Source of the DNA: Octopus vulgaris
Lineage: Eukaryota
Direction of reading: 5' to 3'
Length of the DNA: 64,000 nt
Assembly: GCA_951406725.2 (NCBI GenBank)
Contig: OX597820.1
Coordinates: 73,904,001-73,968,000 of the forward strand
The notes beneath the pieces were generated by a model that worked only from the letters and a program-made list of their open reading frames with translations, was not told where the DNA came from and searched no databases. The translations under genes and the position numbers were made by a program. Every line of letters starts with the position of its first letter. The first letter of the stretch is position 1. This document shows, piece by piece, positions 1-64,000 of this stretch.

Positions 1-580
1 CATTACTTCAGGGAGTGACGACCCTGCCTAATACAAGTCTCGGCCTCAGCTGGCTCCGGCTGACAGTACCCGGTATGGGCCCCTATCCAGAGTTACGGAA
101 AGGAGACAACCTTCAAAGAAATCCGGAGTGGAGCCCCGTAGGCGGTTTAGTGTTCGACTCGATACTCTTCCGGCAGCTCCTGCAACCAGGCTGGTGCCAA
201 ACGTAATGCTCTGCACTCCTTTAAACTATGTCAGCAAGGTTGAGAGGGGAATCCTGACGATTGGGCTACCCAGGATTTTCTTACATCTAGCCCAGGCCTG
301 TGCAAAACTGGAGTGGAAACTGGAGAGGACAGGAAATGTAAAAACCAGACTGGATTAGTTTATGCGCAACTCCATTGTCTCCCGAGACAAAAGGATGCCA
401 ACAACAACCTTGATACTGTGTGGACTAAGATCTCCGATGACAGGCCACTGGTGTTTATAGAGTGTTAAACACTTTCGGTATGCAAATTAGGGACTCCTTC
501 ATAGAGTAACTGGTGCATTTGTTGAGTATATAAACAGTTTGGCTGCTTGTTTCTCTGGAGACTGTCAGAAGGATGTGGAC

Positions 581-622
581 GTCTGTGATGAGAATCCAAT
601 AAGGTTCGAAAATCGATTAAGG
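581..622 (+). ncRNA. Minimal type I hammerhead-like motif, degenerate at position 3 (C3->G)
   Basis: gtct-GTGATGA-GAATC caataa GGTTC-GAAA-ATCGAT-TA-agg. Stem II pairs, stem III is palindromic (AATCGATT), cleavage triplet UUA, short stem I. Confidence 0.5.
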
Positions 623-684
623 TTGTTCATCCGTTTTTTTTTCAGAGAAGTGGCTAAAATTTGCCCTGTTTATAATTATACCAT

Positions 685-717
<33 letters not shown>

Positions 718-2004
718 TACTTACAAGTATAAATATACATACTTACAAGTATATTTGCATATATGTATGTACGTATAGGTGTGTATGTTTATGTGTGTGT
801 TTGTTCCCACACCGATTGACAACTGGTGTTGCTTTGTTAGCAAAAGAGGCCGATAGAATAAATGCCTGACTATAAAATGTACTGGGGTTGATTTGTGAGA
901 CTAAACCCTTCAAAGCGGTGCTCCAGCAAGGTTGCGGTCCCTTGACTGAAACAATTAAAATATAAAAGATACTATCTTAGATTGTTCAATGTATCTTTTA
1001 TTTTCTTAGATGACAAAAAAAAAAATTTTTAAGGGGAAATTTAGCTGCTATTTTTATCCCGTCGAGCAGCCATGTATCAGCTATTTCGTTCAACTGTGAA
1101 GGATTTGTTTATTAATGTCGAACAGCTGCATGGCCACAAGTGCAGACATGTACATTCTGTATTTTCTTTTCCTGAGGCTACATTGTCTCACATGTCCTCC
1201 GTAGGACAGTCTACCGTGTGTGCACAGTTTGTAGCTAATTGCTGTGGTTTCGTCCAGTTTACGTTGAGGTTTTGTGTAGCTTATAGATACGTGCTGTTGC
1301 AAAGACAGCAACCAATCGACCATATTTTCGTGTCCCACGATAAAAAGAAAGAAATCTACCCATACCCCTATATGGTGTTTCCAGAACACTGGAGAAACTA
1401 AATAAATATCGTAGGTTGGGCTCCGAGACCAAAGGATTATAGAACAGAAAATTAAGAGCTTCCAATTGTTTTTGAAACTCACACATAGCTCCACACACAC
1501 ACACACACACGCACAAAAAAACGAAAAATTCATTTGATGTATTTAGTTGCTCCCAAGTAAAACTGCGTAATAAACAGTTGATAAATATGGCGCTCTTGGT
1601 AACTGTGACTATACTGAGAAAGTTTATATTTAAAAAAAAAGATAAAGTTTAAGTCACATGTTTAGATTAGTTACTCTCGGGAAAGACAGGTTTAGAGGCC
1701 ATGGAATGAGAATAATAGCATTAACAGCATCTCTACCACAACCATAACCACCACCACCACCATCACTCCTCCTCCTCCTCCTCCTACTACTACTACTACT
1801 AATAATAATAATGATTCCAAATGTTGCCACAAGGGCAGCAATTTTTGGGGAGGGGATGAGTCGATTACATCGAACCAGTATTCAACTGGTACTTATTTTA
1901 TCAAGCCCGGAAGGATGAAAGGTAAAATCGACCTCGGTGGAATTTGAACTCAGAACGCAGCAGCAAACGAAATACTAAGCATTTCACCAGGCTTAAAACC
2001 GATT

Positions 2005-2400
2005 CTTTTCTACTCTAGGTACAAAGCCCGAAATTTTGGGGGAAGGGGCCAGTCGATTAGATCGACCCCAGTTCGCAACTGGTACTTAATTTATCGACCC
2101 CGAAAGGATGAAAGGCAAAGTCGACCTCGGCGGAATTTGAACTCAGAATATATAGACAGACGAAATACCTATTTCTTTACTACCCATAAGGGGCAAAACA
2201 TAGAAGACAAACAAGGACAGACAAACGGATTAAGTCGATTATATCGACCCCAGTGTGTAACTGGTATTTAATTTATCGACCCCGAAAGGATGAAAGGCAA
2301 AGTCGACCTCGGCGGAATTTGAACTCAGAACGTAACGGCAGACGAAATACGGCTACGCATTTCGCCCGGCGTGCTAACGTTTCTGCCAGCTCGCCGCCTT
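2005..2400 (-). mobile_element. tRNA-derived SINE family A, two nested/tandem copies (a further partial copy lies at ~1815-1990)
   Basis: Reverse complement of head aaggcggcgagctggcagaaacgttagc, B-box gagttcaaattc, body cctttcatcctttcggggtcgataaa and tail ...aaagaaata. Matches many other copies in the window. Confidence 0.85.
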
Positions 2401-2636
2401 AACATCAATAATGATAATCCAAGTACCAAATTTGCGCAAAGAGAGACCTTGTGAGACTTCTGACAACTGGTTGCCGTCCGCTCTCACAGAATCAACCAGA
2501 GGAAACAAGACCGAGAAACTCTGAGAAGTAAAATAATAATAATAATAATTGCTAGTCCTTTTCTTTCGCTGTAAAGATCATGTGAAATGGTTGAAGTAAC
2601 AAATACCTCGCTTTCTCATATTTATCTTCACTCATG

Positions 2637-2918
<282 letters not shown>

Positions 2919-3243
2919 TTATATGCTGTTGCTGCTACAACCACAGAATAGCTCATATTACCAACGGTTCTAGATTATGTAAACGAGCGGGGAGTTTGTC
3001 GTCCTACACATGTTTTAATGTATACATATGCAGACCGCCCAAGTTTCAGCGCTGTATAAAATATGTTGTAAAGATCAAGATGATCATGTCATTAGGTAGG
3101 TGAGTGAATTTATTTATTTGAATACATAACGGCAAGATATCTGATGAATTATAATAAAAATCCTAAGCAGCTGCGAAGTCATTAATTTCTTAATATACTG
3201 AAATCAAAATCTCCATAACACAGACAAACGTTTGTTACACACT

Positions 3244-3627
3244 GTGTGGAAGCACTCCGTCGGTAACGACGATGAGGGTTCCGGTTGATCCGATCAACGG
3301 AACAGCCTGCTCGTGAAATTAACGTGTAAGTGGCTGAGCACTCCACAGACACGTGTACCCTTAACGTAGTTCTCGGGGATATTCAGCGTGACAGAGAGAG
3401 TGACAAGGCCGGCCCTTTGAAATACAGGTACATCAGAAACAGGAAGTAAGAGTGAGAGAAAGTTGTGGTGAAAGAGTACAGCAGGGATCACCACCATCCC
3501 TGCCGGAGCCTCGTGGAGCTTTAGGTGTTTTCGCTCAATAAACACTCACAACGCCCGGTCTGGGAATCGAAACCGCGATCCTATGACCGCGAGTCCGCTG
3601 CCCTAATCACTGGGCCATTGCGCCTCC
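3244..3627 (-). mobile_element. tRNA-derived SINE family B
   Basis: Near-identical reverse complement of 23924-24313, with tRNA-like head ggaggcgcaatggcccagtg. 11-bp TSD tgttacacact at 3233-3243 and 3628-3638. Confidence 0.88.
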
Positions 3628-3852
3628 TGTTACACACTCACACACACACGTGTATATATATATATCTATATATCTATATATATATATACAAAATCTAGAA
3701 GAATGACCACTAAAGCGGACAGCCTTTATGCTAAACATAGACGTCAAATCGCCATTACCACGAAGAATGTGTTCGCAAGAAAAATCTCAGCAAAAAAGCA
3801 AAATGTAAAAATAAGCAAGACAAATGAAAAATATACGAAATAAAAAACGATT

Positions 3853-3929
3853 ACCTATGTACCATTGGTTTCACTTGTTAGTATTTACGTATATAAACAC
3901 GTAAATATCTGCAAGATCGTCAGCATGGT
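3853..3929 (-). ncRNA. Type I hammerhead ribozyme with intact core and extended stem II
   Basis: Minus strand: acc-atg-CTGACGA-T-CTTG...tatttacgt...acgtaaata...CAAG-T-GAAA-CCAATGG-TA-cat-a-ggt. Stems I, II and III all pair; GUA triplet. Confidence 0.75.
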
Positions 3930-4017
3930 CTGTCGTTTACAAAACATAATTTCCAGAACTAGATACAGAACGCTCAACCGAAATCGAGCATGTATAAATC
4001 ATATATATATATATGCT

Positions 4018-4086
<69 letters not shown>

Positions 4087-4499
4087 AGTTTCTTAAGCGA
4101 TTCGGTCTTTTGTTGGGTTTCTGTGGGGCGTTCAATCTGCAAAGCTCTGGTTGGGCTTGGGGTTTGTTACTGCTTTAGCAAAGAGAAGGACAATAAATTA
4201 CACCATTGAAATAGCAGAGAAGGCCACTCGGTGGCTTTAGATAAAAAGGGAAGACCTATGGTTTACCGTTATTGGAATGCAAGTTAGGACTTGATCAACC
4301 TCGACTGGGTCGATAGGGTGAGGAACCTGATGTTGAAAGGCCCGAAACCCTCTAAGACCCAAGATATAATGATGTATCCTAGAGCATCCATGAGATGTGT
4401 CTTAGAACAAATTGCAGATATGGTTGCACACGAATTCTGAGAAGTGGATCACAATTATTTTCGGTGGCAACATTAGGTCATGTGGTATATTTTCTTTTG

Positions 4500-4730
4500 A
4501 GTTTGCATAGTTTCTGGGCGATAATTCCTCGTTTGTTTTCTGTTCATTATTAGTGTTTTTATTATGTATTCTTTGTCTCAAACAATCTGCTTTGATACTT
4601 TTCTTTGGTTTTGAAAATGTACCTTCGTAAAATAGCTAGATAGTTGGGGTCCAGGTTATTTTCTCTCCAAATTTTATTCGAGCAAATTTTCGTATGTTTT
4701 CTTTGGAGTGGTAGTGGCAGATTTGATTTT
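4500..4730 (-). pseudogene. Possible highly decayed Penelope-like GIY-YIG C-terminal fragment
   Basis: Minus-strand translation fragments (SATT...WRENNLDP...IL...EYII...NKRG) resemble the PLE endonuclease C-terminus. Lies 5' of the 3853-3929 ribozyme on the same strand. Confidence 0.3.
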
Positions 4731-4951
4731 TCCAGTTTCAGCTAATGAGCTGTGGCCATGCTGGGGCACCGCCATTTGGAGAGTATATTTTTTAATATTT
4801 TTCTTGGGCCCAAAGTCTTTTAAAACCAATTACCCGTATAAGTCACCGAGATCACAACATTTCTCCGAATGGAATGCTGATGCAGGGTTCGAAGCCAGAA
4901 TTTGAATGGGACAAGTTGATTAAATCGACTCCAGTACTTGACTGGTACTTT

Positions 4952-5368
4952 AAGGCGGCGAGCTGGCAGAAACGTTAGCACGACGGGCGAAATGCTTAAC
5001 GGTATTTCATCTGTCGTTACGTTCCGAGTTCAAATTCCGCCGAGGTCGACTTTGCCTTTCATCCTCTCGGGGTCGATAAATTAAGTACCAGTTACGCACT
5101 GGGGTCGATATAACCGACTTAATCCCTTTGTCTGTCCTTGTTTGTCTCCTCTATGTTTAGCCCCTTGTGGGTAATAAAGAAATAGGTATTTCGTCTGCCG
5201 TTACGTTCTAAGTTCAAATTCCGCCGAGGTCAACTTTGCTTTTCATCCTTTCGGGGTCGATTAAATAAGTACCAGTTACGCACTGGGGTCGATATAATCG
5301 ACTTAATCTGTTTGTCTGTCCTTGTTTGTCCCCTCTGTGTTTAGCCCCTTGTGGGTAGTAAAGAAATA
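4952..5368 (+). mobile_element. SINE family A dimer (second copy starts mid-head at ggtatttcgtctg)
   Basis: Full copy at 4952-5184, second copy at 5185-5368, followed again by agtatttcgtctgc. Confidence 0.88.
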
Positions 5369-7066
5369 AGTATTTCGTCTGCTGCAAGTACCCACCATCC
5401 AGGCCCCCAGACCCACAAGCATTTACAAATCCACTCTTAAGGTAGACATGCTACTTACTTTTGTTGAGAAGAACGGGTAATAAGATGGTAACAACAAGGT
5501 CCTTGAAAGCTTCTCTAAAAGTGGGTTTTGCGAAGTAACAGGATCCTGAAAATGAGACCTAACCGCTACTTTACGCGAACTTTCTAACGATTTTCTTAGT
5601 TTCCAAGAGTGTCATATTCAACAATTGCTCTGTGTAGTTTGTCTGGTTGTTCTGCCAAACTAATTATTAAATGTTTTTCTTTTATGGTACTGAATGTTCT
5701 AATAACAAATGGAAGTTCCTATCACGCTGTTCCACAAAATTTTGATCTCGAAATCCAACCCACGATATTTATTTATATTCTCAAGTTTCTGGGACCACCA
5801 TATTAACGAATAGACAGAGGCTTGTCTTTTTATTGTAGGTTACTATTTCTGGTCAATTGGGTGTTGTCATAAAAACTTTATTGATATTCATATGCAACAT
5901 GGAAATTATATCACTGACATGTTGAAGTGTTTATACCAGTATTTGATTTGTTAAAAAATAGTAAATAAATCTCCCTCAATTCATACCCTGCTGTCATATC
6001 GAAGGGAAGAAAACACCGGAATATTATAGTCTTAGATAAATTGTGGATGAACTAACGAAGGAATGGTCACGGCTTTGAACATAAGTTTGCTGAATCATAA
6101 TTCACTTATGTTCAAGTCTTTAATGCTTTCTGTTTGATAAAATAAAGGGCTGGAGATGAGGGTCGGTGATATCGCCTAAAACTTCGCCTAGAAATTTACT
6201 GGTTTTGAATCAATAAAGAGCAAGGAAAATTGCGTATGCTGTGTTCAAACCAGTACCGAGGAACTGGACGGTGAAAATATCCTCTAAAAGTTTGGTCTTT
6301 TGATGTATAAATATTGACTTCACATTTTTGAACAATGCTTGCAATTTCGGGTGAGGGGGGTATATCGATATCATCCACCCTAGTGCTGAACTGGTACCTA
6401 TTTTATCGACCCCGAAAGGATGAACGACAAAGCTGAACACAACAGGATTTGAACTCAGAACATGAAGACGGATGAAATGCCGCTAAGCATTTTGCCCGAC
6501 GAGGTAACGATTCTACCATAGACAAAGTGTCTGTGAGGCAATGGGCTTTGTGTGTCGTTGTGTTGTGTCTTTATGAATTGGCTGAATAGTCTTGGACAGG
6601 GAAGGATATTTGTGTGTGTAATAGTATCACAGTTCTAGAAATCTGTAATATTCATGAAATTAATTTGTAAAGCAGGCAAAAGACCACAATCTTGTTTTAG
6701 CTGGAAAGGGAATAGGTTAGTAATTGGGGGTATAATCAAATGGTCAATAGAATTAACTGAAATACTTACAAATTGTTTACTTTATTGATATTGAGAAGAA
6801 TGAAAGGCAAGAGCCATCATGGGTCTTTTTGAATTTATAATGTAAAAGGTCTTAAACTAAATACAGAAAATAACGTGTCTGTTGCTCTACTGATGCTGCC
6901 CATCAATTGCTGGTTCCTTAATATTGATTTCTAGCATAACATATAAGATATGAATTTAGAGGGAGAATATATTCTCTTATACCTAAAACGCCGCTGATCC
7001 ACGAACTAACAACACACACAGAGCGAAACTGCTAGGACATTCCGGACATTGACTGAGGATGTTCCG

Positions 7067-7100
<34 letters not shown>

Positions 7101-7804
7101 ACTACGTATGTATATGTGTGTGTATGAGTGTGTATTTGTCCCTCTAGCTGGTGTTTTTACATCCCGGTAACGCAACGGTTCGGCAAAAGGGGATCGATGG
7201 AATGAATACCAGACTTAAAAGGTAAATACTGGCGTAGATTTTTTTCTGCAAACCCTTCAAAATGATGATCCAGTATGGCCGCTATCTAATGATTGAGACC
7301 AGTGAAAGATACGAAAACGAAGAAGCACTTTACCCATTCGGCCAATCATGCTTGTTCTTCTCGATGTTAAGTAGATTTATAACCAATTAAAATAGCGTCA
7401 CAATTCTAGAATGCATAGAGTTGAAAGAAATAACATGACGAGGTTATATAGCAAAGCCGTGTCTTCTTAATTAGTGACAGGAAAAGCACATTTTTGCCTC
7501 ATCTCATCTTTTTTTTTTATTAAAGAAATTTCACTGCATTGGTGTTCAAATTGACACTGATTTTAGTTGCTTCTGTTGTCGAACTTTAGCTTACACAGGA
7601 TGTTGAAGGGTCGCATGCCTTTTAGAGGAAGTCATTAAAAATTGCGGATACTATTATTAAAACTTACTATGGTCAGCTGTCTATATATTAAATATAAGCA
7701 GTTAATGATAAGAGTGCGAGTGCGTGTGTGTGTGTGTGTGCATAGATACTTATAAATACACATACACGCACACACACACACACACATATGTGTCTGTGTG
7801 TGTG

Positions 7805-7853
<49 letters not shown>

Positions 7854-8276
7854 AGGGAGAGAGAAAGTGTGATATATTCATGCATAGAAATTTACAATTA
7901 CAAGCTATTAGCGGAATAATTAAATTGTGTAAAACATCCCAGAAGTTTAATTTGCGGTATATACACAAACACGTATTGACTTACAATCATATGCACACAT
8001 ACAAAATCTTAAACATACATATACATACACGCAATGACATATAAACATACAAACACATTGTGCATATGTATATGTGTGTGTCTGTGTATGTATATATATA
8101 TATATTTACGTATGTATGTTTATGTGTGTCTATTTATCTATCTATCTCCATATATATATCCATGTATATAACCATTACGTATTTTCCCTCGTTGGTGATG
8201 TCCTGTACTTAATGTGTATTTTAAAAATTTATAATCGAATGCCACGCAGTCTTGTCCACAGTAAGTTATTACATTT

Positions 8277-8310
<34 letters not shown>

Positions 8311-8377
8311 GACGGGCTTCTTTCAGTTTTCCATCTACCAAATCCACTCACAAGGCTTTGACCTCCCCGTCTCTCTT

Positions 8378-8428
<51 letters not shown>

Positions 8429-8505
8429 AGATGAATATGGTACTTAAGTCAGAGACACTAGAATTTTGTATGGTATTATCCATATAAATCCATGGGGTGA
8501 TTATA

Positions 8506-8886
8506 ATCAAAATAAGCAACAAGTATATCTTAGGTAATTTGGTACAATCGTTTCATGCTACTTCATTTTATTAAACACTGTAAGTATTACATCAGTTTTA
8601 AAATGTTGAGCAAACTTCAGCCATTTATAGAAGACTTCCATCAAACGGACAATACATATTCTTATTTCCATTTCGTTTGCCAACATTATAAAGAGGGTAG
8701 ATATAATTTTGGCAAACGAAATGAAAGTAAGAATATGTATTGTCCGTTTGATGGAAGACTTCTATAAATGGCTGAAGATTGCTCAACATTTTAAAACCGA
8801 TGTAATACTTACAGTGTTTAATAAAATGAAGTAGCATGAAACGGTTGTACCAAATTACCTAAGATATACTTGTTGCTTATTTTGAT
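8506..8886. repeat. ~180-bp-arm fold-back inverted repeat ending at (TA)n, with a hammerhead in each arm
   Basis: Left arm 8506-~8689 is the reverse complement of ~8702-8886 with few mismatches. The ORF track shows mirror ORFs 8555..8767+ and 8625..8837-. Confidence 0.95.
8769..8852 (+). ncRNA. Type I hammerhead with long stem II (mirror copy at 8540-8623 minus has A9->U)
   Basis: tgg-CTGAAGA-T-TGCT...cattttaaaac...tgtaa tac ttaca...gtttaataaaatg...AGCA-T-GAAA-C ggtt G-TA-cca. Confidence 0.6.
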
Positions 8887-10243
8887 ATATATATATATGT
8901 GTGTGTTTGTGCGTCTGTGTTTGACCCCAACCATCTCTTGACAACTGATGTTGATGTGTTTACGTCCCAGTTACATAGCGGTTCAGCAAAAGAGACCGAT
9001 AGAATAAGTACTAGGCTTACAAAGAATAAGTCCTGAGGTCGATTTGTTCGAATAAAGGTGGTGATCCAGCATGGCTGCAGTCAAATGACCGAGAAAAATA
9101 AAGAATAAAAAAATATATCTACAATATTATTCTCATTAAATTCCAATCCGACACGTGTTTCTGCTGGATAAGTGTCCTAGTGTCCTTAGTTATATATATA
9201 TATATGAGTTATAACCTTTTAATTTTTAAAAAATAAACAATTTCCTATTTTAGAAACTGATGAATAATTTTATATAAATAGGAAAAATAACCTTTATTTT
9301 AAGTATTTAAAAAAAAACATCACCCCCAACTGAAGTAATTTAACACCACTTTTAACCCAAATCATGCAAAATTCTAGCGGGGTTCATAATGCCTACTCAA
9401 GTTTTTACCAAACTTAGTGTGCTGACTTAAAGCAATGCAGAAGCAGTATGTCTCAAGCTTCAGCTTTTAAGTAGTTCGGGAGTTATAGAGTTTTTAAATT
9501 ATTACCACTTAGGCTCTACTTTAGGAGATATCCTCTCGCTCTCCTTTTTATTTCTGTAACGCTAAAGACTCTGACTATATTAACTGTTTTTCAGAATAGT
9601 GGGCTTATCCAACTAGAGTATCTAAAATAATGTCTCAAATTAGAAGTGCTTGTATCACTCAAAGAAACAAAAAAAAAATCTGGACGAAGAATCTCGTGCA
9701 ATTTCAAGACTCACATAGGAAAGAGCATTCTTTGGAAAACAACTGCAGGATACCAATGAAACTTCAAATTGTCGGTCGCTACCTGTTCCTTGGAGGTGCC
9801 AGCAAAGGAAGGAAAGAAAGAAGAAAGGAAATTTCGAAAGAAGTAACACACACATATATTTACATAAAGTTAAATCTATGCCCGGTCATAGATTGACGAA
9901 TTGTTTGGTTTCACATCCAAAAAGTGCTTAGCTTTGCAGACGACTCGTCAGTGCATCATGGATGCGAGACCATTGGTCATTCTATAACTGGACATATATT
10001 CAACTTGCACGTAAATATATTCCTGCTCTAATGTTTTAGAGTAGGCTTCTTTTTCGGATATATGAACTATTGACCAATATGCACACACATGCATATATAC
10101 ATGCATACATATAGATATATACTATTATACACATTTATACATACATGTGTCATACAGAAATTTCAGAAATTCATATCAACATATAAGTCTGTGTTTGTGT
10201 GTGTGTGCGTGATCTCTCGATCTCTCTCTCTACATAATACACT

Positions 10244-10298
<55 letters not shown>

Positions 10299-12282
10299 AT
10301 ATATGTATATATGTATGTATATATATATATGTATATATATATATAAATGTATATCTATCTATTAATGTGCGTGTGAGTGTGTGTATGCATATACGTGTAC
10401 ACACACACACACACACTTATACAAACACACACACACACACACACTTATACAAAACACACACACACACTTATACAAACACACACACACACACACATACGCA
10501 CTCTAGTACCACGAGTGTATATATACACATATGTGCAACCGTGATTTATGCAAATATACCATTTGCAGCCAGTTGCTGGTAACAGCTTCAGATTTTGCCC
10601 GTCATATTAAATTAAATAAATTTACATCACATGAAATATGGCGGCAGTAATGTTGGCTGGCGTTATTTGAATGGCCGCGCTGGCTAGAAAAATGTTGTAG
10701 ACAAGAACTATTCATGCATATGTATATCTTGCAATCAAACACACTGCGGTACTGTTCACCCGTACGTCTGCAATGTTGCTGTTGCTATGACTGCGTCAGT
10801 GTGTGTGTGTGTGTGTGTGTGTGTTTCAGATGTTATATTTGTTTTTATCGTTGTTGCTGTTGGTAGTGGTGGTGGTGGTGGTGGTGGTGGTTGTGATGGT
10901 GGCGGTGAAAGTACAAAGTTGGAGCGTGCTCACGTTGAGCGAATGTCTTCTGCGTAACTATTCTGTGAGACAACAGTAGCATTGGTGATGGTTGCAGTAG
11001 TGGTGGTGGTGTTTGTTGCAGTAGTAATGATTGTAGTCATAGTAGAAGTAGTAGTAGTATCAGCAGCAGTAGTAGTAGTAGAAGCGATTTCTTGATTAAC
11101 TAATTAGGTTTTATGCGATAAACGAACTTACAACCGATATTCTTCAAACCAATAGTAATAATAATAATAATAACAATAATAATAATAAGGATAACTAATA
11201 ACCCTTTCTACAATAGGCAAACGGCCTGGATGTTGTGGGGAGGGGGACAGTCGATCACATCGACCCCAGTACCAACTGGTACGTAATTTATTGACCCCGA
11301 AAGGATGAAAGTTGACCTCGGTGGAATTTGAACTCACTAATAGTTAATAATGGTAATAATAATTTCAAACTTTGGCACAAGGCCAGCAGTTTCCGAGATG
11401 AGATAAGTTAGTATCATCAATCCCAGTGCTCGACTGGGGTTGATGATATTTTATCGACTCTGAAATAATGAAAAGCAAAGTCGACTTCGGTGGAATTTGA
11501 ACTCAGAACGTAAAGACGAGTGAAATGCCGCTAAGAATTTAGTCCAGGGCGGTAACGATTCTGATATTTCCCCGACTTAATAACATGAATTATAACAAAA
11601 GCAAAGAAAAAAAAGTTTAAACAAGAAAAAATCCCCCTAAAATGGGGGGTGACTTTAGAGGGTTATTCATGAAAACTCCACATAACCATGGCCACCACTG
11701 ACCACTAGGGGTATGCTTTCTCCCTACCCTTTCCACTTAATCCACTAGCGTATACTGAGAGTAGTCCTTAAAATGTGAGACAAAAATGCTTGGTGGATTT
11801 CTTTCAACTCTTTATGTTCTGAGTTCAAATCTCACCGAAGTCAACTTGCTTTTCATCTTTCCAGGTCAATAAAATGAAGTACCAGTCAAGTAATCAGCTA
11901 ACTCCACCTTCCCAAAGTTATGGCCCTGTGCTTACGTCAGAAAGAATTATTACTAATCTAGCGGTACCATTGCATAACTGAGTACAGCTTTGTGTACTTA
12001 AGATACTGTATATTTCGTTGTATTTATGTTTATATAATATCAAATATATCCAACATCCTTGTTTCAAAACTTTTCCTCTTCCGCGATCCCGGCATGAACT
12101 TTCTTGTGACATGTAAGGTCATAAATGTCTATAAGTAATAACCAAATTTGACTCATCTCTGATCATATTAAACAAAATAAGATTATTAATAACAAACTAA
12201 GACTCAGAAAATATAAACAGTATAGATACAAGTTAGGTCTGCAGATAATCTTACTAAAGCGGAGAGTATAATATAATATGAT

Positions 12283-12318
<36 letters not shown>

Positions 12319-13522
12319 TATATCTTCTGTACGCTGGGTGTGTTTGTTTCGGTGCAGTAAATCAAGCTGAGGCTTTGATATTTGTCAGCGTTGTTCATAA
12401 GAGAAATTTTATGATCTTAATAGCTGAACAGAATAATTTTATCGTTATTGCCATTTTAAGATGTAAATTCAGACTCATGCATGTGGAAGAAAACGGCAGA
12501 TGAGCGACTGTTGCGCATTCAGACACCATAAGGAATTATGTATGCATTTTGGTTCAGAAATTAAAAAGTTTATTTGCTTGGTTTTGAAATTTCCCTCTGG
12601 TGACCTGAATTACACGATATTTCTGCATCTTCTTTTTAGGTCTCCATAAAAAGATGCTTTAGGTTTTCATTGCTGCAAATGCTTGGTGGGAAATAACTAC
12701 GAGACTATTCTCTCTCCCCACCCATACATATAAAATGCTCGACTACGTTCTTAAAGGAATTATTTACGCAGATATAATCCTCCTTTCATCCATCTTCTCT
12801 GCCCACTGTTCCGGAGTGGGTCGTGAGGATGGAATACTCAGGGCTCCACTTCCAAAGAGTCTTACCACAAACCACCGTCATTACACTTTCCGGCTGGATT
12901 CGCAATCGTGACCAATTGAAACCATGGATATTATCTAACCATCTGGTTCTTGATTATACCCCTAGGTATCCTGCCGATTATCTCTCCTTCAAGAATCCGT
13001 TTTGTGATACTTTCTGTGAGTGTGTGTGTGTGTGTGTGTGTGAGTGAGTGAGTGCGTCTGTATTTGTCGTACACACACTTTTTGACACCCGGTGTTGGTT
13101 TATTTACGTATACTGTAACTTAGTGATTCGGCCAAAGAAATCGACAGAATATATATCAGCGTTCAAAAAAAAAAAAAAAAAAAAAAACCAAAAAAACACA
13201 AAGGCAAAACAAATACTGGGGAAAATTCTATTCAACTAAAACACTACAACACTGTACCCCTATCATGCTCGATAATTGGCGCCCGATAATTGGTGCAAGT
13301 CAAAGGTAAAGATCTATATTTTAAATACGTTCTTCTGAAGTTTTGAAGGAGGTATAACGCCAAAACTTCCATTTTTCAGAAAACACGTATTTTTTTGTAA
13401 GTTTTTGTGTCGATCTTTTTGTTCTGCATTGTGAATGCAGTCATTACTTTGTCTTCCTGTATATCTTTGCTAATTACTTAACTTCCTGTTAATATAATAT
13501 AATGATTTGGAACAGCTTTTAT

Positions 13523-13833
13523 CAGTGGCGGACAGGGTCTAAACATATTGGTTGCCAAGAAGCTAAGTGGGCCCACCCGCAACTACAAGGGGGGCCACCT
13601 ACAACTACAATGCTATCATTTAATTTTTTTTTTGTTAAAAGTACTTTTTTTAACGGTCTACAAACACAGCCAGGCTGAAATAATTAATGCATTCTTCCAG
13701 GAGCGAATAAAAAATTCTCAAACTTGAGGGATGGGCCCCTTAGGTACTAAAATGGGCTCCCATATATGGATTCTAATGGCGCAGAGGACCACTTGCCATC
13801 GGGAAAGCTGGCAACGTGGCCAGTCCGCCACTG
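13523..13833 (+). mobile_element. hAT-type MITE
   Basis: TIRs cagtggcggac.gg / ccagtccgccactg and a perfect 8-bp TSD gcttttat. Second copy at 47327-47679. Confidence 0.85.
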
Positions 13834-14096
13834 GCTTTTATACTGATAACGCTTTATTTTCGACATTTAGATTTATTTTAGTTTTATACGCCTGAAATAT
13901 TCTTTCCAAGCCTTTCTTTGTGTTGTTTATCCTTTTTTAAAACAAATATTTCTCAGTTTGTTTTTAGCTTAATCATTTTATTTAAGTTTCTTGATTTTGA
14001 ATGATATAACTGTTTGGTATTTAATTTCCTATCAAGATTGCATTGGCACATTTTCGAAATCAAATTCCATACAAATTTGTTTAATGTATGAAAGGC

Positions 14097-14531
14097 AAAG
14101 TAGCCTCGACAAATTTTGAAGTAGAGCGTCGGATAGAATGCCTTGCGGTATTCGTTCCGACTCTTCTGCACTCAAACGTTTTTGTTAACTTGCCATAGTG
14201 TCACTACCAAGTTTTGTAGCTTAAAACCAAGTTCTGTAAAATAAAATTGGCGCATAGCATTATATAATCTTCCAAGATTGTCATTTAAAATGTGGCTGGT
14301 ATCGATCTTAGCGATCATTCTCCCGATGACAATGAAATATGTACCAACTACATACTAGATACAGTTTAATACATTTTTACCCTTTATTTTATAGAACTTG
14401 GTTTCATACTACAAAACTTGGTAGTGATTCTACGGCGAGTAAGCAGAAACGGTAGACCGCAGAAGAGTCAGAATGAATACCATAAAGCTTTCTATCCGAC
14501 GCTCTAGTTCAAAACTTGTCGAAGTTACTTT
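14097..14531. repeat. Diverged inverted repeat (~150-bp arms, ~140-bp spacer) containing a SINE-A-like head
   Basis: aaagtagcctcgacaa...tagagcgtcggatagaa...ctaccaagttttgtag...taaaataaa is mirrored at 14383-14531. Confidence 0.8.
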
Positions 14532-15119
14532 AATTAATTGGTTAACATTTAACAAAAATTAACTGATCGATTGGTTAATTGATCGTTCGGTTGCTCGATC
14601 AACCAACCAGTTTTATCAAAGCCTTTTCGTCGCCATTCGCGACTCCATCAATGACATGGCCTCTTTACTCCATAGCTAAGCAGACTGAACCATTATTCAA
14701 ACAATCGATTAGATAATTGGTTGAATGGTTGACCAAGTGACAAATAAATATAAATAAGTGAAATAGAACCAGTGATTGTGTTTATTATTGACATAACGAC
14801 CCTCAAGAAATACGTTCCTACAGACGAGTTCAAATGAAGAATCTTGCAGACCAAATACAATTACAAAACATTCAAGATATATAAGAAGAACGAGATGGTC
14901 ATGTTAGGAATGCCTTAGATCTAAGATCTGCTCGATGAAAGCCAGCATGAGGCAATTACTTTTAATAATGATTTCAAATTTTGACACAAGACCAGCAACT
15001 TTCGGAGGAATGGGATTAGTCGATTGCATCGACCCTAGTACTTATCTGGTATTTATTTTATCGCCCCCCCCCCCGAAAGGATTAAAAGCGAAATGGACCT
15101 CCGTCTGTCCGTCTCTCCG

Positions 15120-15154
<35 letters not shown>

Positions 15155-15269
15155 TAAGTATCAACACTGAACAGTTTACGAACAAAGATTTCCAAGCAAA
15201 TGGAATTGAATTTATTCAATACGCCTACCCATCAACATGACTACATGGAAGATCATAACTTCAGAGAAA

Positions 15270-16810
15270 GAAAAAAATCAAAGTGGTCGACCAAAAGAAT
15301 TATATATACACAAAAAAAAAAGCAGAATGCAGATGGATTGGAGTTATACTGGGGGTGCGAAAATCGTGTGTGCAAGGCGAGACTTTACACGAATGAAAAT
15401 TATAAAGAGCTTAAGAAAAGTGGGATCCACAATCACGCTTCAACTGCTGCAGAGGTAAATGCAAGGATGATAGTTTCAAATATTAAAGTAAAGTCTGTTT
15501 CATCTCGTGATGCCCCTCGCTCAATTATCGCTTGTGAAGTTCAGAATTTAAACGACTGTACATTCTTGCAAATAACTTAATAAGAATATTAGACATCGGA
15601 GACAAGCTGATTCCAACTATCCTGCCACTTCATTTACAAATGTTGGGGTTTTCCATTCCAAGTAAATACTCTTGCCTTGACAATGATGAAACGGTTTTAC
15701 AATATGACAGCAGCATGGAAGATACAAAACGAATACTAATATTCGACAGTTAAAACAGCACAGGAACTGGTCGGCAGATGGAACACTTAATTGCTGCTCT
15801 GGTATATTTTTCCAGCTATATATACTTCACATTCAAATTGATAATTTTTAATGTCTCACGATTGTTCGCATTACTCTTTGACAAAAGTCAAGACACATAT
15901 AATAGACTTTTTGCCAAAATAAACGATTAACTACAGAATGAGGGATTTCGAAAAAGCCACCCATAACGGATTTCTGGAATCGTTTCCTGGGTCGAATTTG
16001 GCATGCTGTTTGTTTCATTTAGGACAAAATATGTACAAGCATGTTGTTCAAGAAGGAGTAAAATGCAGATATCATGAAAACGACAGTTTTAGTCTAAAAA
16101 TGCGGTGTTTTGTTGCCTTTGCCTTCCTGCCGGTTGATGATGTTGTAGATGGATATGAACAACATATACATGATGATGATATTCCACAGTCAATTGTATC
16201 CTATTTTGAAAATTATATAGGACCACCTAGAGGAAGAGAACATAGGAGGTGACGCCTTGAACCTCCATTTCCATTACCTGTATGGAATGTTTGGGATCTA
16301 TGTATGACAGGGATTGCTCGTACTACAAATAGTTTAGAAGCCTATCACAGCGTGCTGAAAAACATAGTGAATATTAGTCATCCAAATATTTGGAAACTTA
16401 TTGGTGTGATTAAATGTGAGGAAATATTTGCCAGTATCAAACTGCAAGCTTATGTAAGGAGAAGAATCAAGCCAAAAGAAAAAATACTGAGATACGAACC
16501 TGAGTATAAAAATACTGAGAATCGAACCTGAGTATAAAAAATGTCATGGAAAAATATGATTCAAGCCAAATAATTATTCTTGTAAAAGCAATTACACACA
16601 ATATTAAATTTTAAGAAAAGATAAATATGCAATACAGCAAACTTTAAAATAAACGTTTTTTTTTAATTCAGATATTTGTTCATCCATTTTTCCTATGATC
16701 TCGACGTATTGACTGATGACGAATTGACTTGGGGGCGAATTGACCAACGACGAATTGACTGGGGACAAATTAAACGACGATAAATTGTCGTCGACGAATT
16801 GACCGGACAC
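15270..16810 (+). mobile_element. Decayed MULE (Mutator-like) DNA transposon: FLYWCH-like domain plus MULE transposase
   Basis: ORF pieces YWGCENRVCKARLYT...HNH, DFEKA...CLFHLGQ and RTTNSLEAYH, broken by stops and frameshifts. Repetitive gaattgac terminal region ends ggacacc at ~16810. Confidence 0.85.
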
Positions 16811-16951
16811 CGAGATCACCTTATCGCGCACATATGGTTGTGATGCATGTGTCTGGTGTGCCATTATCAGATGGGTAGTCATGATGGATATACAAGGCTT
16901 CGTATATTTCACCTCAGTGTCACCTTGATGGCATGCACTGCTCTCTCACTC

Positions 16952-17003
<52 letters not shown>

Positions 17004-17024
17004 TAATAATAGTAATAGTAAATT

Positions 17025-17533
17025 CTCTGATGCGGTACCAGACAGTGGCTCTCATGGCTTCTGATTTAACTGATTGGAAGTGTTATCATGTACATTGTTT
17101 TGTCTTGGTATAAAAGATGGACTACAGCAAATATTCTTCTCAATATCACAGATTTGCTAGTCAGTTGTTTGACCTTAAACAGTTGAGCATGTCCCCTAGT
17201 GGCTGATGATATGTGCATCTCTGATCACGAACAGAAGTAGTGGGGGAGCATCATAGTCATGTCTTGAGAGGAATTCTTTGGGACTTGGACAATTCACCGT
17301 TGTAAAGATGGGTGTTTCATCCACCATTCTTAAACGACCCTTATTCAGGGGCCTTTTAGTGGGATGAGCTACTCAAGCTGAAGAAAATTCTAACTTGCCC
17401 CCAACTTCAAGGTCATGCACATATTGTTGTGATGCGTGTGCCTGGTGTATCCTTATTAGAATATACTGAATATACTGGACTTCGTATATTTTAACCCAGT
17501 GTCACTTTGATGATATGCACTGCTCCCTCACTC

Positions 17534-17535
<2 letters not shown>
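17025..17535 (+). mobile_element. ~500-bp non-autonomous retroelement ending in (AAT)n; other copies at 16815-16951 (+, partial) and 35098-35602 (-)
   Basis: Three homologous copies, each ending ...gcactgctctctcactc followed by (aat)n. Confidence 0.75.
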
Positions 17536-17578
<43 letters not shown>

Positions 17579-17806
17579 TATTATCATAATTACTTCAAAA
17601 TTTTTCCACAAGGGCAGCTTAGGGGAGGTGGTAATGAATCTATCACATCGACCTCAGTGTTCAACTGGTACTTATTTCATCGACTCTGAAAGAACGAAAG
17701 GCAAAGTCGACCTCGGCGGAATTTGAACTCAGAACGTACAGACGGGCAAAAAAAAAACCGCTGAGCATTTCGTCCATAGTGCTAACGATTCTACCAGCTT
17801 GCCGCC

Positions 17807-17925
<119 letters not shown>

Positions 17926-18793
17926 AAAAAAGGTACTGAAGCCTATTTACCAGGCTTACTATCCCTAAAGGAAGTGCAAAAAATCGTGTTAACTGGACTC
18001 ATGTACTGAGAAGAGCATTGTCGCTGTGAAAACAACATCCATTCATTACCTGTGAATTTGCGCGTGTAATCTGGGAATGCATACAATGAGCTTCTCTGCC
18101 CTTGGTGTACGGAAAACACTCGGCGAGAGATGGAAGAAATTTTGAAGAAAGAAGGAAAACAACAACAACAACACCAACAACAACACAAGTGCTGTTTTCC
18201 AAAATATCTTTGTATAAAAGAAGGAAGCAATGTTGTTTACCATACAGATGTTTAATTTCAACTTTTTAAAGACATTCCTGTTTCCTTCACATTTTAAATG
18301 GGCCGAAGTAAAAACCGCTCCGGAGGATTACTTTAACATAAATTTTTCACTCACGTTAGATCAGTTTATTGCTTGCTGTCTGTTAGCTTCAGCTATTTTA
18401 AGGTTATTATGTGTTAATGAAACTGTTTTAATATCATGTTCACTTCTTCAGGAATAGCACAAATACATTTTCTTCAGAATCACATATACTCAAGTATAAA
18501 CACGACAGACATTAATGAAACCATTTCAAGTCTTTGTTTAGTTTTCCCTGTAACATAAATATTTCCAGTTTATGTAATACAGCATTTTTTTTTCTGTTCA
18601 CATGTGACATACGTAACCTATAATTACAGAATTTTCTTTTTTATAGTCTAGTTTTCAACCTGATATATTTCTTTAAAGAAACCTCATTTTTTTTTTATTT
18701 TACAAAATAAAGAGATGCTTTGTTAAAACTTTTAGGAAGACATTTCAAAGTAGCTTTATTGCTTCTCTGTTGAAGTTACTAAAATAACTGAAG

Positions 18794-18852
<59 letters not shown>

Positions 18853-19072
18853 AAGTCTTTCGCAGATTTTATTTCTGAGTGTCTTACGAGGTTTACTTAG
18901 AAGTATTTGTAAATATTGTATCATATATCATTGTTATTCTCTTTAACTTTCGTTTCTAATAACCTTAATTGCACTCATCATACAATGTATGTATACGCAT
19001 GTATATTCGAAGTGTGTAAGTTAGAATATTTCGTAGCCAATAAAATCTCCGAGTATAATAATAATAATAATG

Positions 19073-19125
<53 letters not shown>

Positions 19126-19130
<5 letters not shown>

Positions 19131-20510
19131 GTGAAAAAGAATATAAACCATAAAAGTGCATTGGACCTCTGCAGAATGTGTGGGAAGAGGGTCGAAAGTG
19201 TGGCTCACATTGTTAGTGCTTGTGAAAGTCTTGCACAGAAAGTGTACACGCGTAGACACGACAAAGTACATCAAAACCTCCACTAGCTACTATGCCGTAA
19301 GTATGGATTTGAGGTTACGAGTGGTTGGTACCAACATACACCGGAAAAGGTAATGGACGAAACGGAGGAAGGCAAAAATCCTCTGGGACTTTTTGACTGG
19401 ATTGAATAAAATCCAAGCAGTTTAATACGTGGGTGATTGTATCACTTCGGTTTGGAGCGGAAATTATAAAATGACCAAAGAAGGAAATGAAGAAAAATGG
19501 ATACCAAGACCAGAAAAATGTTGACAGTACACGGAGCCTTCCACCCTAAGAATGACACCAATAGGGTGTATTTGTCCAGAAGGAAGGGTGCCAGGACAGT
19601 ATCGAAGCAGAGGAAAACAGCCTAGGGTGGTACATAAAAAAATGATGCAGAGCCACTGTTGAAACACACGAAGAAGGCCGGCGTCATCAAAGCTGAAAAT
19701 TGTGTAACTAAAGGAAAATATAACCAAGAAATGAACAAAAAAAAAAAAAAGGAAAAGCATGGAAGGAAAAGAAAATGTAAGTTTGCAAGAGATGCGAACG
19801 CCAACACAGATACAGAGGACCCGTGGCTATAGATGAAGAGGAGTGAACTGAAGATAGCGACAGAAGCACTCATGTGCGCAGCTCAGGAACAAGCGTTAAG
19901 GACCAATTAAATGAAGCGTAGAATTGACAACACTACTGATAGTGACAAATACAGAATGTGTGTTGAGAGGAGTGAAACGGTATGGCACATCGTTAGCGAA
20001 TGCCCGAAATTGGCACAACGAGAATGCAAAAGACAATGTGGCAAGAATGATCCATTGCAAGCTGTGTGGAAATCACGGCTTACAAAGAGCAAAGACGTGG
20101 TATGAACAAACCCCAGAAGGAGTCACCGAAAATGAGAATTGCAAAATCCTGTACGATACAATGATCCAGTGCGATCACCCGACCAGACACTGGAAACCGG
20201 ACATTGTTGTGGTGAATAAAAAAGCACATGTATGATAATCGACAAAGCATGTCCCAGTGACAACAGGATCATTGTGAAAGAAGAAGAAAAAAATAAAGAA
20301 CTATGCCGATTTGAAGTGGGAAATACGAAGGTTGTGGGCAATGACGAGAGTAGACGTGATACCAATAGTAACTGGCGCACTTTGAAGTATGAGCGCTCAA
20401 CTATCAACATGGCTGAAAAAAAAAGATCGGTGCAAGTGTGAAGGTAGAACGCCTACAAAAATCAGCATTGCTTGGAACTGCAAGAATTCTTTTCAGGGTT
20501 CTTGTAGCAT
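19126..20510 (+). pseudogene. R4/Dong-like (R2 superfamily) non-LTR retrotransposon fragments: CCHC finger and REL endonuclease
   Basis: RMC..SETVWHIVSECPKLAQ, DNVARMIH, PDIVVVNKK, IIDKACPSDNRIIVKEEEK. A second finger fragment lies at ~19130-19400. Abuts (TAA)n, the known Dong target. Confidence 0.8.
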
Positions 20511-20794
20511 GACCAGTAAACAAGTGTCACCTTAGTCTACTGGCTTGGACAGCTGACATTTTCCATCTTCTCCAGCAAAATAAGCTGTGAGTTTTCATCA
20601 CAATTTTGGGGGTGGGGGCCAAATGGATTGCGTCGACCCCAGTACTCAACCGGTACTTATTTTATCGACCACGAAAGGAGGAAAGGTAAAGTCAACCTCG
20701 GCGGAATTTGAACTCAGAACGTAGCGCGGCAAATGAAATATCGCTAAGCATTTTGCCCGGCTTGCTAACGTTTCTGCCAGCTCGCCACCTTTGA

Positions 20795-20874
<80 letters not shown>

Positions 20875-21849
20875 CAATAATTTTTATTATAGGTACAAGG
20901 CCTGAAATTTGTGTGTGCTTGTGTATATGGGGTGAGGGTGGGGCAAGTCAATTATATAGACCCCAGTGCGTAACTGGTACTTATTTCATCGACATAGAAA
21001 AAAATGAAAGACAAAGTCAACCTCGGCAGAATCTGAATTCGGAAAGGAAAGAGCCAAGCATTTTGTCCGCGGTGTTAACGATTCTGCCATTTCATTGCCT
21101 TCTGAGTATAATAAAATGTCAGTTTGAAACCATCTCCTATCCATTGAAAAGAGAAGAAAAAATGTGACAACGACGGTAAATTCCAGTACATCAAAACAAG
21201 CAACGAATCACTTATTTCTGTTACATTCTATCTCTTGATTTAGGGGCCTTTATTTCAACACTAGGCGTGGTATAAGTCTGACTTTATCATAACATTATAT
21301 TATCTATTTGTTTTATACGTATCACCATTTCACTTTGGCAGTATTCTCTTACTTAAACGTTCGCAGTGGAGATTACCTTTGCCGCCATTTATTTAGAGTT
21401 TTGTCGACGTAGAGGAGTTCTTTCCTTCTCCATCCTACCCACTGTACTAAGAAAAGAGCCCTGTTGTTGTTTTTGTCTTGTTTGAGCACTTCTTCGGTTA
21501 TACTATATCTCGGTCAGTTGATGATCCGTTGACCCTGAGCAAATTTCTATTGCATTATATAATTGGTGCCTACACACGACACGGACATACACTTATATAC
21601 ACAGATGATGTGTTGTAGCAGTCGCAGCCTGCTGTACTGTGTATAGCAAATATTTCCAGCGGATCAACGATGGGAAAAACGCAATGCCGAAGCTGACTGG
21701 CCACTTTGAATGTTGTCATTATCAATGAAATTAATGACTGTTCATCTGTAACATGTTACCTGTGGCAGCCTTGCTGATCCGATCGTAACGTCACAATAAA
21801 CTGTATTAAAATAATAGTATGTAATATATATATATATATATATATGTAA

Positions 21850-22038
21850 ACTCTTACTCTTTTACTCTTTTACTTGTTTCAATCATGTGACTGTGGCCAT
21901 GCTGGAGCACCGCCTTTAGTCGATCAAATCGACCCCAGGACTTATTCTTTGTAAGCCTAGTACTTATTTTATCTGTCTCTTTTTTGCCGAACCGCTAAGT
22001 TACGGGGACGTAAACACATCAGCAGACAAACACAGACA

Positions 22039-22134
<96 letters not shown>

Positions 22135-22294
22135 CATATATATACGACGGGCTTCTTTCAGTTTCCGTCTACCAAATCCACTCACAAGGCTTTGGTCGGG
22201 CCGGGGCTATACTAGAAGACACTTACCCAAGGTGGACTGAACCCAGAACCATGTGGTTCGTAAGGAAGCCACTTACCACACAGCCACTCCTACG

Positions 22295-22298
<4 letters not shown>
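21850..22298 (-). mobile_element. tRNA-derived SINE family D with internal (TA)/(CA) microsatellite
   Basis: Head ggcgtaggagtggctgtgtggtaag and tail gaaacaagtaaaagagtaaaag. Other full or partial copies at ~800-965, 8900-9110, 25370-25735, 29490-29850, 50460-50670 and 51745-52025. Confidence 0.85.
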
Positions 22299-22334
<36 letters not shown>

Positions 22335-22431
22335 CAATAAACTGTATTAAATAATGTCTCAACAAACTGTCACAATAAACTAAAATACTATTATTTTCAT
22401 AGAATTAACGTAAAAGTCGATAAGCAAAGTC

Positions 22432-22924
<493 letters not shown>

Positions 22925-22943
22925 GGTATGACTATGCTATGAC

Positions 22944-23176
22944 AAGGCGGAGAGCTGGTAGAAACGTTAGCACGTCGGGCGAAATGCTTAGTGGTATTTC
23001 GTCTGCCGTTGCGTTGTGAGTTCAAATTCCGCCGAGGTCGACTTTACCTTTCATCCTTTCGGGGTTGATAAATTAAGTACCAGTTACGCACTGGGGTCGA
23101 TGTAATCGACTTAATACCTATGTCTGTCCTTGTTTGTCCCTTCTATGTTTAGCCCCTTGTGGGTAATAAAGAAATA
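22944..23176 (+). mobile_element. SINE family A, full length with ~20-bp TSD
   Basis: TSD ggtatgactatgctatgaca at 22925-22944 and 23177-23196. Confidence 0.92.
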
Positions 23177-23205
23177 GGTATGACTATGCTATGACACGAG
23201 AGAGA

Positions 23206-23249
<44 letters not shown>

Positions 23250-23923
23250 AAGGACGTCACAATAAATTGTATTGAAATAATAGTATTAATAATGGCTTAA
23301 ACGTTAGCACAAGCCCATTACTTTTAGGGAATGGAGATTACTTGCATGATTGTGTATTTTGTAATTTAATATTTATTCTCAATTTAAACTTGGATGTCCT
23401 ATTAGAACAAGCTTTACTGCAGTAGATACCATGAAAATAACTCTCATATAGGTTTTTGGTGCAAAATGCACGCTTGCTTATATCACTAGCGGGGAAATAA
23501 CTCCCCACCAACTCTAGCACCGAGACCACCAGCTCACGTGATTTCGACCTTCCTTAGTCTCGTCGGTGGTGGATGCTCGACCGCTAGAGATAGCAGGTAT
23601 TCATCTCCCCGCTAGAGAAATATAGAAAATCAGTGCCAGAACAGGCGCTGGTGTTGTGATTAGCCAGTGGGCTTGTTAGAAAATACATATTAGCGTCAGA
23701 GACATTATTAATACCAAGAAGTAATAGTTATTCTTATTTGAACGTGGCTGTTTTGTTAGAACAAACTACACTGTGGTAGATACTACGAGAGAAAAACTCA
23801 TATAGGTTTTTTTTTGTGCAAAATACTCGCTTGTTTAGATCGCTAGCTGGGAGAAAACTCCCCATCAACTCCAGCGCCGAAACCACCAGATCTCGTGATT
23901 TCGTTCTTCCTTAGTATGTATGC

Positions 23924-24313
23924 GTGTGGAGGCGCAATGGCCCAGTGGTTAGGGCAGCGGACTCGCGGTCATAGGATCGCGGTTTCGATTCCCAGACCGA
24001 GCATTGTGAGTGTTTATTGAGCGAAAACACCTAAAGCTCCACGAGGCTCCGGCAGGGGATGGTGGTGATTCCTGCTGTACTCTTTCATCACAACTTTCTC
24101 TCACTCTTACTTCCTGTTTCTGTTGTACATGTATTTCAAAGGGCCGGCCTTGTCACTCTCTGTGTCACGCTGAATATCCCCGAGAACTACGTTAAGGGTG
24201 CACGTGTCTGTGGAGTGCTCAGCCACTTACACGTTAATTTTACAAGCAGGCTGTTCCGTTGATTCGGATCAACCGGAACCCTCGTCGTCGTAACCGACGG
24301 AGTGCTTCCATCC
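23924..24313 (+). mobile_element. SINE family B, full length
   Basis: tRNA-like head with A/B boxes. TSD agtatgtatgc at 23913-23923 and 24314-24324. Confidence 0.9.
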
Positions 24314-24497
24314 AGTATGTATGCTTTCGAAATAACTAAGGAATGAAGTTAAAGCAAGTTTCATATTATATATTTGAAAAGATTAATAAAGACCGTTAAG
24401 TAATTATCATCAGCTATATTCATACAGCGTTTTGCAAGAAGCAAAACAAGTCTATAAATGTTTTCCCCAGCAGAGCAGAGCAAGCAGGCTTGCAGGT

Positions 24498-24925
24498 ATT
24501 AAGTCATCCCATAAATAATGCGGGTTTTTTTTCAATTGCATGAACTAAAAGTCGGAGGGGGACGGGATAATAACCTGCATCAACTTGCTGTAAAAACAGG
24601 TTGTAATTCTACCTTGTCCTTATTCTTAGTGCATGTTTTTGACAAGTGCAGTTCGATCTTAACAGTTATTTTTTCAAAGCTGTAATGAAGTGACAAAGGA
24701 GCATATTCGGCATGTTTTGCCGAATTGAATTCTGTAGACGAGGTCAGAACAGTACTGGAGGAGTATTTTTCGTCACGAGCAAGTGAATCTTGAAAGAAGG
24801 GCCTTGCAAGTCTACCTGAAGATGGAAGAGCATTGTAGAAAATGAAGGAGAGTATATTTTAGATTAAAAAAGAACTTTGCTTATCTTACTTTTGAAAAAT
24901 AATAGAAGTATAAAAAACTGCATTA
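24498..24925 (+). mobile_element. Internally deleted mariner-like element
   Basis: 5' end ttaagtcatcccataaataatgcgg, N-terminal EVTKEHIRH joined directly to the C-terminal ...EYFSS...IVENEGEYILD*, and a degenerate 3' TIR. Confidence 0.65.
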
Positions 24926-24969
24926 ACATTTAAGGACACAAGTATAGTTTGAGGCTGTCACACACACTG

Positions 24970-25290
24970 GCTGTCCGTCGGTTACGGCGACAAGGGTTCA
25001 AGCTGATCCGATCAACGGAAAAGCCTGCTCGTGAAATTAATTTGCAAAGTGGCTGAGGACACCACATACATACATACCCTTAACGTAGTTCTCAGGGAGA
25101 TTCAGCGTGACACAGAATATGACAAGTCTGCTCCTTTGATATATAGGTACTGCTCATTTTTGCCAGCTGAGTGGACTGAGGCAACGTGAAATAGTGTTTT
25201 GCTCAAGGACACAACACGCTGCCGGGAATCGAACTCGTGACTTTATGATCGAGAGCCGCATACATTTAACCACTAAGCTACGCGCCTTCG
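24970..25290 (-). mobile_element. SINE with family-B tail and a different tRNA head/body
   Basis: Shares the ...gttaagggta...ttccgttgatcggatc tail with family B; head gcgaaggcgcgtagcttagtggtt. Confidence 0.7.
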
Positions 25291-25493
25291 CACTATCTTT
25301 AAACTCATTAGGATCTTCAGTTCTATTTAAGTCAACTAACAATGGGATAACAATACGATGACGATTATAAGGTTCCAGGTTCAGTCCTGTTTGGTATCGT
25401 GGGCAAGTGTCTTCTATAGTCCCAAAGCTTTGTGAGTGGATTTAGTAGACAGAAACTGAAAGAAGCCCGCCGTTGATTCATACATGCAAACAT

Positions 25494-25572
<79 letters not shown>

Positions 25573-26222
25573 TATTCGTGTTTGTCCCTCGCCCCGTAAC
25601 TTAGCGGTTAGCCTAAAGTCCCCGATAGAATAAATATTAGGCTTAAAAATAAGTCCTGGGGTCGATTTGTTCGACTGAACTTTTCAATGCAGTACTCCAG
25701 CATGGCCGCAGTCTAATGACTGAAACAAGTAGAACGTACGAATGTTAATATATTTCTCCCTTACCCTTGAAACATATACAAAGTCTCCGACATTGCCTTC
25801 CTAGCATATTCTTCTCTTCTATACACTAAACAGGTACCCGTTCAAGTGCTTTCTTTTACATAATTCAACATGATATACAACAGATATAAACGCACATGTC
25901 CCAGTGTTTGAGTGCAACGCTTGCGTTGTAGGAACAGATACAAAAATGTTATCGTTTAATGTTTTTGTGTGTGCAATTGTTGTAGTTGTTGCAAATTTTC
26001 TCTTTTTACCAGACCTAACTAGGAATGTTGTCTATGGCGATAGAAATGAAATAGCTAATGGCGGAAGGTTCATAGCGTTCAACTCATAATCGACGCACGA
26101 TAAGAACTGAACGAGTTAAGATTGTTTTTGCGTCCACTTGATATAAAACAATACTTGAGTCTGGAAAAACCAACATTTCTTGGTTAATATCTGTCAGCAT
26201 TTAGATAGATAGACAGACAGAC

Positions 26223-26324
<102 letters not shown>

Positions 26325-26699
26325 GAGGGAGAGAGAGAGAAATATTTTATTAACATTCTTAACGTACATCTAAATAATAAATAGATAACTAAGTGTTTCT
26401 CAAGTATTGTGTAGAGGCCCAGAGTTGTTGAGAGAAATGCAACGGACAAAGGATTTCAAGTCCTTCCTATGAAGTACTTTTAAAATGAATGACTATTATT
26501 GCACTGTGTTCCCTATCACTGTGATTTCATAATCAATCATTTCTTTTCAACAATCATCATAGATGATGTTTTACAGTACAATAATGAAATATTTATGATT
26601 TGTCATAATCCAATTAAAACAGCATCGAAACATCTAGAACCTCGAATAATATTCCTAAAGGAAGTATTACAGCGAACATCAAGACTTAACTATCTTCAT

Positions 26700-27133
26700 G
26701 AGGGGGCTCAATAAGTGATTTCGCCGCAAAAGGGCTGAGCTTTTCCACTTGAGTCGGTAGAACCTATCCTAAGACAATGCATTAGTTTGTAATTCCATTC
26801 TGGTAATCCTCTATTTGACAGAGATGGGCATCAAAATTATCCCTTATCCTCCCTACAGTCCGAAGTTTGCTCCCTGTCACTTTTGGTTTTCTCAAGCTGA
26901 AGAAAACCCACAGGAGTAGTCATTTCGAAGACATTGAGAAGAAGCTGTGAAAAGGGTCCTGAACATCTTCACTTTGCAGGACTTGAATAGGATCTTCTCA
27001 AAGTAGCTGGATCCTCATAAGAAGTGCATTGAGGTCAGACTATCCTTTTTTAAAGGGGATTAGAGTTTTGTTCTTTTTTGAAATTAGTAAACGTCGCAAA
27101 GCTTGTAAATAATATTTTAGGATGCACCTTGTA
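26700..27133 (+). mobile_element. Degenerate mariner remnant
   Basis: PYPPYSP..AP.. motif (ccttatcctccctacagtccg), KCIE tail and TIR-like ends. Confidence 0.5.
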
Positions 27134-27950
27134 AATAGTAATGGAATGTACCGTGTAAATAGTATTTTAGATAATTCAATTAAGTGGCAGATAAACCTAG
27201 CACACACACAAACGCACACACATACACACACGCACATACACGCACACACATACACGCACACACATAACACACATAGTATAAAATAAAATAATCTAATATA
27301 TTAAATATATTAAAAATATAATATACTTAAATATATAATATAGATGGCTATTAGCAATGAAAACCTAACAGCAAATTAATAATCAAAGCACCAATTGCTA
27401 CTAATAAGACATTACTAGTAATATAGTAAACACACACGCTAATATCTCGTGTATCTTCGTGTATTCTCGTCCCATTGCCAGGTTTGATAATTGTTAAGAG
27501 ATTCCTCTTTACATGAAACCATTGGTAGCCTTCTTAACCCACAAATAAAATGTAAGTGTGTGTATGTGTGTGTGTGTGAGCGAGTGTGTACACGTGTGTA
27601 TATGAAATTGTTTTAAAAGAATAAATCTGAAATAGACAAGTAGACCCATTACAGACCCTTCTCTTGTCTGTCTCAAATTGCGGTTTATAATATTACTTCA
27701 CATTGAAAAAATATCAAGACAAATCGATATTTTGTTATTACTACAAAACTCGGCTCAGTGGAAGCGAGTAGTGTAAGAATCTATTCTTACTCAACTTATG
27801 CGACTGTGCAACATGTTTACAGACCATTTTATTTGGTTTGAGCAGAAATATATAATTCTTACTGGAAAAATAATACTGATGGTGTTGACATGGGGAATAG
27901 ATGTTTTTCAGGATATGTGAATTGTAGGTTATGCCAACAGGAATAGGTAT

Positions 27951-28185
27951 AAAGGGCAGCGAGCTGGCAGAAACGTTAGCACGCCGGGCGAAATGCTTAG
28001 CGGTATTTCGTCTGCCGTTACGTTCTGAGTTCAAATTCCACCGAGGTCGACTTTGCCTTTCATCCTTTCGGGGTCGATTAAATAAGTACCAGTTACGCAC
28101 TGGGGTCGATATAATCGACTTAATCCGTTTGTCTGTCCTTGTTTGCCCTCTCTGTGTTTAGCCCCTTGTGGGTAGTAAAGAAATA
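27951..28185 (+). mobile_element. SINE family A, full length
   Basis: TSD ggaatag(g/c)tataaag at 27940-27954 and 28186-28200. Confidence 0.9.
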
Positions 28186-28634
28186 GGAATAGCTATAAAG
28201 AGAGACGCTTATCTCTAAATTCCTCAGGAGAAGCAACCGATTAAGTAACATCTTAAGTAAGAAGGGGTTTAAATTCTAGGGCCATGTAAAGGCCCACGTT
28301 TTGAACCCGACTGAAAACTGTTGTGCTGGTTTCTCCCTCTTTCTCAAGCAGCACATGACTGGAAAAACTCCAGCAATGAAATTTATTTGGCGCGTCAAAA
28401 CAACCACGGAGTTGACTTCTAAACTGGCTGAATCAATATTTCTTCAGAGAATTACTATCCTACGAGGAAACTGAAACTAAACAATTTATTGCGAAACGAT
28501 GATTTGTCTAACGTGTTACTTCATTTTGCGTTGTGTAATTCATATCGACAATAAATTATGTTTTGTTTTCCTCCAACGATGCTCTTGTTTTTCCAGCTGT
28601 AAGATGAATCATGGGCAATACTGAATATACATAC

Positions 28635-28699
<65 letters not shown>

Positions 28700-28772
28700 T
28701 GTATGTATGTTTATAATTAAGAGAAAAATCTCTATTAAGCAATTCAATAGTGAAAGACGTTATTCACACCAT

Positions 28773-29392
28773 ATATTTGCGAAGATATTATTGACGCTGT
28801 TATTATCTAGTGTAACAATTAAAAATGATAATAACAGAATCAATAATATAGGCAATTGCAGGCCCCAAAAGCATTAAATAGCTGAAGGAATAAATTAATC
28901 AAAGGACATACTAAGTATATCTACCTGCTGGATATAACAGTCAAAACTCTTATTTAAATCGCCGAAAAAACACTGATAATAACTACAGAAATCAACCATC
29001 TGCGTGCAAACGGGCGAAGGCATTCTCTCAAAATGCATTCAAGTGTATGGATACATGTGGACAGATTTCTAGACTGGCATGATGGAAGCCCCAACCTGTC
29101 ACTTTGAAGTCTGCGCTGCAACTGATTCGTTTTGTACCGAATCATGGCAGTCACCAGTGTGAAAATAGTTTCAATACGGAGCAAATAATTCAGGAGAAAA
29201 TATTTGCAAAGATATTACTGACTCTGCTATTATCTAGTGTAACAATTAAAAATGATAATAACAGAATCAATAATATCAGCGATTGCAGGCCCAAAAAGCA
29301 TTAAATAGCCGAAGGAATAAATTAATCAAAGGACATACTAAATATGTTTACCTGCTGGAAATAAGTCAAAACTCTTCTTCAAATCGCTGAAA
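28773..29392 (+). repeat. ~190-bp direct repeat pair (28773-28966 and 29200-29392)
   Basis: atatttgc.aagatatta...aaatcgc.gaaa is duplicated; the ORF track shows the identical peptide IFAKILLTLLLSSVTIKNDNNRINN twice. Confidence 0.9.
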
Positions 29393-29710
29393 CACACACA
29401 CACACACACGCACACACACGTACGCACACACACACATATATAATACATATATTCTTATATATATATCTATATATATATATATATATATATACTTTTACTT
29501 ATTTCAGTCATTTGACTGCGACCATGCTGGAGCACCGCCTTTAGTCGAAGAAATCGACCCCAAGACATTGTTTGTAAGCCTAGTACTTATTCCGTCGTTC
29601 TCTGTTACCGAACCGTTAAGTTACGGGGACGTAAACACACCAACATCGGTTGTCAAGTGGTGGTGGTGGTGGGGGGGCAAACACAGATATACAAATATAT
29701 ACACCGTATG

Positions 29711-29764
<54 letters not shown>

Positions 29765-29851
29765 CATACAACGGGCTTCTTTCAGTTTCTGTCTACTAAA
29801 TCCACTCCGGAGGCTATAGCAGAAAACACCCAAGGTACCACGCAGTGAGAC

Positions 29852-29922
<71 letters not shown>

Positions 29923-30070
29923 GGAATCTTATATGTGTACCAGCCTGCCTAAATAATGGATCTACAAATGCAATCTCCCTGCTTATTTCACATCTAATTT
30001 CATTCCTCCACTTCACTCTCTATTTCCTATTTTATCTAGAATAACTATTGCTTAACCATCTTCTCACACC

Positions 30071-30117
30071 GTCTCCGATGAAGGGATATAATAAATATCC
30101 TGGGAACAGCTGTAAGA
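30071..30117 (+). ncRNA. Minimal hammerhead-like motif (U4->C, GAAA->GGAA) in a (TA)n-flanked element; decayed relative at ~3138-3178
   Basis: gtct-CCGATGA-a-GGGATAT aataa ATATCCT-g-GGAA-CAGCTG-TA-aga, with palindromic stem III. Confidence 0.5.
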
Positions 30118-30367
30118 ACTGTTTATAAATGTTCTAAAATTTTCACTACCTTGGTTTTTTTTATCTCATACGGAAAAAAAATATACATACATACATACAT
30201 ACATACATACATACATACATACATACATACATACATACATACATACAATAATTATGAAGAATATGCAGACTTGTTCATCTTCAAATTTTATTCTCACATG
30301 CTTTACAATTTTGTACAGCATAGTATAATGACCCACACGTCTTTCCACTGCTCAAACTACTGGCAGT

Positions 30368-30656
<289 letters not shown>

Positions 30657-30768
30657 ATATATATATAATATAATTTTCTGAATCTTCAGATTTTTTTTCA
30701 ATATGCTAGGCCACTGGTTTAAATTGATATTAATCTAATTTATATCAATTTTTACCCTTATTATTCAA

Positions 30769-30804
<36 letters not shown>

Positions 30805-30837
30805 AATATTAGGGAATAAATCCAAACTAATTTAATA

Positions 30838-30896
<59 letters not shown>

Positions 30897-31212
30897 GCGT
30901 ATGCATGTGTGTATATGACTGTTTACATTAGCACAAATCTAAACATTTATCGGAGAAATGTATTGCCAGTTTGAACGGGTCGTAGTAAATGTCAAGTTAT
31001 TTCCTGAACGAATGAAAAGCAGGTAGTGTGTGAATTCAGAACAGAAGGCCGATCTAATTACACTGGACCATATAATCAGGTTCTCTACCGCTTCTATCGC
31101 TCCACTGCCTTTAAATACATTGTAATTAAAGATTTTTTTTTACTTAGGTACAAAGCGAAACATTTATAGAGAATGTATGAAACGCATTGTTTGCTATATT
31201 ACTAGTAATGTT

Positions 31213-31587
31213 TTATTACCCCCGCCTTCACTAAGGCGGAGGTATTGTTTACAGTCGTGTTTGTTTGTTTGTTTGTCCGAGGACAAGATATGTCAAGAAC
31301 CGCTGGGTGGATTCGAATGTAAGTTTCAGGGATGATTAGCCTAATAACTGGCACGAACTGATTAGATTTTGGGATCGATCTGGTACCGGACAAGGATTCT
31401 GGATTATTTTTCCGTTTTTTTTTTACATAATTTTTGAGGGCGGTGGGGCTCATTTTTAGTATTCCTGTTTGTGAGAGCAGATGAATTTATTTCAGATATT
31501 CTCATTTTAAAAATCATCTCTGGCTGATCGTTGGGACGACGTAGGTGTTGCCTTGGTGGAACTTAGCGCACTCTGAGTGCTCTTGTT
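31213..31587 (+). mobile_element. HINE/DINE-1-like (Helentron-associated) non-autonomous element
   Basis: 5' ttattacccccgcc...ggcggagg hairpin, (gttt)n microsatellite, 3' stem-loop gcactc t gagtgc before T-rich sequence. Confidence 0.65.
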
Positions 31588-33708
31588 TTTTATTATTTTT
31601 TTTATGAGTTGAGTCCTTTTGTACTCAGAATCTAAGGAGGAACAAAGCAGAATAAAAATCATTATGAGATGGACGTAGGTGGCATAAAAATACAAATTTA
31701 TAAATAAAATATTTTCCTTTGTTATTTTATTTTTCTTAAAATAGAACATAATGGGTATTTTCTCGCACTTTGTTAACCAGGCACGAAATCATGTGATGAT
31801 GCCACTATGTTGTATTTCAACAATCATTTGCTCCCATACATTCCTTCATAACACTATTATTCTTTTATTCTTTTACTATATCCATCACTGAATCGTGCGA
31901 CCCTACTCGGGCCACCACACAATCTACATAAAAAGATATCGACTCCAGTGTTTATTCCTATCTGGTATTCATTTTATCGAATTCTATTTATCCAAAATGA
32001 GACGATTTGGCACAGCTGACTGGACATTCGGCTTGCTTTGGTGACAGTGTTGTTTGGCAATGGAAACAAATGTGCGGGTACACACATACACATATCTATA
32101 ATCGTCATCAGGACGATATCTCGAGATCAAGGGCAATGGTCTTCTTTTATTTATTATTATTTATAGATAATTATTTATAGATGGGTCCTGGGATGGCTGA
32201 TGCGCCCATTTCTTGTTCAGAAGCTCCTTTCACAAGTGGTACAGGTGGTCCCGCCTTGGTTTATATTTTCTGCGCCTCTTCTTTACTTCTTGCTCGGAAA
32301 CCCTACAAGTCCCAAAGGTTGTTACTCCCACTTTGATGATGGATCTCCAGCGTTCTTGATCCTGAATAAATACACTCTGGCACAACTTCACATGACTTAT
32401 AGTTTCGTGAGCGTATAGAACACTTCCATCTCATCAGATGTTCGGATAAAATAAAGAACCGGGGGTACTCTCGATTTTCTGCGATCTGTGTTCACACTCA
32501 ACCGGATTTAACCTTGCCTCTCATCCTTTCCGAGTGGATAAAATAAATTAAAAGGCATGCTTGATTAGAGCTGACCTGGGGCTGTATGATTACACCAATG
32601 AGTCTATTTGATCAGCCATTACCTTTCTTTAACAACAACTTTCCAAATGTATGTGCTTAAAACTGATTTTTATTCTTCGGTTTTAACAAACACGAACCAG
32701 TGGCCATATTGCTTGACCCTAGATGTTCCTTTTCGATTGAGACAAGTTTTGTCTATAACTGTTAGTTGTTAGCTAGCAGAAATACTTTAATGATAACTTC
32801 AATGTGAACACGAACATTTACAGGAAATGAAATAAAATAAAATAAGGATTAGAAGCTTAGCGAGCGATGTAGGTATGTGTGAGGTGGTTTGCTATAGTAC
32901 TGAGTCGGCGTCAACAGGCAGTCAGGCTCGGCACCCCGCGTGCTTATCAGATTCATCTTTACTGTAAATCCCAAACACTATGAAGAGAAACAAAACAAAA
33001 AGAACACACACACACACACACACGAAAACTTACACTTATGCCCATCTGCATACACATATACACACACGAACACATACAAACATATATATACACATTTACA
33101 ATCACATGTAAGCTCGTTCTCATTCACACGTACAAACTCAACAAACGACGGACAATAACACAAACAAAGCAATAATTTATTTTTAAAAATATACGAAAAC
33201 AAAACGTCTTTTTCACGTCATTATTCACCCTCACCCTAACCCTAACCCTAATTCGCAAAAACAAAACGATGTTTCAATCGTAACCACCGTTCCTTTCACA
33301 ACAAGGTACTATGCGAAGCATGAAGAATGTGCCATTGTAATGAAGTCGTTATGTTATCACATAAATCCGATCTAAATAACAGAGCGAGTGATAGTGGTGG
33401 CAGCAGTGGTGGTGGTGGCGTTGGTGGCGGGGAACCTTGCAAGAATTCAATATAAACACAATCCATTCATACAACAGGCGTTTTTGGCTTTTGATTGTAA
33501 TTATTTTAGTTTTACATCTTTAAAAAAAAAGAACAAAAGCAAAAACAAAAAATGTTAAGTATTGTTTTCTTTTTTTTTTACTATTATATTGTTTATATGT
33601 TGTGAGTGTGTGTGTGTGCGTGTTTGTGCACGCGTGCGTGTGGTTTGCGTGTGTATGTGTGTGTACGTGTGTGTAAAATTACATTAACTCAGACAGATAT
33701 ATCTGTCT

Positions 33709-33775
<67 letters not shown>

Positions 33776-33818
33776 GCAATAATAATTCTCTAAAAGGGAT
33801 ATAGACAGTAACTGCTCG

Positions 33819-34082
33819 ATAACATAAGGGACTAAAGCCATCTGAATATGGCTAGGGACAGGGCAGGGTGGTGGGGGTGTTACTGTTGCATTTAGCCCCA
33901 GGCGAACATCGACGTCACCAGAAAGGCTCGACACCGTCACGGTGCCCTAAACCGGTTTAGGGCACCGTGACGGTGTCGAGCCTTTCTGGTGACGTCGATG
34001 TTCGCCTGGGGCAAATGCAACAGTAACACCCCACCACCCTGCCCTGTCCCTAGCCATATTCAGATGGCTTTAGTCCCTTATG

Positions 34083-34086
<4 letters not shown>
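33819..34086. repeat. Near-perfect spacerless palindrome (135/133-bp arms, centre aacc|ggtt)
   Basis: Arms differ by two 1-nt indels. Centre at 33953/33954; flanked by (TA)n. Confidence 0.97.
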
Positions 34087-34121
<35 letters not shown>

Positions 34122-34208
34122 TGTGTGTGTGTGTGTACATACATGAATCTGCATATATATATATTACACACACATATGCATACATATATGCATACATACA
34201 TACATACA

Positions 34209-34242
<34 letters not shown>

Positions 34243-34260
34243 CATACATGCATGCATACA

Positions 34261-34294
<34 letters not shown>

Positions 34295-34909
34295 CAGACA
34301 TATATACATATACTAATATGCTTATAAACATATACACATAAGCACACACGTTTATATGTTTATTTACATGTAAATATACAAGTACATAACTATGTATGTA
34401 CGAATGCATGTTTGTATGTATGTATGTATGTATGTATGTGTATATCTACATACATATATATACATACACACATACACACATATATACATATATAATCTAT
34501 GTATTGTATATATATATATATATATAATTGCATTATGTTTATGTATAAAGTCGTGTGTATGCATTTATACGGAAATACACACATGCACATATGCGTGTGG
34601 TGTGTGTGTGTGTGTGTGCGTGTGTCTTGGTGTAAGTGCGAATGTGGGGAAAAGTGCGTGCGTATGTGTGTGTGTGTGTGTGTTTTGAAGAAGCTATGTA
34701 AACCATTCTCCTGCTGGTGGCTATGTTTATCTAAGCCGTCTCGGTTTCAACGGGAGGGCTGGTCTATCTTGTAGCACACAGGTCTGCCGCATCGCGATTA
34801 GAGAACGACAGCAACATCAACAGCGGGGGAATCTTTAATATCAGCAATATTAGTAACAACAATAACAACAGCAACAACAACAACATCATCAACACCAAAA
34901 CCAATGAAG

Positions 34910-34945
<36 letters not shown>

Positions 34946-35034
34946 CACAGCGTAATCCGTCAGAAATAACAGCCAGAATTTCCTGAAATCATATTCTACA
35001 ATCTCGGCAGATGGAAGGACATATAAATAATATA

Positions 35035-35082
<48 letters not shown>

Positions 35083-35601
35083 GATTATTATTATTATTGA
35101 GTGAGAGAGCAGTTCATGCCATCAAAGTGACACTGGGGTGAAATATACGAAGCCCAATATACCCATCATGACTACCCGTCTGATAAGGGTACACCAGGCA
35201 CATGCATCACAACCATATGTGCGCGACATGATGATCTCATATCAAGGTAAACAGCGCATGACCTTGCAGGTGGGGCCCAGTTAGAATTTTCTTCAGGTCG
35301 AGTAGCCCATCCCGCTTAAAAGGTCCCTGAATAAGGGTTGTTTAAGGATGTTGAAAGAACCACCCATGTTTCCAGAGGTGAATTATTCAAACCCCAAAGA
35401 ATCCCTCTCAACACATGGCTATGATGCTCCCCCACTACTTCTGCTCGTGATCAGAGATGCACATATCGTCAGCCACTAAAGGACATGCTCAACTGGTTAA
35501 AGTCAAACAACTGACAAGAAAAATCTGTGGTATTGAGCAGAATATTTGCTGTAGCCCATCTTTTATACCAAGACAAAACAATGTACATGATGACACTTCC
35601 A

Positions 35602-35652
<51 letters not shown>

Positions 35653-35861
35653 GTTGTTGTTGTTGTTGTTATTATTATTATTTATTTCATCACTGTACTG
35701 CGGTCATGCTGGAGCACCGCTTTGAATGGTTTAAGGGTTTAGACGATCAAATCAGCCAAAATACTTTTAAAGTGTGACACTTATTCTGACGGTCACTTTT
35801 GACGACCCACTAGATTTCGGGAAAGCAAGCAAACCAACGGTGGCTTTCAAGCACACAAACA

Positions 35862-35894
<33 letters not shown>

Positions 35895-36160
35895 GATGAT
35901 TGTATAATTTATTCTTAATAAATTCCGGTAGATTCGAGATTCTCCCAATGCTATGAATCGAGTGTCTTACAAACACACATTCATTTGAAAGAAGTTGCTC
36001 TCTTATGAAACACACCAGAAACTAGTTTATTCACGTTTGAGTGTGCAGAAGCGTATTTAAAATATCCCTGCAAGGCATCGTTTTGATTTTTGCTTTTCTC
36101 CCTGCATATAACGATTTGTTTGCTGAAGTTATAAGCAAGAGCCATGAACTCATGTAGACT

Positions 36161-36240
36161 CATTAATCCGGAGTGCTCTTGGCTGACGAGACATAAAGAT
36201 GTCGAAACACCTGGTGTCCCGAAGTCTCCTTACGCTAATG
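36161..36240 (+). ncRNA. Canonical extended type I hammerhead ribozyme; predicted cleavage after GUC at 36218
   Basis: catta..ggag-tgctc-ttgg-CTGACGA-GACAT aaag ATGTC-GAAA-CAC ctg GTG-TC-ccga-agt-ctcc..taatg. All core nucleotides are intact, with a G10.1-C11.1 pair and stem I carrying an internal loop. Confidence 0.85.
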
Positions 36241-37283
36241 AAGCGAGAAATTATTCTCCTGTGACGAAATATCAGCGATTAGTAAATTCATATTCGAATC
36301 AATTGGAACATAAGCAGCCATCAAAAATTCTACCCACCTCACCCTACTGCCTAAATACAAAAAGTCAGTATGGTCATGAGTGGAACGTCTTTTCTTAATA
36401 GGTTTGCTAGATCAAAAGTGGCCTGAGGATTAATCAGTAACAACAGCAACAACAATAAATGTTATTCTACAAGCGAAAACAACGGCTTTATGTGGTCGAT
36501 CGATCGGCTAGAAATAACAGTGAAGTCCCCTTCAAATGAGATTTTACAGCTTTTAAGAGAGACAGAGAGAGGAGGGGGACGGATACTTTAGCTTGATTGT
36601 GAACACCTAGTCTTCAACATATGGGATAGTCACAAGTGGAATGGCTTTGATCTTAGATTGACTAAATAACAGCAAGGACAACAACAATGAAAACAATCGT
36701 TATTCTAGAAATAGCACACAAATCTCTCGCAAATCACCATGTTTATTCGACTACAATGCAATCTCGAATACAATGCAACTTATGCCTGTCCTTTTACAGC
36801 TAACAACATGTAACATTTTTTTATCTTCTGGTATAAGGTGACACCGGAGTACAGCCAAGGTTGTTTGTATGTTTAGTGAAATATTGCAGCAATTAAATAC
36901 ACACACAGACACACATACACACAGAGAAAACATATATTTGCACACATACACATACAAAAACCCAACAAACAACCATTAAAACTAGATTGGTGTCTGCTTT
37001 TGCTCAGTAGCATAAAAGCTACTGAGTGAAGAATACAGAAGTTGTTAAAAAGAAAGTCATTCCTCATGAACAAGTTTATTCGTTAAAAACAATTCCAATC
37101 TCGTTCTCTCATTCATCATCCAATTCTCCAAATAACTTGAGAGCCATTTTCCGTCATTAAGCTTTTCATCAGCGCCTTCTTCTTCTTCTTCTTCTTCTTC
37201 TTCTTCTCATATAGGTTTCAAATCTTGACACAAGGCCAGCAAATTCGGGAGAGGGTGCAAGCCGACTACGCTGATCTCATACA

Positions 37284-37328
<45 letters not shown>

Positions 37329-37519
37329 GCGCGCGCGCAACCCCCACATATACACACACACGCATATATATATATACATACACACACATGTATATATGTA
37401 TATATATATATATACACATATACACAGACATATATATATATATATGCACACACACATATATATATATATGCACACATATATACACACTCATATACACACA
37501 CACGTACACACACATATAG

Positions 37520-37583
<64 letters not shown>

Positions 37584-39679
37584 GCATACATATTTACAAA
37601 TATATTTCGAGGGAGAGAGAGAGAGGGGAGAGAGAGAAAGAGAGGGAGAGAAAGAGATAGATTATACAACATAAGTTGTTATATTCCTACCCATCCAATT
37701 CATTACAGATGTCAGTCCTTAAAAGGGTCTTCGAAATCAGAGAATTGAAGTAAAGCATTCCAGGCTACTCAAGAGGCAACAGTTGCAAGGTCAAGCTTTT
37801 TAAGATCATGCCCCCCCCCCACCTCACCCCCGGTCGTTTTCATCCCTTTATCTTCTAATATTCATGATATCCACTGATATTCCTTAAATGATTTGTTCAA
37901 AACAACATCAAGGAACAGAAGAAGACTAGTCAAAACACATGGGTTTATAGTTTGATGAAAGAAGGCATCAGGAAAAACGCTTAGCGGCGTTTCTTCTGGA
38001 TATATACATTTTGAGTTCAAATTCCGCCGAGGTCGACTTTGCGTTTATCCTCTTAGGGTCGACAAAATGAAGTACCGATCGAGAAGAGGGGTCGATGAAA
38101 TCGATTATCTCCTCTGCCAAAATTTCAAACCTTGTGCCTGTAGTTGAAAAAAATTATTATTATTTTTAAAGGAGTAAACTGGCAGCGCGTCGTTAGCGCG
38201 TCGGGCAGAAATGCTTAGCGGCATTTTTTCCGGTTCTTTACGTTTTGAGTTCGAATTCCGCTGAGGTCATCTTTGCCTTTTATCTTTTCGGAGTCAATAA
38301 AATAAAACTAGCTGAGCACTGACTTACACCTTCCCTTCAAAATTGCAGAGGTTGTACTAACAATTTAGAACTATTATAGTTTGATGAAAGGCGGCGAAGA
38401 ATTGGTTTTGTCTTTTGAGTGTTGGATAAAATGCAACTTGGTATTTGTTACTTCAGTTCGAATTCTGCAGAGGCCAACTTTGTCTTTTATCCTTTCAGGG
38501 TCGATAAACAAGTTTCAATTCAGTGAGGAAAGGGGGCGGGGTGGGGTAGACTGACAAAACTGTTAGAGCATCGGGCGAGATATTTTGTGATATCTGCATA
38601 GTATCCTTGCATTCTAATGGCCAAGTTGTATCGGTCTTTCGTTATTAAATTTCTCACCAAAATGCACCCCTTATGAGTTTCAATTAAATTCTAAAATAAT
38701 CATGTATCTAGACTAATTTCACTAAACAACTTTCTTTTATTTATTAATATATTAATGTAATTTTGGAACACAATTGGAGGAAATGTTCTTAATCAATTCT
38801 ATTGCATAACTTTTTATCTCAAAGCGACTCTGATTGCAGGTCAATACAGCAATATATACATAGAAAATGAGTCATCAGCTAATATTCAATTGGGTATGTA
38901 ACAAAAATTCTTAATATAGAAGAATTGTGCACATCACTAGATTATTAGTTGAATTTAATGCACATAAGAACAGGTTAAATAACATGAAATGAAATACCGG
39001 AATTTGTTTTTGAAGAAAACTAGAAAATTAAATACACCAACTAAACAAACTCACACAGATACACGAATACGCAAGAACATATATAATAAAGATTTACAAT
39101 AGACATTAAATGAAAACTTGTTACTCACCTTACAGATAAATTAAAATTACAGGTAGATAAAATGTAAAAACGAAGTAAATGAAAAAAAAATATTTATACG
39201 ATCTAATCATACATATATACAATATTCATACAATATTTCTGTCATGGAAACTTGTAAAACATCCCACTCTACATACTGCAACCTTGCAGAATGCACATTT
39301 GGATGAAGTTTCAACTGGCTGTCCACTGGGAGTTTTTCTTTGTTGATGTAGACATTCACGGCACTACCTTTTGCAACCCTCAATTTTTTTCTAACTTTTT
39401 GAGATCGGCTGAACTCAGAGCGATATCTAACTGGCAGGTTTTGCTTTTCTTTCCTACAGTTACTCTTTTACTCTTTTACTCTTTTACTTGTTTCAGTCAT
39501 TTGACTGCGGCCATGCTGGAGCACCGCCTTTAATCGAGCAACTCGACCCCGGGACTTATTCTTTGTAAGCCCAGTACTTATTCTATCGGTCTCTTTTGCC
39601 GAACCGCTAAGTGACGGGGACGTAAACACACCAGCATCAGTTGTCAAGCAATGCTAGGGGGACAAACACAGACACACAG

Positions 39680-39712
<33 letters not shown>

Positions 39713-40089
39713 CATATATACGACAGGCTTCTTTCAGTTTCCGTCTACCAAATCCACTCACAAGGCATTGGTCGGCCCGAGGCTATAGTAGAAGACACTT
39801 GCCCAAGATGCCACGCAGTGGGACTGAACCCGGAACCATGTGGTTGGTTAGCAAGCTACTTTATTTCATATAATTTGCCATTTAGGCATTTACAAAGAGG
39901 GGACAAACAAGGACAGACAAATATAAAGGGTGAAGTAGCTTAACACAGTTACAATTTTCGAATGAAATTACGGATAAGATTATAAACAATGAATTTTACG
40001 AAGGCAATGTTTAAAAATATTAATGATCATGTCGAAAGACGGACACCCAGCCATCCGGGTAGAACCTTTACTTTCTGATCCGGTCACAC

Positions 40090-43000
40090 TTACCTGGTGC
40101 CAAACATACCCATCTTGTATGCCACGGGCTTCCATCTTTTCACAAACATATCTCGTGACAGACACCTCTTCTCCAGCCTGATTTTGCTACTGAGGTGGTA
40201 ACTGAAAAAGTTAATCAACCCCTGGCCGGAGACAAAGGTGCCTGTCACTATACCTTTCGTACGCGTCTTCCATACTATTTCTTTCAGTATGGCTACTACA
40301 CAGAAAAAACAAGCCTTTCTTTCCCTGTTAAGGAAAGGGGGCGGCACAATCTCGATGATAGACTCAGCTGATAGCTGTACTCTTCCCATCACTGACAACA
40401 GTTGTTCAACAAAAGCTATCAGTCCCGATAACTCCGGACACTCCACGAATGCGTGCAAGACGGTCTCCCTATCCTGCTCACATCGCGGGCATGTCGGCGA
40501 GACGGCACTACCGTGCCTTGACAGCTTGTCGCGAACAGGTAAAGCTGCACGGAAACACTGCCAGGCTAGGGATTTCTGGTAATTATCCAGATACCCCGGC
40601 CCGAACGTCCTCCGGAACAGGTTGACCAACTGATTTTCATCGTAGCCCAGGGTCTCCCCCAAGGCGTCTTCGGACTTAATCTCCACTAACCCGCTATAGA
40701 AATCCGTGGTGGAACTCCTGTTGCCGGCGTTGCCCACCCGAGATAGTAGCTGGAGCGCCTGACGGCACTCCAAATGCCATTCACTCGGTTTAGGTCTCCG
40801 CTTGATCCATGCACCGATGTCCGTTAGGGATGTTAACTGGGGAAGGTAGAACCGGACGTGCGGCGACCACACCTGCTCTCCATCCAGGTAAAGCCAGAGG
40901 TGCCTCAACCTTAACGCGAGTTTTCGCATCCTCAGCCAAGGCATCCCTAGCCCACCCTTTAGCGGTTTCTGGCAGCAGACAGAGCGCTTTACAAGTGGCT
41001 TTCCTCCTTTCTACAAAAATCGGAAAAGGATTCTCTCCAACTTGTTCAGCCACAAATCGGGGCAAGGCACCACGGTCAGACGGTAGGTGATTACTGATGC
41101 TATAAACATCTGCACCACCTCCGCCTTCCCTAGCAGGGATAACGCCCGCCCAGACCAGGTCTGGGTTAGAGCGGTCACCTTGTTGGCCACCTCACTCCAA
41201 TTTTTCTCAATCTGGAGGTCTGGCCCGAACCAGACTCCGAGCAGCTTAACAGGACCTTCCGTCCAACGCCCTACGACGTTATTGGACGGCATCGGCTTGC
41301 CCCTCCAGGTGCCGAGTTGCAAACCGACCGACTTGTCCTTGTTAACCTTTGCTCCTGCCACCACCTCGTAGCTTTTCATGGCCTCTTCCACCACTGGAAG
41401 CTGGCCTTCGTCTGCCACGATGATGGAGGTGTCATCCGCATACTCCGTAGCTCCTCTTCCACACCATAGATCATGCGGCGCGCCCCCTAGTGCCTCCAAC
41501 TTCCGCAGCAAAGGCTCAAGAGCCAATACGTATAGGAGCGAGGACAGGGGACACCCTTGACGAACTGAACGCTCGATCCTGAACGGCTTCGAAAAGGAAC
41601 CGTTCACCTTGACTACAGACTCGATGTCGCTATACAAAGCAGCGATCCAACCTCGAAAGGTCGGGCCTAGGCCAGCCTCTCCGAGGACCGCCGCCAGGTA
41701 CCGATGGTCGACCCTATCAAATGCTTTGGACTGGTCTAAATGTACCAGTGCTCCCCCTGCGCCAGAAAGCTTCCCCACCCTCTCTAAGGAGTAGCGTATA
41801 AGGTGGAGATTATCGTGGATCGTTCTGCCGGGGATAGCGCACGTTTGCGCTTCCCCGACAAGTTTGTCCACGACCCGCGCCAACCTTTTTGCTCGCACCT
41901 TGGCCAGAATCTTTAACTCTGTGTTTAACAGAGTTATGGGCCTGAAGTTCCCTATCTCGTCCCCCTTGTTCGGGTCCTTCCTGATCAACGTCACCGCCTC
42001 CCGGCTCGCAGACTTGGGAATTCTCCCATTCTGCTGCCAGTTGGCGTAGACGCTAGCCAGCAGGTGCCCGAACAAGTCCTGGCATACTTCTATAAAATTC
42101 ATAGGGCAGACCATCGAGACCCGGCGACTTCTCCCCGGGGCACTTGCCCAACACCTCGATTACTTCCTCGGTTGTGATTGGCCCTTCACAGCACTCAGCC
42201 TCTCGTGTCAAGAGGCGCGGGCCACCAGACAGGAAGTCCCTAATGGCCTCACCATGATCCAGCGTCCCGCACCTCCCGGACAACTCGGCGAAGTGCTTGT
42301 GAAGTGCCTCACACATCTCGTCCCGCTTCTTGATCGTGCATCCGTTTTCATCAATAAGAGACCCAATTGTGGCATCGTTTCCACGCTGTGTTTCTATCGT
42401 ACGGGCCCATCCGGCAACATTAATTCCCTCACGGCCCAATGCTCGTACTTTAGCCCGGACTCTACATCCCTCATGTTTGGTTTTGAGGTGACGGTCTAAT
42501 GCCGTTCTCGCCGCTAAAATGTGAGATGCAGAGCCCAACCTCAACGCCTCCTCTAAGTTCTTAACTAGTTGCCCTTCTATTCTAGCCCTATCTAGTCTTA
42601 GTTGTTTACTAAATCTAATGGACTCGAATCGAATGGCTCTTTTGAGGGTGAACCACTACCGGTTATTAACCACGGCTCCGGTTAACGCCCTCTGCACTAA
42701 CACCTTAATCCGGCTACGGTATGCCTCGCGTGTCAAAATAGACTTGTTCAACTTCCAGTAGCCGGTTCCTATCTTAAGTGTGCTATCTATGTCCAGTCTA
42801 CACGTGACCATTCTATGGTCAGTATAGGGCACCTGGACGAGCTGTGGACAACTAAAACTAGACTTATCTCTAGTTCTTATCACTATCCTGTCTAGATAAG
42901 ACTTGAACCTTCCGTCGCCACTCATCCAGGTCCACTCTGGGACGTTCGGATGGTCAAGTCTGTAACGATCTGCTAGCTGAAACTGCTTAAGCAGATCCAC

Positions 43001-43492
43001 GAGACGTGAGTTCACTTTCCTATAGATCGAGCCAACGCTATCGATGTGTACGTCAACGATAGCATTAAAGTCCCCTAATATCACTAAAGTCTTCGACGTC
43101 ACGAGAAAGCCCTCTAGGCGCCGATAAAAATCAGTTTGGAAATCTCTAGCACAAGGTGCATAGAGTCCGATCAACCTGAAGGCCTTACTGCTGTATGTCA
43201 CATCAAGGACGACCAGCCCACCTTCTGGGTCTACATAGACTATACTTGTCTGTAGAGCCAAGTCTTTACGGATCAGTACCACTACGCCCCCTCGCCCTCC
43301 GGTCTGGCCAGGAGACATGATTTTCTCGTAGCCATTCAGGAGAGGCGAGAAGGTTTGTAGGCTGTCCAGCTTGGTCTCTGTAGCAACCATCACATATATA
43401 TCATGTGATCTGAGGTCGTCGAGGAAACAAGCCTGCTTCCACTTCGAACTCAGACCACGCACATTTAAACAACCAAGGTTAAGCGAAGCCAT
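40090..43492 (-). pseudogene. LINE ORF2: APE endonuclease, reverse transcriptase and zf-RVT (two premature stops, one frameshift)
   Basis: LNVRGL, ETKL, GDFN, YLDRI, TDH (APE); FRPITLLN, DQSKAFDRV, RQGCPLS, YADD (RT); CPRC..ETVLHAFVEC. TAG stops at 42656 and 41011 are in frame with the downstream ORFs; frameshift at ~42085. Confidence 0.93.
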
Positions 43493-43509
43493 TACAAAAA
43501 GTAAAAGTT

Positions 43510-44935
43510 CTACTTACATTTCGTTGGAGAGGTGGGGGCCGACCTCACCACACGTTTGTGGGCCCCTTCTTTCTCCTCTTTCTTCAGATAGTCCGGCAAG
43601 TTCGCGATATGCCGGATGGCGTTTGGGTGTCTGTCTTTTAATTGTTTGAACGTTGTTTCCGCAATCCACGCGTGTCTATTTCGATCTTTGTATTTGTTGT
43701 ACAGTTTTGCTGACTGATGCTGAACCACAATATCGTTTATGTATTTGTCTTGTGTGTCGAATTCAATTAATATGAGTTCATTTTCTTTTTTGTCTTCTTT
43801 TTCTGGGCCAGTTGAGCGGGATTTTTTTTCCGTGTCTGTGGTGTGTCTTTGTTTTTATTATTTTTTGTAGGGGATGTGGACGGGGATGCTGCACGAATTC
43901 TTTTACGAACTGGTGTAAATCCCACCTCTGATACCTTCATGGTATCGTCTGGGGTAGCAATTGTTTGTTCGGTAGGCGCCGCAGTTTTTAGGGGGTGGGA
44001 GGTTTTAATAGTGTAGGGGTTTGTGAGTGCGAGGGCTGGGTTTTTTCTTCAGTCTGTTTTGGGGTTGGCACCGTAACAGCAGGAGTGGGATTTTTTGTTT
44101 TTGTAGGGGTAGGTGCGTTTGCAAGGGTAGGGACTTTTTTATTATCTGAGGGGCCTGGTGTCTGCGGTTTCTTTTGCTTGTCTGGACAGTCTACACGAAT
44201 GTGGACCTTTTTGCCGCAGGCGTAACAGGTGGGTTTTCGGCCTTCGACCTGTACCCTGAGGGCTACGTTCTCGCCCACGAGCACCCTCTCAGGAAGGAGC
44301 TGCAGGTCCTCCGCTGTTCCTTGAATTAATATATTAATGTTACGCCCGAGCCAAAATCGAGGGGTAGAGCATGTTACTTCTAGTATTTTTATTTTGTCCG
44401 CCCTTTTATATAACAGGGCGGTCACTACCTCTACCGGATCTACTTCCGGCGGGGCTTCTACAATTCTGACCCGGGACGTCCTGCGTCCCCTATAGCTTGG
44501 GAAAAGTACCACCTCCTTGGTTTTTAGGGGGTTCACAGAATGCCCGCGGGCCATTTCTTCCCCCGAGAAGCGGACATCCACAGTGCCATATGCCCGTCCC
44601 CTGGCGACGTACACGATGTCCTTCCAAATCGGGGATAGGCATTTCTCGATGGTGCTTTTTTCAAAGTGTTTGAACCTTCTGCTTTGTGGACAGAAAGTTT
44701 TAAACACTACGGTCCGCTTCTCGGTCTCCACGATACTGGCGGAGGGTGATATTTTAACATCACCACCCTCCTCTTGCATTCTTTTAAATAGCTCGACGAG
44801 CTGGTTGACATCGAAGTCAATGTTCTCGGTAGCCACTGCGGCTACCGCAGAACATTTTTTAACATTGCTCTCCTCAAGAGCACTACTTTCGTGAATAATT
44901 TCAACAGACATTATTCTGTTGAAATTAGACAACAC
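43510..44935 (-). pseudogene. LINE ORF1, gag-like protein with CCHC knuckle (disrupted)
   Basis: 315-aa ORF with CYACGKKVHIRVDC and a Pro/Thr-rich tail; apparent continuation to 43510 in another frame. Confidence 0.75.
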
Positions 44936-47326
44936 AAAAATTACGAGTATTGGTTTCCCACAAAACTGGGAAACCTATAGAAAGTTTTTCTTCCAAAGTA
45001 GTTCAAAAAGCAGTTCAAAAATTCCAATTCCCACCCCCATTCGGGGGAGGGGCACGAAAATAGTCTGGCAGGACTATATATAGTCACGTAAATAAAAAGC
45101 CACAGTGGCTAACAGTTCAACGGTAAGAAATTATTCAATTATTTCCCGGTAAAACCGGAGAACAAGACAGTTCAGCAACGTTTAAAGGCAAATTTTCAGT
45201 AGTAGGAATTCAACAATTAACAACACAGCAAAACTCTTACCGGGAAGAAAACGCGTCCAAACCGTAGTACGGTAGGCAAAGTCACTCTTCTGTCAGTGAG
45301 GTTAGCAAGCTACTTACCACACAGCCACTCCTGCGCCAGTTATTTTTTTTTTTGTAGGAATAATCTGCCCTCAATTGCGTTACTACATCTGCTTGGAACT
45401 GCAGATGGTCGCACCGCTTTCGAGCCCCTCCTGGTTTGGTATATAATATAAACGCATTTACATCCCTCATGTTTACTATATACCAAATCAGGTATCGCCA
45501 CCATATACTATCCTGTCTACCAACCAGATGATAGCACATCATTTGGTTCAGCCGATCTGCACTGCCCATGTACCTGTTATAATCGAGGTTCACAAACAAG
45601 GTGCACCGGTAGATAGAAAATAGATCTGCCTCTTATCTCTGTATGCGATCGCTAGCAGATTTCCTTTCTGCCGTTGGATTATTTTCTTTTTTGAAATTTT
45701 GCTTTATTTTTAAATATCCAACGGCAGCCCTTTTCTACTAGCAATTACTCTTTTCTACTCTAGGCACAAGGCCTGAAATTTTTGGGGAGGGGGCCAGTCG
45801 ATTAGATCGACCCAGTAGCTAACTGGTAGTTAATTTATCGACCCCGAAAGGATGAAAGGCAAAATCGACCTTAGTGGAATTTGAACGCAGAACGTAATGC
45901 CAGACGAAATAACTTATTTCTTTACTACCACTCTGCCAGCTCGCCGCCAGCTTCTAAATCCGCTGCAAGTTTGACCGAACTAAAAAATCGGTAAAAGAAA
46001 TATTATAAAATCCTGGTTATGGTATGGAAGTAATAAATTCCAGACCACATCGTACCCTAGGCCCTTCTGACGAACATTATTGTCTCTTTTCCCAGTATAA
46101 AAAATAAACCCACAGAAATTCCCAGTATTTGCTTCGAAAATTTTCCAAACTTTGATCCCCCACGTTCGTGGGCTTTCCTGGCATATATTGTCGGAAGTGT
46201 ACCCTTCTTTTATACCTCACTATGTCCTCATCGACGGATACATATCAGGGTTATAGAGTGTTTTATATGCGTTCTGGATGCAGTCGAAGAGGGGTCTTAC
46301 TTTAAAGAAGAGATCAAAGTTTGGTTCTCCACATACTGGGGTACTGTTTGTGTCTCTCACATGTAAATACTGGTTCAGTTTCACAAATCGTGTCCTTGAC
46401 ATAATACTGGAAACGTACGATCGCCAAAAGATTCCTGATTATTCCAAGTAATTTGTAATTCTGGGTAATTGTTTTATACCCATAATAACATTTATGGCAA
46501 AAAAAAAATGCCCGTATTTCTTATGGCAAAAAATGCCCGCATTTTTTTCCAGTTAGTTTACATTCTGCATAGCGGTTTATTTTCGCATTGATGGCTTCAA
46601 ACAAGCTTACTTGAAAAACAAGAAAAAAGGCTTAACGGTTTCGCTTTCTGAGAAAGACTATGTATAGATCCTGTCTCAGAAAAATTGTTAATAAAAATAT
46701 TTTAAAACTTTTTACTCCATTCAGGTGTAAAATCGTCCTCAATGTCACTATTGCTGCTTTTAGTTTTTTCAGAATCGCTGCTTTCAGTTTCGGACACAGA
46801 AATATCCGATTCATTTTCATACACCACGTGCTTTTGTAGTTCACTCATACTTTTGCTCGATTTCTCAATATCTTCCGTTAAAAAGCCCTCAAATTCAGAA
46901 TCACTGCTTGATAGCATGAAACTCCTATCCATTTTAAAAGTTGAAGAAAATCGTCGAAGAAAAAATGTGAAAAAAATCTCTCAAAATTCACAGAGTTCAG
47001 ACATCACGCCAAACAATGTCGGATGCTATTACTCGATTATTTACAAAGTGAAGTCACGCATTTTCACGAATGCACTAACGAGATTTGTGTTGAAATTCAC
47101 ATTTAAATAACAATGGGTTCTCTCGGCTGGGTTGGTCGGTTGAACCAAAAAACTTTTCAGCCGGCTGCGGCCGGGTTGGTATCCAAAGGGTTAAGATAAA
47201 CCTTTCCTTTTCACAATACAGCTGGAATGTAGACTGAAGACATGCTTAGGCAACAACCAGTCTTCCATCCGCTCCAAAAAAAAAAAAAAAGGACAACAAA
47301 CCATTCCTTAAGTCTGTACCTACAGA

Positions 47327-47679
47327 CAGTGGCAGACTGGGTCTAAAAATGTTGGTTGCCAGGAGACTAAGGTGGCACACCTACAAGGGGGCCCACCCGC
47401 AACTACAAAGGGACCTACCTGCAACTACAAGGGGGCCCGCCCACAACTACAATGCTATCATTTATTTATTTATTTATTTTTGTTAGAAGTATTCCTTTCA
47501 ATTGCCTACAAACACAGCCAGGCTGAAACAATGCATTCTTACAGGAGTGAATACAAAAATTCTCGAACTTGAGGGGATGGGCCCCTTAGATACTAACATG
47601 GGCCTCCATATATGGATTCTAATGACGCAGGGGCCCAATTGCCATCTGGCAAACTGGCAACCTGGCCAGTCCGTCACTG
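47327..47679 (+). mobile_element. hAT-type MITE, second copy
   Basis: Homologous to 13523-13833. TSD cctacaga/tctacaga (7/8 match). Confidence 0.82.
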
Positions 47680-48036
47680 TCTACAGATGCAGATGAACGG
47701 TCAACTCCGACAAGTGGAAGGTTATCCACCAAATATTTTGATTTCTTTACCCCTTTCAATATGTTTTCTATTGTTTCAGTAAAGTGGACCCACATCAAAA
47801 TTGTAGGATTTTTAAAAGTGTCTCATATATTTTTCAGCCATTAACCTTATCCTTCCCTATCGATCTAGCTTTTAAGTTAGTTGCGAACGTGGATTCCATA
47901 GGAGAAGACCTCCACTTTTTAAGATTGTTGTTGTTTTATACACACTTACACACTCCCACAAACACACGCATATACGTGTATGTGTGTGTGTGTGTGTATG
48001 TATGTCTCTCTTTATCTGTCTACATATCTATCTATC

Positions 48037-48120
<84 letters not shown>

Positions 48121-48235
48121 TGTGTGTGTGTGTGCGTCCGTATGTAAGGCAATCAACACAAAATGATGATAGCACAGGAGGGACAAGTTTTCAAAAATAT
48201 GGAATTAGTTTGATGCCTAAATAGAAGGCAAAGAG

Positions 48236-48271
48236 TTTTGACGTTTCGGGCGTTAGACCCTCATCATAAAA
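48236..48271 (-). ncRNA. Minimal hammerhead motif (C3->A)
   Basis: Minus strand: tttt-ATGATGA-GGG tctaacg CCC-GAAA-CG-TC-aaaa. Confidence 0.55.
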
Positions 48272-48806
48272 ATGAGAAAATGTTAAAAAACAGAAATAGG
48301 GAGTCAGGAGCTGGGTGGAAATGCAGTTCTATGAGGCTGTTCAGAAAGGAAAGAAGTTGGGGTTGATTTCGTTCGGTTTTGTCAGTCATATACCCGTATA
48401 TTTATTCTTTCACGTTACTATCATTGTCCCATATTCACTTGCATCAACAAGCGGAAATCGTGCAAACGTGCAGAGAAAATTTAACATTTCAACTTAGCTC
48501 TTAGCTAAAAGATGTAGAATTAGGTAATAGATAGACCTGTATTATGATTTCGAATTCTGGATTACTTCTCAATTCTCTTCAGCAGGTCTTTATATATATA
48601 TCAGACACCATGATGGAGTGCTAGCTCCAAAAGTTTTTTTTATCCTCTCTCTCTTTATTTTCTCGTGTTCCTTTCTGTTGAAGAGCATAGTCTTGAAAAA
48701 GACTTCCTCACTTTCCCGAGCGTCAAACTAATACACCTGCTTGTTGTTCACTCACCTGTCTTCGTCTTTTGTTTTTTCTGTAACACACACACACACACAC
48801 ACACAC

Positions 48807-48883
<77 letters not shown>

Positions 48884-48885
48884 TT

Positions 48886-49189
48886 GTGGAGGCGCAATGG
48901 GTCCAGTGGTTAGGGCAGCGGACTCGCGGTCGTAAGATCGCAGTTTCGATTCCCAGATTGGGCGTTGTGAGTGTTTATTGAGCGAAAACACCTAAAAGCT
49001 CCACGACGCTCCGGCAGGGAGTGGTGATCCCTGCTGTACTCTTTCACTACTCTTTCTCCTACTCCTTCTTCTGTTGGCCTGCTCGCTTAGCCAGCGAGGT
49101 GGCGTCATTCAAATGCTAAAAAAATCAATGCGAACGCATTGTGACCAGCGATGTGTAACAACATCTGATGGTCTGGTCAGTCACGTGAT

Positions 49190-49196
<7 letters not shown>
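48886..49196 (+). mobile_element. SINE with family-B head and an alternative tail, between (TA)n tracts
   Basis: Head matches the 23924 copy to ~49060, then diverges. Confidence 0.8.
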
Positions 49197-49246
<50 letters not shown>

Positions 49247-49339
49247 ATCCAAACAAGAAAGCACAAAAAACACAACAACGTGAGGACGTGGAACAAATAT
49301 AGTATTATTGGACGCTCAGGAAAGAAGGAAAGAAGGAGG

Positions 49340-49374
49340 GTTTAACGTTTCGAGCGGAGCTCTTCGTCGGACAC
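49340..49374 (-). ncRNA. Minimal hammerhead motif (U4->C) in a ~208-bp element (49243-49450) bounded by (TA)n
   Basis: Minus strand: gtgt-CCGACGA-a-GAGC tcc GCTC-GAAA-CG-TT-aaac. Confidence 0.55.
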
Positions 49375-49448
49375 ATAGGAGAAGGAAAGATCCAGAGAAG
49401 GGAAGACAGAGGAAAAAAATCGCCAACGGTACACACGAGGTCACATTT

Positions 49449-49500
<52 letters not shown>

Positions 49501-49548
49501 GAAGTTTGAAAACGCCGCTATATAAGTTAAATTTTAATTTTCTTAGAG

Positions 49549-49596
49549 ATTTTACATGTTTCGGTTCTTCTTGAGAAAACGAACCTTATCAAAAAT
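49549..49596 (-). ncRNA. Minimal hammerhead with U3-A8 core covariation
   Basis: Minus strand: attt-TTGATAA-GGTTC gttttctcaagaa GAACC-GAAA-CATG-TA-aaat. Confidence 0.68.
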
Positions 49597-49908
49597 ATTT
49601 TTAAAAGTTAAGTATAATAAAAAAGTTCATAATTGTTTCTCACTAGTCTCAACAGAGTCCACGTGGTGGTGTTTTGTGGTGGGAACATAATGGCTGTCTT
49701 ATGTGTTGACTATATTCGTTGGCTGAAATTGTGGAAATGACCAGCGGCTGAAATAGCAGTAGTAGCAGTGACTGTTGGTCGTAGTAGTAATGGTAGTGGT
49801 GGTTGAGAGAGAGAGAGATATGTATGCATGTGTGAATGTATGTATATGCACTTGTGTATGCGCGCGCATGTTTACATCTATAGGCATTTATATGTACATA
49901 CACACACA

Positions 49909-49951
<43 letters not shown>

Positions 49952-50226
49952 GCGTGTGTGTGTGTATTATACATACATAGATACACACATTTAAGATCTC
50001 AGCAAATGTACTGAAAGACTTTTCGTATTATCACTTTCGCAGTGTATATACATAAAACAGACCAAAGTGTCTATAAATACATGACTATAAATCACGTGTA
50101 AGTGATACCACGTGTTCTTCGGAATCCCCTTCATACTGTACCTATCGAAATAAACAATAATAGCCTTTTAAAGATTAAAGAGCCTTTCCCTCTTGGGTCC
50201 ACCTCTCTCGGAAGCACATATGTATG

Positions 50227-50260
<34 letters not shown>

Positions 50261-50759
50261 TGTATGTATGTATGTATGTATGTATGTATGTATGTATGTA
50301 TGTATATACGTCGGTATGTACGTACTTACGTATGTACTTATTTACGTATGTATGTATGTATGTATGTATGCATGTATGCATGTATGCATGTATGCATGTA
50401 CGTAAGATGTATTCTTTGTGTGTGTATGTGTATGTGTGTGTGTTGTATATACGTATGTGTGTGTTTGATTGTCCGTCACCACCGCTTAACAACTGGTGTT
50501 TATAAGTTTACATCACCATAACTTAGTAGTTCGGCAACGGACCCCGATAGAATAAGTACATGGCTTTAAAAAATGTCACGGAGTCGATTTGTTCGTCTAT
50601 AACTCTTTAAGGCGGTACCCCAGCATGGCCGCAGTCAGATGACTGAAACAAGTAAAAGAATAAAAGAATGCATTAGATTAATGTGAACAGGCACAGGTCC
50701 TTCGATTGAACAGAGCTGGAATTATTTCCCCTTATATAAACTATATACGCATGTGTATG

Positions 50760-51099
50760 CTGAGACACCGTTGGGTCATGTCTAACCATGGGATCGCACC
50801 TAGAAAGTTACCATCCCAGGAACAAGTCCGAGCAAGGTTGTTTATGGAAGACCAGAAGTTGCCCATGCATACCAGCCTCCCCTCTTCACGCCACCAGTGT
50901 TATCCAAGGGAAAGGCAAAGGGACCGATACAGCTTGGCACCTGTGACGTCGCAACTCATTTCTACAGCTGAGTGAACTGGAGCAACGTGAAATAAAGTAT
51001 CTTGCTCAAAAACACAACACGCAGCCCGATCCGGGATTCGAACTCACAACCTCACGATCGTAAGCTCGACGCTGCAACCACTGAGCTATGCGCCTTCAC
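50760..51099 (-). mobile_element. tRNA-derived SINE family C (second copy at ~58757-59050, +)
   Basis: Head gtgaaggcgcatagctcagtggtt...gagttcgaatccc, flanked by duplicated tacgcatgtgtat. Confidence 0.85.
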
Positions 51100-52030
51100 T
51101 ACGCATGTGTATACACTACATAAATACAAATGAATTTATCCGTATTTATCTGTCTCTGTTTTAAAATTCGTGTTCACAGTGACTTCATGTAGCACGTATT
51201 AGCTTCTTCAACCAGCCTGCTTTAATAAGCAGGTGACACCTGATGTCCAACTCAGCACAAATTATATAATAAATTTTATAACAATTTAATTGTTCCGGCA
51301 TCGTAACAGCAAATGTCCCGTTATTTTAAATCTAGCTTTAATTAATAATTTCAAATTATGACACCAGTGATTTTAGGAGGATGCGGTCAGACAATTACAT
51401 CGACTTCTGTACGTAACTGGTGCTTTATTTTATCAACTCCGGTTCGATGAAAGGCAAAGTTGCTCCCGGTGGCATCTGACTTTAGTACGCAAAGAACTGG
51501 AAGAAATATTACTGTTTTGTCCGATGCTATAACGATTCCGCTAGCACACCACTTTAACTGTTCTTAAAATAATGGTTTCAAATTTAGGCACCCTTGTGCC
51601 TCTGCCTGTCTGCAGTTCAATGACTAAAACAAGTAACAGATTATATATATATATATATTTCGTTTCCATATTTGGTTTGCAAGATTCTTTATATGAGTTC
51701 GTGAGTTGAAGCATATTCTGTTGTGTCTGGGGAGAGTAATTTTCTTGTGAGTGGATTTGGTAGGCGGAAGCTGAAAGAAGCCTATCGCATATATATATAT
51801 ATATATATATTGTGTGTGTGTGCCAGTGTTTGTCCCCCAACAATCGCTTCACAACCGATGTTAGTGTGTTTGCGTCCCCGTAACTTAGCGGTTCGGCAAA
51901 ATAGGCCGATATAATAAGTACTAGGCTTAAAAAAGAATAGGTCCTGGGATCGATTTATTCGGATAAAGGCGGTGCTCCAGCATGGCCGCAGTCAAATGAC
52001 TGAAACAGGTAGAAGAATAAAAGAATTTTT

Positions 52031-52075
<45 letters not shown>

Positions 52076-52460
52076 CAATAATGTATGTAAGCAGGTATGT
52101 GAATACACATTTCCATGTAGTGTTGAGTGACCTTAAACTTGCGTTTGAATGCCTATAAATACTCACATATCCAGATGCATAAATACACAGGGTTGCTGGG
52201 GTCTACGTGTATGAACGAGCGAATGTATTGAAGTGCGAAAGGAAGGTGGTTTATGTAAGATGGAAGACGTCAAACTGAATTACAAAGATTTTCTAAGAGT
52301 TCACACCATAACGTGAAGTGTTTGAAACTAACAACATTGAATCAATGTATTACTATGACTTCCTGTACATACACACCACACGGACACATACCCCCTATAC
52401 ACACACATACACACACACACACACACATATGTATTCACATGCACGCACATATTTTTATAC

Positions 52461-52508
<48 letters not shown>

Positions 52509-52807
52509 ATTCGACCCCACCACTTCAAATGTGTGTGTTTATGTATGTGTGTGTGTGTGTGTGTGTATGTATGGTGAAACAAAGAGGGACATAGAGACAG
52601 TCACAATGAGAAAGAGGGAGAGGCGGTGAGAGACAGAAAGAGAGGAAGAGAGAGAGAGAGAGAGAGAGGGGAGGGGGAGAATGGGAGAAAGAGAGGGAGA
52701 TTCAAACCGAGTGTGCCATTGCAGTGTGGCTGGTGGATAAATCTGTATCGGAAACACTTCACAACGAGGTTAAATACGTTTAGAAAACACAGTCATGTGA
52801 CTGCCTT

Positions 52808-52845
<38 letters not shown>

Positions 52846-54039
52846 TACATATACAAACATATGTGTGTGTCTGTGCGTAGCGCAGGTACGTGGCCTAGTG
52901 GTTAGGACGTTCGGATCGTGATCATAATGTCATGAGTTCAATTCCTTGACCGTTTGGCACATTTTATTCTTATGTAACGCATTTCATTTCCCCTTGCTCC
53001 AGTTTATTCAGCAGTGAAGATTCAAGAGCTGGGCCTTGTGATGAGAAAAACTCCTTCACTCTAACTGACGTCCTCGAACACCCAGTTCCTTACAACTCCT
53101 CTCTTGATCGACATTACACTTGATAATACAATGGTGTTATACGCCTATAATTGCATTATAACCATTGTCCTTCCCCTGGAAATATATTCATCCACATACG
53201 TCACAAATTCAACATTCACCCGAAGCCTGCACTCCATATGTACTCACATACAACGACCATACAATTAATATATAAACTGCACTCACCATTTGTATACACA
53301 TCTATCTAGCTTGTAAAATAATAAATGTGTTAAAACAACTCCCTTGCAATTAGAAGCACGTATATCTCCTTCTAACAGTAAATTAAAATTTTTGATGACA
53401 TACCTTTTTACGATAATTTGAATGAATAAGTGAAAGCTGTACTTGTTTTGTGATTTATTTTTCTATAACATTAACCCTCTTCTACAATATTATTAAATAA
53501 CGTTTTAAACCACGAATATTATTAACTCTTTGTAAATTTATTTATTTTTAAAGTTTATAGCATTAAACTCATATATCCTCACTTCTGAAAGCACGTTACC
53601 TTTAATAACTACTTCTATTTCATGATTCAACTTTTATTTTCGTATAAATATTAATTCTTTTTATCCTCTTCTTTGTATTAACTCATTGACTGCATAATTA
53701 AATTTTATGGACATTCTTGTAATGATGTTAATTATATACCGAAAAATACAATTGATATTTTCTGCTTCTGCAGTATAAAACAGCTTTATAAGCACTTTAT
53801 CAAAATTTGACACTCGAATTTTTGTCCAATTATTCAGTGAGTGAATAATAATTAATTAAAGGAAGAAAAGTGAAGTAAAGTCGATGTTACGAACGTTTCT
53901 GTGAATGAACGTTATTTACTCCATACTACATACAAAGTTACACAAAATATGCAACATATACAATAACGTTAATGTTTAATCACTTTCTCAGTCATCCTGA
54001 CTATATCTAGGTATAGGCACGGCTGTCTGGATAAATGTT

Positions 54040-56472
54040 ATATTTAATTGAAAGTTAATCATCAATGTACTTTCCCTGATTATCTATGACTTGCTTCCAT
54101 CTCTTTACAAGCTTTTTAATCCCATCAATGTAAAACTCTTTTGGTTTCAAAGCGAAGAACTCGTAAATGTCAGGTTCGACCTCCTCCTGGCTTGCGAAAG
54201 TTGTGTCCCCCAAATAATTCTGTAAACTATTAAAGAAATGGTAGTCTGAAGGAGCAAGGTCGGGAGAATAAGGTGGATGAAGAAATTTTTCCCAATCGAC
54301 CTCTTCGATCTTCTGTGATGTGATCTTTGCAGTGTAGGGTTGCGCATTGTCCTGATGAAGCGTCACTCGTTTTCGACTCACTAAAGCGGCCCTTTTTTCT
54401 TTCAAACCTTGGTTCAAACGCTCTAATTGCTGACAGTAGACTTGAGCATTGATTGTTGCATTAGGTGGTAACAATATAAAGTGAATTACGCCTTTGCAAT
54501 CGCACCAGATAGAGAGAATAACCTTTTCCTCATGAAGCTCCCTTCTCAGTTGTGGTTGAGCATTTTCTTTTTTACCAAGCCACTGTTTACGATGTTTTAC
54601 ATTTCGATAGAAAATCCATTTTTCGTCACAAGTCTATCGAAAATGGATGAAATGAGTTTGCGAGAATGGAGAGAAGAGCAGATGCCAACTCGGGATTTGC
54701 GGTTGCTATCGGACAATACATAAGGCACCTATTTTCCAAGTTTAGGAATCTTTCCACGTTGTTGAAGATGACGATGAACAGTTGTATGGTTTGAAGTAAG
54801 CTTTATTGCCAATTCTTCAACTGATAATGACGGATTTTCTTCAAGTAATGCCTCAAGGAACTTATCATCAAACTCAACTGGACGTCCTTTTCGATATTCA
54901 TCTTCAATTTTGAAAACGATCTCCTGCAAGTTCTATCATTCAAGCACTTTCCCATAAAATGAGTATGTTTCGAGTCACTTCGGCTGCAGCGTAACCTTTA
55001 TTGTACTCATAAAGAATCATATGTGCCTTAAATGCTCCTTGGATACTTCCATGTTAAAAGGGTTTTAATCAAAGCAATTTTAGGGTGTCCACGAAGTCTG
55101 GGTACATGAAATAAAATCATAACATAAACAAATAAATATAAGAAATAATAAATTTCCTTTTTTACTTTTATTTAAATTAAATAAAAAAAACTTTACTTTT
55201 CTAAATTTTTTTGTTATTTTTTCTACAGATGATCGAATGATAGCTCTGTCTAAAGAAGAAAGAATCGAGTTGGTATTATTAAGTAGACGAGATGGATGGT
55301 CTTACGCAAAATTGCGGAAGAATTTAATCTTCGACACCCTTATAGGCAACCTATTTATTTTACTGCCGTCGGGAAATTGATCAAGAAATTTAAAGAAACA
55401 GGCAGTGTTTTGGATAAACCCCGTTCCGGGCGACCAAAGACTTCAGATGAAACGAAAGAGGCTGTCATGGCTAAAGTTTCTGCTAGCCCAAAGAAATCAC
55501 TTCGTCGGACATCCACGGTGTTAGGTGATCCAAATCCAACCATCCACAAAATGCTGGTTGAGGAAAAGTTTCATCGATACAACCTACAGATATTGCATCA
55601 CTTAAATGAAGACGACCCTGATAGACGAATGTAGACGTGCGAATGGCTCTCAGATAAAAAGGATGAAATATCAATTTTACGAAAAACTTTGTGGTCAACT
55701 GATAGAATCTTCTATACTGGTCTCGAGGTAATCCACATTGGATGGATCTATCCAAACAAGCAAGGCAGCAAAAAGGTGATAGTGTGGTGTGGTTTGTGGA
55801 AAGCTCTTGTTCTAGGACCCTTCTTCATTGAACATGTAACGGATGAGACTTATGTAAACATATTGAAAGACAAATTATATCTCAAATTGAGCGCCTAGGC
55901 AAGAGCCTTCCGAATTGGTTTCAGCAGGGTGGGGCCCCTACCCATTTTGCCACAACTGTTAAAGATTGGCTTCATGACACTTTTCCTCACTGGATTGAAA
56001 GAAGGGCTCATATGGAAAGGTCCCCTCGTTCACCAGACCTTTCTCCCCTTGATTTCTTTTTCTGGGGTATGTTGAAAGAGAAAGATTACAGATTTAAAAC
56101 ACATGAGAGAACGCATTACCAGTCAGTGTGCTGAAATTGATGGCAATGTAGACTTATTTAATCAAGTTCACCTGAATTTAGCAAGGCGCATCAAGTTATG
56201 CATTGAAAAATGATGGAAATCACTTTGAAAATATTATTTATTAGTATTATAATTAAATAAAATTGTTTTGTTTTAAAAGTATGTGTTAATCTCCATGTAC
56301 GCAGACTTTGTGGACACCGTCTATTATTTTGTAAAACAATATTTAATTAGTTTAAACGTACACAAATGCATAATAATAATTTTTAATTGAATTAGACATT
56401 TGAAAATACTATTAAATTTCATTCAAATCTAAAAAAAAGGTAAAATTGGACAGAACTGATTGGATGACTTGA
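54040..56472 (-). mobile_element. Decayed mariner (DD34D-type) transposon interrupted by a nested element
   Basis: HQDNAQP and HPPYSPDLAPSDYHFF motifs (ORF 54055..54474), HTH region 54729..55050, and a 5' TIR-like end near 56445-56472. Confidence 0.85.
55083..56320 (+). mobile_element. Tc1/mariner-superfamily element, rosa/DD41D-like (spacing counted as 40), decayed
   Basis: TIRs ggtgtccac.aagtctg.gtacatg at both ends. KFKETGSV.D.PRSGRP and FQQ(G)GAPTH...SPRSPDLSPLDFFFWG. Confidence 0.85.
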
Positions 56473-57237
56473 TATATATAATCTATGATATTCTAGTAGG
56501 TTTCAAGTTTGTAACACCTTGATATCTCATGTTATCTCATTTTATATGCCTAAGACGTTTATTTTCTATTCTGGTTTTTATATATTTCTATACATTATAT
56601 TTGTATCTATAATTTATTTTAAGCCAAAACATAATACGATCCTTGTACAAACGAAAGAACAAGAATGTGCTTTGGAACTTTTATCTTCCACCGATGATTG
56701 TAATCGATGGTGACATGAGCGATGATTTTGCGACTATCTTATATTTTACAGAGAAATTGGAAGCCCCGAATGTAAACCACCACTTTATGCATAATACAAT
56801 ATTAATAGTTCTGTATTTCTAACTCAAATTCTGTCCTCAATAATTATAGATCTCTATTTCTAAATGTAATTCTTTTGCTTCTCGTTCAGTTTATAACGAT
56901 AACACGCATTCTTGTCTGTCTCTTGACAAAGCTTTTTTTCTCCAGCGTTCACCACGTCACCTCGTTAGGGTTAAACAGCACTTACCGAAAGTTTTCACTG
57001 TCCTGTTTTTGTTGGCAGCTTTGACGTTCCACGTATCTCAAATTTTATTTAATTTGCTTCGGGGGAGCAATTGCCTTGACGAAGACGCATCTTGTTGCAC
57101 TGCTCGCAATGCGGAGTAGGTAAATCTGCCAACAATTAAGGAAGGATTGTTTTTTATGCTGCCTTCGCGCTATAGTTCTCAATATATGATGGAACCGAAC
57201 CGAACCGAACCGAACCGTTTGTAATAGTGATACTAAT

Positions 57238-57581
57238 GCCGTAGCGTCGACTGTGGGCTGGTAGCTGTGTACAGTCGCCCCAATGGCGTCCAGAGCGAGC
57301 TCTGGTCGCCGTAGCGTCGACCGTGGGCTGGTAGCTGTGTACAGTCGCCCCAATGGCGCCAAGAGCGAGCTCTGGTCGCCGTAGCGTCGACCGTGGGCTG
57401 GTAGTTGTGTACAGTCGCCCCAATGGCGCCAAGAGCGAGCTCTGGTCGCCGTAGCGTCGACCGTGGGCTGGTAGCTGTGTACAGTCACCCCAATGGCGCC
57501 CAGAGCGAGCTCTGGTCGCCATAGCGTCGACCGTGGGCTGGTAGATGTGTACAATCGCCCCAATGGCGCCCAGAGCGAGCT
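57238..57581. repeat. GC-rich 70-bp tandem minisatellite, ~4.9 units, preceded by (GAACC)n
   Basis: Units start at 57238, 57308, 57378, 57448 and 57518 with few substitutions. Confidence 0.95.
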
Positions 57582-57660
57582 GATATTGAACCATTGTGCT
57601 CTATGGTGCCTTGCATACCATCATGGAAATATTTGATGATCCTCAGCAGTACCAGATTAT
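57582..57660 (-). pseudogene. Short RTE-type RT fragment
   Basis: LLRIIKYFHDGMQGTIEHNGSIS resembles the RTE/BovB RT segment. Confidence 0.55.
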
Positions 57661-59212
57661 CTTCGCAATTTCGACTGATTATACCTGAATTCGCTCCCAT
57701 CAGACCAGCCCCAAGGAAAAACTAAGCTAAGAGCATTAGATTCCTTGGAAGAGAAAGAGAGCGAGAGAGAGAACCAAAAATAATTGCTGTTGGAAAGGAA
57801 GACAGACAGACAGACAGACAAACATTTTACTGCCTATAACATTTCAGGAAATGAATTCTGGATTTGCCAAAACCTCTTCTTTTTCAGCCTTGTATACAAC
57901 CATATCGAAAAGCTATAACCTCATATGATGTTGGTTCCACACACCTTGTGTCTTGCCTGCTATTTATCTAAACTGTATTTCAAAATTCGCATCGTCATCT
58001 TTGGCTTTTCTTCAAATCTAATTCCTATACACATTCACAAGTAGCGCACACATACACACACCCACAGATATATGCACACATATACACAAACATACACACA
58101 CACACACGTACATACATACATACACATACACGCAGATTTACATGCACGGACACACATATACACACATGCAAATTCACATACACAGACGCACATTTACACA
58201 GATACGCACTCACACGCGAACACACAATACAACACACATATACGCACACGCACACTTATTTATATACACACACACATAAATAGTAAGGGAATTAAAAAAA
58301 TATTTTATAAAAAAGTTATAAAATCTTTTATCAGGATGCTGCTAACCTTTTTTGGAAGAAGTTTTTTTTCCTAGTGTGTGTGAGCGCTTTCGATTAACGT
58401 TTTCAAACACACGTGCTCTTGGTTAATATATGAAAGAGGAAGTTATATATATATATATATATATACACACAAACATAAATACATATAACACACATACATA
58501 CCCATACACATACATACACAAACGCGGATCCCAGACAATAGGTATATAATAGATATATTATTGTCTGTTGTACTGATACACCGATGTACCCGATACCCTT
58601 CCGGAAGAGAGAAGTGTGGTTGGAGTTGCGGGAGGGAAGTAGACAGACAATTTCATTTTCTCCATTAATACACATTTGAGATGTTTGAACCACACATGTA
58701 GATAGTTTGCATTTTATCAGCCTCATGTGGCTAATGTCATTTTATCAGCCTCATATGGTTGTGAGCTCGAATCCCGGACCGGGCTGCGTGTTGTGTTCTT
58801 GAGCAAGGCACTTTATTTCACGTTGCTCCAGTTCACTCAGCTGTAGAAATGAGTTGCGACGTCACTGGTGCCAAGCTGTATCGACCTTTGTCTTTCCCTT
58901 GGATAACACTGGTGGCGTGGAGAGGGGAGGCTGGTATACATGGGCGACTGCTGGTCTTCCATAAACAACCTTGCCCGGACTTGTGTCTAGGAGGGTAACT
59001 TTCTAGGTGCAATCCCATGGTCACTCATGACCCAAGGGGGTCTTTACCCTTTTTATGGCTAATGTCGGACAAAATTAAGGTTGTCGAATGTGCGACTCAG
59101 TTTCGATTCCATCCATTTCTCATATACCATTAGTATCTTTCTAAAACCATAAAACTGAGCCGAACATACCCTCATTCACAAACATACATACACACGTATA
59201 TGATAAAAAGGA

Positions 59213-59369
59213 AACCAAATGCTGGTATTTCGATATTTTGAATGCATTTAATATACGTGTTTCGAATAATCATGTAAGAAAGCAATTATTATGTAAGAAC
59301 TCTCTTACATAATTACTCGAAAGACATGCATTAAATGCATTTAAAATATCAAAACATCAGCATTTGGTT
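59213..59369. repeat. Fold-back inverted repeat whose apex looks like a hammerhead stem II/III remnant
   Basis: aaccaaatgctg...catgtaaga mirrors tcttacat...cagcatttggtt. Apex ttatgtaaga actc tcttacataa is followed by ctcGAAA. Confidence 0.8.
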
Positions 59370-59408
59370 GTGTCCATATTATAAACCGATTATAGACTCC
59401 ATCTAAGA

Positions 59409-59445
59409 ATATCTGAAGAAGGAATATCATTCCGAAATATAATAT
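59409..59445 (+). ncRNA. Minimal hammerhead motif with intact core
   Basis: atat-CTGAAGA-a-GGAAT atc ATTCC-GAAA-TA-TA-atat. Confidence 0.62.
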
Positions 59446-59454
59446 CAGACTACC

Positions 59455-59687
59455 TATTTCTTTACTACCCACAAGGGGCTAAACACAGAGAGGACAAACA
59501 AGGACAGATAAACGGATCAAGTCGATTATATCGACTCCAGTGCGCAACTGGTACTTATTTAATTGTCCCCGAAAGGATGAAAGGCAAAGTCGACCTCGGC
59601 GGAATTTAAACTCAGAACGTAACGGCAGACGAAATACGGCTACGTATTTCGCCCGGCGTGCTAACGTTTCTGCCAGCTCGCCGCCTT
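59455..59687 (-). mobile_element. SINE family A with 15-bp TSD
   Basis: tataatatcagacta at 59438-59452 and 59688-59702. Confidence 0.92.
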
Positions 59688-59977
59688 TATAATATCAGAC
59701 TATCGATGACTAAATTACAACAGGTATATAGCCCATTGTCTGTATTATAGTGCATTGCTGTAGCATTCACAACTTTTTATTCTTTACAAACAATACACAA
59801 TGCTTCAAGCGAACTACAATACTCTCCTATATTAAATAACACTCTTCCATAACAACGGCTCGATTAATATAACAATGATTACGGAGTGAAATGTTTTACT
59901 GAACCCGAATAAAACAATTCTGGTAAAGTATATCACATCAACGTATACATACATACATACATACATACATACATACA

Positions 59978-60011
<34 letters not shown>

Positions 60012-60773
60012 CATACATACATAAAAGGCAAACTGAATCAACCAACAGATTCGCTCATTACAAATACAATATGTAAGCGGAACAGTAAAGCTATGCAAGA
60101 CTTTTGTCAGGTTTAAAATGTGACATTGTTTTCGTTATCTACTTTCTAAAGATGGGGCTTTGTATCTTTGTTATAAACCGGCACGTTCTTCAGAGAAAGA
60201 ATTTTAATGATTGAAAGCAGAAGATACGTATGTATGTACGTATGTATGTATGTATGTATGTATGTATGTATGTATGTATGTATGTATGTATGTATGTATG
60301 TATGTATGTATGTATGTCATTATTCAGTTTATTTCAAGATTTCTTAGCAATAGAGAAAGAACAGGTTTCTAACCTAGATCCAAAGCTCCTTCATTCAAAT
60401 TTCAACATCAACAGGGTAATTTTGTTTGTCTTCTTTTATTCTTTTACTTGTTTCAATCATTTAACTGCGGCCATGCTGGATCACGGCATTTAGTCGAGCA
60501 AATCGTTCCCTTTTTTGATTGTTGATGGATCATTGCGACTAGATTAATTTAATTTAATTTATTTCAATTATTTTCCCCTTTACTTTTGAATGACTAAATC
60601 GTCTTTTTAAAACGATTGAAACCGATAGCATATTCTGATAAAAATGTAAACACTTTTTGTTCATGATAACTTCTCAAAGGCCTTTTCTTGTTATCGTTAG
60701 TACTTTCTCTCTCTCACACACAAACACACACACACCGCACACATACCACACACACACATATATATACACAGAC

Positions 60774-60804
<31 letters not shown>

Positions 60805-60889
60805 TGTATGTATGTATGTATCTATCTATCTGTCTGTCTGTCTCTCTCTCTCTCTCTAGATATATATATCTAGAGAGAAAGATAGAGAG

Positions 60890-60934
<45 letters not shown>

Positions 60935-61199
60935 GAGCAAAGCACAAGAAGTCTGGCACCCTATTATTTCAGACATTTCCCACCATCTTCTATATATATA
61001 TATGTATATTAATCCGTACAAGTATGTACCTGCTCTTCTTTCGGTCTGCAGCAATTCTGGTCGTTATGGATAAAATATATATAAAATAGGATTATAAAAT
61101 AGTAATATATTTTACAAAACAAAAGGATTGGTCGAAAATAAATTATATGTGTTAAGCGTTAATTGAAATAAGCTATTATGAGGGTCATGAACAACTGGT

Positions 61200-62445
61200 G
61201 GTATTAAGCTGTTCTATAGCAGCACCAACAGCTGCAGCAGCAACAACGACTAGTGTTACTACTCCCACCACCAATACTACTACTGCTGCTACCACCATCG
61301 CCATTACTACTACTACTACTACTATAACCCAATCACCATCGCTACAACTACAGCGGCCATCTCTATATCTTCACTACCAGCTCCACCACCATCATCATCA
61401 ACAACAAACTCTACTACCAAATTTTGGCACAAGGCCAGCAATTTTAAGGGATGGTGTAAGTCGATTGCAACGATCCCTGACCTCAACTGGTACTTAGTTT
61501 ATCGACCCCAAAAGGATGAATGCCGAAGTCGACCTCTGCGGAATTTGAACTCGGAACTTAAAGACGCACAAAATGCTGCTAAGCATTTCGCCCGGTGCCT
61601 AACGATTCAGCCAGTTCACCACCGTTGCTCCACCAAACACATTGAAACGACTACACTTAGACTATCAACCCTATCACCACCACAACCACCACCATCTCGC
61701 CAATATCATCACCATCAGCATCGCCACCACCATCGCCAACATCGCCACAATCGTCAGCACCATCACCACCATCACTCCCACCACCACCACCATCATCGCC
61801 ACCAACACCGTCACCACCATCACCATCACTATCATCATCGCCATCATCATCATCATCATCACCATCGGTGTCATCACCAGCATCATCGCTACCAATGAAA
61901 GGAGCCAAAAATAGAACCCCTCCACCACCACAGCCACCACCAATACTAACATAACCACCAGCACTAGCACCACCAGCACTAGCGCAGTACCTACCACCAC
62001 CACCACCACCACCACCACCACCACCACCACCACCACAACCACCACCACCACAACACCACCACCACACCACCACCACCACAAACACCACAAACACCTAAAC
62101 CAGCACCAGCAGCCCAACCAGTAGCAGCACCACCATCTACCACCACCGCCACCACCACAAAAAGCAAAACCACCTCAACCACCCACCCCAACACCACCAA
62201 CCACTCCACCAATAACACCAAAACCACTTCCCTCTTCATGGCTACCGCATGTACCACCACCACCAGCACCACCGTTACCACAAAACGCAAACCACCACCA
62301 TTACCACCACCACCACCACCACCACCACCATTACCACAAAAAGCAAAACCTCCACAACCACCCACCCCGCCACTCCATCACCAACACCAAAACCATTTCC
62401 CTCTTCATGGCTCCCGCATACACCACCACCACCATCACCACCTCT
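61200..62445. repeat. Degenerate CAC/CAT/CAG low-complexity region with a SINE-A fragment
   Basis: Directly visible; produces the His/Pro/Gly-rich spurious ORFs. Confidence 0.9.
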
Positions 62446-62994
62446 TATCTTACAAGCATAAGGCAATTATCTTCTTTTCCTGTGAAAGTATACGAGAATG
62501 AGTGTTATGAAGGCCAATGCTTAGAAAGTCATTTACTATCGTTTTAACGACTTCAATTTTACTAATAACTCCTAAGAAAAAACGCAAACCTTTGACAGAA
62601 CAGCAAAATAATCTCTACCACTTTGGGCAAGTGTCTTCTACTATAGAGTCGGGCCGACCAAAGCTTTGTGAGTGGATTTGGTAGACGGAAGCTGAAAAAA
62701 GCTCGTCGTACATATATATGTATAAGTATGTGTGTGTGTGTGTGTGTGTGAACGAAAAATTAATTCTAAAAATTTGAAAAAATTAATTATAATACAATAT
62801 TGATATTAAAAAAAAAATTACAAGTTTTGTGGGGGTGGGGGTGGAATCATTTCAAGACAACACAATATGACACTGAGGGAACGTTTGGGGGAAGATAGTC
62901 AGTGAGATAAATTATTACAGGCGAAAGGAATGTACTTATATGAAAAGTTGGACATACGATTTACATGATGTAACCAGGTCTTCGCACTCACACA

Positions 62995-63037
62995 TGCATG
63001 AAGACTTTAATACATATGAAATACATATACGCATGCA

Positions 63038-63073
<36 letters not shown>

Positions 63074-63175
63074 TATATGTATGTATAAATGTAAATACAC
63101 ACACATACATATATATATATATATACATATATGCATACATACATATATATATATAAATATATATATACATATATG

Positions 63176-63226
<51 letters not shown>

Positions 63227-63349
63227 ATGTATACAAATATATGTATATATATGTATACGTATACAAATATATATATATATATGTATGTATATGTATACAA
63301 ATATATATATATATATGTATGTATATGTATACAAATATATATACATACA

Positions 63350-63428
<79 letters not shown>
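62995..63428. repeat. (TA)n/(TACA)n compound microsatellite (one of dozens in the window)
   Basis: Directly visible. Confidence 0.95.
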
Positions 63429-63433
<5 letters not shown>

Positions 63434-64000
63434 TCGCCATACTAATATGGCATTCTTATAAAAATAAGAATAAAGCTGTCCGCTTATTAGCTCCATGAGG
63501 CCATCGCCTTAAGTTAGCTATTTGATACACAAACTGTATCCATATAACCTTCGAACAAGGGAGGTCAGTCGCTCCACACTACTTGACCGGCAGCTACAGA
63601 CGCGTTTCGGGGTATTGCCCCTTTTCAATGCAGCGTAGCCAGCCAGTAGGTGTCGCTGCATTGAAACGCGTCTGTAGCTGCCGGTCAAGTAGTGTGGAGC
63701 GACTGACCTCCCTTGTTCGAAGGTTATATGGATACAGTTTGTGTATCAAATAGCTAACTTAAGGCGATGGCCTCATGGAGCTAATAAGCGGACAGCTTTA
63801 TTCTTATTTTTATAAGAATGCCATATTAGTATGGCGATAACTATTATTTTCCGGGAACGCTGCCGCTGTTCTCTTTTAGAGAGACTTAGTAATTTTAATA
63901 TTTCTATTATTGAAAACAAGTGGATGTATTCCACCGAAACTAGGTAAATAAAACCATCGAACAGAGATTGTCGGAAGCGACACCTACTGGCTGGCTACGC
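63427..64000. mobile_element. Hammerhead-bearing inverted plus tandem repeat element (Penelope pLTR / retrozyme-like), running off the window end
   Basis: 63427-63634 mirrors 63655-63844. The apex 63632-63656 reappears inverted at 63976-64000. Confidence 0.8.
63593..63634 (-). ncRNA. Hammerhead with U3-A8 core, 6-bp stem I, GUC site
   Basis: Minus strand: gctgca-TTGAAAA-GGGG caata CCCC-GAAA-CGCG-TC-tgtagc. Confidence 0.75.

Follow-up and report, generated by a model that had tools for sequence, protein, structure and literature searches.

The window analysed here, a stretch of 64,000 nucleotides of Octopus vulgaris DNA, carries at 35895–36312 a repeat element with two deletions and a single hammerhead ribozyme. 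The element is composed of a short inverted arm and a longer main arm, and its parts are listed below. Positions on the repeat unit of its family are written as u, with the cut site of the ribozyme at u156.

35895..35937, minus strand: inverted 5' arm (u264–u306), which ends at the short 3'-end site of the family; a Penelope-type inverted junction
35937..36312, plus strand: main arm of about 1.4 units, from u156 to u282 of the next unit (nhmmer and alignment)
35937..36113, plus strand: partial first unit, circularly permuted, starting at about the cut-site position u156 (alignment)
36113..36114, plus strand: 42-nt deletion relative to the family (u8–u49; alignment to the family majority)
36161..36182, plus strand: 5' strand of the extended stem I (letters and alignment)
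36183..36218, plus strand: type I hammerhead core with stems II and III; predicted cut 3' of C36218
36219..36240, plus strand: 3' strand of the extended stem I (letters and alignment)
36244..36245, plus strand: 31-nt deletion relative to the family (u182–u212; alignment to the family majority)

The motif at 36161–36240 has the conserved core, the three stems and the open stem I of the type I topology. The CUGACGA box lies at 36183–36189, GAA at 36204–36206 and C17 at 36218. Stem II (36190–36194/36199–36203) is closed by a G–C pair and carries an AAAG loop, and stem III (36207–36210/36214–36217) has a loop of 3 nt, the region 36207–36217 being near-palindromic. The first-pass annotation had read the core (CUGACGA/GAAA/GUC) and stems II and III at these positions, where the Rfam Hammerhead_1 model aligns throughout, and the strands that it had assigned to stem I (ttgg/ccga, ggag/ctcc and catta/taatg) are indeed complementary. 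Its description of the motif as a canonical hammerhead, when checked in an Rfam search of the 851 nt around the motif, holds for the type I alignment to RF00163 (Hammerhead_1), which covers 45 of 45 model positions with an invariant core (E = 1.6e-5), but not for the score, which at 30.9 bits falls under the gathering score of 34 bits. In an Rfam search of the whole window, the motif was absent among the 150 of 220 matches listed, which are dominated by microsatellite matches to miRNA models. A descriptor scan returned one match in the 64-kb window against one match over 300 Markov-simulated 64-kb controls, and the motif therefore exceeds chance expectation. Judged by its sequence, 36161–36240 is a genuine type I hammerhead, and the same evidence supports the predicted cut after C36218. 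Minimal motifs had been said to lie nearby, whereas one convincing minimal hammerhead-like motif was found elsewhere in the window, running downward from 48582 on the minus strand, with a 7-bp stem I, a 5-bp stem II that carries a long loop, and a weak stem III.

The ribozyme had been placed in apparently unique sequence, with no second copy and no transposable-element context. This placement has to be abandoned, the element belonging to a dispersed repeat family that numbers hundreds of copies. In a DNA search of the genome (2.8 Gb, 227 contigs), for which 40 of 128 candidates were scored, 41 matches other than the locus itself were found at 70–85% identity. Furthermore, a 25-position core pattern, built from the window copy itself, gave 1 exact match in the 2.8 Gb, 29 matches with one mismatch and 229 with at most three; the control for this search gave 1 match. 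A decay model yielded 376–1257 copies over the grid tried, with the best fit at about 580–920, and the family total is estimated at about 600–900 copies. The model predicts 2–12 exact core matches by chance, with 1 seen, and a single intact core therefore needs no selection.

The unit is 333 nt in length with 39.6% GC and is ORF-less, no Pfam match having been found in the frames over the element; for such a multicopy unit, the retrozyme class named at first pass is appropriate. The qualifier 'young' is not: the window copy is 81% identical to the family majority and carries two deletions. No near-identical paralogue of it was found among the scored candidates, and there is thus no sign of recent activity. 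The median identity to the majority is 82% (54 copies) and 81% (55 copies), and the family is therefore old, its copies being about 18% diverged. The units are circularly permuted among copies, the segment at 35937–36113 being upstream of the ribozyme here and downstream elsewhere. Partial tandems are common, with 32 of 109 segments longer than one unit; arrays of at least three units were seen at none of the examined loci, and two same-strand cores were present in 3 of 81 and 2 of 60 loci. Before counting, 4 of the 109 segments, 5 of 60 loci with failed anchoring and 5 duplicate loci were left out, and loci L036 and L055 were dropped from the alignment of 30 pattern loci. A genome-wide search with RF00163 scored 73 candidates and missed the window locus, and so is not a census. 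Of two further loci, L064 belongs to the family but has a variant stem II and loop, and L065 is a minimal hammerhead with a similar stem II and other flanks.

The main arm of the window copy was recovered by nhmmer at E = 1.4e-81 (35935–36312), with 291 of 360 ungapped columns equal to the family majority, and ends about 25 nt before the first 3'-end site. The inverted arm agrees with the majority in 35 of 44 columns and scores 52 (nhmmer E = 7e-4), whereas the best score among 500 shuffles and among 488 window controls was 28. A local repeat search of 30–42 kb of the window gave nothing useful on the element. Active retrozymes are recognized by two complete ribozymes in tandem (Li et al., 10.64898/2026.07.22.740005), and one is present at the window locus; with one ribozyme and two deletions, the copy cannot release a monomer or a circle. 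The reading preferred here, with a probability of about 0.8, is that the window copy is a dead and decayed member of an old, non-autonomous family of hammerhead repeats, namely animal non-LTR retrozymes with a proposed Penelope life cycle. Most likely, it does nothing for the host.

Cleavage of the window copy as a monomer is plausible, although the predicted folding is less clean than the first-pass description suggests. The hammerhead fold lies 1.2–1.5 kcal/mol above the minimum-energy fold and is predicted to account for 1.4–2.6% of the ensemble, and the folding z-score of the motif is −0.62. The internal loop proposed within stem I (tgctc/agt) is not confirmed, as it is predicted to be mostly paired, with two single-base bulges remaining; the outermost catta/taatg helix is absent from the hammerhead-constrained minimum-energy fold. 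The models used do not include tertiary contacts, and cleavage therefore stays plausible; if the plus strand is transcribed, the RNA may be cut after 36218. The 5-bp stem II with a 4-nt loop, as described at first pass, is present in the window copy but departs from the family norm of a 4-bp stem and a 6-nt loop. In 36 of 54 copies, this 6-nt loop has C at its first and A at its last position, as does the Rfam Hammerhead_1 consensus, whereas the window copy has U at the first position of loop II. A change at 36194 adds the fifth stem II pair and can shorten the loop to 4 nt; any tertiary contact of loop II with a stem I bulge would thus involve a 4-nt loop and a stem I loop predicted to be mostly paired. 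The core and stems II and III are intact in 6 of the 54 sampled copies, among which only the window copy is predicted to fold near the hammerhead, partly because of the change at 36194.

At the level of the family, a 63-nt fragment of the majority sequence is predicted to fold away from the hammerhead, which has a share of 0.0002. Folded as a circle, the majority sequence is predicted to be 64% paired (z = −6.8 against 60 shuffles). No covariation beyond that of shuffles was found in 28 copies (the score was equalled by 50 of 500 shuffles), and the high pairing of stems II and III in the aligned copies is built in by the search pattern.

By structural criteria other than long arrays, the family, described here from genomic DNA, belongs to the animal non-LTR retrozymes as a new member. 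These repeats were defined by Cervera and de la Pena (2020; PMC7229834), who named Penelope elements as a strong candidate for the mobilizer, and Li et al. (10.64898/2026.07.22.740005) have backed the link with co-occurrence and pLTR homology, drawing on vertebrates, insects and a coral. The retrozymes described in coral, mussel and axolotl (PMC7229834) share with the present family the type I hammerhead, an ORF-less low-GC unit (150–450 bp), a highly self-paired predicted circle and the co-existence of Penelope elements. However, the copies here are mostly dispersed and of 0.3–2 units, no long arrays of the kind typical of retrozymes were seen and the family is old. In addition, the two internal 3' ends and the inverted 5' arms found here are not described in the main text of that study (PMC7229834). 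The words 'tail' and 'octopus' are likewise absent from its main text and from that of Li et al. (10.64898/2026.07.22.740005). No published account was found of the family or of such an end signature in retrozymes; repeat libraries, subscription papers and supplements may hold either. The single type I hammerhead is ordinary, such motifs in short repeats being widespread among animals, and 235 Rfam hammerhead matches have been reported in a squid genome (PMC6962438).

The main value of the locus lies in the end signature of its family, not in the single ribozyme. Ends were mapped on the unit for 109 segments from 82 loci, 105 of which were used for the end counts. The 5' ends are spread evenly round the unit (chi-square p = 0.70, 105 segments). 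The 3' ends form two clusters, with medians at u305 and, 43 nt further on, at u15 of the next unit; 71 of 105 lie inside the intervals u293–320 and u8–27. These intervals were picked after the first data set had been viewed; in a replication using 60 further loci outside the profile (55 anchored), 33 of 55 3' ends fell into the identical intervals, against 14% expected if the ends were uniform, a crude null given that the copies were selected for holding the core or tail region. In the first set, 19 of 91 segments (from 16 loci) have an inverted arm against their 5' junction, as do 9 of 55 in the second; no segment of either set (0 of 91, 0 of 55) has one at its 3' end. Among 12 head-to-head pairs, both ends could be classed in 6, five of which combine one short and one long end; the second set held 9 pairs, and all 3 that were classed are of the short and long type. 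The 10 nt after the clustered 3' ends are 75% AT, against a background of 64%, and 31 of the 109 segments cross both end sites into the next unit.

Penelope insertions have been described as 5'-truncated partial tandems, often with an inverted 5' copy, that carry a tail of 30–40 bp at one end (Craig et al., PMC8557442). The tail has been attributed to two internal start sites of reverse transcription downstream of the hammerhead, used after nicking of AT-rich DNA (Frangieh et al., PMC11167929). The family resembles Penelope-like elements and their pLTRs, as presented in these accounts (PMC8557442, PMC11167929), in its two 3'-end sites past the cut, one-sided tail, 5' truncation, inverted 5' copy and AT-rich targets. 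The distances differ: the tail is about 43 nt here against the 30–40 reported for Penelope (PMC8557442), and the 3' ends lie 150 and 192 nt past the cut, against about 85–92 nt for the start region of one anole Poseidon element (PMC11167929). Furthermore, unlike the pLTRs, the repeat has no ORF, and its hammerhead is not minimal but has a full stem III and an extended stem I. The two 3' sites and the one-sided inverted arms support mobilization by Penelope from an uncut or circular template, and the involvement of Penelope in spreading the family is considered highly probable from these ends. The mobilizer of animal retrozymes has so far been argued from co-occurrence and pLTR homology; the end signature described here was obtained in two separate samples.

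In the proposed mechanism, tandem copies would be transcribed, and the hammerhead would cut the multimers into monomers, which would be open to ligation into self-paired circles. AT-rich DNA would then be nicked by a Penelope-like RT/GIY-YIG protein, and reverse transcription would begin inside the RNA at one or other of two points that lie some 150 and 192 nt beyond the cut. The RT would copy 0.3–2 units through the ribozyme before a random stop, and a second, inverted arm would often be made from the other start site. The window insertion predates the split of five related organisms, and on this reading its catalytic core was kept by chance.

Copies starting at the cut site, which would indicate a cleaved linear monomer as the template, were also sought and the idea was rejected: 6 of 105 5' ends lie near u156, where about 5 are expected, and the start of the window copy near u156 may be due to chance. 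Since the 5' ends are not piled up at u156 and copies cross the cut site, a cleaved linear monomer was not the template, and we infer an uncut multimer or a ligated circle. The more specific reading, in which a Penelope RT began internally on re-ligated circular RNA and rolled past the ribozyme, with the family ends as the record, is held tentatively, at somewhat under even odds. The well-paired predicted circle and the fragment that folds away from the hammerhead suit a circle without proving one, and a linear multimer and a circle are indistinguishable from DNA. If true, this reading would show by what route a circular RNA, which has no free 3' end, can pass into DNA, and it would provide direct structural evidence for the mobilizer of animal retrozymes. 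The family ends predict where a Penelope RT should start on the RNA, and any retrozyme family can be tested cheaply by mapping its insertion ends on the unit in the same way.

The genome carries GIY-YIG elements with open frames of 781 aa. The unit profile matched none of 30 GIY-YIG loci (of 148; best E = 2.9) as an autonomous partner, the 30-locus sample being dominated by a single young family, and no RT and GIY-YIG ORF joined to the repeat was found in the Pfam scan of the window or in 55 upstream flanks. Among the GIY-YIG loci, a young Penelope-like family (L103, L108 and others) has many intact 781-aa open frames; its 3' region contains tandem motif repeats, and CUGANGA is missing in most of the copies examined.

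An alternative in which Penelope is retained and the ribozyme has a minor part in copying is that the unit represents the pLTR of an autonomous Penelope element now extinct, or else a derivative, linear and non-autonomous, that spread in the form of uncut tandem transcripts. Every end signature is of the Penelope type, as this alternative would have it, and the predicted departure of the majority sequence from the hammerhead fold agrees with it. An anole Penelope element accepted uncleaved RNA in vitro, its hammerhead being dispensable for insertion (PMC11167929), and animal retrozymes have been derived from pLTRs by Li et al. (10.64898/2026.07.22.740005). However, the copies carry the end of their own unit upstream of the ribozyme, with no ORF sequence, and among the 55 upstream flanks there were two pairs with common adjacent sequence, both of them inverted unit arms. 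A solo pLTR of an autonomous element is unlikely because the upstream flanks consist of unit end, with no common ORF sequence. Moreover, in its size, GC content, full stem III and self-paired circular fold the unit resembles a retrozyme circle, and this alternative is regarded as improbable beside the preferred reading of a non-autonomous retrozyme family.

The suggestion at first pass of a domesticated, host-conserved ribozyme has to be judged at the window locus itself. The window copy alone would then be under selection, for example in a host intron or UTR, as are the intronic and UTR hammerheads of amniotes (PMC7761336, PMC7229834), which have the same type I topology and a single intact motif per locus. 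The amniote motifs are described as few-copy and deeply conserved, whereas the window copy comes from a family of hundreds with neutral-looking change in its readable part. The window copy is the sole exact match to the core pattern in 2.8 Gb and the best-folding of the six intact-core copies among 54; against this, the pattern was derived from that very copy, and the number of exact matches lies below the chance range of the decay model.

The insertion is present in four other related organisms. The most distant orthologue (organism E) differs at 60 positions over 645 nt. It shows no gap at 36113/36114 in the comparison, so that the 42-nt deletion is common to both; the u182–u212 segment is present in a paralogous contig and absent in the orthologue of organism E. 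With both deletions in this orthologue, the insertion and its decay therefore predate that split. At 36159–36178, which takes in the visible part of the 5' arm of stem I, 3 of 20 nt differ in organism E (36164, 36168 and 36170), and two of the three differences break stated pairs unless the other strand compensates. The flanks, in paralogue-free bins, differ at 24 of 198 nt (12.1%). The remaining stretch differs at 36 of 447 (8.1% versus 12.1%, Fisher p = 0.11), which fits either a conserved or a neutral core. No difference at 36171–36252 is among the 40 entries listed for the orthologue, but this blank is uninformative, as paralogous contigs pile up there and only the listed differences are covered. 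Among the 118 window ORFs of at least 75 aa, a set in which shorter exons are missed, no host-gene domain was found with Pfam; the matches are to transposon domains, together with two sub-threshold DUF matches. Domestication is thus unsupported: copies number in the hundreds, chance alone would leave an intact core among them, and differences in the visible arm of stem I are about as frequent as in the flanks. We regard it as very improbable compared with the dead retrozyme copy preferred here.

Mobilization by LINEs (SINE-like, with priming from a free 3' end) or satellite spread by recombination is scarcely credible, for although the window does hold an APE-RT element at 40093–44974 and 5' truncation and inversion occur with LINEs too, the 3' ends fall inside the unit, at two positions distant from the cut site and with no common poly(A) tail, and the copies are dispersed with polar ends and not in arrays.

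Other repeats were recorded in the window. The LINE at 40093–44974 (minus strand) is near full length, with an ORF1-like frame, endonuclease, RT and zf-RVT, and is split by stops or frameshifts. Remnants of DNA transposons lie at 54058–54633 (minus), 55287–55631 (plus) and 45983–46216 (minus), with matches to mariner-type DDE, HTH_32 and DDE_Tnp_1_7 domains. Short dispersed repeats of SINE-like appearance occur at 5001–5382, 35683–35880 and 37975–38508, the second of which adjoins the ribozyme element on its left, and a GC-rich minisatellite at 57238–57581 comprises 4.9 copies of 70 nt with a 95% match. Elsewhere in the genome, a second dispersed hammerhead family (L062, L063 and L066; G000 C7:15930010, C1:98507175 and C15:53489332) is characterized by a long stem II, with Rfam matches of 108 nt that score 34–36 bits; its stem III is short and palindromic, as in the dimer-type hammerheads of Penelope pLTRs. 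Finally, a hammerhead near the Rfam consensus and outside the family of the window copy (L061; G000 C5:6546758–6546804, minus strand) has, at 45.5 bits, the best Hammerhead_1 score among the 73 scored candidates.

Follow-up and report, generated by a model that had tools for sequence, protein, structure and literature searches.

A full-length LINE and two SINE families

The 64-kb stretch of Octopus vulgaris DNA analysed here (the window) contains a full-length LINE that sits within the head of a SINE, SINE-B, and six copies of a distinct SINE, SINE-A (Table 1). The LINE belongs to the L1 group: it has two ORFs, an N-terminal APE endonuclease in ORF2 and a reverse transcriptase closest to L1. 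Pfam recognises the endonuclease (E 2.7e-13), the reverse transcriptase (E 1.8e-26) and, above its cut-off, a zf-RVT domain (E 1.7e-9) in ORF2. The best PDB matches of the endonuclease are to L1 ORF2p (E 9e-14), and the reverse transcriptase scores 98–100 bits against L1 ORF2p versus 52–68 against R2 structures. The best named protein relatives come from Argonauta hians (62% identity in the reverse transcriptase), Octopus sinensis (52%, C-terminus) and a cuttlefish (50%). Two frameshifts in ORF1 together with two stops and a frameshift in ORF2 identify the copy as dead, and the 64 kb hold neither a second copy nor any other LINE fragment.

Table 1 Features of the LINE, its host SINE-B and the SINE-A copies (positions within the window)
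Feature	Position	Strand	Remarks
Full-length L1-group (probably Tx1-type) LINE	39862..45299	-	single dead copy; bounded by TSD
ORF1	43510..44911	-	weak CCHC zinc knuckle (Pfam zf-CCHC E 0.023, under the curated cut-off; three-frame translation); two frameshifts
ORF2	40090..43492	-	APE endonuclease, reverse transcriptase, zf-RVT; two in-frame stops, one frameshift
LINE 3' UTR	39862..40089	-	228 nt
Shared block	39892..39921	-	26 nt exact to SINE-A 5311-5336; 29/30 to six-copy consensus; mostly unpaired by prediction
LINE tail hairpin	39876..39888	-	4-bp stem, 5-nt loop TAAAT; 7 nt past the 26-nt block
LINE terminus GAAATA	39862..39867	-	forms an AATAAA hexamer together with the first two TSD bases
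LINE TSD, 3' copy	39846..39861	-	16 bp, 16/16 identical
LINE TSD, 5' copy	45300..45315	-	16 bp
SINE-B head, 5' piece	45316..45338	-	cut by the LINE just past an A-box-like motif
SINE-B remainder	39461..39845	-	AAAGAGT repeats at end; no long TSD
SINE-A, A1	4953..5184	+	full length; 3' end abuts family head site
SINE-A, A2	5185..5368	+	copy cited in the original prediction; headless tandem unit; 16 nt of head-site sequence come next; lacks its own TSD
SINE-A	2170..2399	-	full length; ends 3' against the head site of a sister-subfamily body without the block (about 2000-2169)
SINE-A	22945..23176	+	free-standing; perfect 20-bp TSD
SINE-A	27954..28185	+	free-standing; 16-bp TSD, 1 mismatch
SINE-A	59455..59686	-	free-standing; 17-bp TSD, 1 mismatch
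SINE-A 3'-end fragment, 15 nt	45915..45929	-	inside sister-subfamily SINE 45746-45949, abutting head site; 28/29 to 5354-5381, E 4.8e-7

To which branch of the L1 group does the element belong? Tx1 is the likely sub-clade. A C-terminal zinc-binding domain and a CCHC-bearing ORF1 are typical of the Tx1 clade; the zf-RVT of our element lies above its cut-off, the zf-CCHC of ORF1 below, and neither is exclusive to Tx1. The hairpin region of the endonuclease reads GDGR, nearer to RDGH, the reading given for Tx1L (PMC1950540), than to the APHH of L1. None of the 249 homologues that were gathered bears a Tx1 label. Among other molluscs, gastropod elements of the L1 superfamily have been reported as Tx1 (PMC11203168). 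For O. vulgaris itself 80 L1-Tx1 families are described, and the annotation of 2026 counts 13 L1-Tx1 families as recently active (PMC13282606).

One homologue, P0125, carries the label of a Herbaspirillum MAG and is 53% identical to the C-terminus of ORF2; it is probably animal DNA in a metagenome bin. A profile of the ORF2 C-terminus gave 12 pattern matches in a bacterial and archaeal genome collection, none of which was confirmed. With one of six frames over the LINE tail, phmmer returned three multi-stretch matches; none of them matched the window by tblastn, so they are put down to chance. The four weak matches (about 42–50% over 14–20 residues) of the 249 proteins to the 3' UTR by tblastn were treated likewise.

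The motif just past which SINE-B was cut was assigned by eye from the Pol III consensus and is taken to be A-box-like. SINE-B ends in AAAGAGT-type repeats and a hairpin, apparently with just a 6-bp duplication (read by eye). Adjoining it, at 45400–46500 (minus strand), lies a piggyBac-type transposase fossil in three pieces (Pfam DDE_Tnp_1_7, E 4e-11, 6e-7 and 7e-3) that is interrupted by a SINE. Xenopus Tx1 is described as targeting a piggyBac derivative (PMC4494074), whereas the immediate target of the LINE here is a SINE. The window also contains a Mariner-type transposase fragment (54058–54633, minus strand; Pfam Transposase_1, E 9e-24), an ORF with a weak FLYWCH match below cut-off (15158–15577, plus strand; E 0.0013), possibly a DNA-transposon remnant, and a tandem array of 70-bp period and about 95% identity (57238–57581).

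SINE-A copies are short, dispersed and non-coding. The six copies, of about 230 nt each, differ by 3–6% from their own consensus, all end at one identical base without an added tail, and the three free-standing ones are all flanked by TSDs. The SINE-A body finds 24 matches in the window. Six of them carry the block described in the next section, and many of the remaining 18 are truncated copies that stop short of the tail. These block-less relatives have the SINE-A head and body in common, their tails differ, and several end in (ATT)n. The head contains motifs, spotted by eye against the box consensus, that we take to be A- and B-box-like. ARAGORN called 0 tRNAs, and no tRNA family appears among the 150 of 287 Rfam matches listed, which are microsatellite artefacts under the gathering scores.

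Older members of the family (1790–1988, 15000–15100, 17560–17807, 20860–21098 and 61390–61623) keep a hairpin with the loop CTTGT and covarying stems. Several older members end in (ATT)n and one has (TTA)n on both flanks, which hints that the family once had a partner that targeted TAA repeats or added them; our guess would be Dong-R4. At 4913–4950 a truncated SINE-family body lies inverted, head-to-head with A1. It suggests a rearrangement, which may have removed the outer TSD of the A1/A2 array.

A block common to both tails

The original prediction claimed that the 3' end of the LINE contains 26 nt identical to the tail of SINE-A. Direct sequence comparison bears this out letter for letter (26 of 26 positions; LINE 39896–39921, minus strand, against SINE-A 5311–5336), far beyond chance; the identity is exact in one of the six SINE-A copies, which carry 0, 1, 2, 2, 2 and 3 mismatches. 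With up to six mismatches allowed on both strands, the motif occurs at seven places in the window, namely in the LINE and the six SINE-A copies. A 20-nt core is matched seven times at up to three mismatches, against 0.02 expected, and is exact in the LINE and three of the six copies. Of 30 positions in the LINE tail, 29 agree with the majority consensus of the six copies, a homology between SINE tail and LINE 3' UTR such as marks stringent pairs, and blastn aligns the UTR block with the SINE-A tail at E 3e-7.

Shuffled versions of the 228-nt 3' UTR give a longest common substring of 14 at most (900 trials), against 26 observed. Shuffles of the last 60 nt of the LINE reach 17 (2000 trials). When the 30-nt block is shuffled by itself with its trinucleotides preserved, the maximum is 22 (2000 trials). 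Chance is excluded as the origin of the match, given the seven core matches where 0.02 are expected and the absence of any shuffle that reaches 26. The exact 26-mer, sought in GTDB genomes as a sign of animal contamination, gave no match there.

After the 30-nt block, 8 of the next 20 positions match between LINE and SINE-A, and the last 30 nt of the LINE resemble the two SINE-A tails tested no better than shuffles do (p 0.53 and 0.81). Homology running to the terminus, a further feature of stringent pairs, is absent: past the block, agreement is limited to where the stem lies and to the final 6 nt, and the loops differ. Two old SINE tails among 12 tested gave p of about 0.03 each, which is not significant after multiple testing; the stem of the LINE tail equals that of an old SINE-family copy near 1850. 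Aligned with its sister subfamily, the SINE-A block appears as a 19-nt insertion ahead of a common CCCCTC-like stretch.

Tail anatomy

The LINE and SINE-A tails follow one layout: block, 7 nt, a 4-bp stem with a 5-nt loop, 6–8 nt and GAAATA, with stem and loop in the same gap-free register. The terminus lies 34 nt past the block in the LINE and 32 nt in the SINE, without poly(A), just as the predicted 30–35 nt would have it. When the last 34 nt of the LINE are shuffled, a stem in that register arises in 2.8% and a GAAATA end in 0.18% of cases, in two tests that were both picked post hoc. Folding separates the two elements: the LINE tail has a z of -2.1 (7 of 200 shuffles as good), but the six SINE tails range from -1.4 to +0.2 (15–113 of 200).

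Where does the hairpin come from? Its loop reads TAAAT in the LINE versus CTTGT in five of the six SINE-A copies and eight of 13 block-less relatives. The full four-pair stem is present in all six SINE-A copies and in six of the 13 other family copies, and the stems vary on both sides, that is, they covary. Because the CTTGT loop is common to SINE-A and its block-less relatives, the hairpin is older than the block. The idea that the SINE borrowed a LINE tail thus applies to some 30 nt, but not to the terminal hairpin, which belongs to the SINE family itself. Given the family-wide hairpin and the alignment of the block as an insertion, no whole LINE tail was swapped in; what sets SINE-A apart from the rest of its family is chiefly the block together with the last bases.

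Pol III transcripts would usually extend to the next T run downstream, whereas the six SINE-A copies have one end base in common. From this we infer positioned initiation, with reverse transcription of SINE-A starting at a fixed position.

Insertion signatures and nested arrays

Both elements had been predicted to carry TSDs of 15–20 bp. This is true of the LINE (16 bp) and of all three free-standing SINE-A copies (20, 16 and 17 bp for those at 22945, 27954 and 59686), but the SINE-A copy on which the prediction relied (5311) lacks one of its own; no TSD was found for A2 (5185–5368), A1 (4953–5184) or the pair as a whole. Among random flank pairs, a repeat of at least 15 bp occurs in 0.1% of 2000 trials. 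With low-complexity repeats filtered, a TSD of at least 15 bp was found at none of eight block-less relatives, whose ends are placed approximately, and at neither of two SINE-B copies. The block-less copies are 72–89% identical to the A2 body and therefore older, which makes them a weak control, and the filter drops one of them that has (TTA)n on both flanks.

The targets of SINE-A read CAAC^GGTAT, CAAC^AGGAAT and CATC^GATAG (caret, nick) and that of the LINE TGGT^AAGTAG. Within the window, the downstream bases agree loosely and the TSD lengths are alike, but the upstream bases differ (TGGT versus CA(A/T)C, from one LINE insertion). Downstream, the LINE fits with AGTAG when shifted by one base, for which we estimate a chance of about 5% from a motif frequency of 2.4%. 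The upstream mismatch may mean that a sister LINE family is the actual partner of SINE-A.

New here is where SINE-A ends come to lie: four of seven 3' ends (5184, 5368, 2170 and that of the fragment at 45915) lie directly against a single site in the SINE family's own head, some 47 nt from its start. This site fits the SINE-A target pattern, and the arrays are nested or tandem (4953–5384, 2000–2399 and 45746–45949). At two of the four junctions the sequence next to the SINE-A end is the body of a sister-subfamily SINE; plain tandem duplication at the DNA level could give the array at 4953–5368, but not these two. None of the arrays keeps an outer TSD, and the four junctions may not be independent. 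RNA read from a nested copy would continue past GAAAUA into GGUAU, which could base-pair with the nicked strand of the target. Such pairing may have shaped the target motif no less than the preference of the endonuclease.

How might SINE-A be copied?

The explanation that we favour, and to which we give even chances as a whole, is that this LINE family, or one closely related to it, copies SINE-A, for which the block serves as an acquired recognition element beside the small hairpin. SINE-A would here be a young branch within a larger SINE family of tRNA type. An L1-group LINE, probably of Tx1 type, would have supplied from its 3' UTR a pyrimidine-rich block of about 20–30 nt, the donor being the family of the present copy or a close sister family. 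SINE-A would have retained its own older hairpin, the loop sequence of which would carry lesser weight. In the proposed trans-mobilisation, the ORF2 protein of the LINE would bind the unpaired block and the nearby small hairpin, reverse transcription would begin at the fixed GAAAUA without a long poly(A), and the copy would be inserted with a TSD of 16–20 bp at sites like YA(A/T/G)C^GGTAT. Since the SINE head contains a site of this kind, SINE-A would insert into its own family.

The ages of the two elements are compatible with this. From two stops in 3381 ORF2 bases, with an assumed 4:1 transition weighting, the LINE is weakly estimated at about 1.7% divergence, with a wide 95% interval (0.2–6%) that overlaps the range of SINE-A. 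The LINE–SINE partnership of the original prediction stands on the block, the tail layout, the TSD lengths and the ages, and falls short where terminal sequence, loop and upstream target differ, all judged from one LINE copy. A switch of SINE-A to a Tx1-type partner is plausible.

Could the block be present without being recognised? A Tx1-type LINE might copy SINE-A while the block is a passenger, moved between RNAs by a template switch in reverse transcription, with recognition relaxed or dependent on the small hairpin and an A-rich end. The block is internal to the tail and not terminal, the SINE's own sequence flanks it, and 30 near-identical nucleotides beside about 40% identity are what a recent short transfer would leave. 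Its exact register with the hairpin in both LINE and SINE-A is harder to reconcile with a passenger, as are the long TSDs and the fixed end found in the block-bearing subfamily only, a change that a neutral sequence is unlikely to mark. Ordinary A:T priming, in turn, would be consistent with a LINE junction that overlaps AATAAA and a TSD that begins with AA, and SINEU is thought to use Tx1-Mar without a common tail (PMC4494074). On balance we hold a passenger block to be rather unlikely.

The transfer could also have run the other way, in that the block arose in the SINE and reached this one LINE copy, or its lineage, through gene conversion or a switch of template, the real partner being another LINE with a CTTGT-hairpin tail. 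This we consider unlikely: a captured SINE-A end should match through its last base, and the final 30 nt do not, the LINE tail has its own hairpin within a perfect TSD, and the block is not duplicated within the LINE 3' UTR (read by eye). Such a reversal or chimera would nonetheless fit the letters of the block, which repeats TTTGTC and contains the CTTGT loop motif, the density of the SINE family in the window, the single LINE copy from which the block is known, and the family-wide CTTGT hairpin with its covarying stems, as expected for recognition by another partner.

SINE-B holds a motif (39655–39680, minus strand, and in other copies) that follows an (AT)n(GT)n tract and resembles the block minus its central four bases (21 of 25 positions to 5309–5333, E 0.07). 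Chance or convergence of low-complexity T/C/G sequence, which this weaker look-alike and the repetitive make-up of the block might favour, is a very improbable account, as 26 letters are reached by none of 6000 block shuffles and none of 900 UTR shuffles and the distance of the block from the 3' end agrees too.

Comparison with known partnerships

The premise that L1-group elements are relaxed and poly(A)-dependent holds with exceptions, known from maize, sorghum and Chlamydomonas (PMC3747384). In ZmSINE2/3 and LINE1-1_ZM of maize and sorghum, and in SINEX-3_CR and L1-1_CR of Chlamydomonas, an L1-group LINE and a tRNA SINE are reported to have about 50–80 nt of 3' sequence and a hairpin in common, which was taken as stringent recognition (Ohshima 2012, 2013; PMC3472496, PMC3747384). 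In these plant and algal pairs the loop is conserved (PMC3472496, PMC3747384). Between SINE-A and the LINE it is not, and what is conserved precedes the stem on its 5' side. Table 1 of PMC3747384 includes neither a Tx1 partner nor an animal L1-clade pair.

In other LINE clades, stringent L2, CR1, RTE and Nimb pairs such as UnaL2 and UnaSINE have a short 3' region with a stem-loop in common, as is the case here (PMC3747384), and stem-loop binding has been described for ZfL2 (PMC4176376). These pairs also resemble SINE-A in that tails are exchanged between SINE subfamilies; tail exchange was described by Kojima in 2018, in a paper that, in its accessible text, never mentions Tx1 (PMC5786205). 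For bivalve SINEs the reported partners are CR1-Zenon, CR1, L2 and Nimb, with homologies of 35–61 bp at the 3' ends, compared with 30 bp here that stop about 30 nt before the end (PMC11481361). The combination of SINE-A and this LINE would work like a shared-tail pair, yet without homology through the stem-loop to the terminus.

As here, a Tx1-type LINE was inferred to mobilise SINEs in crocodilians, where SINEU is paired with Tx1-Mar (Kojima 2015, PMC4494074). Insertions there favour a site inside another repeat and include tandem insertions around the TSD, likewise matching our observations (PMC4494074). SINEU, however, is described as having snRNA heads and ending in poly(A), and a LINE with the SINEU-1 3' end was reportedly not found (PMC4494074); SINE-A has a putatively tRNA-type head, no poly(A) and a sequence block in common with the LINE. 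The link between Tx1 and SINEU rests on shared targets, not on the tail, and is the sole published Tx1–SINE link that we found (PMC4494074); one with a common tail was not found in open PMC and bioRxiv full text.

The octopus SINEs OK, OR1 and OR2 are reported to be tRNA-type and abundant in octopus (Ohshima and Okada 1994), in which SINE-A resembles them. The accessible text of the O. vulgaris annotation names no SINE partners for its L1-Tx1 families (PMC13282606). Nor did the same full text yield an octopus SINE–Tx1 pair; Repbase, Dfam, the Zenodo library of O. vulgaris and subscription papers, which lie outside that scope, may already have one. Four SINE or block sequence motifs led to no paper in the same open literature, and the SINEBase supplements, again outside it, may identify SINE-A and SINE-B.

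What the pair may mean for octopod SINEs

A broader reading is offered tentatively, as possible and somewhat doubtful. In an animal L1-group (Tx1) LINE, a short unpaired block may take the place of poly(A) as the mark by which the template is recognised. An octopod SINE may have switched partners by acquiring this block alone, ahead of an older hairpin of its own, without its tail being replaced as a whole. The switch would have brought long TSDs and a preference for targets in the SINE's own head, leading to nested arrays, and the RNA trailer of a nested copy may help to select the target by pairing.

SINEs account for 11.6% of the O. vulgaris genome, and the recently active families are described as mostly unclassified (PMC13282606). 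If confirmed, the octopod pair would bear on the ancestry of stringent 3' recognition in the L1 group. It would also offer a 30-nt element to mutate, and identify what has driven part of the SINE expansion in octopus.

Follow-up and report, generated by a model that had tools for sequence, protein, structure and literature searches.

In the active hammerhead core, position 3 is paired with position 8, and a U3-A8 combination keeps that pair. The exchange has been described before, and the following rests on the available parts of the cited sources. Perreault et al. 2011 (PMC3088659) found that C3-G8 covaries to U3-A8 in several natural hammerheads and, citing Przybilski and Hammann 2007, stated that the U3-A8 variants are active in vitro. 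Cervera and De la Pena 2014 (PMC4209133) reported U3-A8 in about 1,300 minimal hammerheads of Schistosoma Penelope elements that lay outside their first descriptor, and minimal motifs were weakly active in vitro, only as dimers. Animal non-LTR retrozymes, which are tandem and carry type I hammerheads, were defined by Cervera and de la Pena 2020 (PMC7229834) and have been linked to the pLTRs of Penelope-like elements (PLEs) by Li et al. 2026 (bioRxiv 10.64898/2026.07.22.740005). PLE insertions include inverted, 5'-truncated copies and show a target bias to (TA)n (PMC8557442). The PLE hammerhead studied in 2024 (PMC11167929) is protein-assisted and needs the 3-8 pair, is dispensable for insertion in vitro, and comes from work that also reports priming without homology in the anole PLE. 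The U3-A8 swap is therefore already published, and the motifs analyzed here add new cases of this known variant, in element types that are likewise known.

The analyzed DNA (the window) comprises 64,000 nucleotides of Octopus vulgaris contig OX597820.1 and is AT-rich, microsatellite-rich animal DNA. The original prediction, made from the letters alone, placed U3-A8 cores at 49549 (UUGAUAA), 63593 (minus strand; UUGAAAA), and 63910 (plus strand; UUGAAAA) and regarded U3-A8 as a tolerated natural variant, in line with PMC3088659 and PMC4209133 as far as these were available. All three cores are present, the one at 49549 on the minus strand. A strict scan of both strands gave four matches, including 49549-49596 and 63593-63634, and a scan that left positions 3 and 8 free gave six, with scores of 13 to 15 (Table 1). 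In 100 shuffles of the window, the latter scan found three matches at score 14 and none at 15; 20 matches scored at least 12, one of them U3-A8. The combination of a short palindromic helix III with a helix II of at least 4 bp had no match in 40 block-wise dinucleotide shuffles. The folds at 49549 and 63593 are far above shuffle expectation.

Rfam gave no match in the whole window at the gathering threshold, and with a loose E-value over 48000-64000 and three short stretches it returned microsatellite-driven or chance rows, with no hammerhead among the matches listed (best 150 of 153). Since the C3-G8 motifs of the window were missed as well, the failure on the U3-A8 ones is not attributable to the core swap alone. 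The expectation that searches confined to CUGANGA overlook U3-A8 cores is right but not new, as PMC4209133, in its available part, built a second descriptor for the variant. The four best-supported motifs of the window all keep a Watson-Crick 3-8 pair, two as U-A and two as C-G, in agreement with the known tertiary pair (PMC3884650, available part); two weaker candidates (585 and 48267) have positions 3 and 8 unpaired. The C3-G8 motifs are a minimal hammerhead with an A inserted after A9 (59409-59445, plus strand) and a hammerhead with a 7-bp helix I (48533-48589, minus strand). The folds with unpaired positions (581-623, plus strand, G.G; 48236-48271, minus strand, A.G) are probably decayed C3-G8 copies or chance.

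Table 1. Hammerhead motifs and associated features in the window
Feature	Position	Strand	Basis or remark
Minimal type I hammerhead, U3-A8	49549-49596	-	Scan and shuffles
High-copy non-coding repeat carrying the 49549 hammerhead	49496-49750	-	Contig depth, which drops from about 49660 to 49750
(AT)n microsatellite, 3' end of the 49549 repeat	49451-49495	unstranded	Likely target site
Canonical type I hammerhead HHR1, U3-A8	63593-63634	-	Scan and shuffles
Extended helix I of HHR1, internal loop after bp 6	63575-63652	-	Fold
Inverted arm of retrozyme insertion	63427-63657	-	Ends in (AT)n at 63427
Second HHR1 copy, helix II deleted, no hammerhead possible	63655-63678	+	Sequence
Forward arm, 362-nt retrozyme unit	63663-64000	+	Sequence and contigs
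Degenerate-looking U3-A8 hammerhead-like motif HHR2	63905-63950	+	In the 362-nt unit
U3-A8 matches, scan with positions 3 and 8 free	49592 and 63628		Scores 14 and 15
C3-G8 matches, scan with positions 3 and 8 free	59413 and 48582		Scores 14 and 15
Unpaired 3-8 cores, scan with positions 3 and 8 free	585 (G.G) and 48267 (A.G)

The core of the 49549 motif runs from 49592 (U3) to 49586, with A8 at 49587. Helix I has four A-U pairs (49596-49593/49552-49549), and helix II (49585-49563) has 5 bp closed by G10.1-C11.1 plus a further 4-bp hairpin, followed by GAAA at 49562-49559, a palindromic CAUG helix III at 49558-49555, and a GUA site with a predicted cut after A17 (49553). The motif agrees with the type I core rule (N3 U4 G5 A6 N7 N8 A9, G12 A13 A14, A15.1-U16.1, H17), with a Watson-Crick 3-8 pair; it has three helices, helix I being open-ended and helix III solely palindromic, of the dimer type, and no mispair stands beside the core. 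It fits the PLE minimal hammerhead in its helix I of 4 to 5 bp, G10.1-C11.1, and palindromic 15.2-16.2/loop 3, and lacks an unpaired base between A9 and 10.1, a feature that is typical, not universal, of that class. The monomer fold has a z score of 0.05, and the four A-U pairs of helix I are absent from both monomer and dimer predictions.

Family states were read from Logan contigs, which drop rare variants and for which depth is the sum of contig means. For 49496-49750, contigs of four public runs with four organism labels (X2 to X5) were compared at 80% likeness, with differences from 4%; copies less than 80% alike were excluded, and any divergent subfamily with a different 3-8 pair would escape notice. 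X2, X3, and X4 contributed 1066, 1041, and 647 contigs, and X5 none, a zero that is no proof of absence. The summed depth of the bin at 49586-49594 was about 210,000 (X2), 197,000 (X3), and 30,000 (X4), against tens for single contigs, which indicates that the repeat is high-copy. No other letter at 49586-49592 was listed at 4% of depth or more in X2, X3, or X4. Only two variants fall inside the 48-nt motif, a 3-nt loop deletion (8-10%) and 49575 G>A (99%), the latter a loop II change private to the window copy. Between 49500 and 49660, variable sites numbered 0 of 48 in the motif and 8 of 113 in the flanks (Fisher p 0.055).

The window copy of this repeat stops 57 nt past the predicted cut, in (AT)n; the loose ends of family contigs show that some end likewise and others run on. 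No ORF remnant was recognized by eye in the flanks, and the stretch is likely a Penelope-like pLTR or 3' fragment. Adjoining it is another hammerhead-bearing fragment between two (AT)n tracts (49243-49450, minus strand), whose motif at about 49340-49385 (49380) has a C3-G8 core with U4 changed to C, one base inserted after A9, and a weak helix I. A metagenome scan with the 49549-family pattern returned 0 loci; the general U3-A8 pattern returned three (L001-L003), which had no convincing helices I and II by eye and were treated as chance.

HHR1 has its core UUGAAAA at 63628-63622, with U3 at 63628 and A8 at 63623. It combines a helix I of 6 bp, a helix II of four G-C pairs with a 5-nt loop, GAAA, a palindromic CGCG helix III, and a GUC site, and likewise follows the type I core rule, with U3-A8 as a Watson-Crick pair in place of C3-G8; it has three helices with helix I open-ended, no mispair beside the core, and a solely palindromic, dimer-type helix III. 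The fold of the extended form (-35.1 kcal/mol, z -3.44) was equaled in stability by 1 of 200 shuffles, and two copies are predicted at minimum energy to form a dimeric hammerhead with an intermolecular helix III (-31.9 versus 2 x -12.9 kcal/mol). Contigs on 63575-64000, compared at 80% likeness with differences from 3%, numbered 2730 (X2), 2077 (X3), 1271 (X4), and 7 (X5), and the bin at 63620-63634 had a summed depth of 124,000 to 744,000 in X2, X3, and X4. No other letter at 63628 or 63623 was listed in these three runs at 3% of depth or more. The sole HHR1 substitution at this level, 63611 G>A (0, 6.8, and 3.4%), turns a helix II G-C into G-U and keeps the pair, and a base inserted behind 63642 affects distal helix I.

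HHR1 and the 63910 motif lie in one repeat. Record 25 of X5 (392 nt, 0 differences) reads forward through 63663-63975, passes into the reverse complement of 63657-63591, and closes on itself; this cyclic contig is a 362-nt unit plus overlap, so both motifs belong to one family. The contig is equally compatible with a DNA tandem and with circular RNA. The window holds one unit and 25 nt of the next (63976-64000), which are identical at 25 of 25 positions to the 25 nt upstream of HHR1 and run off the window; in the first of these two units, HHR1 lacks helix II. The unit falls under the size rule for non-LTR retrozymes (tandem, 150-450 bp, a type I hammerhead per unit), has a GC content of 0.417, and is 64% paired, with a circular fold z of -8.3 against 60 shuffles. 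No ORF of 150 aa was found in it, and it is non-coding. Between 75 and 89% of sampled words from 63431-64000 occurred in 20 runs under 7 organism labels and from 13 studies, which indicates that the family is shared or nearly identical across several labeled organisms. No RNA run stood among those listed, which counts neither for nor against.

Variable sites were counted as the 21 sites of at least 3% in X2 to X4, 7 of 28 listed rows being omitted as X5 only or below 3%, and some near 63844-63855 may stem from insertion junctions. Extended HHR1 (72 positions) has one of them, the 63910 motif (46 positions) four, and the remaining 244 positions of the unit 16. Extended HHR1 thus compares with 20 of 290 in the rest of the unit (p 0.054), and at a level of at least 10% with 0 of 72 versus 16 of 290 (p 0.026). 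Like the value for 49549, these p values are borderline, single-test, and taken on related copies.

The end of the window carries two inverted arms, of which 63427-63608 and 63663-63844 are identical at 182 of 182 positions. The left arm reads leftward through the intact HHR1 and then into (AT)n. The right arm opens with an HHR1 lacking 18 nt and reaches as far as 63976, where the next unit begins. The arm junction is a 4-nt microhomology; insertion may have been microhomology-primed, but priming in the anole PLE is reported not to depend on homology (PMC11167929), so the short A/T matches at the junctions may be incidental. The 18 nt, which are helix II, were lost between two GAAA repeats, the first of which is created by the UUGAAAA core; a core of this kind may for that reason favor deletions that skip the hairpin. 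Other copies have the intact HHR1 form, as seen in loose ends before 63663, and the deletion was not among the joints listed (best 15 of 22). That the arms are identical although the family is polymorphic suggests a single template molecule or a single homogeneous array. None of the contigs listed bridges the inversion junction at 63657-63663, so an assembly fold-back may also account for it.

The motif at 63910 is of another quality. Its core UUGAAAA is present, but the strict scan rejects it: A9 is followed by two inserted bases, A and C are mismatched at 10.1-11.1, and an A bulges at 2.1. The motif breaks the no-mispair rule and the invariant A15.1-U16.1 rule for type I hammerheads. The pairing that the original prediction had called otherwise intact, if looser at 63910, is complete at 49549 and 63593 and is interrupted here by mismatch, bulge, and insertions. 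A descriptor loosened post hoc to admit it gave 10 matches in 100 window shuffles and none in 3000 shuffles of 63663-63975, and the motif is probably not a chance match. Throughout the 5' core, U3 and A8 included, no other letter was seen at 3%. At 63939, A>G (A15.1) reached 13, 32, and 8.5% of depth in X2, X3, and X4; at 63935, C>T reached 27, 26, and 24%, and the U there restores pairing where helix II otherwise starts with the A.C mismatch; variants at 63909 and 63918 stood at 1.6-6.6%. Behind 63910, 16 contigs in X2 and 14 in X4 leave the unit into AT-rich sequence, which indicates that it is also a preferred insertion end.

The motif looks like a relic second hammerhead under relaxed constraint. 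That it is instead a working second ribozyme, by which each 362-nt unit would be cut twice, is unlikely: the conserved 5' core, the shuffle result, and an A-U pair at 10.1-11.1 in about a quarter of the depth speak for activity, as does an axolotl retrozyme hammerhead that cuts with a mismatch at the helix II base (PMC7229834, available part), but A15.1 is G in 8.5-32%, the 10.1-11.1 mismatch persists in about three quarters, the bulge at 2.1 and the two inserted bases remain, and such flanking mispairs were grounds for rejection in the available part of PMC3088659. The motif also varies about as much as the rest of the unit (4 sites in 46 nt against 16 in 244). A speculative extension, to which we likewise give little credence, makes the unit a chimera in which a canonical U3-A8 hammerhead processes the RNA and a captured Penelope-type minimal U3-A8 hammerhead (63910) is being silenced, since a second cut would break the circle; its flank would be kept as an entry site for the Penelope reverse transcriptase, as many copies end exactly there. 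If true, the 362-nt unit would be a molecular fossil of retrozyme recruitment of Penelope enzymes.

The number and independence of the families bear on how the double change is read. The three cores had been assigned to independent families in unrelated sequence; 49549 is unrelated to the 362-nt unit as far as detectable, and 63593 and 63910 share that unit (record 25 of X5), so there are two families, not three. Blastn gave no hit between the 49549 family and the unit, and without the cores the flanks scored no better than their dinucleotide shuffles (106-692 of 1000). When the cores were part of the comparison, one of eight tests reached 3 of 300 shuffles. Common descent of 63910 and 49549 is unproven: a collinear alignment exists, but the flanks alone do not exceed shuffles. 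Origin of the unit by duplication of a half unit was rejected, as the cores are spaced 267 and 95 nt apart.

The prediction that U3 and A8 are fixed together held in both families across the three runs, at the thresholds given above. Its further claim, that the double change is covariation evidence for real ribozymes, stands in part. The 3-8 pair differs between families, but within each family U3/A8 is invariant, which is fixation, and fixation does not prove cleavage; covariation is therefore visible only between families, against the C3-G8 motifs at 59413 and 48582. As copies are related, fixation counts as one event per family.

On the reading that accounts best for these results, 49549 and 63593 have type I hammerhead folds, U3-A8 is the family-wide state in each of two separate high-copy repeats, and the motifs likely cut themselves in transcripts that enzymes of Penelope-like retroelements are predicted to copy back into the genome. 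The folds, their excess over chance, the family-wide U3/A8, the 362-nt tandem unit, the inverted arm, and the (AT)n ends were observed directly. Variable sites avoid the hammerheads of both families, which supports this reading with p values of only about 0.05. Each family would descend from a founder that was already U3-A8. HHR1 has helices of canonical size and would release 362-nt monomers from multimeric transcripts; it would do so most readily as a dimer joined by the palindromic helix III, and the monomers may close into circles. The 49549 ribozyme would be weak and minimal, needing a partner copy or protein help, and the isolated fragment in the window is unlikely to cut itself. The identical arms at 63427-63844 could be two cDNAs of one multimeric or circular RNA, primed on both DNA strands of one (AT)n target.

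Unlikely, though most nearly applicable to the minimal motif at 49549, is that the U3-A8 motifs are family-wide but inactive, inherited as fossils in an element that spreads without RNA cleavage. The weak helix I of 49549, for which no hammerhead fold is predicted, would suit such a view, as would the borderline conservation, the poor cutting of metazoan minimal hammerheads in vitro (PMC4209133), and the continued insertion in vitro of anole PLE hammerhead mutants, by which spread is possible without cutting (PMC11167929; both in their available parts). All core bases and helices, however, are intact in the family state, subfamily variation sits in the flanks, and HHR1 combines helices of canonical size with an extended fold that is stable. 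Random decay of C3-G8 consensuses, with two transitions in each window copy, has next to no likelihood: other candidates in the window (585, 48267, and 49380) do carry one change at position 3 or 4, but neither C3 nor G8 exceeds 4% (49549) or 3% (63593) of depth in three runs, so U3-A8 is the family state in both repeats and decay is refuted for copies at least 80% alike.

No PLE ORF tied to either repeat was found in the window. Other mobile elements are present. A near full-length Tx1/L1-type LINE (39846-45315, minus strand; gag-like ORF1, AP endonuclease, RT, and zf-RVT in Pfam) is broken by stops and a frameshift; it is flanked by a 16-bp target duplication (45315-45300, 39861-39846) and lies within a SINE-like repeat, possibly as a target-specific insertion. 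The host repeat resembles a tRNA-type SINE. Short frames at about 45282-46980 (minus strand) resemble, by eye, a broken piggyBac-type transposase, and a mariner-type transposase fragment (Pfam Transposase_1) lies at 54055-54633 (minus strand). A GC-rich 70-bp tandem array occupies 57238-57581 (4.9 copies, 95% matches).

Among described elements, as far as the available parts of the sources reach, the 49549 repeat most resembles the Schistosoma mansoni Cercyon PLE (PMC4209133). Both are genome-wide animal repeats with the core swap, a short helix I, G10.1-C11.1, and a palindromic helix III, occur mostly as single dispersed motifs, and are missed by a C3-G8 descriptor. Unlike Cercyon, 49549 lacks an unpaired base between A9 and 10.1; its helix II measures 5 bp plus 4 bp rather than 7 to 8 bp, it belongs to a different phylum, and no ORF-bearing element is tied to it here. 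The 362-nt unit is like animal non-LTR retrozymes (PMC7229834; bioRxiv 10.64898/2026.07.22.740005) in its tandem 150-450 bp size, GC content below 50%, canonical type I hammerhead with a short palindromic helix III, high self-pairing, and proposed PLE mobilization. It differs in its U3-A8 core and the second, degenerate hammerhead-like motif per unit, both unmentioned in the available text of those papers, and is known here from contigs. Compared with the variants of PMC3088659, U3-A8 is here the family state of very high-copy animal repeats. With PLE insertions (PMC8557442, PMC11167929), the window repeats share partial tandems, an inverted 5'-truncated copy, microsatellite targets, a hammerhead near the 3' end, and two reverse-transcription start sites; in contrast to PLEs, no RT or GIY-YIG coding sequence was recognized in them. 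The available text of PMC7151607 and PMC13282606 holds nothing on U3-A8, and in that of the latter, an Octopus repeat annotation, the words hammerhead, ribozyme, and retrozyme are absent. No publication on cephalopod U3-A8 retrozymes was found in the literature searched, supplements aside.

These results leave the ribozyme mechanism unchanged and define no new kind of element. A less ordinary detail is that the 362-nt unit has a second, degenerate-looking U3-A8 motif where insertions preferentially end. For a variant reported in 2011 and 2014, two well-supported animal families are gained, and any census of hammerheads in such genomes has to include a U3-A8 descriptor. Very successful repeats, including one with a canonical retrozyme hammerhead, can have U3-A8 as their founding state, and thousands of copies would permit a natural mutational scan of the U3-A8 core.

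What the first reader, a model, noticed from the sequence alone, without database searches (positions are those of the whole stretch)
63427..64000. Inverted-then-tandem ribozyme repeat with its apex at the ribozyme; ~360-nt retrozyme-like monomer
Seen: a near-perfect ~190-208-bp inverted repeat starting in (TA)n. The minus arm has an intact U3-A8 hammerhead (63593-63634). The plus arm has the same motif with stem II cleanly deleted between the two GAAA repeats (18 nt lost). The plus strand continues, and its last 25 nt are the sequence that precedes the ribozyme in the minus copy, so a new copy should start at ~63999. This gives a unit of ~344 bp (~362 with stem II). Known: an inverted truncated pLTR followed by tandem pLTR is the Penelope signature, and retrozyme monomers are a few hundred nt. 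Inference: a very recent insertion formed by template switching at the ribozyme.
Basis: partly seen in the sequence, partly recalled or inferred. Interest (0 to 1): 0.8.

Follow-up and report, generated by a model that had tools for sequence, protein, structure and literature searches.

The report
Twin-ended hammerhead retrozyme, Penelope-type insertion
This is one very young copy of a 362-base non-coding repeat with a hammerhead RNA motif and over a thousand insertions in this animal genome; its two-armed insertions pair one short end with one long end almost without exception (146 of 147 typed), which likely records a Penelope-type reverse transcriptase copying the RNA from both nicked DNA strands at once.

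Summary
The hammerhead (63593-63634, minus strand), the 18-nt stem II deletion and the inverted arms are real. The next stretch regenerates the ribozyme, and the family unit is 362 nt. It is a metazoan non-LTR retrozyme with Penelope-like (PLE) insertion anatomy, mostly in (TA)n, with at least 1151 insertion ends.

Apexes are not fixed at the ribozyme: they scatter around the unit, with some enrichment just 3' of the cut site, and this locus lies on the other side. The deletion is unique in the genome.

What is fixed are the outer ends. Of 165 head-to-head pairs, 146 pair a unit-position ~175 end with a ~238 end (63-nt tail), 1 is homotypic and 18 have one atypical end. This held in a held-out set (52 of 59, 0 homotypic). 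The two arms share haplotype (87 of 87 at one site; one later locus disagrees), 12-14-bp target duplications occur, and either arm can be multimeric. A young Neptune-like PLE here follows the same rule (9 of 9).

Best reading: twin priming by a PLE enzyme. A circular template is inferred, not shown. The scan noted similar elements in this genome before.

The parts
63020..63426 (.). (TACA)n/(TA)n microsatellite target, left flank
   Evidence: sequence
63427..63657 (-). Inverted arm (short-end arm): unit positions 304 to about 172-175, numbered from the base after the ribozyme cut
63427..63434 (-). Short outer end (unit ~172-175, CTATTAT motif) running into (TA)n; inferred reverse-transcription start 1
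63593..63634 (-). Intact minimal type I hammerhead motif, U3-A8 core, palindromic stem III; predicted cut between 63599 and 63598
63636..63653 (.). 18-nt unpaired loop of the fold-back
63654..63657 (.). 4-nt microhomology (CGCT) joining the two arms head to head (unit 304/326); same junction at independent locus L011
63654..64000 (+). Forward (tailed) arm, first part: unit 326-362 with the deletion, then a full unit from 63673; continues beyond the window through an intact hammerhead and ends at unit 238 (window-equivalent 64273, G000:C7:73968273) in (TA)n
63655..63678 (+). Broken hammerhead: 18 nt of stem II lost between two GAAA repeats (break within 63663-63666); cut site at 63672/63673 retained; unique in the genome
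63845..63910 (+). The ~63-nt 'tail' segment of the unit (about positions 175-238) between the two fixed ends; here internal to the first full unit

Best explanation
This is a very young insertion of a 362-nt non-coding hammerhead repeat (a non-LTR retrozyme) that was likely written into a (TA)n tract by the reverse transcriptase-endonuclease of a Penelope-like element priming from both nicked strands. Shown: head-to-head arms, two fixed outer ends 63 nt apart used one per arm, shared haplotype across arms, short microhomology at the inner junction, 12-14-bp target duplications at some non-microsatellite sites, multimeric arms on either side, and no linked coding sequence. Inferred: the enzyme, probably a dimer of a Neptune-like PLE acting in trans, nicks both strands about 12-14 bp apart. 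One 3' end starts cDNA at unit ~175 and the other at ~238 on RNA from the same source. Both copy upstream through the ribozyme, often for more than one unit, stop (preferentially in the long helix just 3' of the cut site) and join by microhomology. The stem II loss here is likely a single polymerase jump across the hairpin at the GAAA repeats, about 10 nt from the junction. Whether the template is a monomer circle or an uncleaved multimer is unresolved; I put the circle at about 45%.
For: End pairing: 94 of 106 head-to-head pairs short+long, 1 long+long, 0 short+short, 11 with one atypical end. Held-out set, predictions noted first: 52 of 59, 0 homotypic, 7 atypical. In an end-unbiased chromosome-1 sample, 88 of 95 arm ends fall at the two sites. 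Arm haplotype agreement: site 128, 58 of 58 and 29 of 29; site 219, 33 of 33 and 14 of 14; about 50% expected. Either arm can be longer (46 versus 48), which simple fold-back of one cDNA cannot give for a tailed partner. Junction overlap of 2-9 nt in 88 of 146. Target duplications of 12-14 bp at 4 of 20 insertions with a non-(TA)n flank. 172 of 188 outer ends sit in TA-rich flanks. A young autonomous Neptune-like family (RT PF00078 above cut-off, GIY-YIG PF01541 weak) has a U3-A8 hammerhead, (TA)n targets and one tailed plus one untailed end in 9 of 9 two-armed loci. In vitro, an anole PLE nicks and extends both strands, starts at two RNA sites that bound the tail, and is predicted to be a dimer (PMC11167929, main text read). 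Hammerhead helices covary across subfamilies: 97% of cells paired, 4 pairs changed on both sides including the stem III palindrome.
Against: No autonomous PLE with a homologous terminal repeat was found. The Neptune-like family's repeat does not align to the unit and its tail is 47-48 nt. The anole enzyme showed no strand preference for start sites in vitro, so the strict one-per-arm rule needs coupling that has not been shown. 18 of 56 chromosome-1 insertions are single-armed, and 23 of 80 held-out loci had no pair. In-register zero-loop palindromes are in excess (5 of 94 versus 0.22 expected; 2 of 52 versus 0.17), which points to fold-back in some insertions. Sites 350 and 352 show some arm discordance (2 of 30 and 4 of 30; 1 of 11), and one further locus (L359) disagrees at site 128. 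Cleavage, expression and circularisation are untested.
Confidence: 0.72

Rival explanations
1. Fold-back hybrid: one long cDNA is made, its 3' end snaps back and copies itself to form the inverted arm, and the second nick contributes only a short primed piece (or an endonuclease cut) that fixes the other end.
For: Excess of exact in-register palindromic apexes. Three young loci (L031, L039, L304) share a variant in both arms only in the last pass, as a copied polymerase error would. Self-priming was proposed for PLE palindromic junctions in PMC3846280 (passages).
Against: Most junctions have loops of hundreds of nt. 102 rare variants at sites covered by both arms are in one arm only, versus 13 shared, though post-insertion mutation could supply many. 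A small-loop asymmetry seen in the discovery set did not replicate. It still needs both fixed start sites.
Confidence: 0.15
2. The unit is only the terminal repeat (pLTR) of an undetected autonomous PLE. Copies are truncated ends, and the tandem arrays grew locally after insertion by slippage or unequal exchange, as suggested for retrozyme birth in the 2026 preprint.
For: The anatomy is that of PLE ends (PMC8557442 passages). Variants shared by adjacent units within one arm (L264, L352) show some local tandem dynamics. The preprint 10.64898/2026.07.22.740005 proposes local amplification.
Against: 0 of 77 free 5' ends lead into a PLE reading frame or a shared upstream PLE sequence. Arms that pass unit position 1 run on into position 362. 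Both arms exceed one unit in 23 of 146 insertions, and 113 of 146 have an arm crossing the cut site, many at 99-100% identity. Long arrays come in many haplotypes, each uniform along its length.
Confidence: 0.08
3. One reading: the inversion is made by template switching triggered at the ribozyme, and the deletion and apex are part of that event type.
For: Inner ends are enriched in the long helix 3' of the cut site. The same 304/326 junction recurs at L011. The deletion lies about 10 nt from the junction.
Against: Apexes scatter over the whole unit. Junction pairs are not enriched at RNA base pairs (4 observed, 6.6 expected). The deletion is unique. No arm start at unit position 1 in the unbiased sample. 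It does not explain the two fixed outer ends.
Confidence: 0.04
4. Assembly fold-back artefact.
For: No public contig spanned this exact junction, which is inconclusive.
Against: Different end positions and unrelated flanks on the two arms; 146 analogous insertions; target duplications at four of them.
Confidence: 0.01

Closest known systems
Metazoan non-LTR retrozymes (Cervera & de la Pena 2020, PMC7229834; Li, Clavereau & Pollet 2026, bioRxiv 10.64898/2026.07.22.740005)
   Same: Non-coding tandem unit of 362 nt (mussel repeats 350-390 bp), type I hammerhead in each unit, 41.7% GC, dispersed high copy number, PLEs present in the same genome.
   Different: The core is the U3-A8 variant. The family shows the full PLE integration signature (head-to-head arms, fixed short and long ends). 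The 2020 paper names PLEs only as candidate mobilisers and has no occurrence of 'inverted'; the 2026 preprint leaves the mechanism open and suggests local amplification. Circular RNA is not shown here.
Endonuclease-positive Penelope-like elements, Neptune-like (PMC8557442; PMC3846280; PMC11167929)
   Same: 5'-truncated inverted copy, partial tandems, a tail at only one end, (TA)n bias, target duplications, palindromes and microhomology at the inverted junction.
   Different: No reading frame. The tail is about 63 nt against the reported 30-40 nt (47-48 nt in the autonomous family here). No parent terminal repeat identified.
U3-A8 minimal hammerheads of Cercyon PLEs in Schistosoma (PMC4209133)
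   Same: Same core covariation, palindromic stem III predicted to need a dimer, copies 100-700 bp apart on opposite strands.
   Different: Here it has canonical-length stems I (6 bp) and II (4 bp), a long extended stem I rod, and sits in a self-contained tandem unit.
Twin priming of LINE-1 (recalled, not from a call)
   Same: Both nicked strands prime on the RNA, giving a head-to-head inversion joined by microhomology inside a target duplication.
   Different: LINE-1's second site is variable and upstream. Here both sites are fixed, 63 nt apart, and the two arms copy overlapping template.

Membership tests
Non-LTR retrozyme | Type I hammerhead motif in each repeat unit | tested here: met
   Motif in complete units, U3-A8 core; covariation across 16 subfamily variants. 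No Rfam hit at gathering threshold.
Non-LTR retrozyme | Short tandem unit of about 150-450 bp, low GC, non-coding | tested here: met
   362 nt; GC 41.7%; longest stop-free stretch about 55 codons; arrays up to about 11 units.
Non-LTR retrozyme | [quoted passage not shown] | tested here: met
   Met by the family (for example L352, 10 units). Not met at this locus: the forward arm has one broken and one intact motif.
Non-LTR retrozyme | Self-cleavage | not testable with these tools
   Structure and covariation only.
Non-LTR retrozyme | Expressed as linear and circular monomer RNA | tested here: inconclusive
   No holder on record as RNA; only contigs, which cannot tell a circle from a tandem.
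PLE-type insertion | Inverted 5'-truncated copy adjacent to a direct or tandem copy | tested here: met
   38 of 56 end-unbiased insertions are multi-armed; 165 head-to-head pairs.
PLE-type insertion | Tail at one end only | tested here: met
   146 short+long versus 1 homotypic; tail about 63 nt, longer than the 30-40 nt in print.
PLE-type insertion | Target duplication and (TA)n bias | tested here: met
   12-14 bp at 4 of 20 non-(TA)n-flanked insertions; 172 of 188 ends TA-rich. Not readable at this locus.
Autonomous Penelope-like element | RT plus GIY-YIG reading frame between the terminal repeats | tested here: not met
   No PLE frame upstream of 77 free 5' ends; none in the window.
Derivative of a specific PLE terminal repeat | Sequence homology to the pLTR of an autonomous PLE in the same genome | tested here: inconclusive
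   No match to the two young families examined (55 loci); only the top 150 of 17,853 and 25,864 candidates were scored.

The most novel reading that the evidence does not exclude
The family is a population-scale record of the unsolved PLE integration step: an enzyme dimer primes both target strands at two fixed RNA sites, always one each, and both copies roll around a 362-nt ribozyme circle. Retrozyme tandem arrays would then be written at the moment of integration by a PLE enzyme in trans, not grown locally afterwards.
Probability: 0.38. Interest if true: 0.75.

Novelty: new member of a known kind. Interest (0 to 1): 0.5.

Why it matters
How Penelope-like elements make their tandem and inverted structures, and what moves animal retrozymes, are both stated as open in the papers read. 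This family gives over a thousand young, near-identical, 362-nt insertions with a countable rule: one short and one long end per two-armed insertion, from one template source. That turns both questions into a small in vitro test with a defined RNA and an apparently intact candidate enzyme from the same genome. The element class, the tail and the U3-A8 core are each known; the strict pairing, the haplotype coupling and the twin-priming reading were not found in my searches.

Tried and rejected
(1) 'Tailed arm trails the short arm on one RNA': the discovery set had 16 offsets in -40..0 (4.85 expected) and 0 in +1..+74 (6.76 expected). The held-out set gave 6 (2.99) and 6 (5.22), so it is dropped.
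(2) Junctions at RNA base pairs: 4 observed, 6.6 expected, rejected.
(3) Rolling on a circle leaving a pile of offsets near -362: 3 observed, 2.5 expected, nothing.
(4) Variant 114G as a marker of a source array: its 3 other occurrences are on other haplotypes. Variant 262A is private to one locus and sits in the three copies nearest the apex, so gene conversion is possible. L232 and L239 were dropped as uninformative (subfamily allele, alignment ambiguity).
(5) Autonomous parent: two young PLE families and older relatives showed no homology. A lead from an RNA-guess contig was an old degraded copy.
(6) Master satellite: longest array among 40 scored of 1044 candidates is about 11 units.
(7) Expression: no RNA holder listed. 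Contigs of four RNA-guess runs cover the unit and close the 362-nt period, which cannot separate circle from tandem. No contig spanned this locus's junction.
(8) Alignment A1 held one mis-specified row and was replaced by A2.

Full report
Observation. The sequence and repeat search confirm a perfect 182-nt inverted repeat, 63427-63608 / 63663-63844. It extends to 209 and 191 nt once one 18-nt gap is allowed, around an 18-nt loop. The minus arm carries a type I hammerhead motif at 63593-63634 with a U3-A8 core, 4-bp stem II and palindromic stem III; the region folds with z -3.8. Rfam finds nothing at gathering threshold. The window is G000:C7:73904001-73968000. Numbering the unit from the base after the predicted cut, the locus is: (TA)n, inverted arm 304 to ~175, a 4-nt microhomology, forward arm 326 (with the deletion) through one full unit to 238, (TA)n.

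Family. The unit is 362 nt (56 complete monomers, 26 distinct, three main haplotypes), 41.7% GC and non-coding. Exact-pattern counts in the 2.8-Gb assembly: 1740 for an internal 28-mer, 1151 for the long end joined to TA, 150 for one form of the short end. Older subfamilies at 80-88% exist, and a distant relative has a C3-G8-type core. Across 16 variants I chose, the hammerhead helices are 97% paired with 4 pairs changed on both sides, including the centre of the stem III palindrome; relatedness limits that control. The stem II deletion occurs once in the genome.

The rule of two ends. I merged the fetched loci into 141 segments; they came from top hits to the window, end-anchored patterns and internal patterns, so the set is mixed. 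Of 106 head-to-head pairs, 94 had one end at 165-180 and one at 233-240, 1 had two long ends, none had two short ends, and 11 had one atypical end. I noted predictions and fetched 80 further loci, 69 anchored on the short end and 11 on the long end: 59 pairs, 52 short+long, 0 homotypic, 7 atypical; 23 loci had no pair. In 56 chromosome-1 insertions picked only by the internal pattern, 38 are multi-armed and 18 single-armed, and 88 of 95 arm ends fall at the two sites. Either arm can be longer (46 versus 48). In 113 of 146 at least one arm crosses the cut site, in 54 both do, and in 23 both exceed one unit. Junctions overlap by 2-9 nt in 88 of 146. Four of 20 insertions with a non-(TA)n flank show 12-14-bp target duplications, so these are single events at staggered nicks. 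172 of 188 ends are TA-flanked.

One source for both arms. Among young insertions the arms agree at site 128 in 58 of 58 and 29 of 29 and at site 219 in 33 of 33 and 14 of 14, where about half is expected. Sites 350 and 352 agree in 28 of 30 and 26 of 30, then 10 of 11. One later locus disagrees at 128 (L359). Rare variants at sites covered by both arms are shared in 13 cases and confined to one arm in 102.

Circle or multimer. For a circle: long arrays come in many haplotypes, each uniform along its length, some with locus-private variants in every unit, and no array beyond about 11 units was seen among 40 scored. Against a simple circle with two independent copies: three young loci share a variant in both arms only in the last pass (L031, L039, L304). 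That fits a heterogeneous multimer, fold-back copying or arm-to-arm conversion. Exact in-register palindromes are in excess in both sets. I leave this unresolved.

Apex position. Inner ends scatter around the unit. In the unbiased sample 45 of 95 start in positions 1-62, against 5 in 63-97 and 7 in 301-362. The held-out set is weaker: 30, against 20 in 63-124 and 16 in 301-362. Positions 1-62 form the 3' strand of a long rod extending stem I, so stalling is plausible; a transcript start near position 40 is the alternative. This locus's junction (304/326) lies outside the hot spot but recurs at L011.

The mover. None of 77 free 5' ends leads into a PLE frame or shared PLE sequence, so the unit is non-autonomous. 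The genome holds a young Neptune-like family with many near-identical 753-aa frames (RT above cut-off, GIY-YIG weak; clade name by resemblance, recalled). It has its own U3-A8 hammerhead, targets (TA)n and shows one tailed and one untailed end in 9 of 9 two-armed loci, with a 47-48-nt tail; six of these nine were picked as inverted pairs. Its repeat does not align to the unit, so it is a candidate, not an identified partner. Two other Neptune-like ends also carry U3-A8 motifs.

Literature seen. PMC11167929: parts 1-2 of 4 and passages: both strands nicked and extended, two start sites bound the tail, predicted dimer, uncleaved RNA the main substrate, no model for the inversion. PMC8557442: passages: tail often at one end only, inverted 5' copy, (TA)n bias. 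PMC3846280: passages: palindromic junctions, self-priming proposed. PMC4209133: part 1 of 4: U3-A8 in Cercyon, dimeric hammerheads. PMC7229834: abstract, sections 14 and 17, passages: circles, PLEs as candidate movers. Preprint 10.64898/2026.07.22.740005: parts 1-3 of 5: pLTR origin, local amplification, mechanism open; its supplements are closed and no supplements were read for any paper. Searches for Penelope with twin priming, and related terms, found no such model; the library lacks most subscription papers, including older Penelope papers where a model may exist.

Verdict. The element is a new member of a known class, and this locus is an ordinary young copy with a one-off deletion. The interest lies in the family-wide end rule, which replicated in held-out loci and makes the PLE inversion step and retrozyme mobilisation directly testable. 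Earlier scan notes describe similar elements in this genome; they are unchecked and I do not count them as support.

Noticed in passing
L016:2638-8009; L261:2590-7937; L338:1840-2521: A LINE with zinc-knuckle ORF1 and endonuclease-RT ORF2 interrupts the retrozyme at about unit 302-317, just upstream of hammerhead stem I, with a duplication of about 16 nt at L016. The same LINE 3' end precedes the unit at three independent loci, suggesting site-specific targeting.
   Followed up: partly
L200 (G000:C9:2165500-2175400) and L201-L210, L219: Young autonomous Neptune-like PLE with a separate upstream frame of about 367 aa, a 753-aa RT-endonuclease frame, a U3-A8 hammerhead and a 47-48-nt tail.
   Followed up: partly
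L213-L217; L005:2488-3560: A second young PLE family (Penelope/Poseidon-like by resemblance) with many near-identical copies; no hammerhead was found at its ends by my simple pattern.
   Followed up: no
L047:1525-2400 and L071:450-1506: Two other Neptune-like elements end tail to tail with retrozyme short ends in the same small (TA)n tract, each with a U3-A8 hammerhead-like motif and palindromic stem III.
   Followed up: partly
L190:3270-3560: A distant relative of the unit (69% over 91 nt) carries a canonical CTGACGA core, suggesting a C3-G8 to U3-A8 change within the lineage.
   Followed up: no
window 40090-44974, minus strand: A broken LINE of similar organisation (ORF1 with zinc knuckle, endonuclease, RT pieces).
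   Followed up: no
window 54055-54633, minus strand: A mariner-type transposase fragment, by resemblance.
   Followed up: no
window 61900-62440: (CCA)n-rich tract with an internal ~91-nt duplication (62183-62273 / 62352-62442, 82%); reads as proline-rich in one frame, probably a simple repeat.
   Followed up: no
runs X12, X17, X18 (organism labels C, E, F): Each holds a single clean 392-nt contig (362 plus 30), the signature of a closed 362-nt cycle, with few or no variant contigs; circle, tandem or trace host DNA cannot be told apart.
   Followed up: no
L045 (G000:C1:28105376-28106860): The same two-armed insertion occurs twice 1.1 kb apart, a local duplication; counted once.
   Followed up: no
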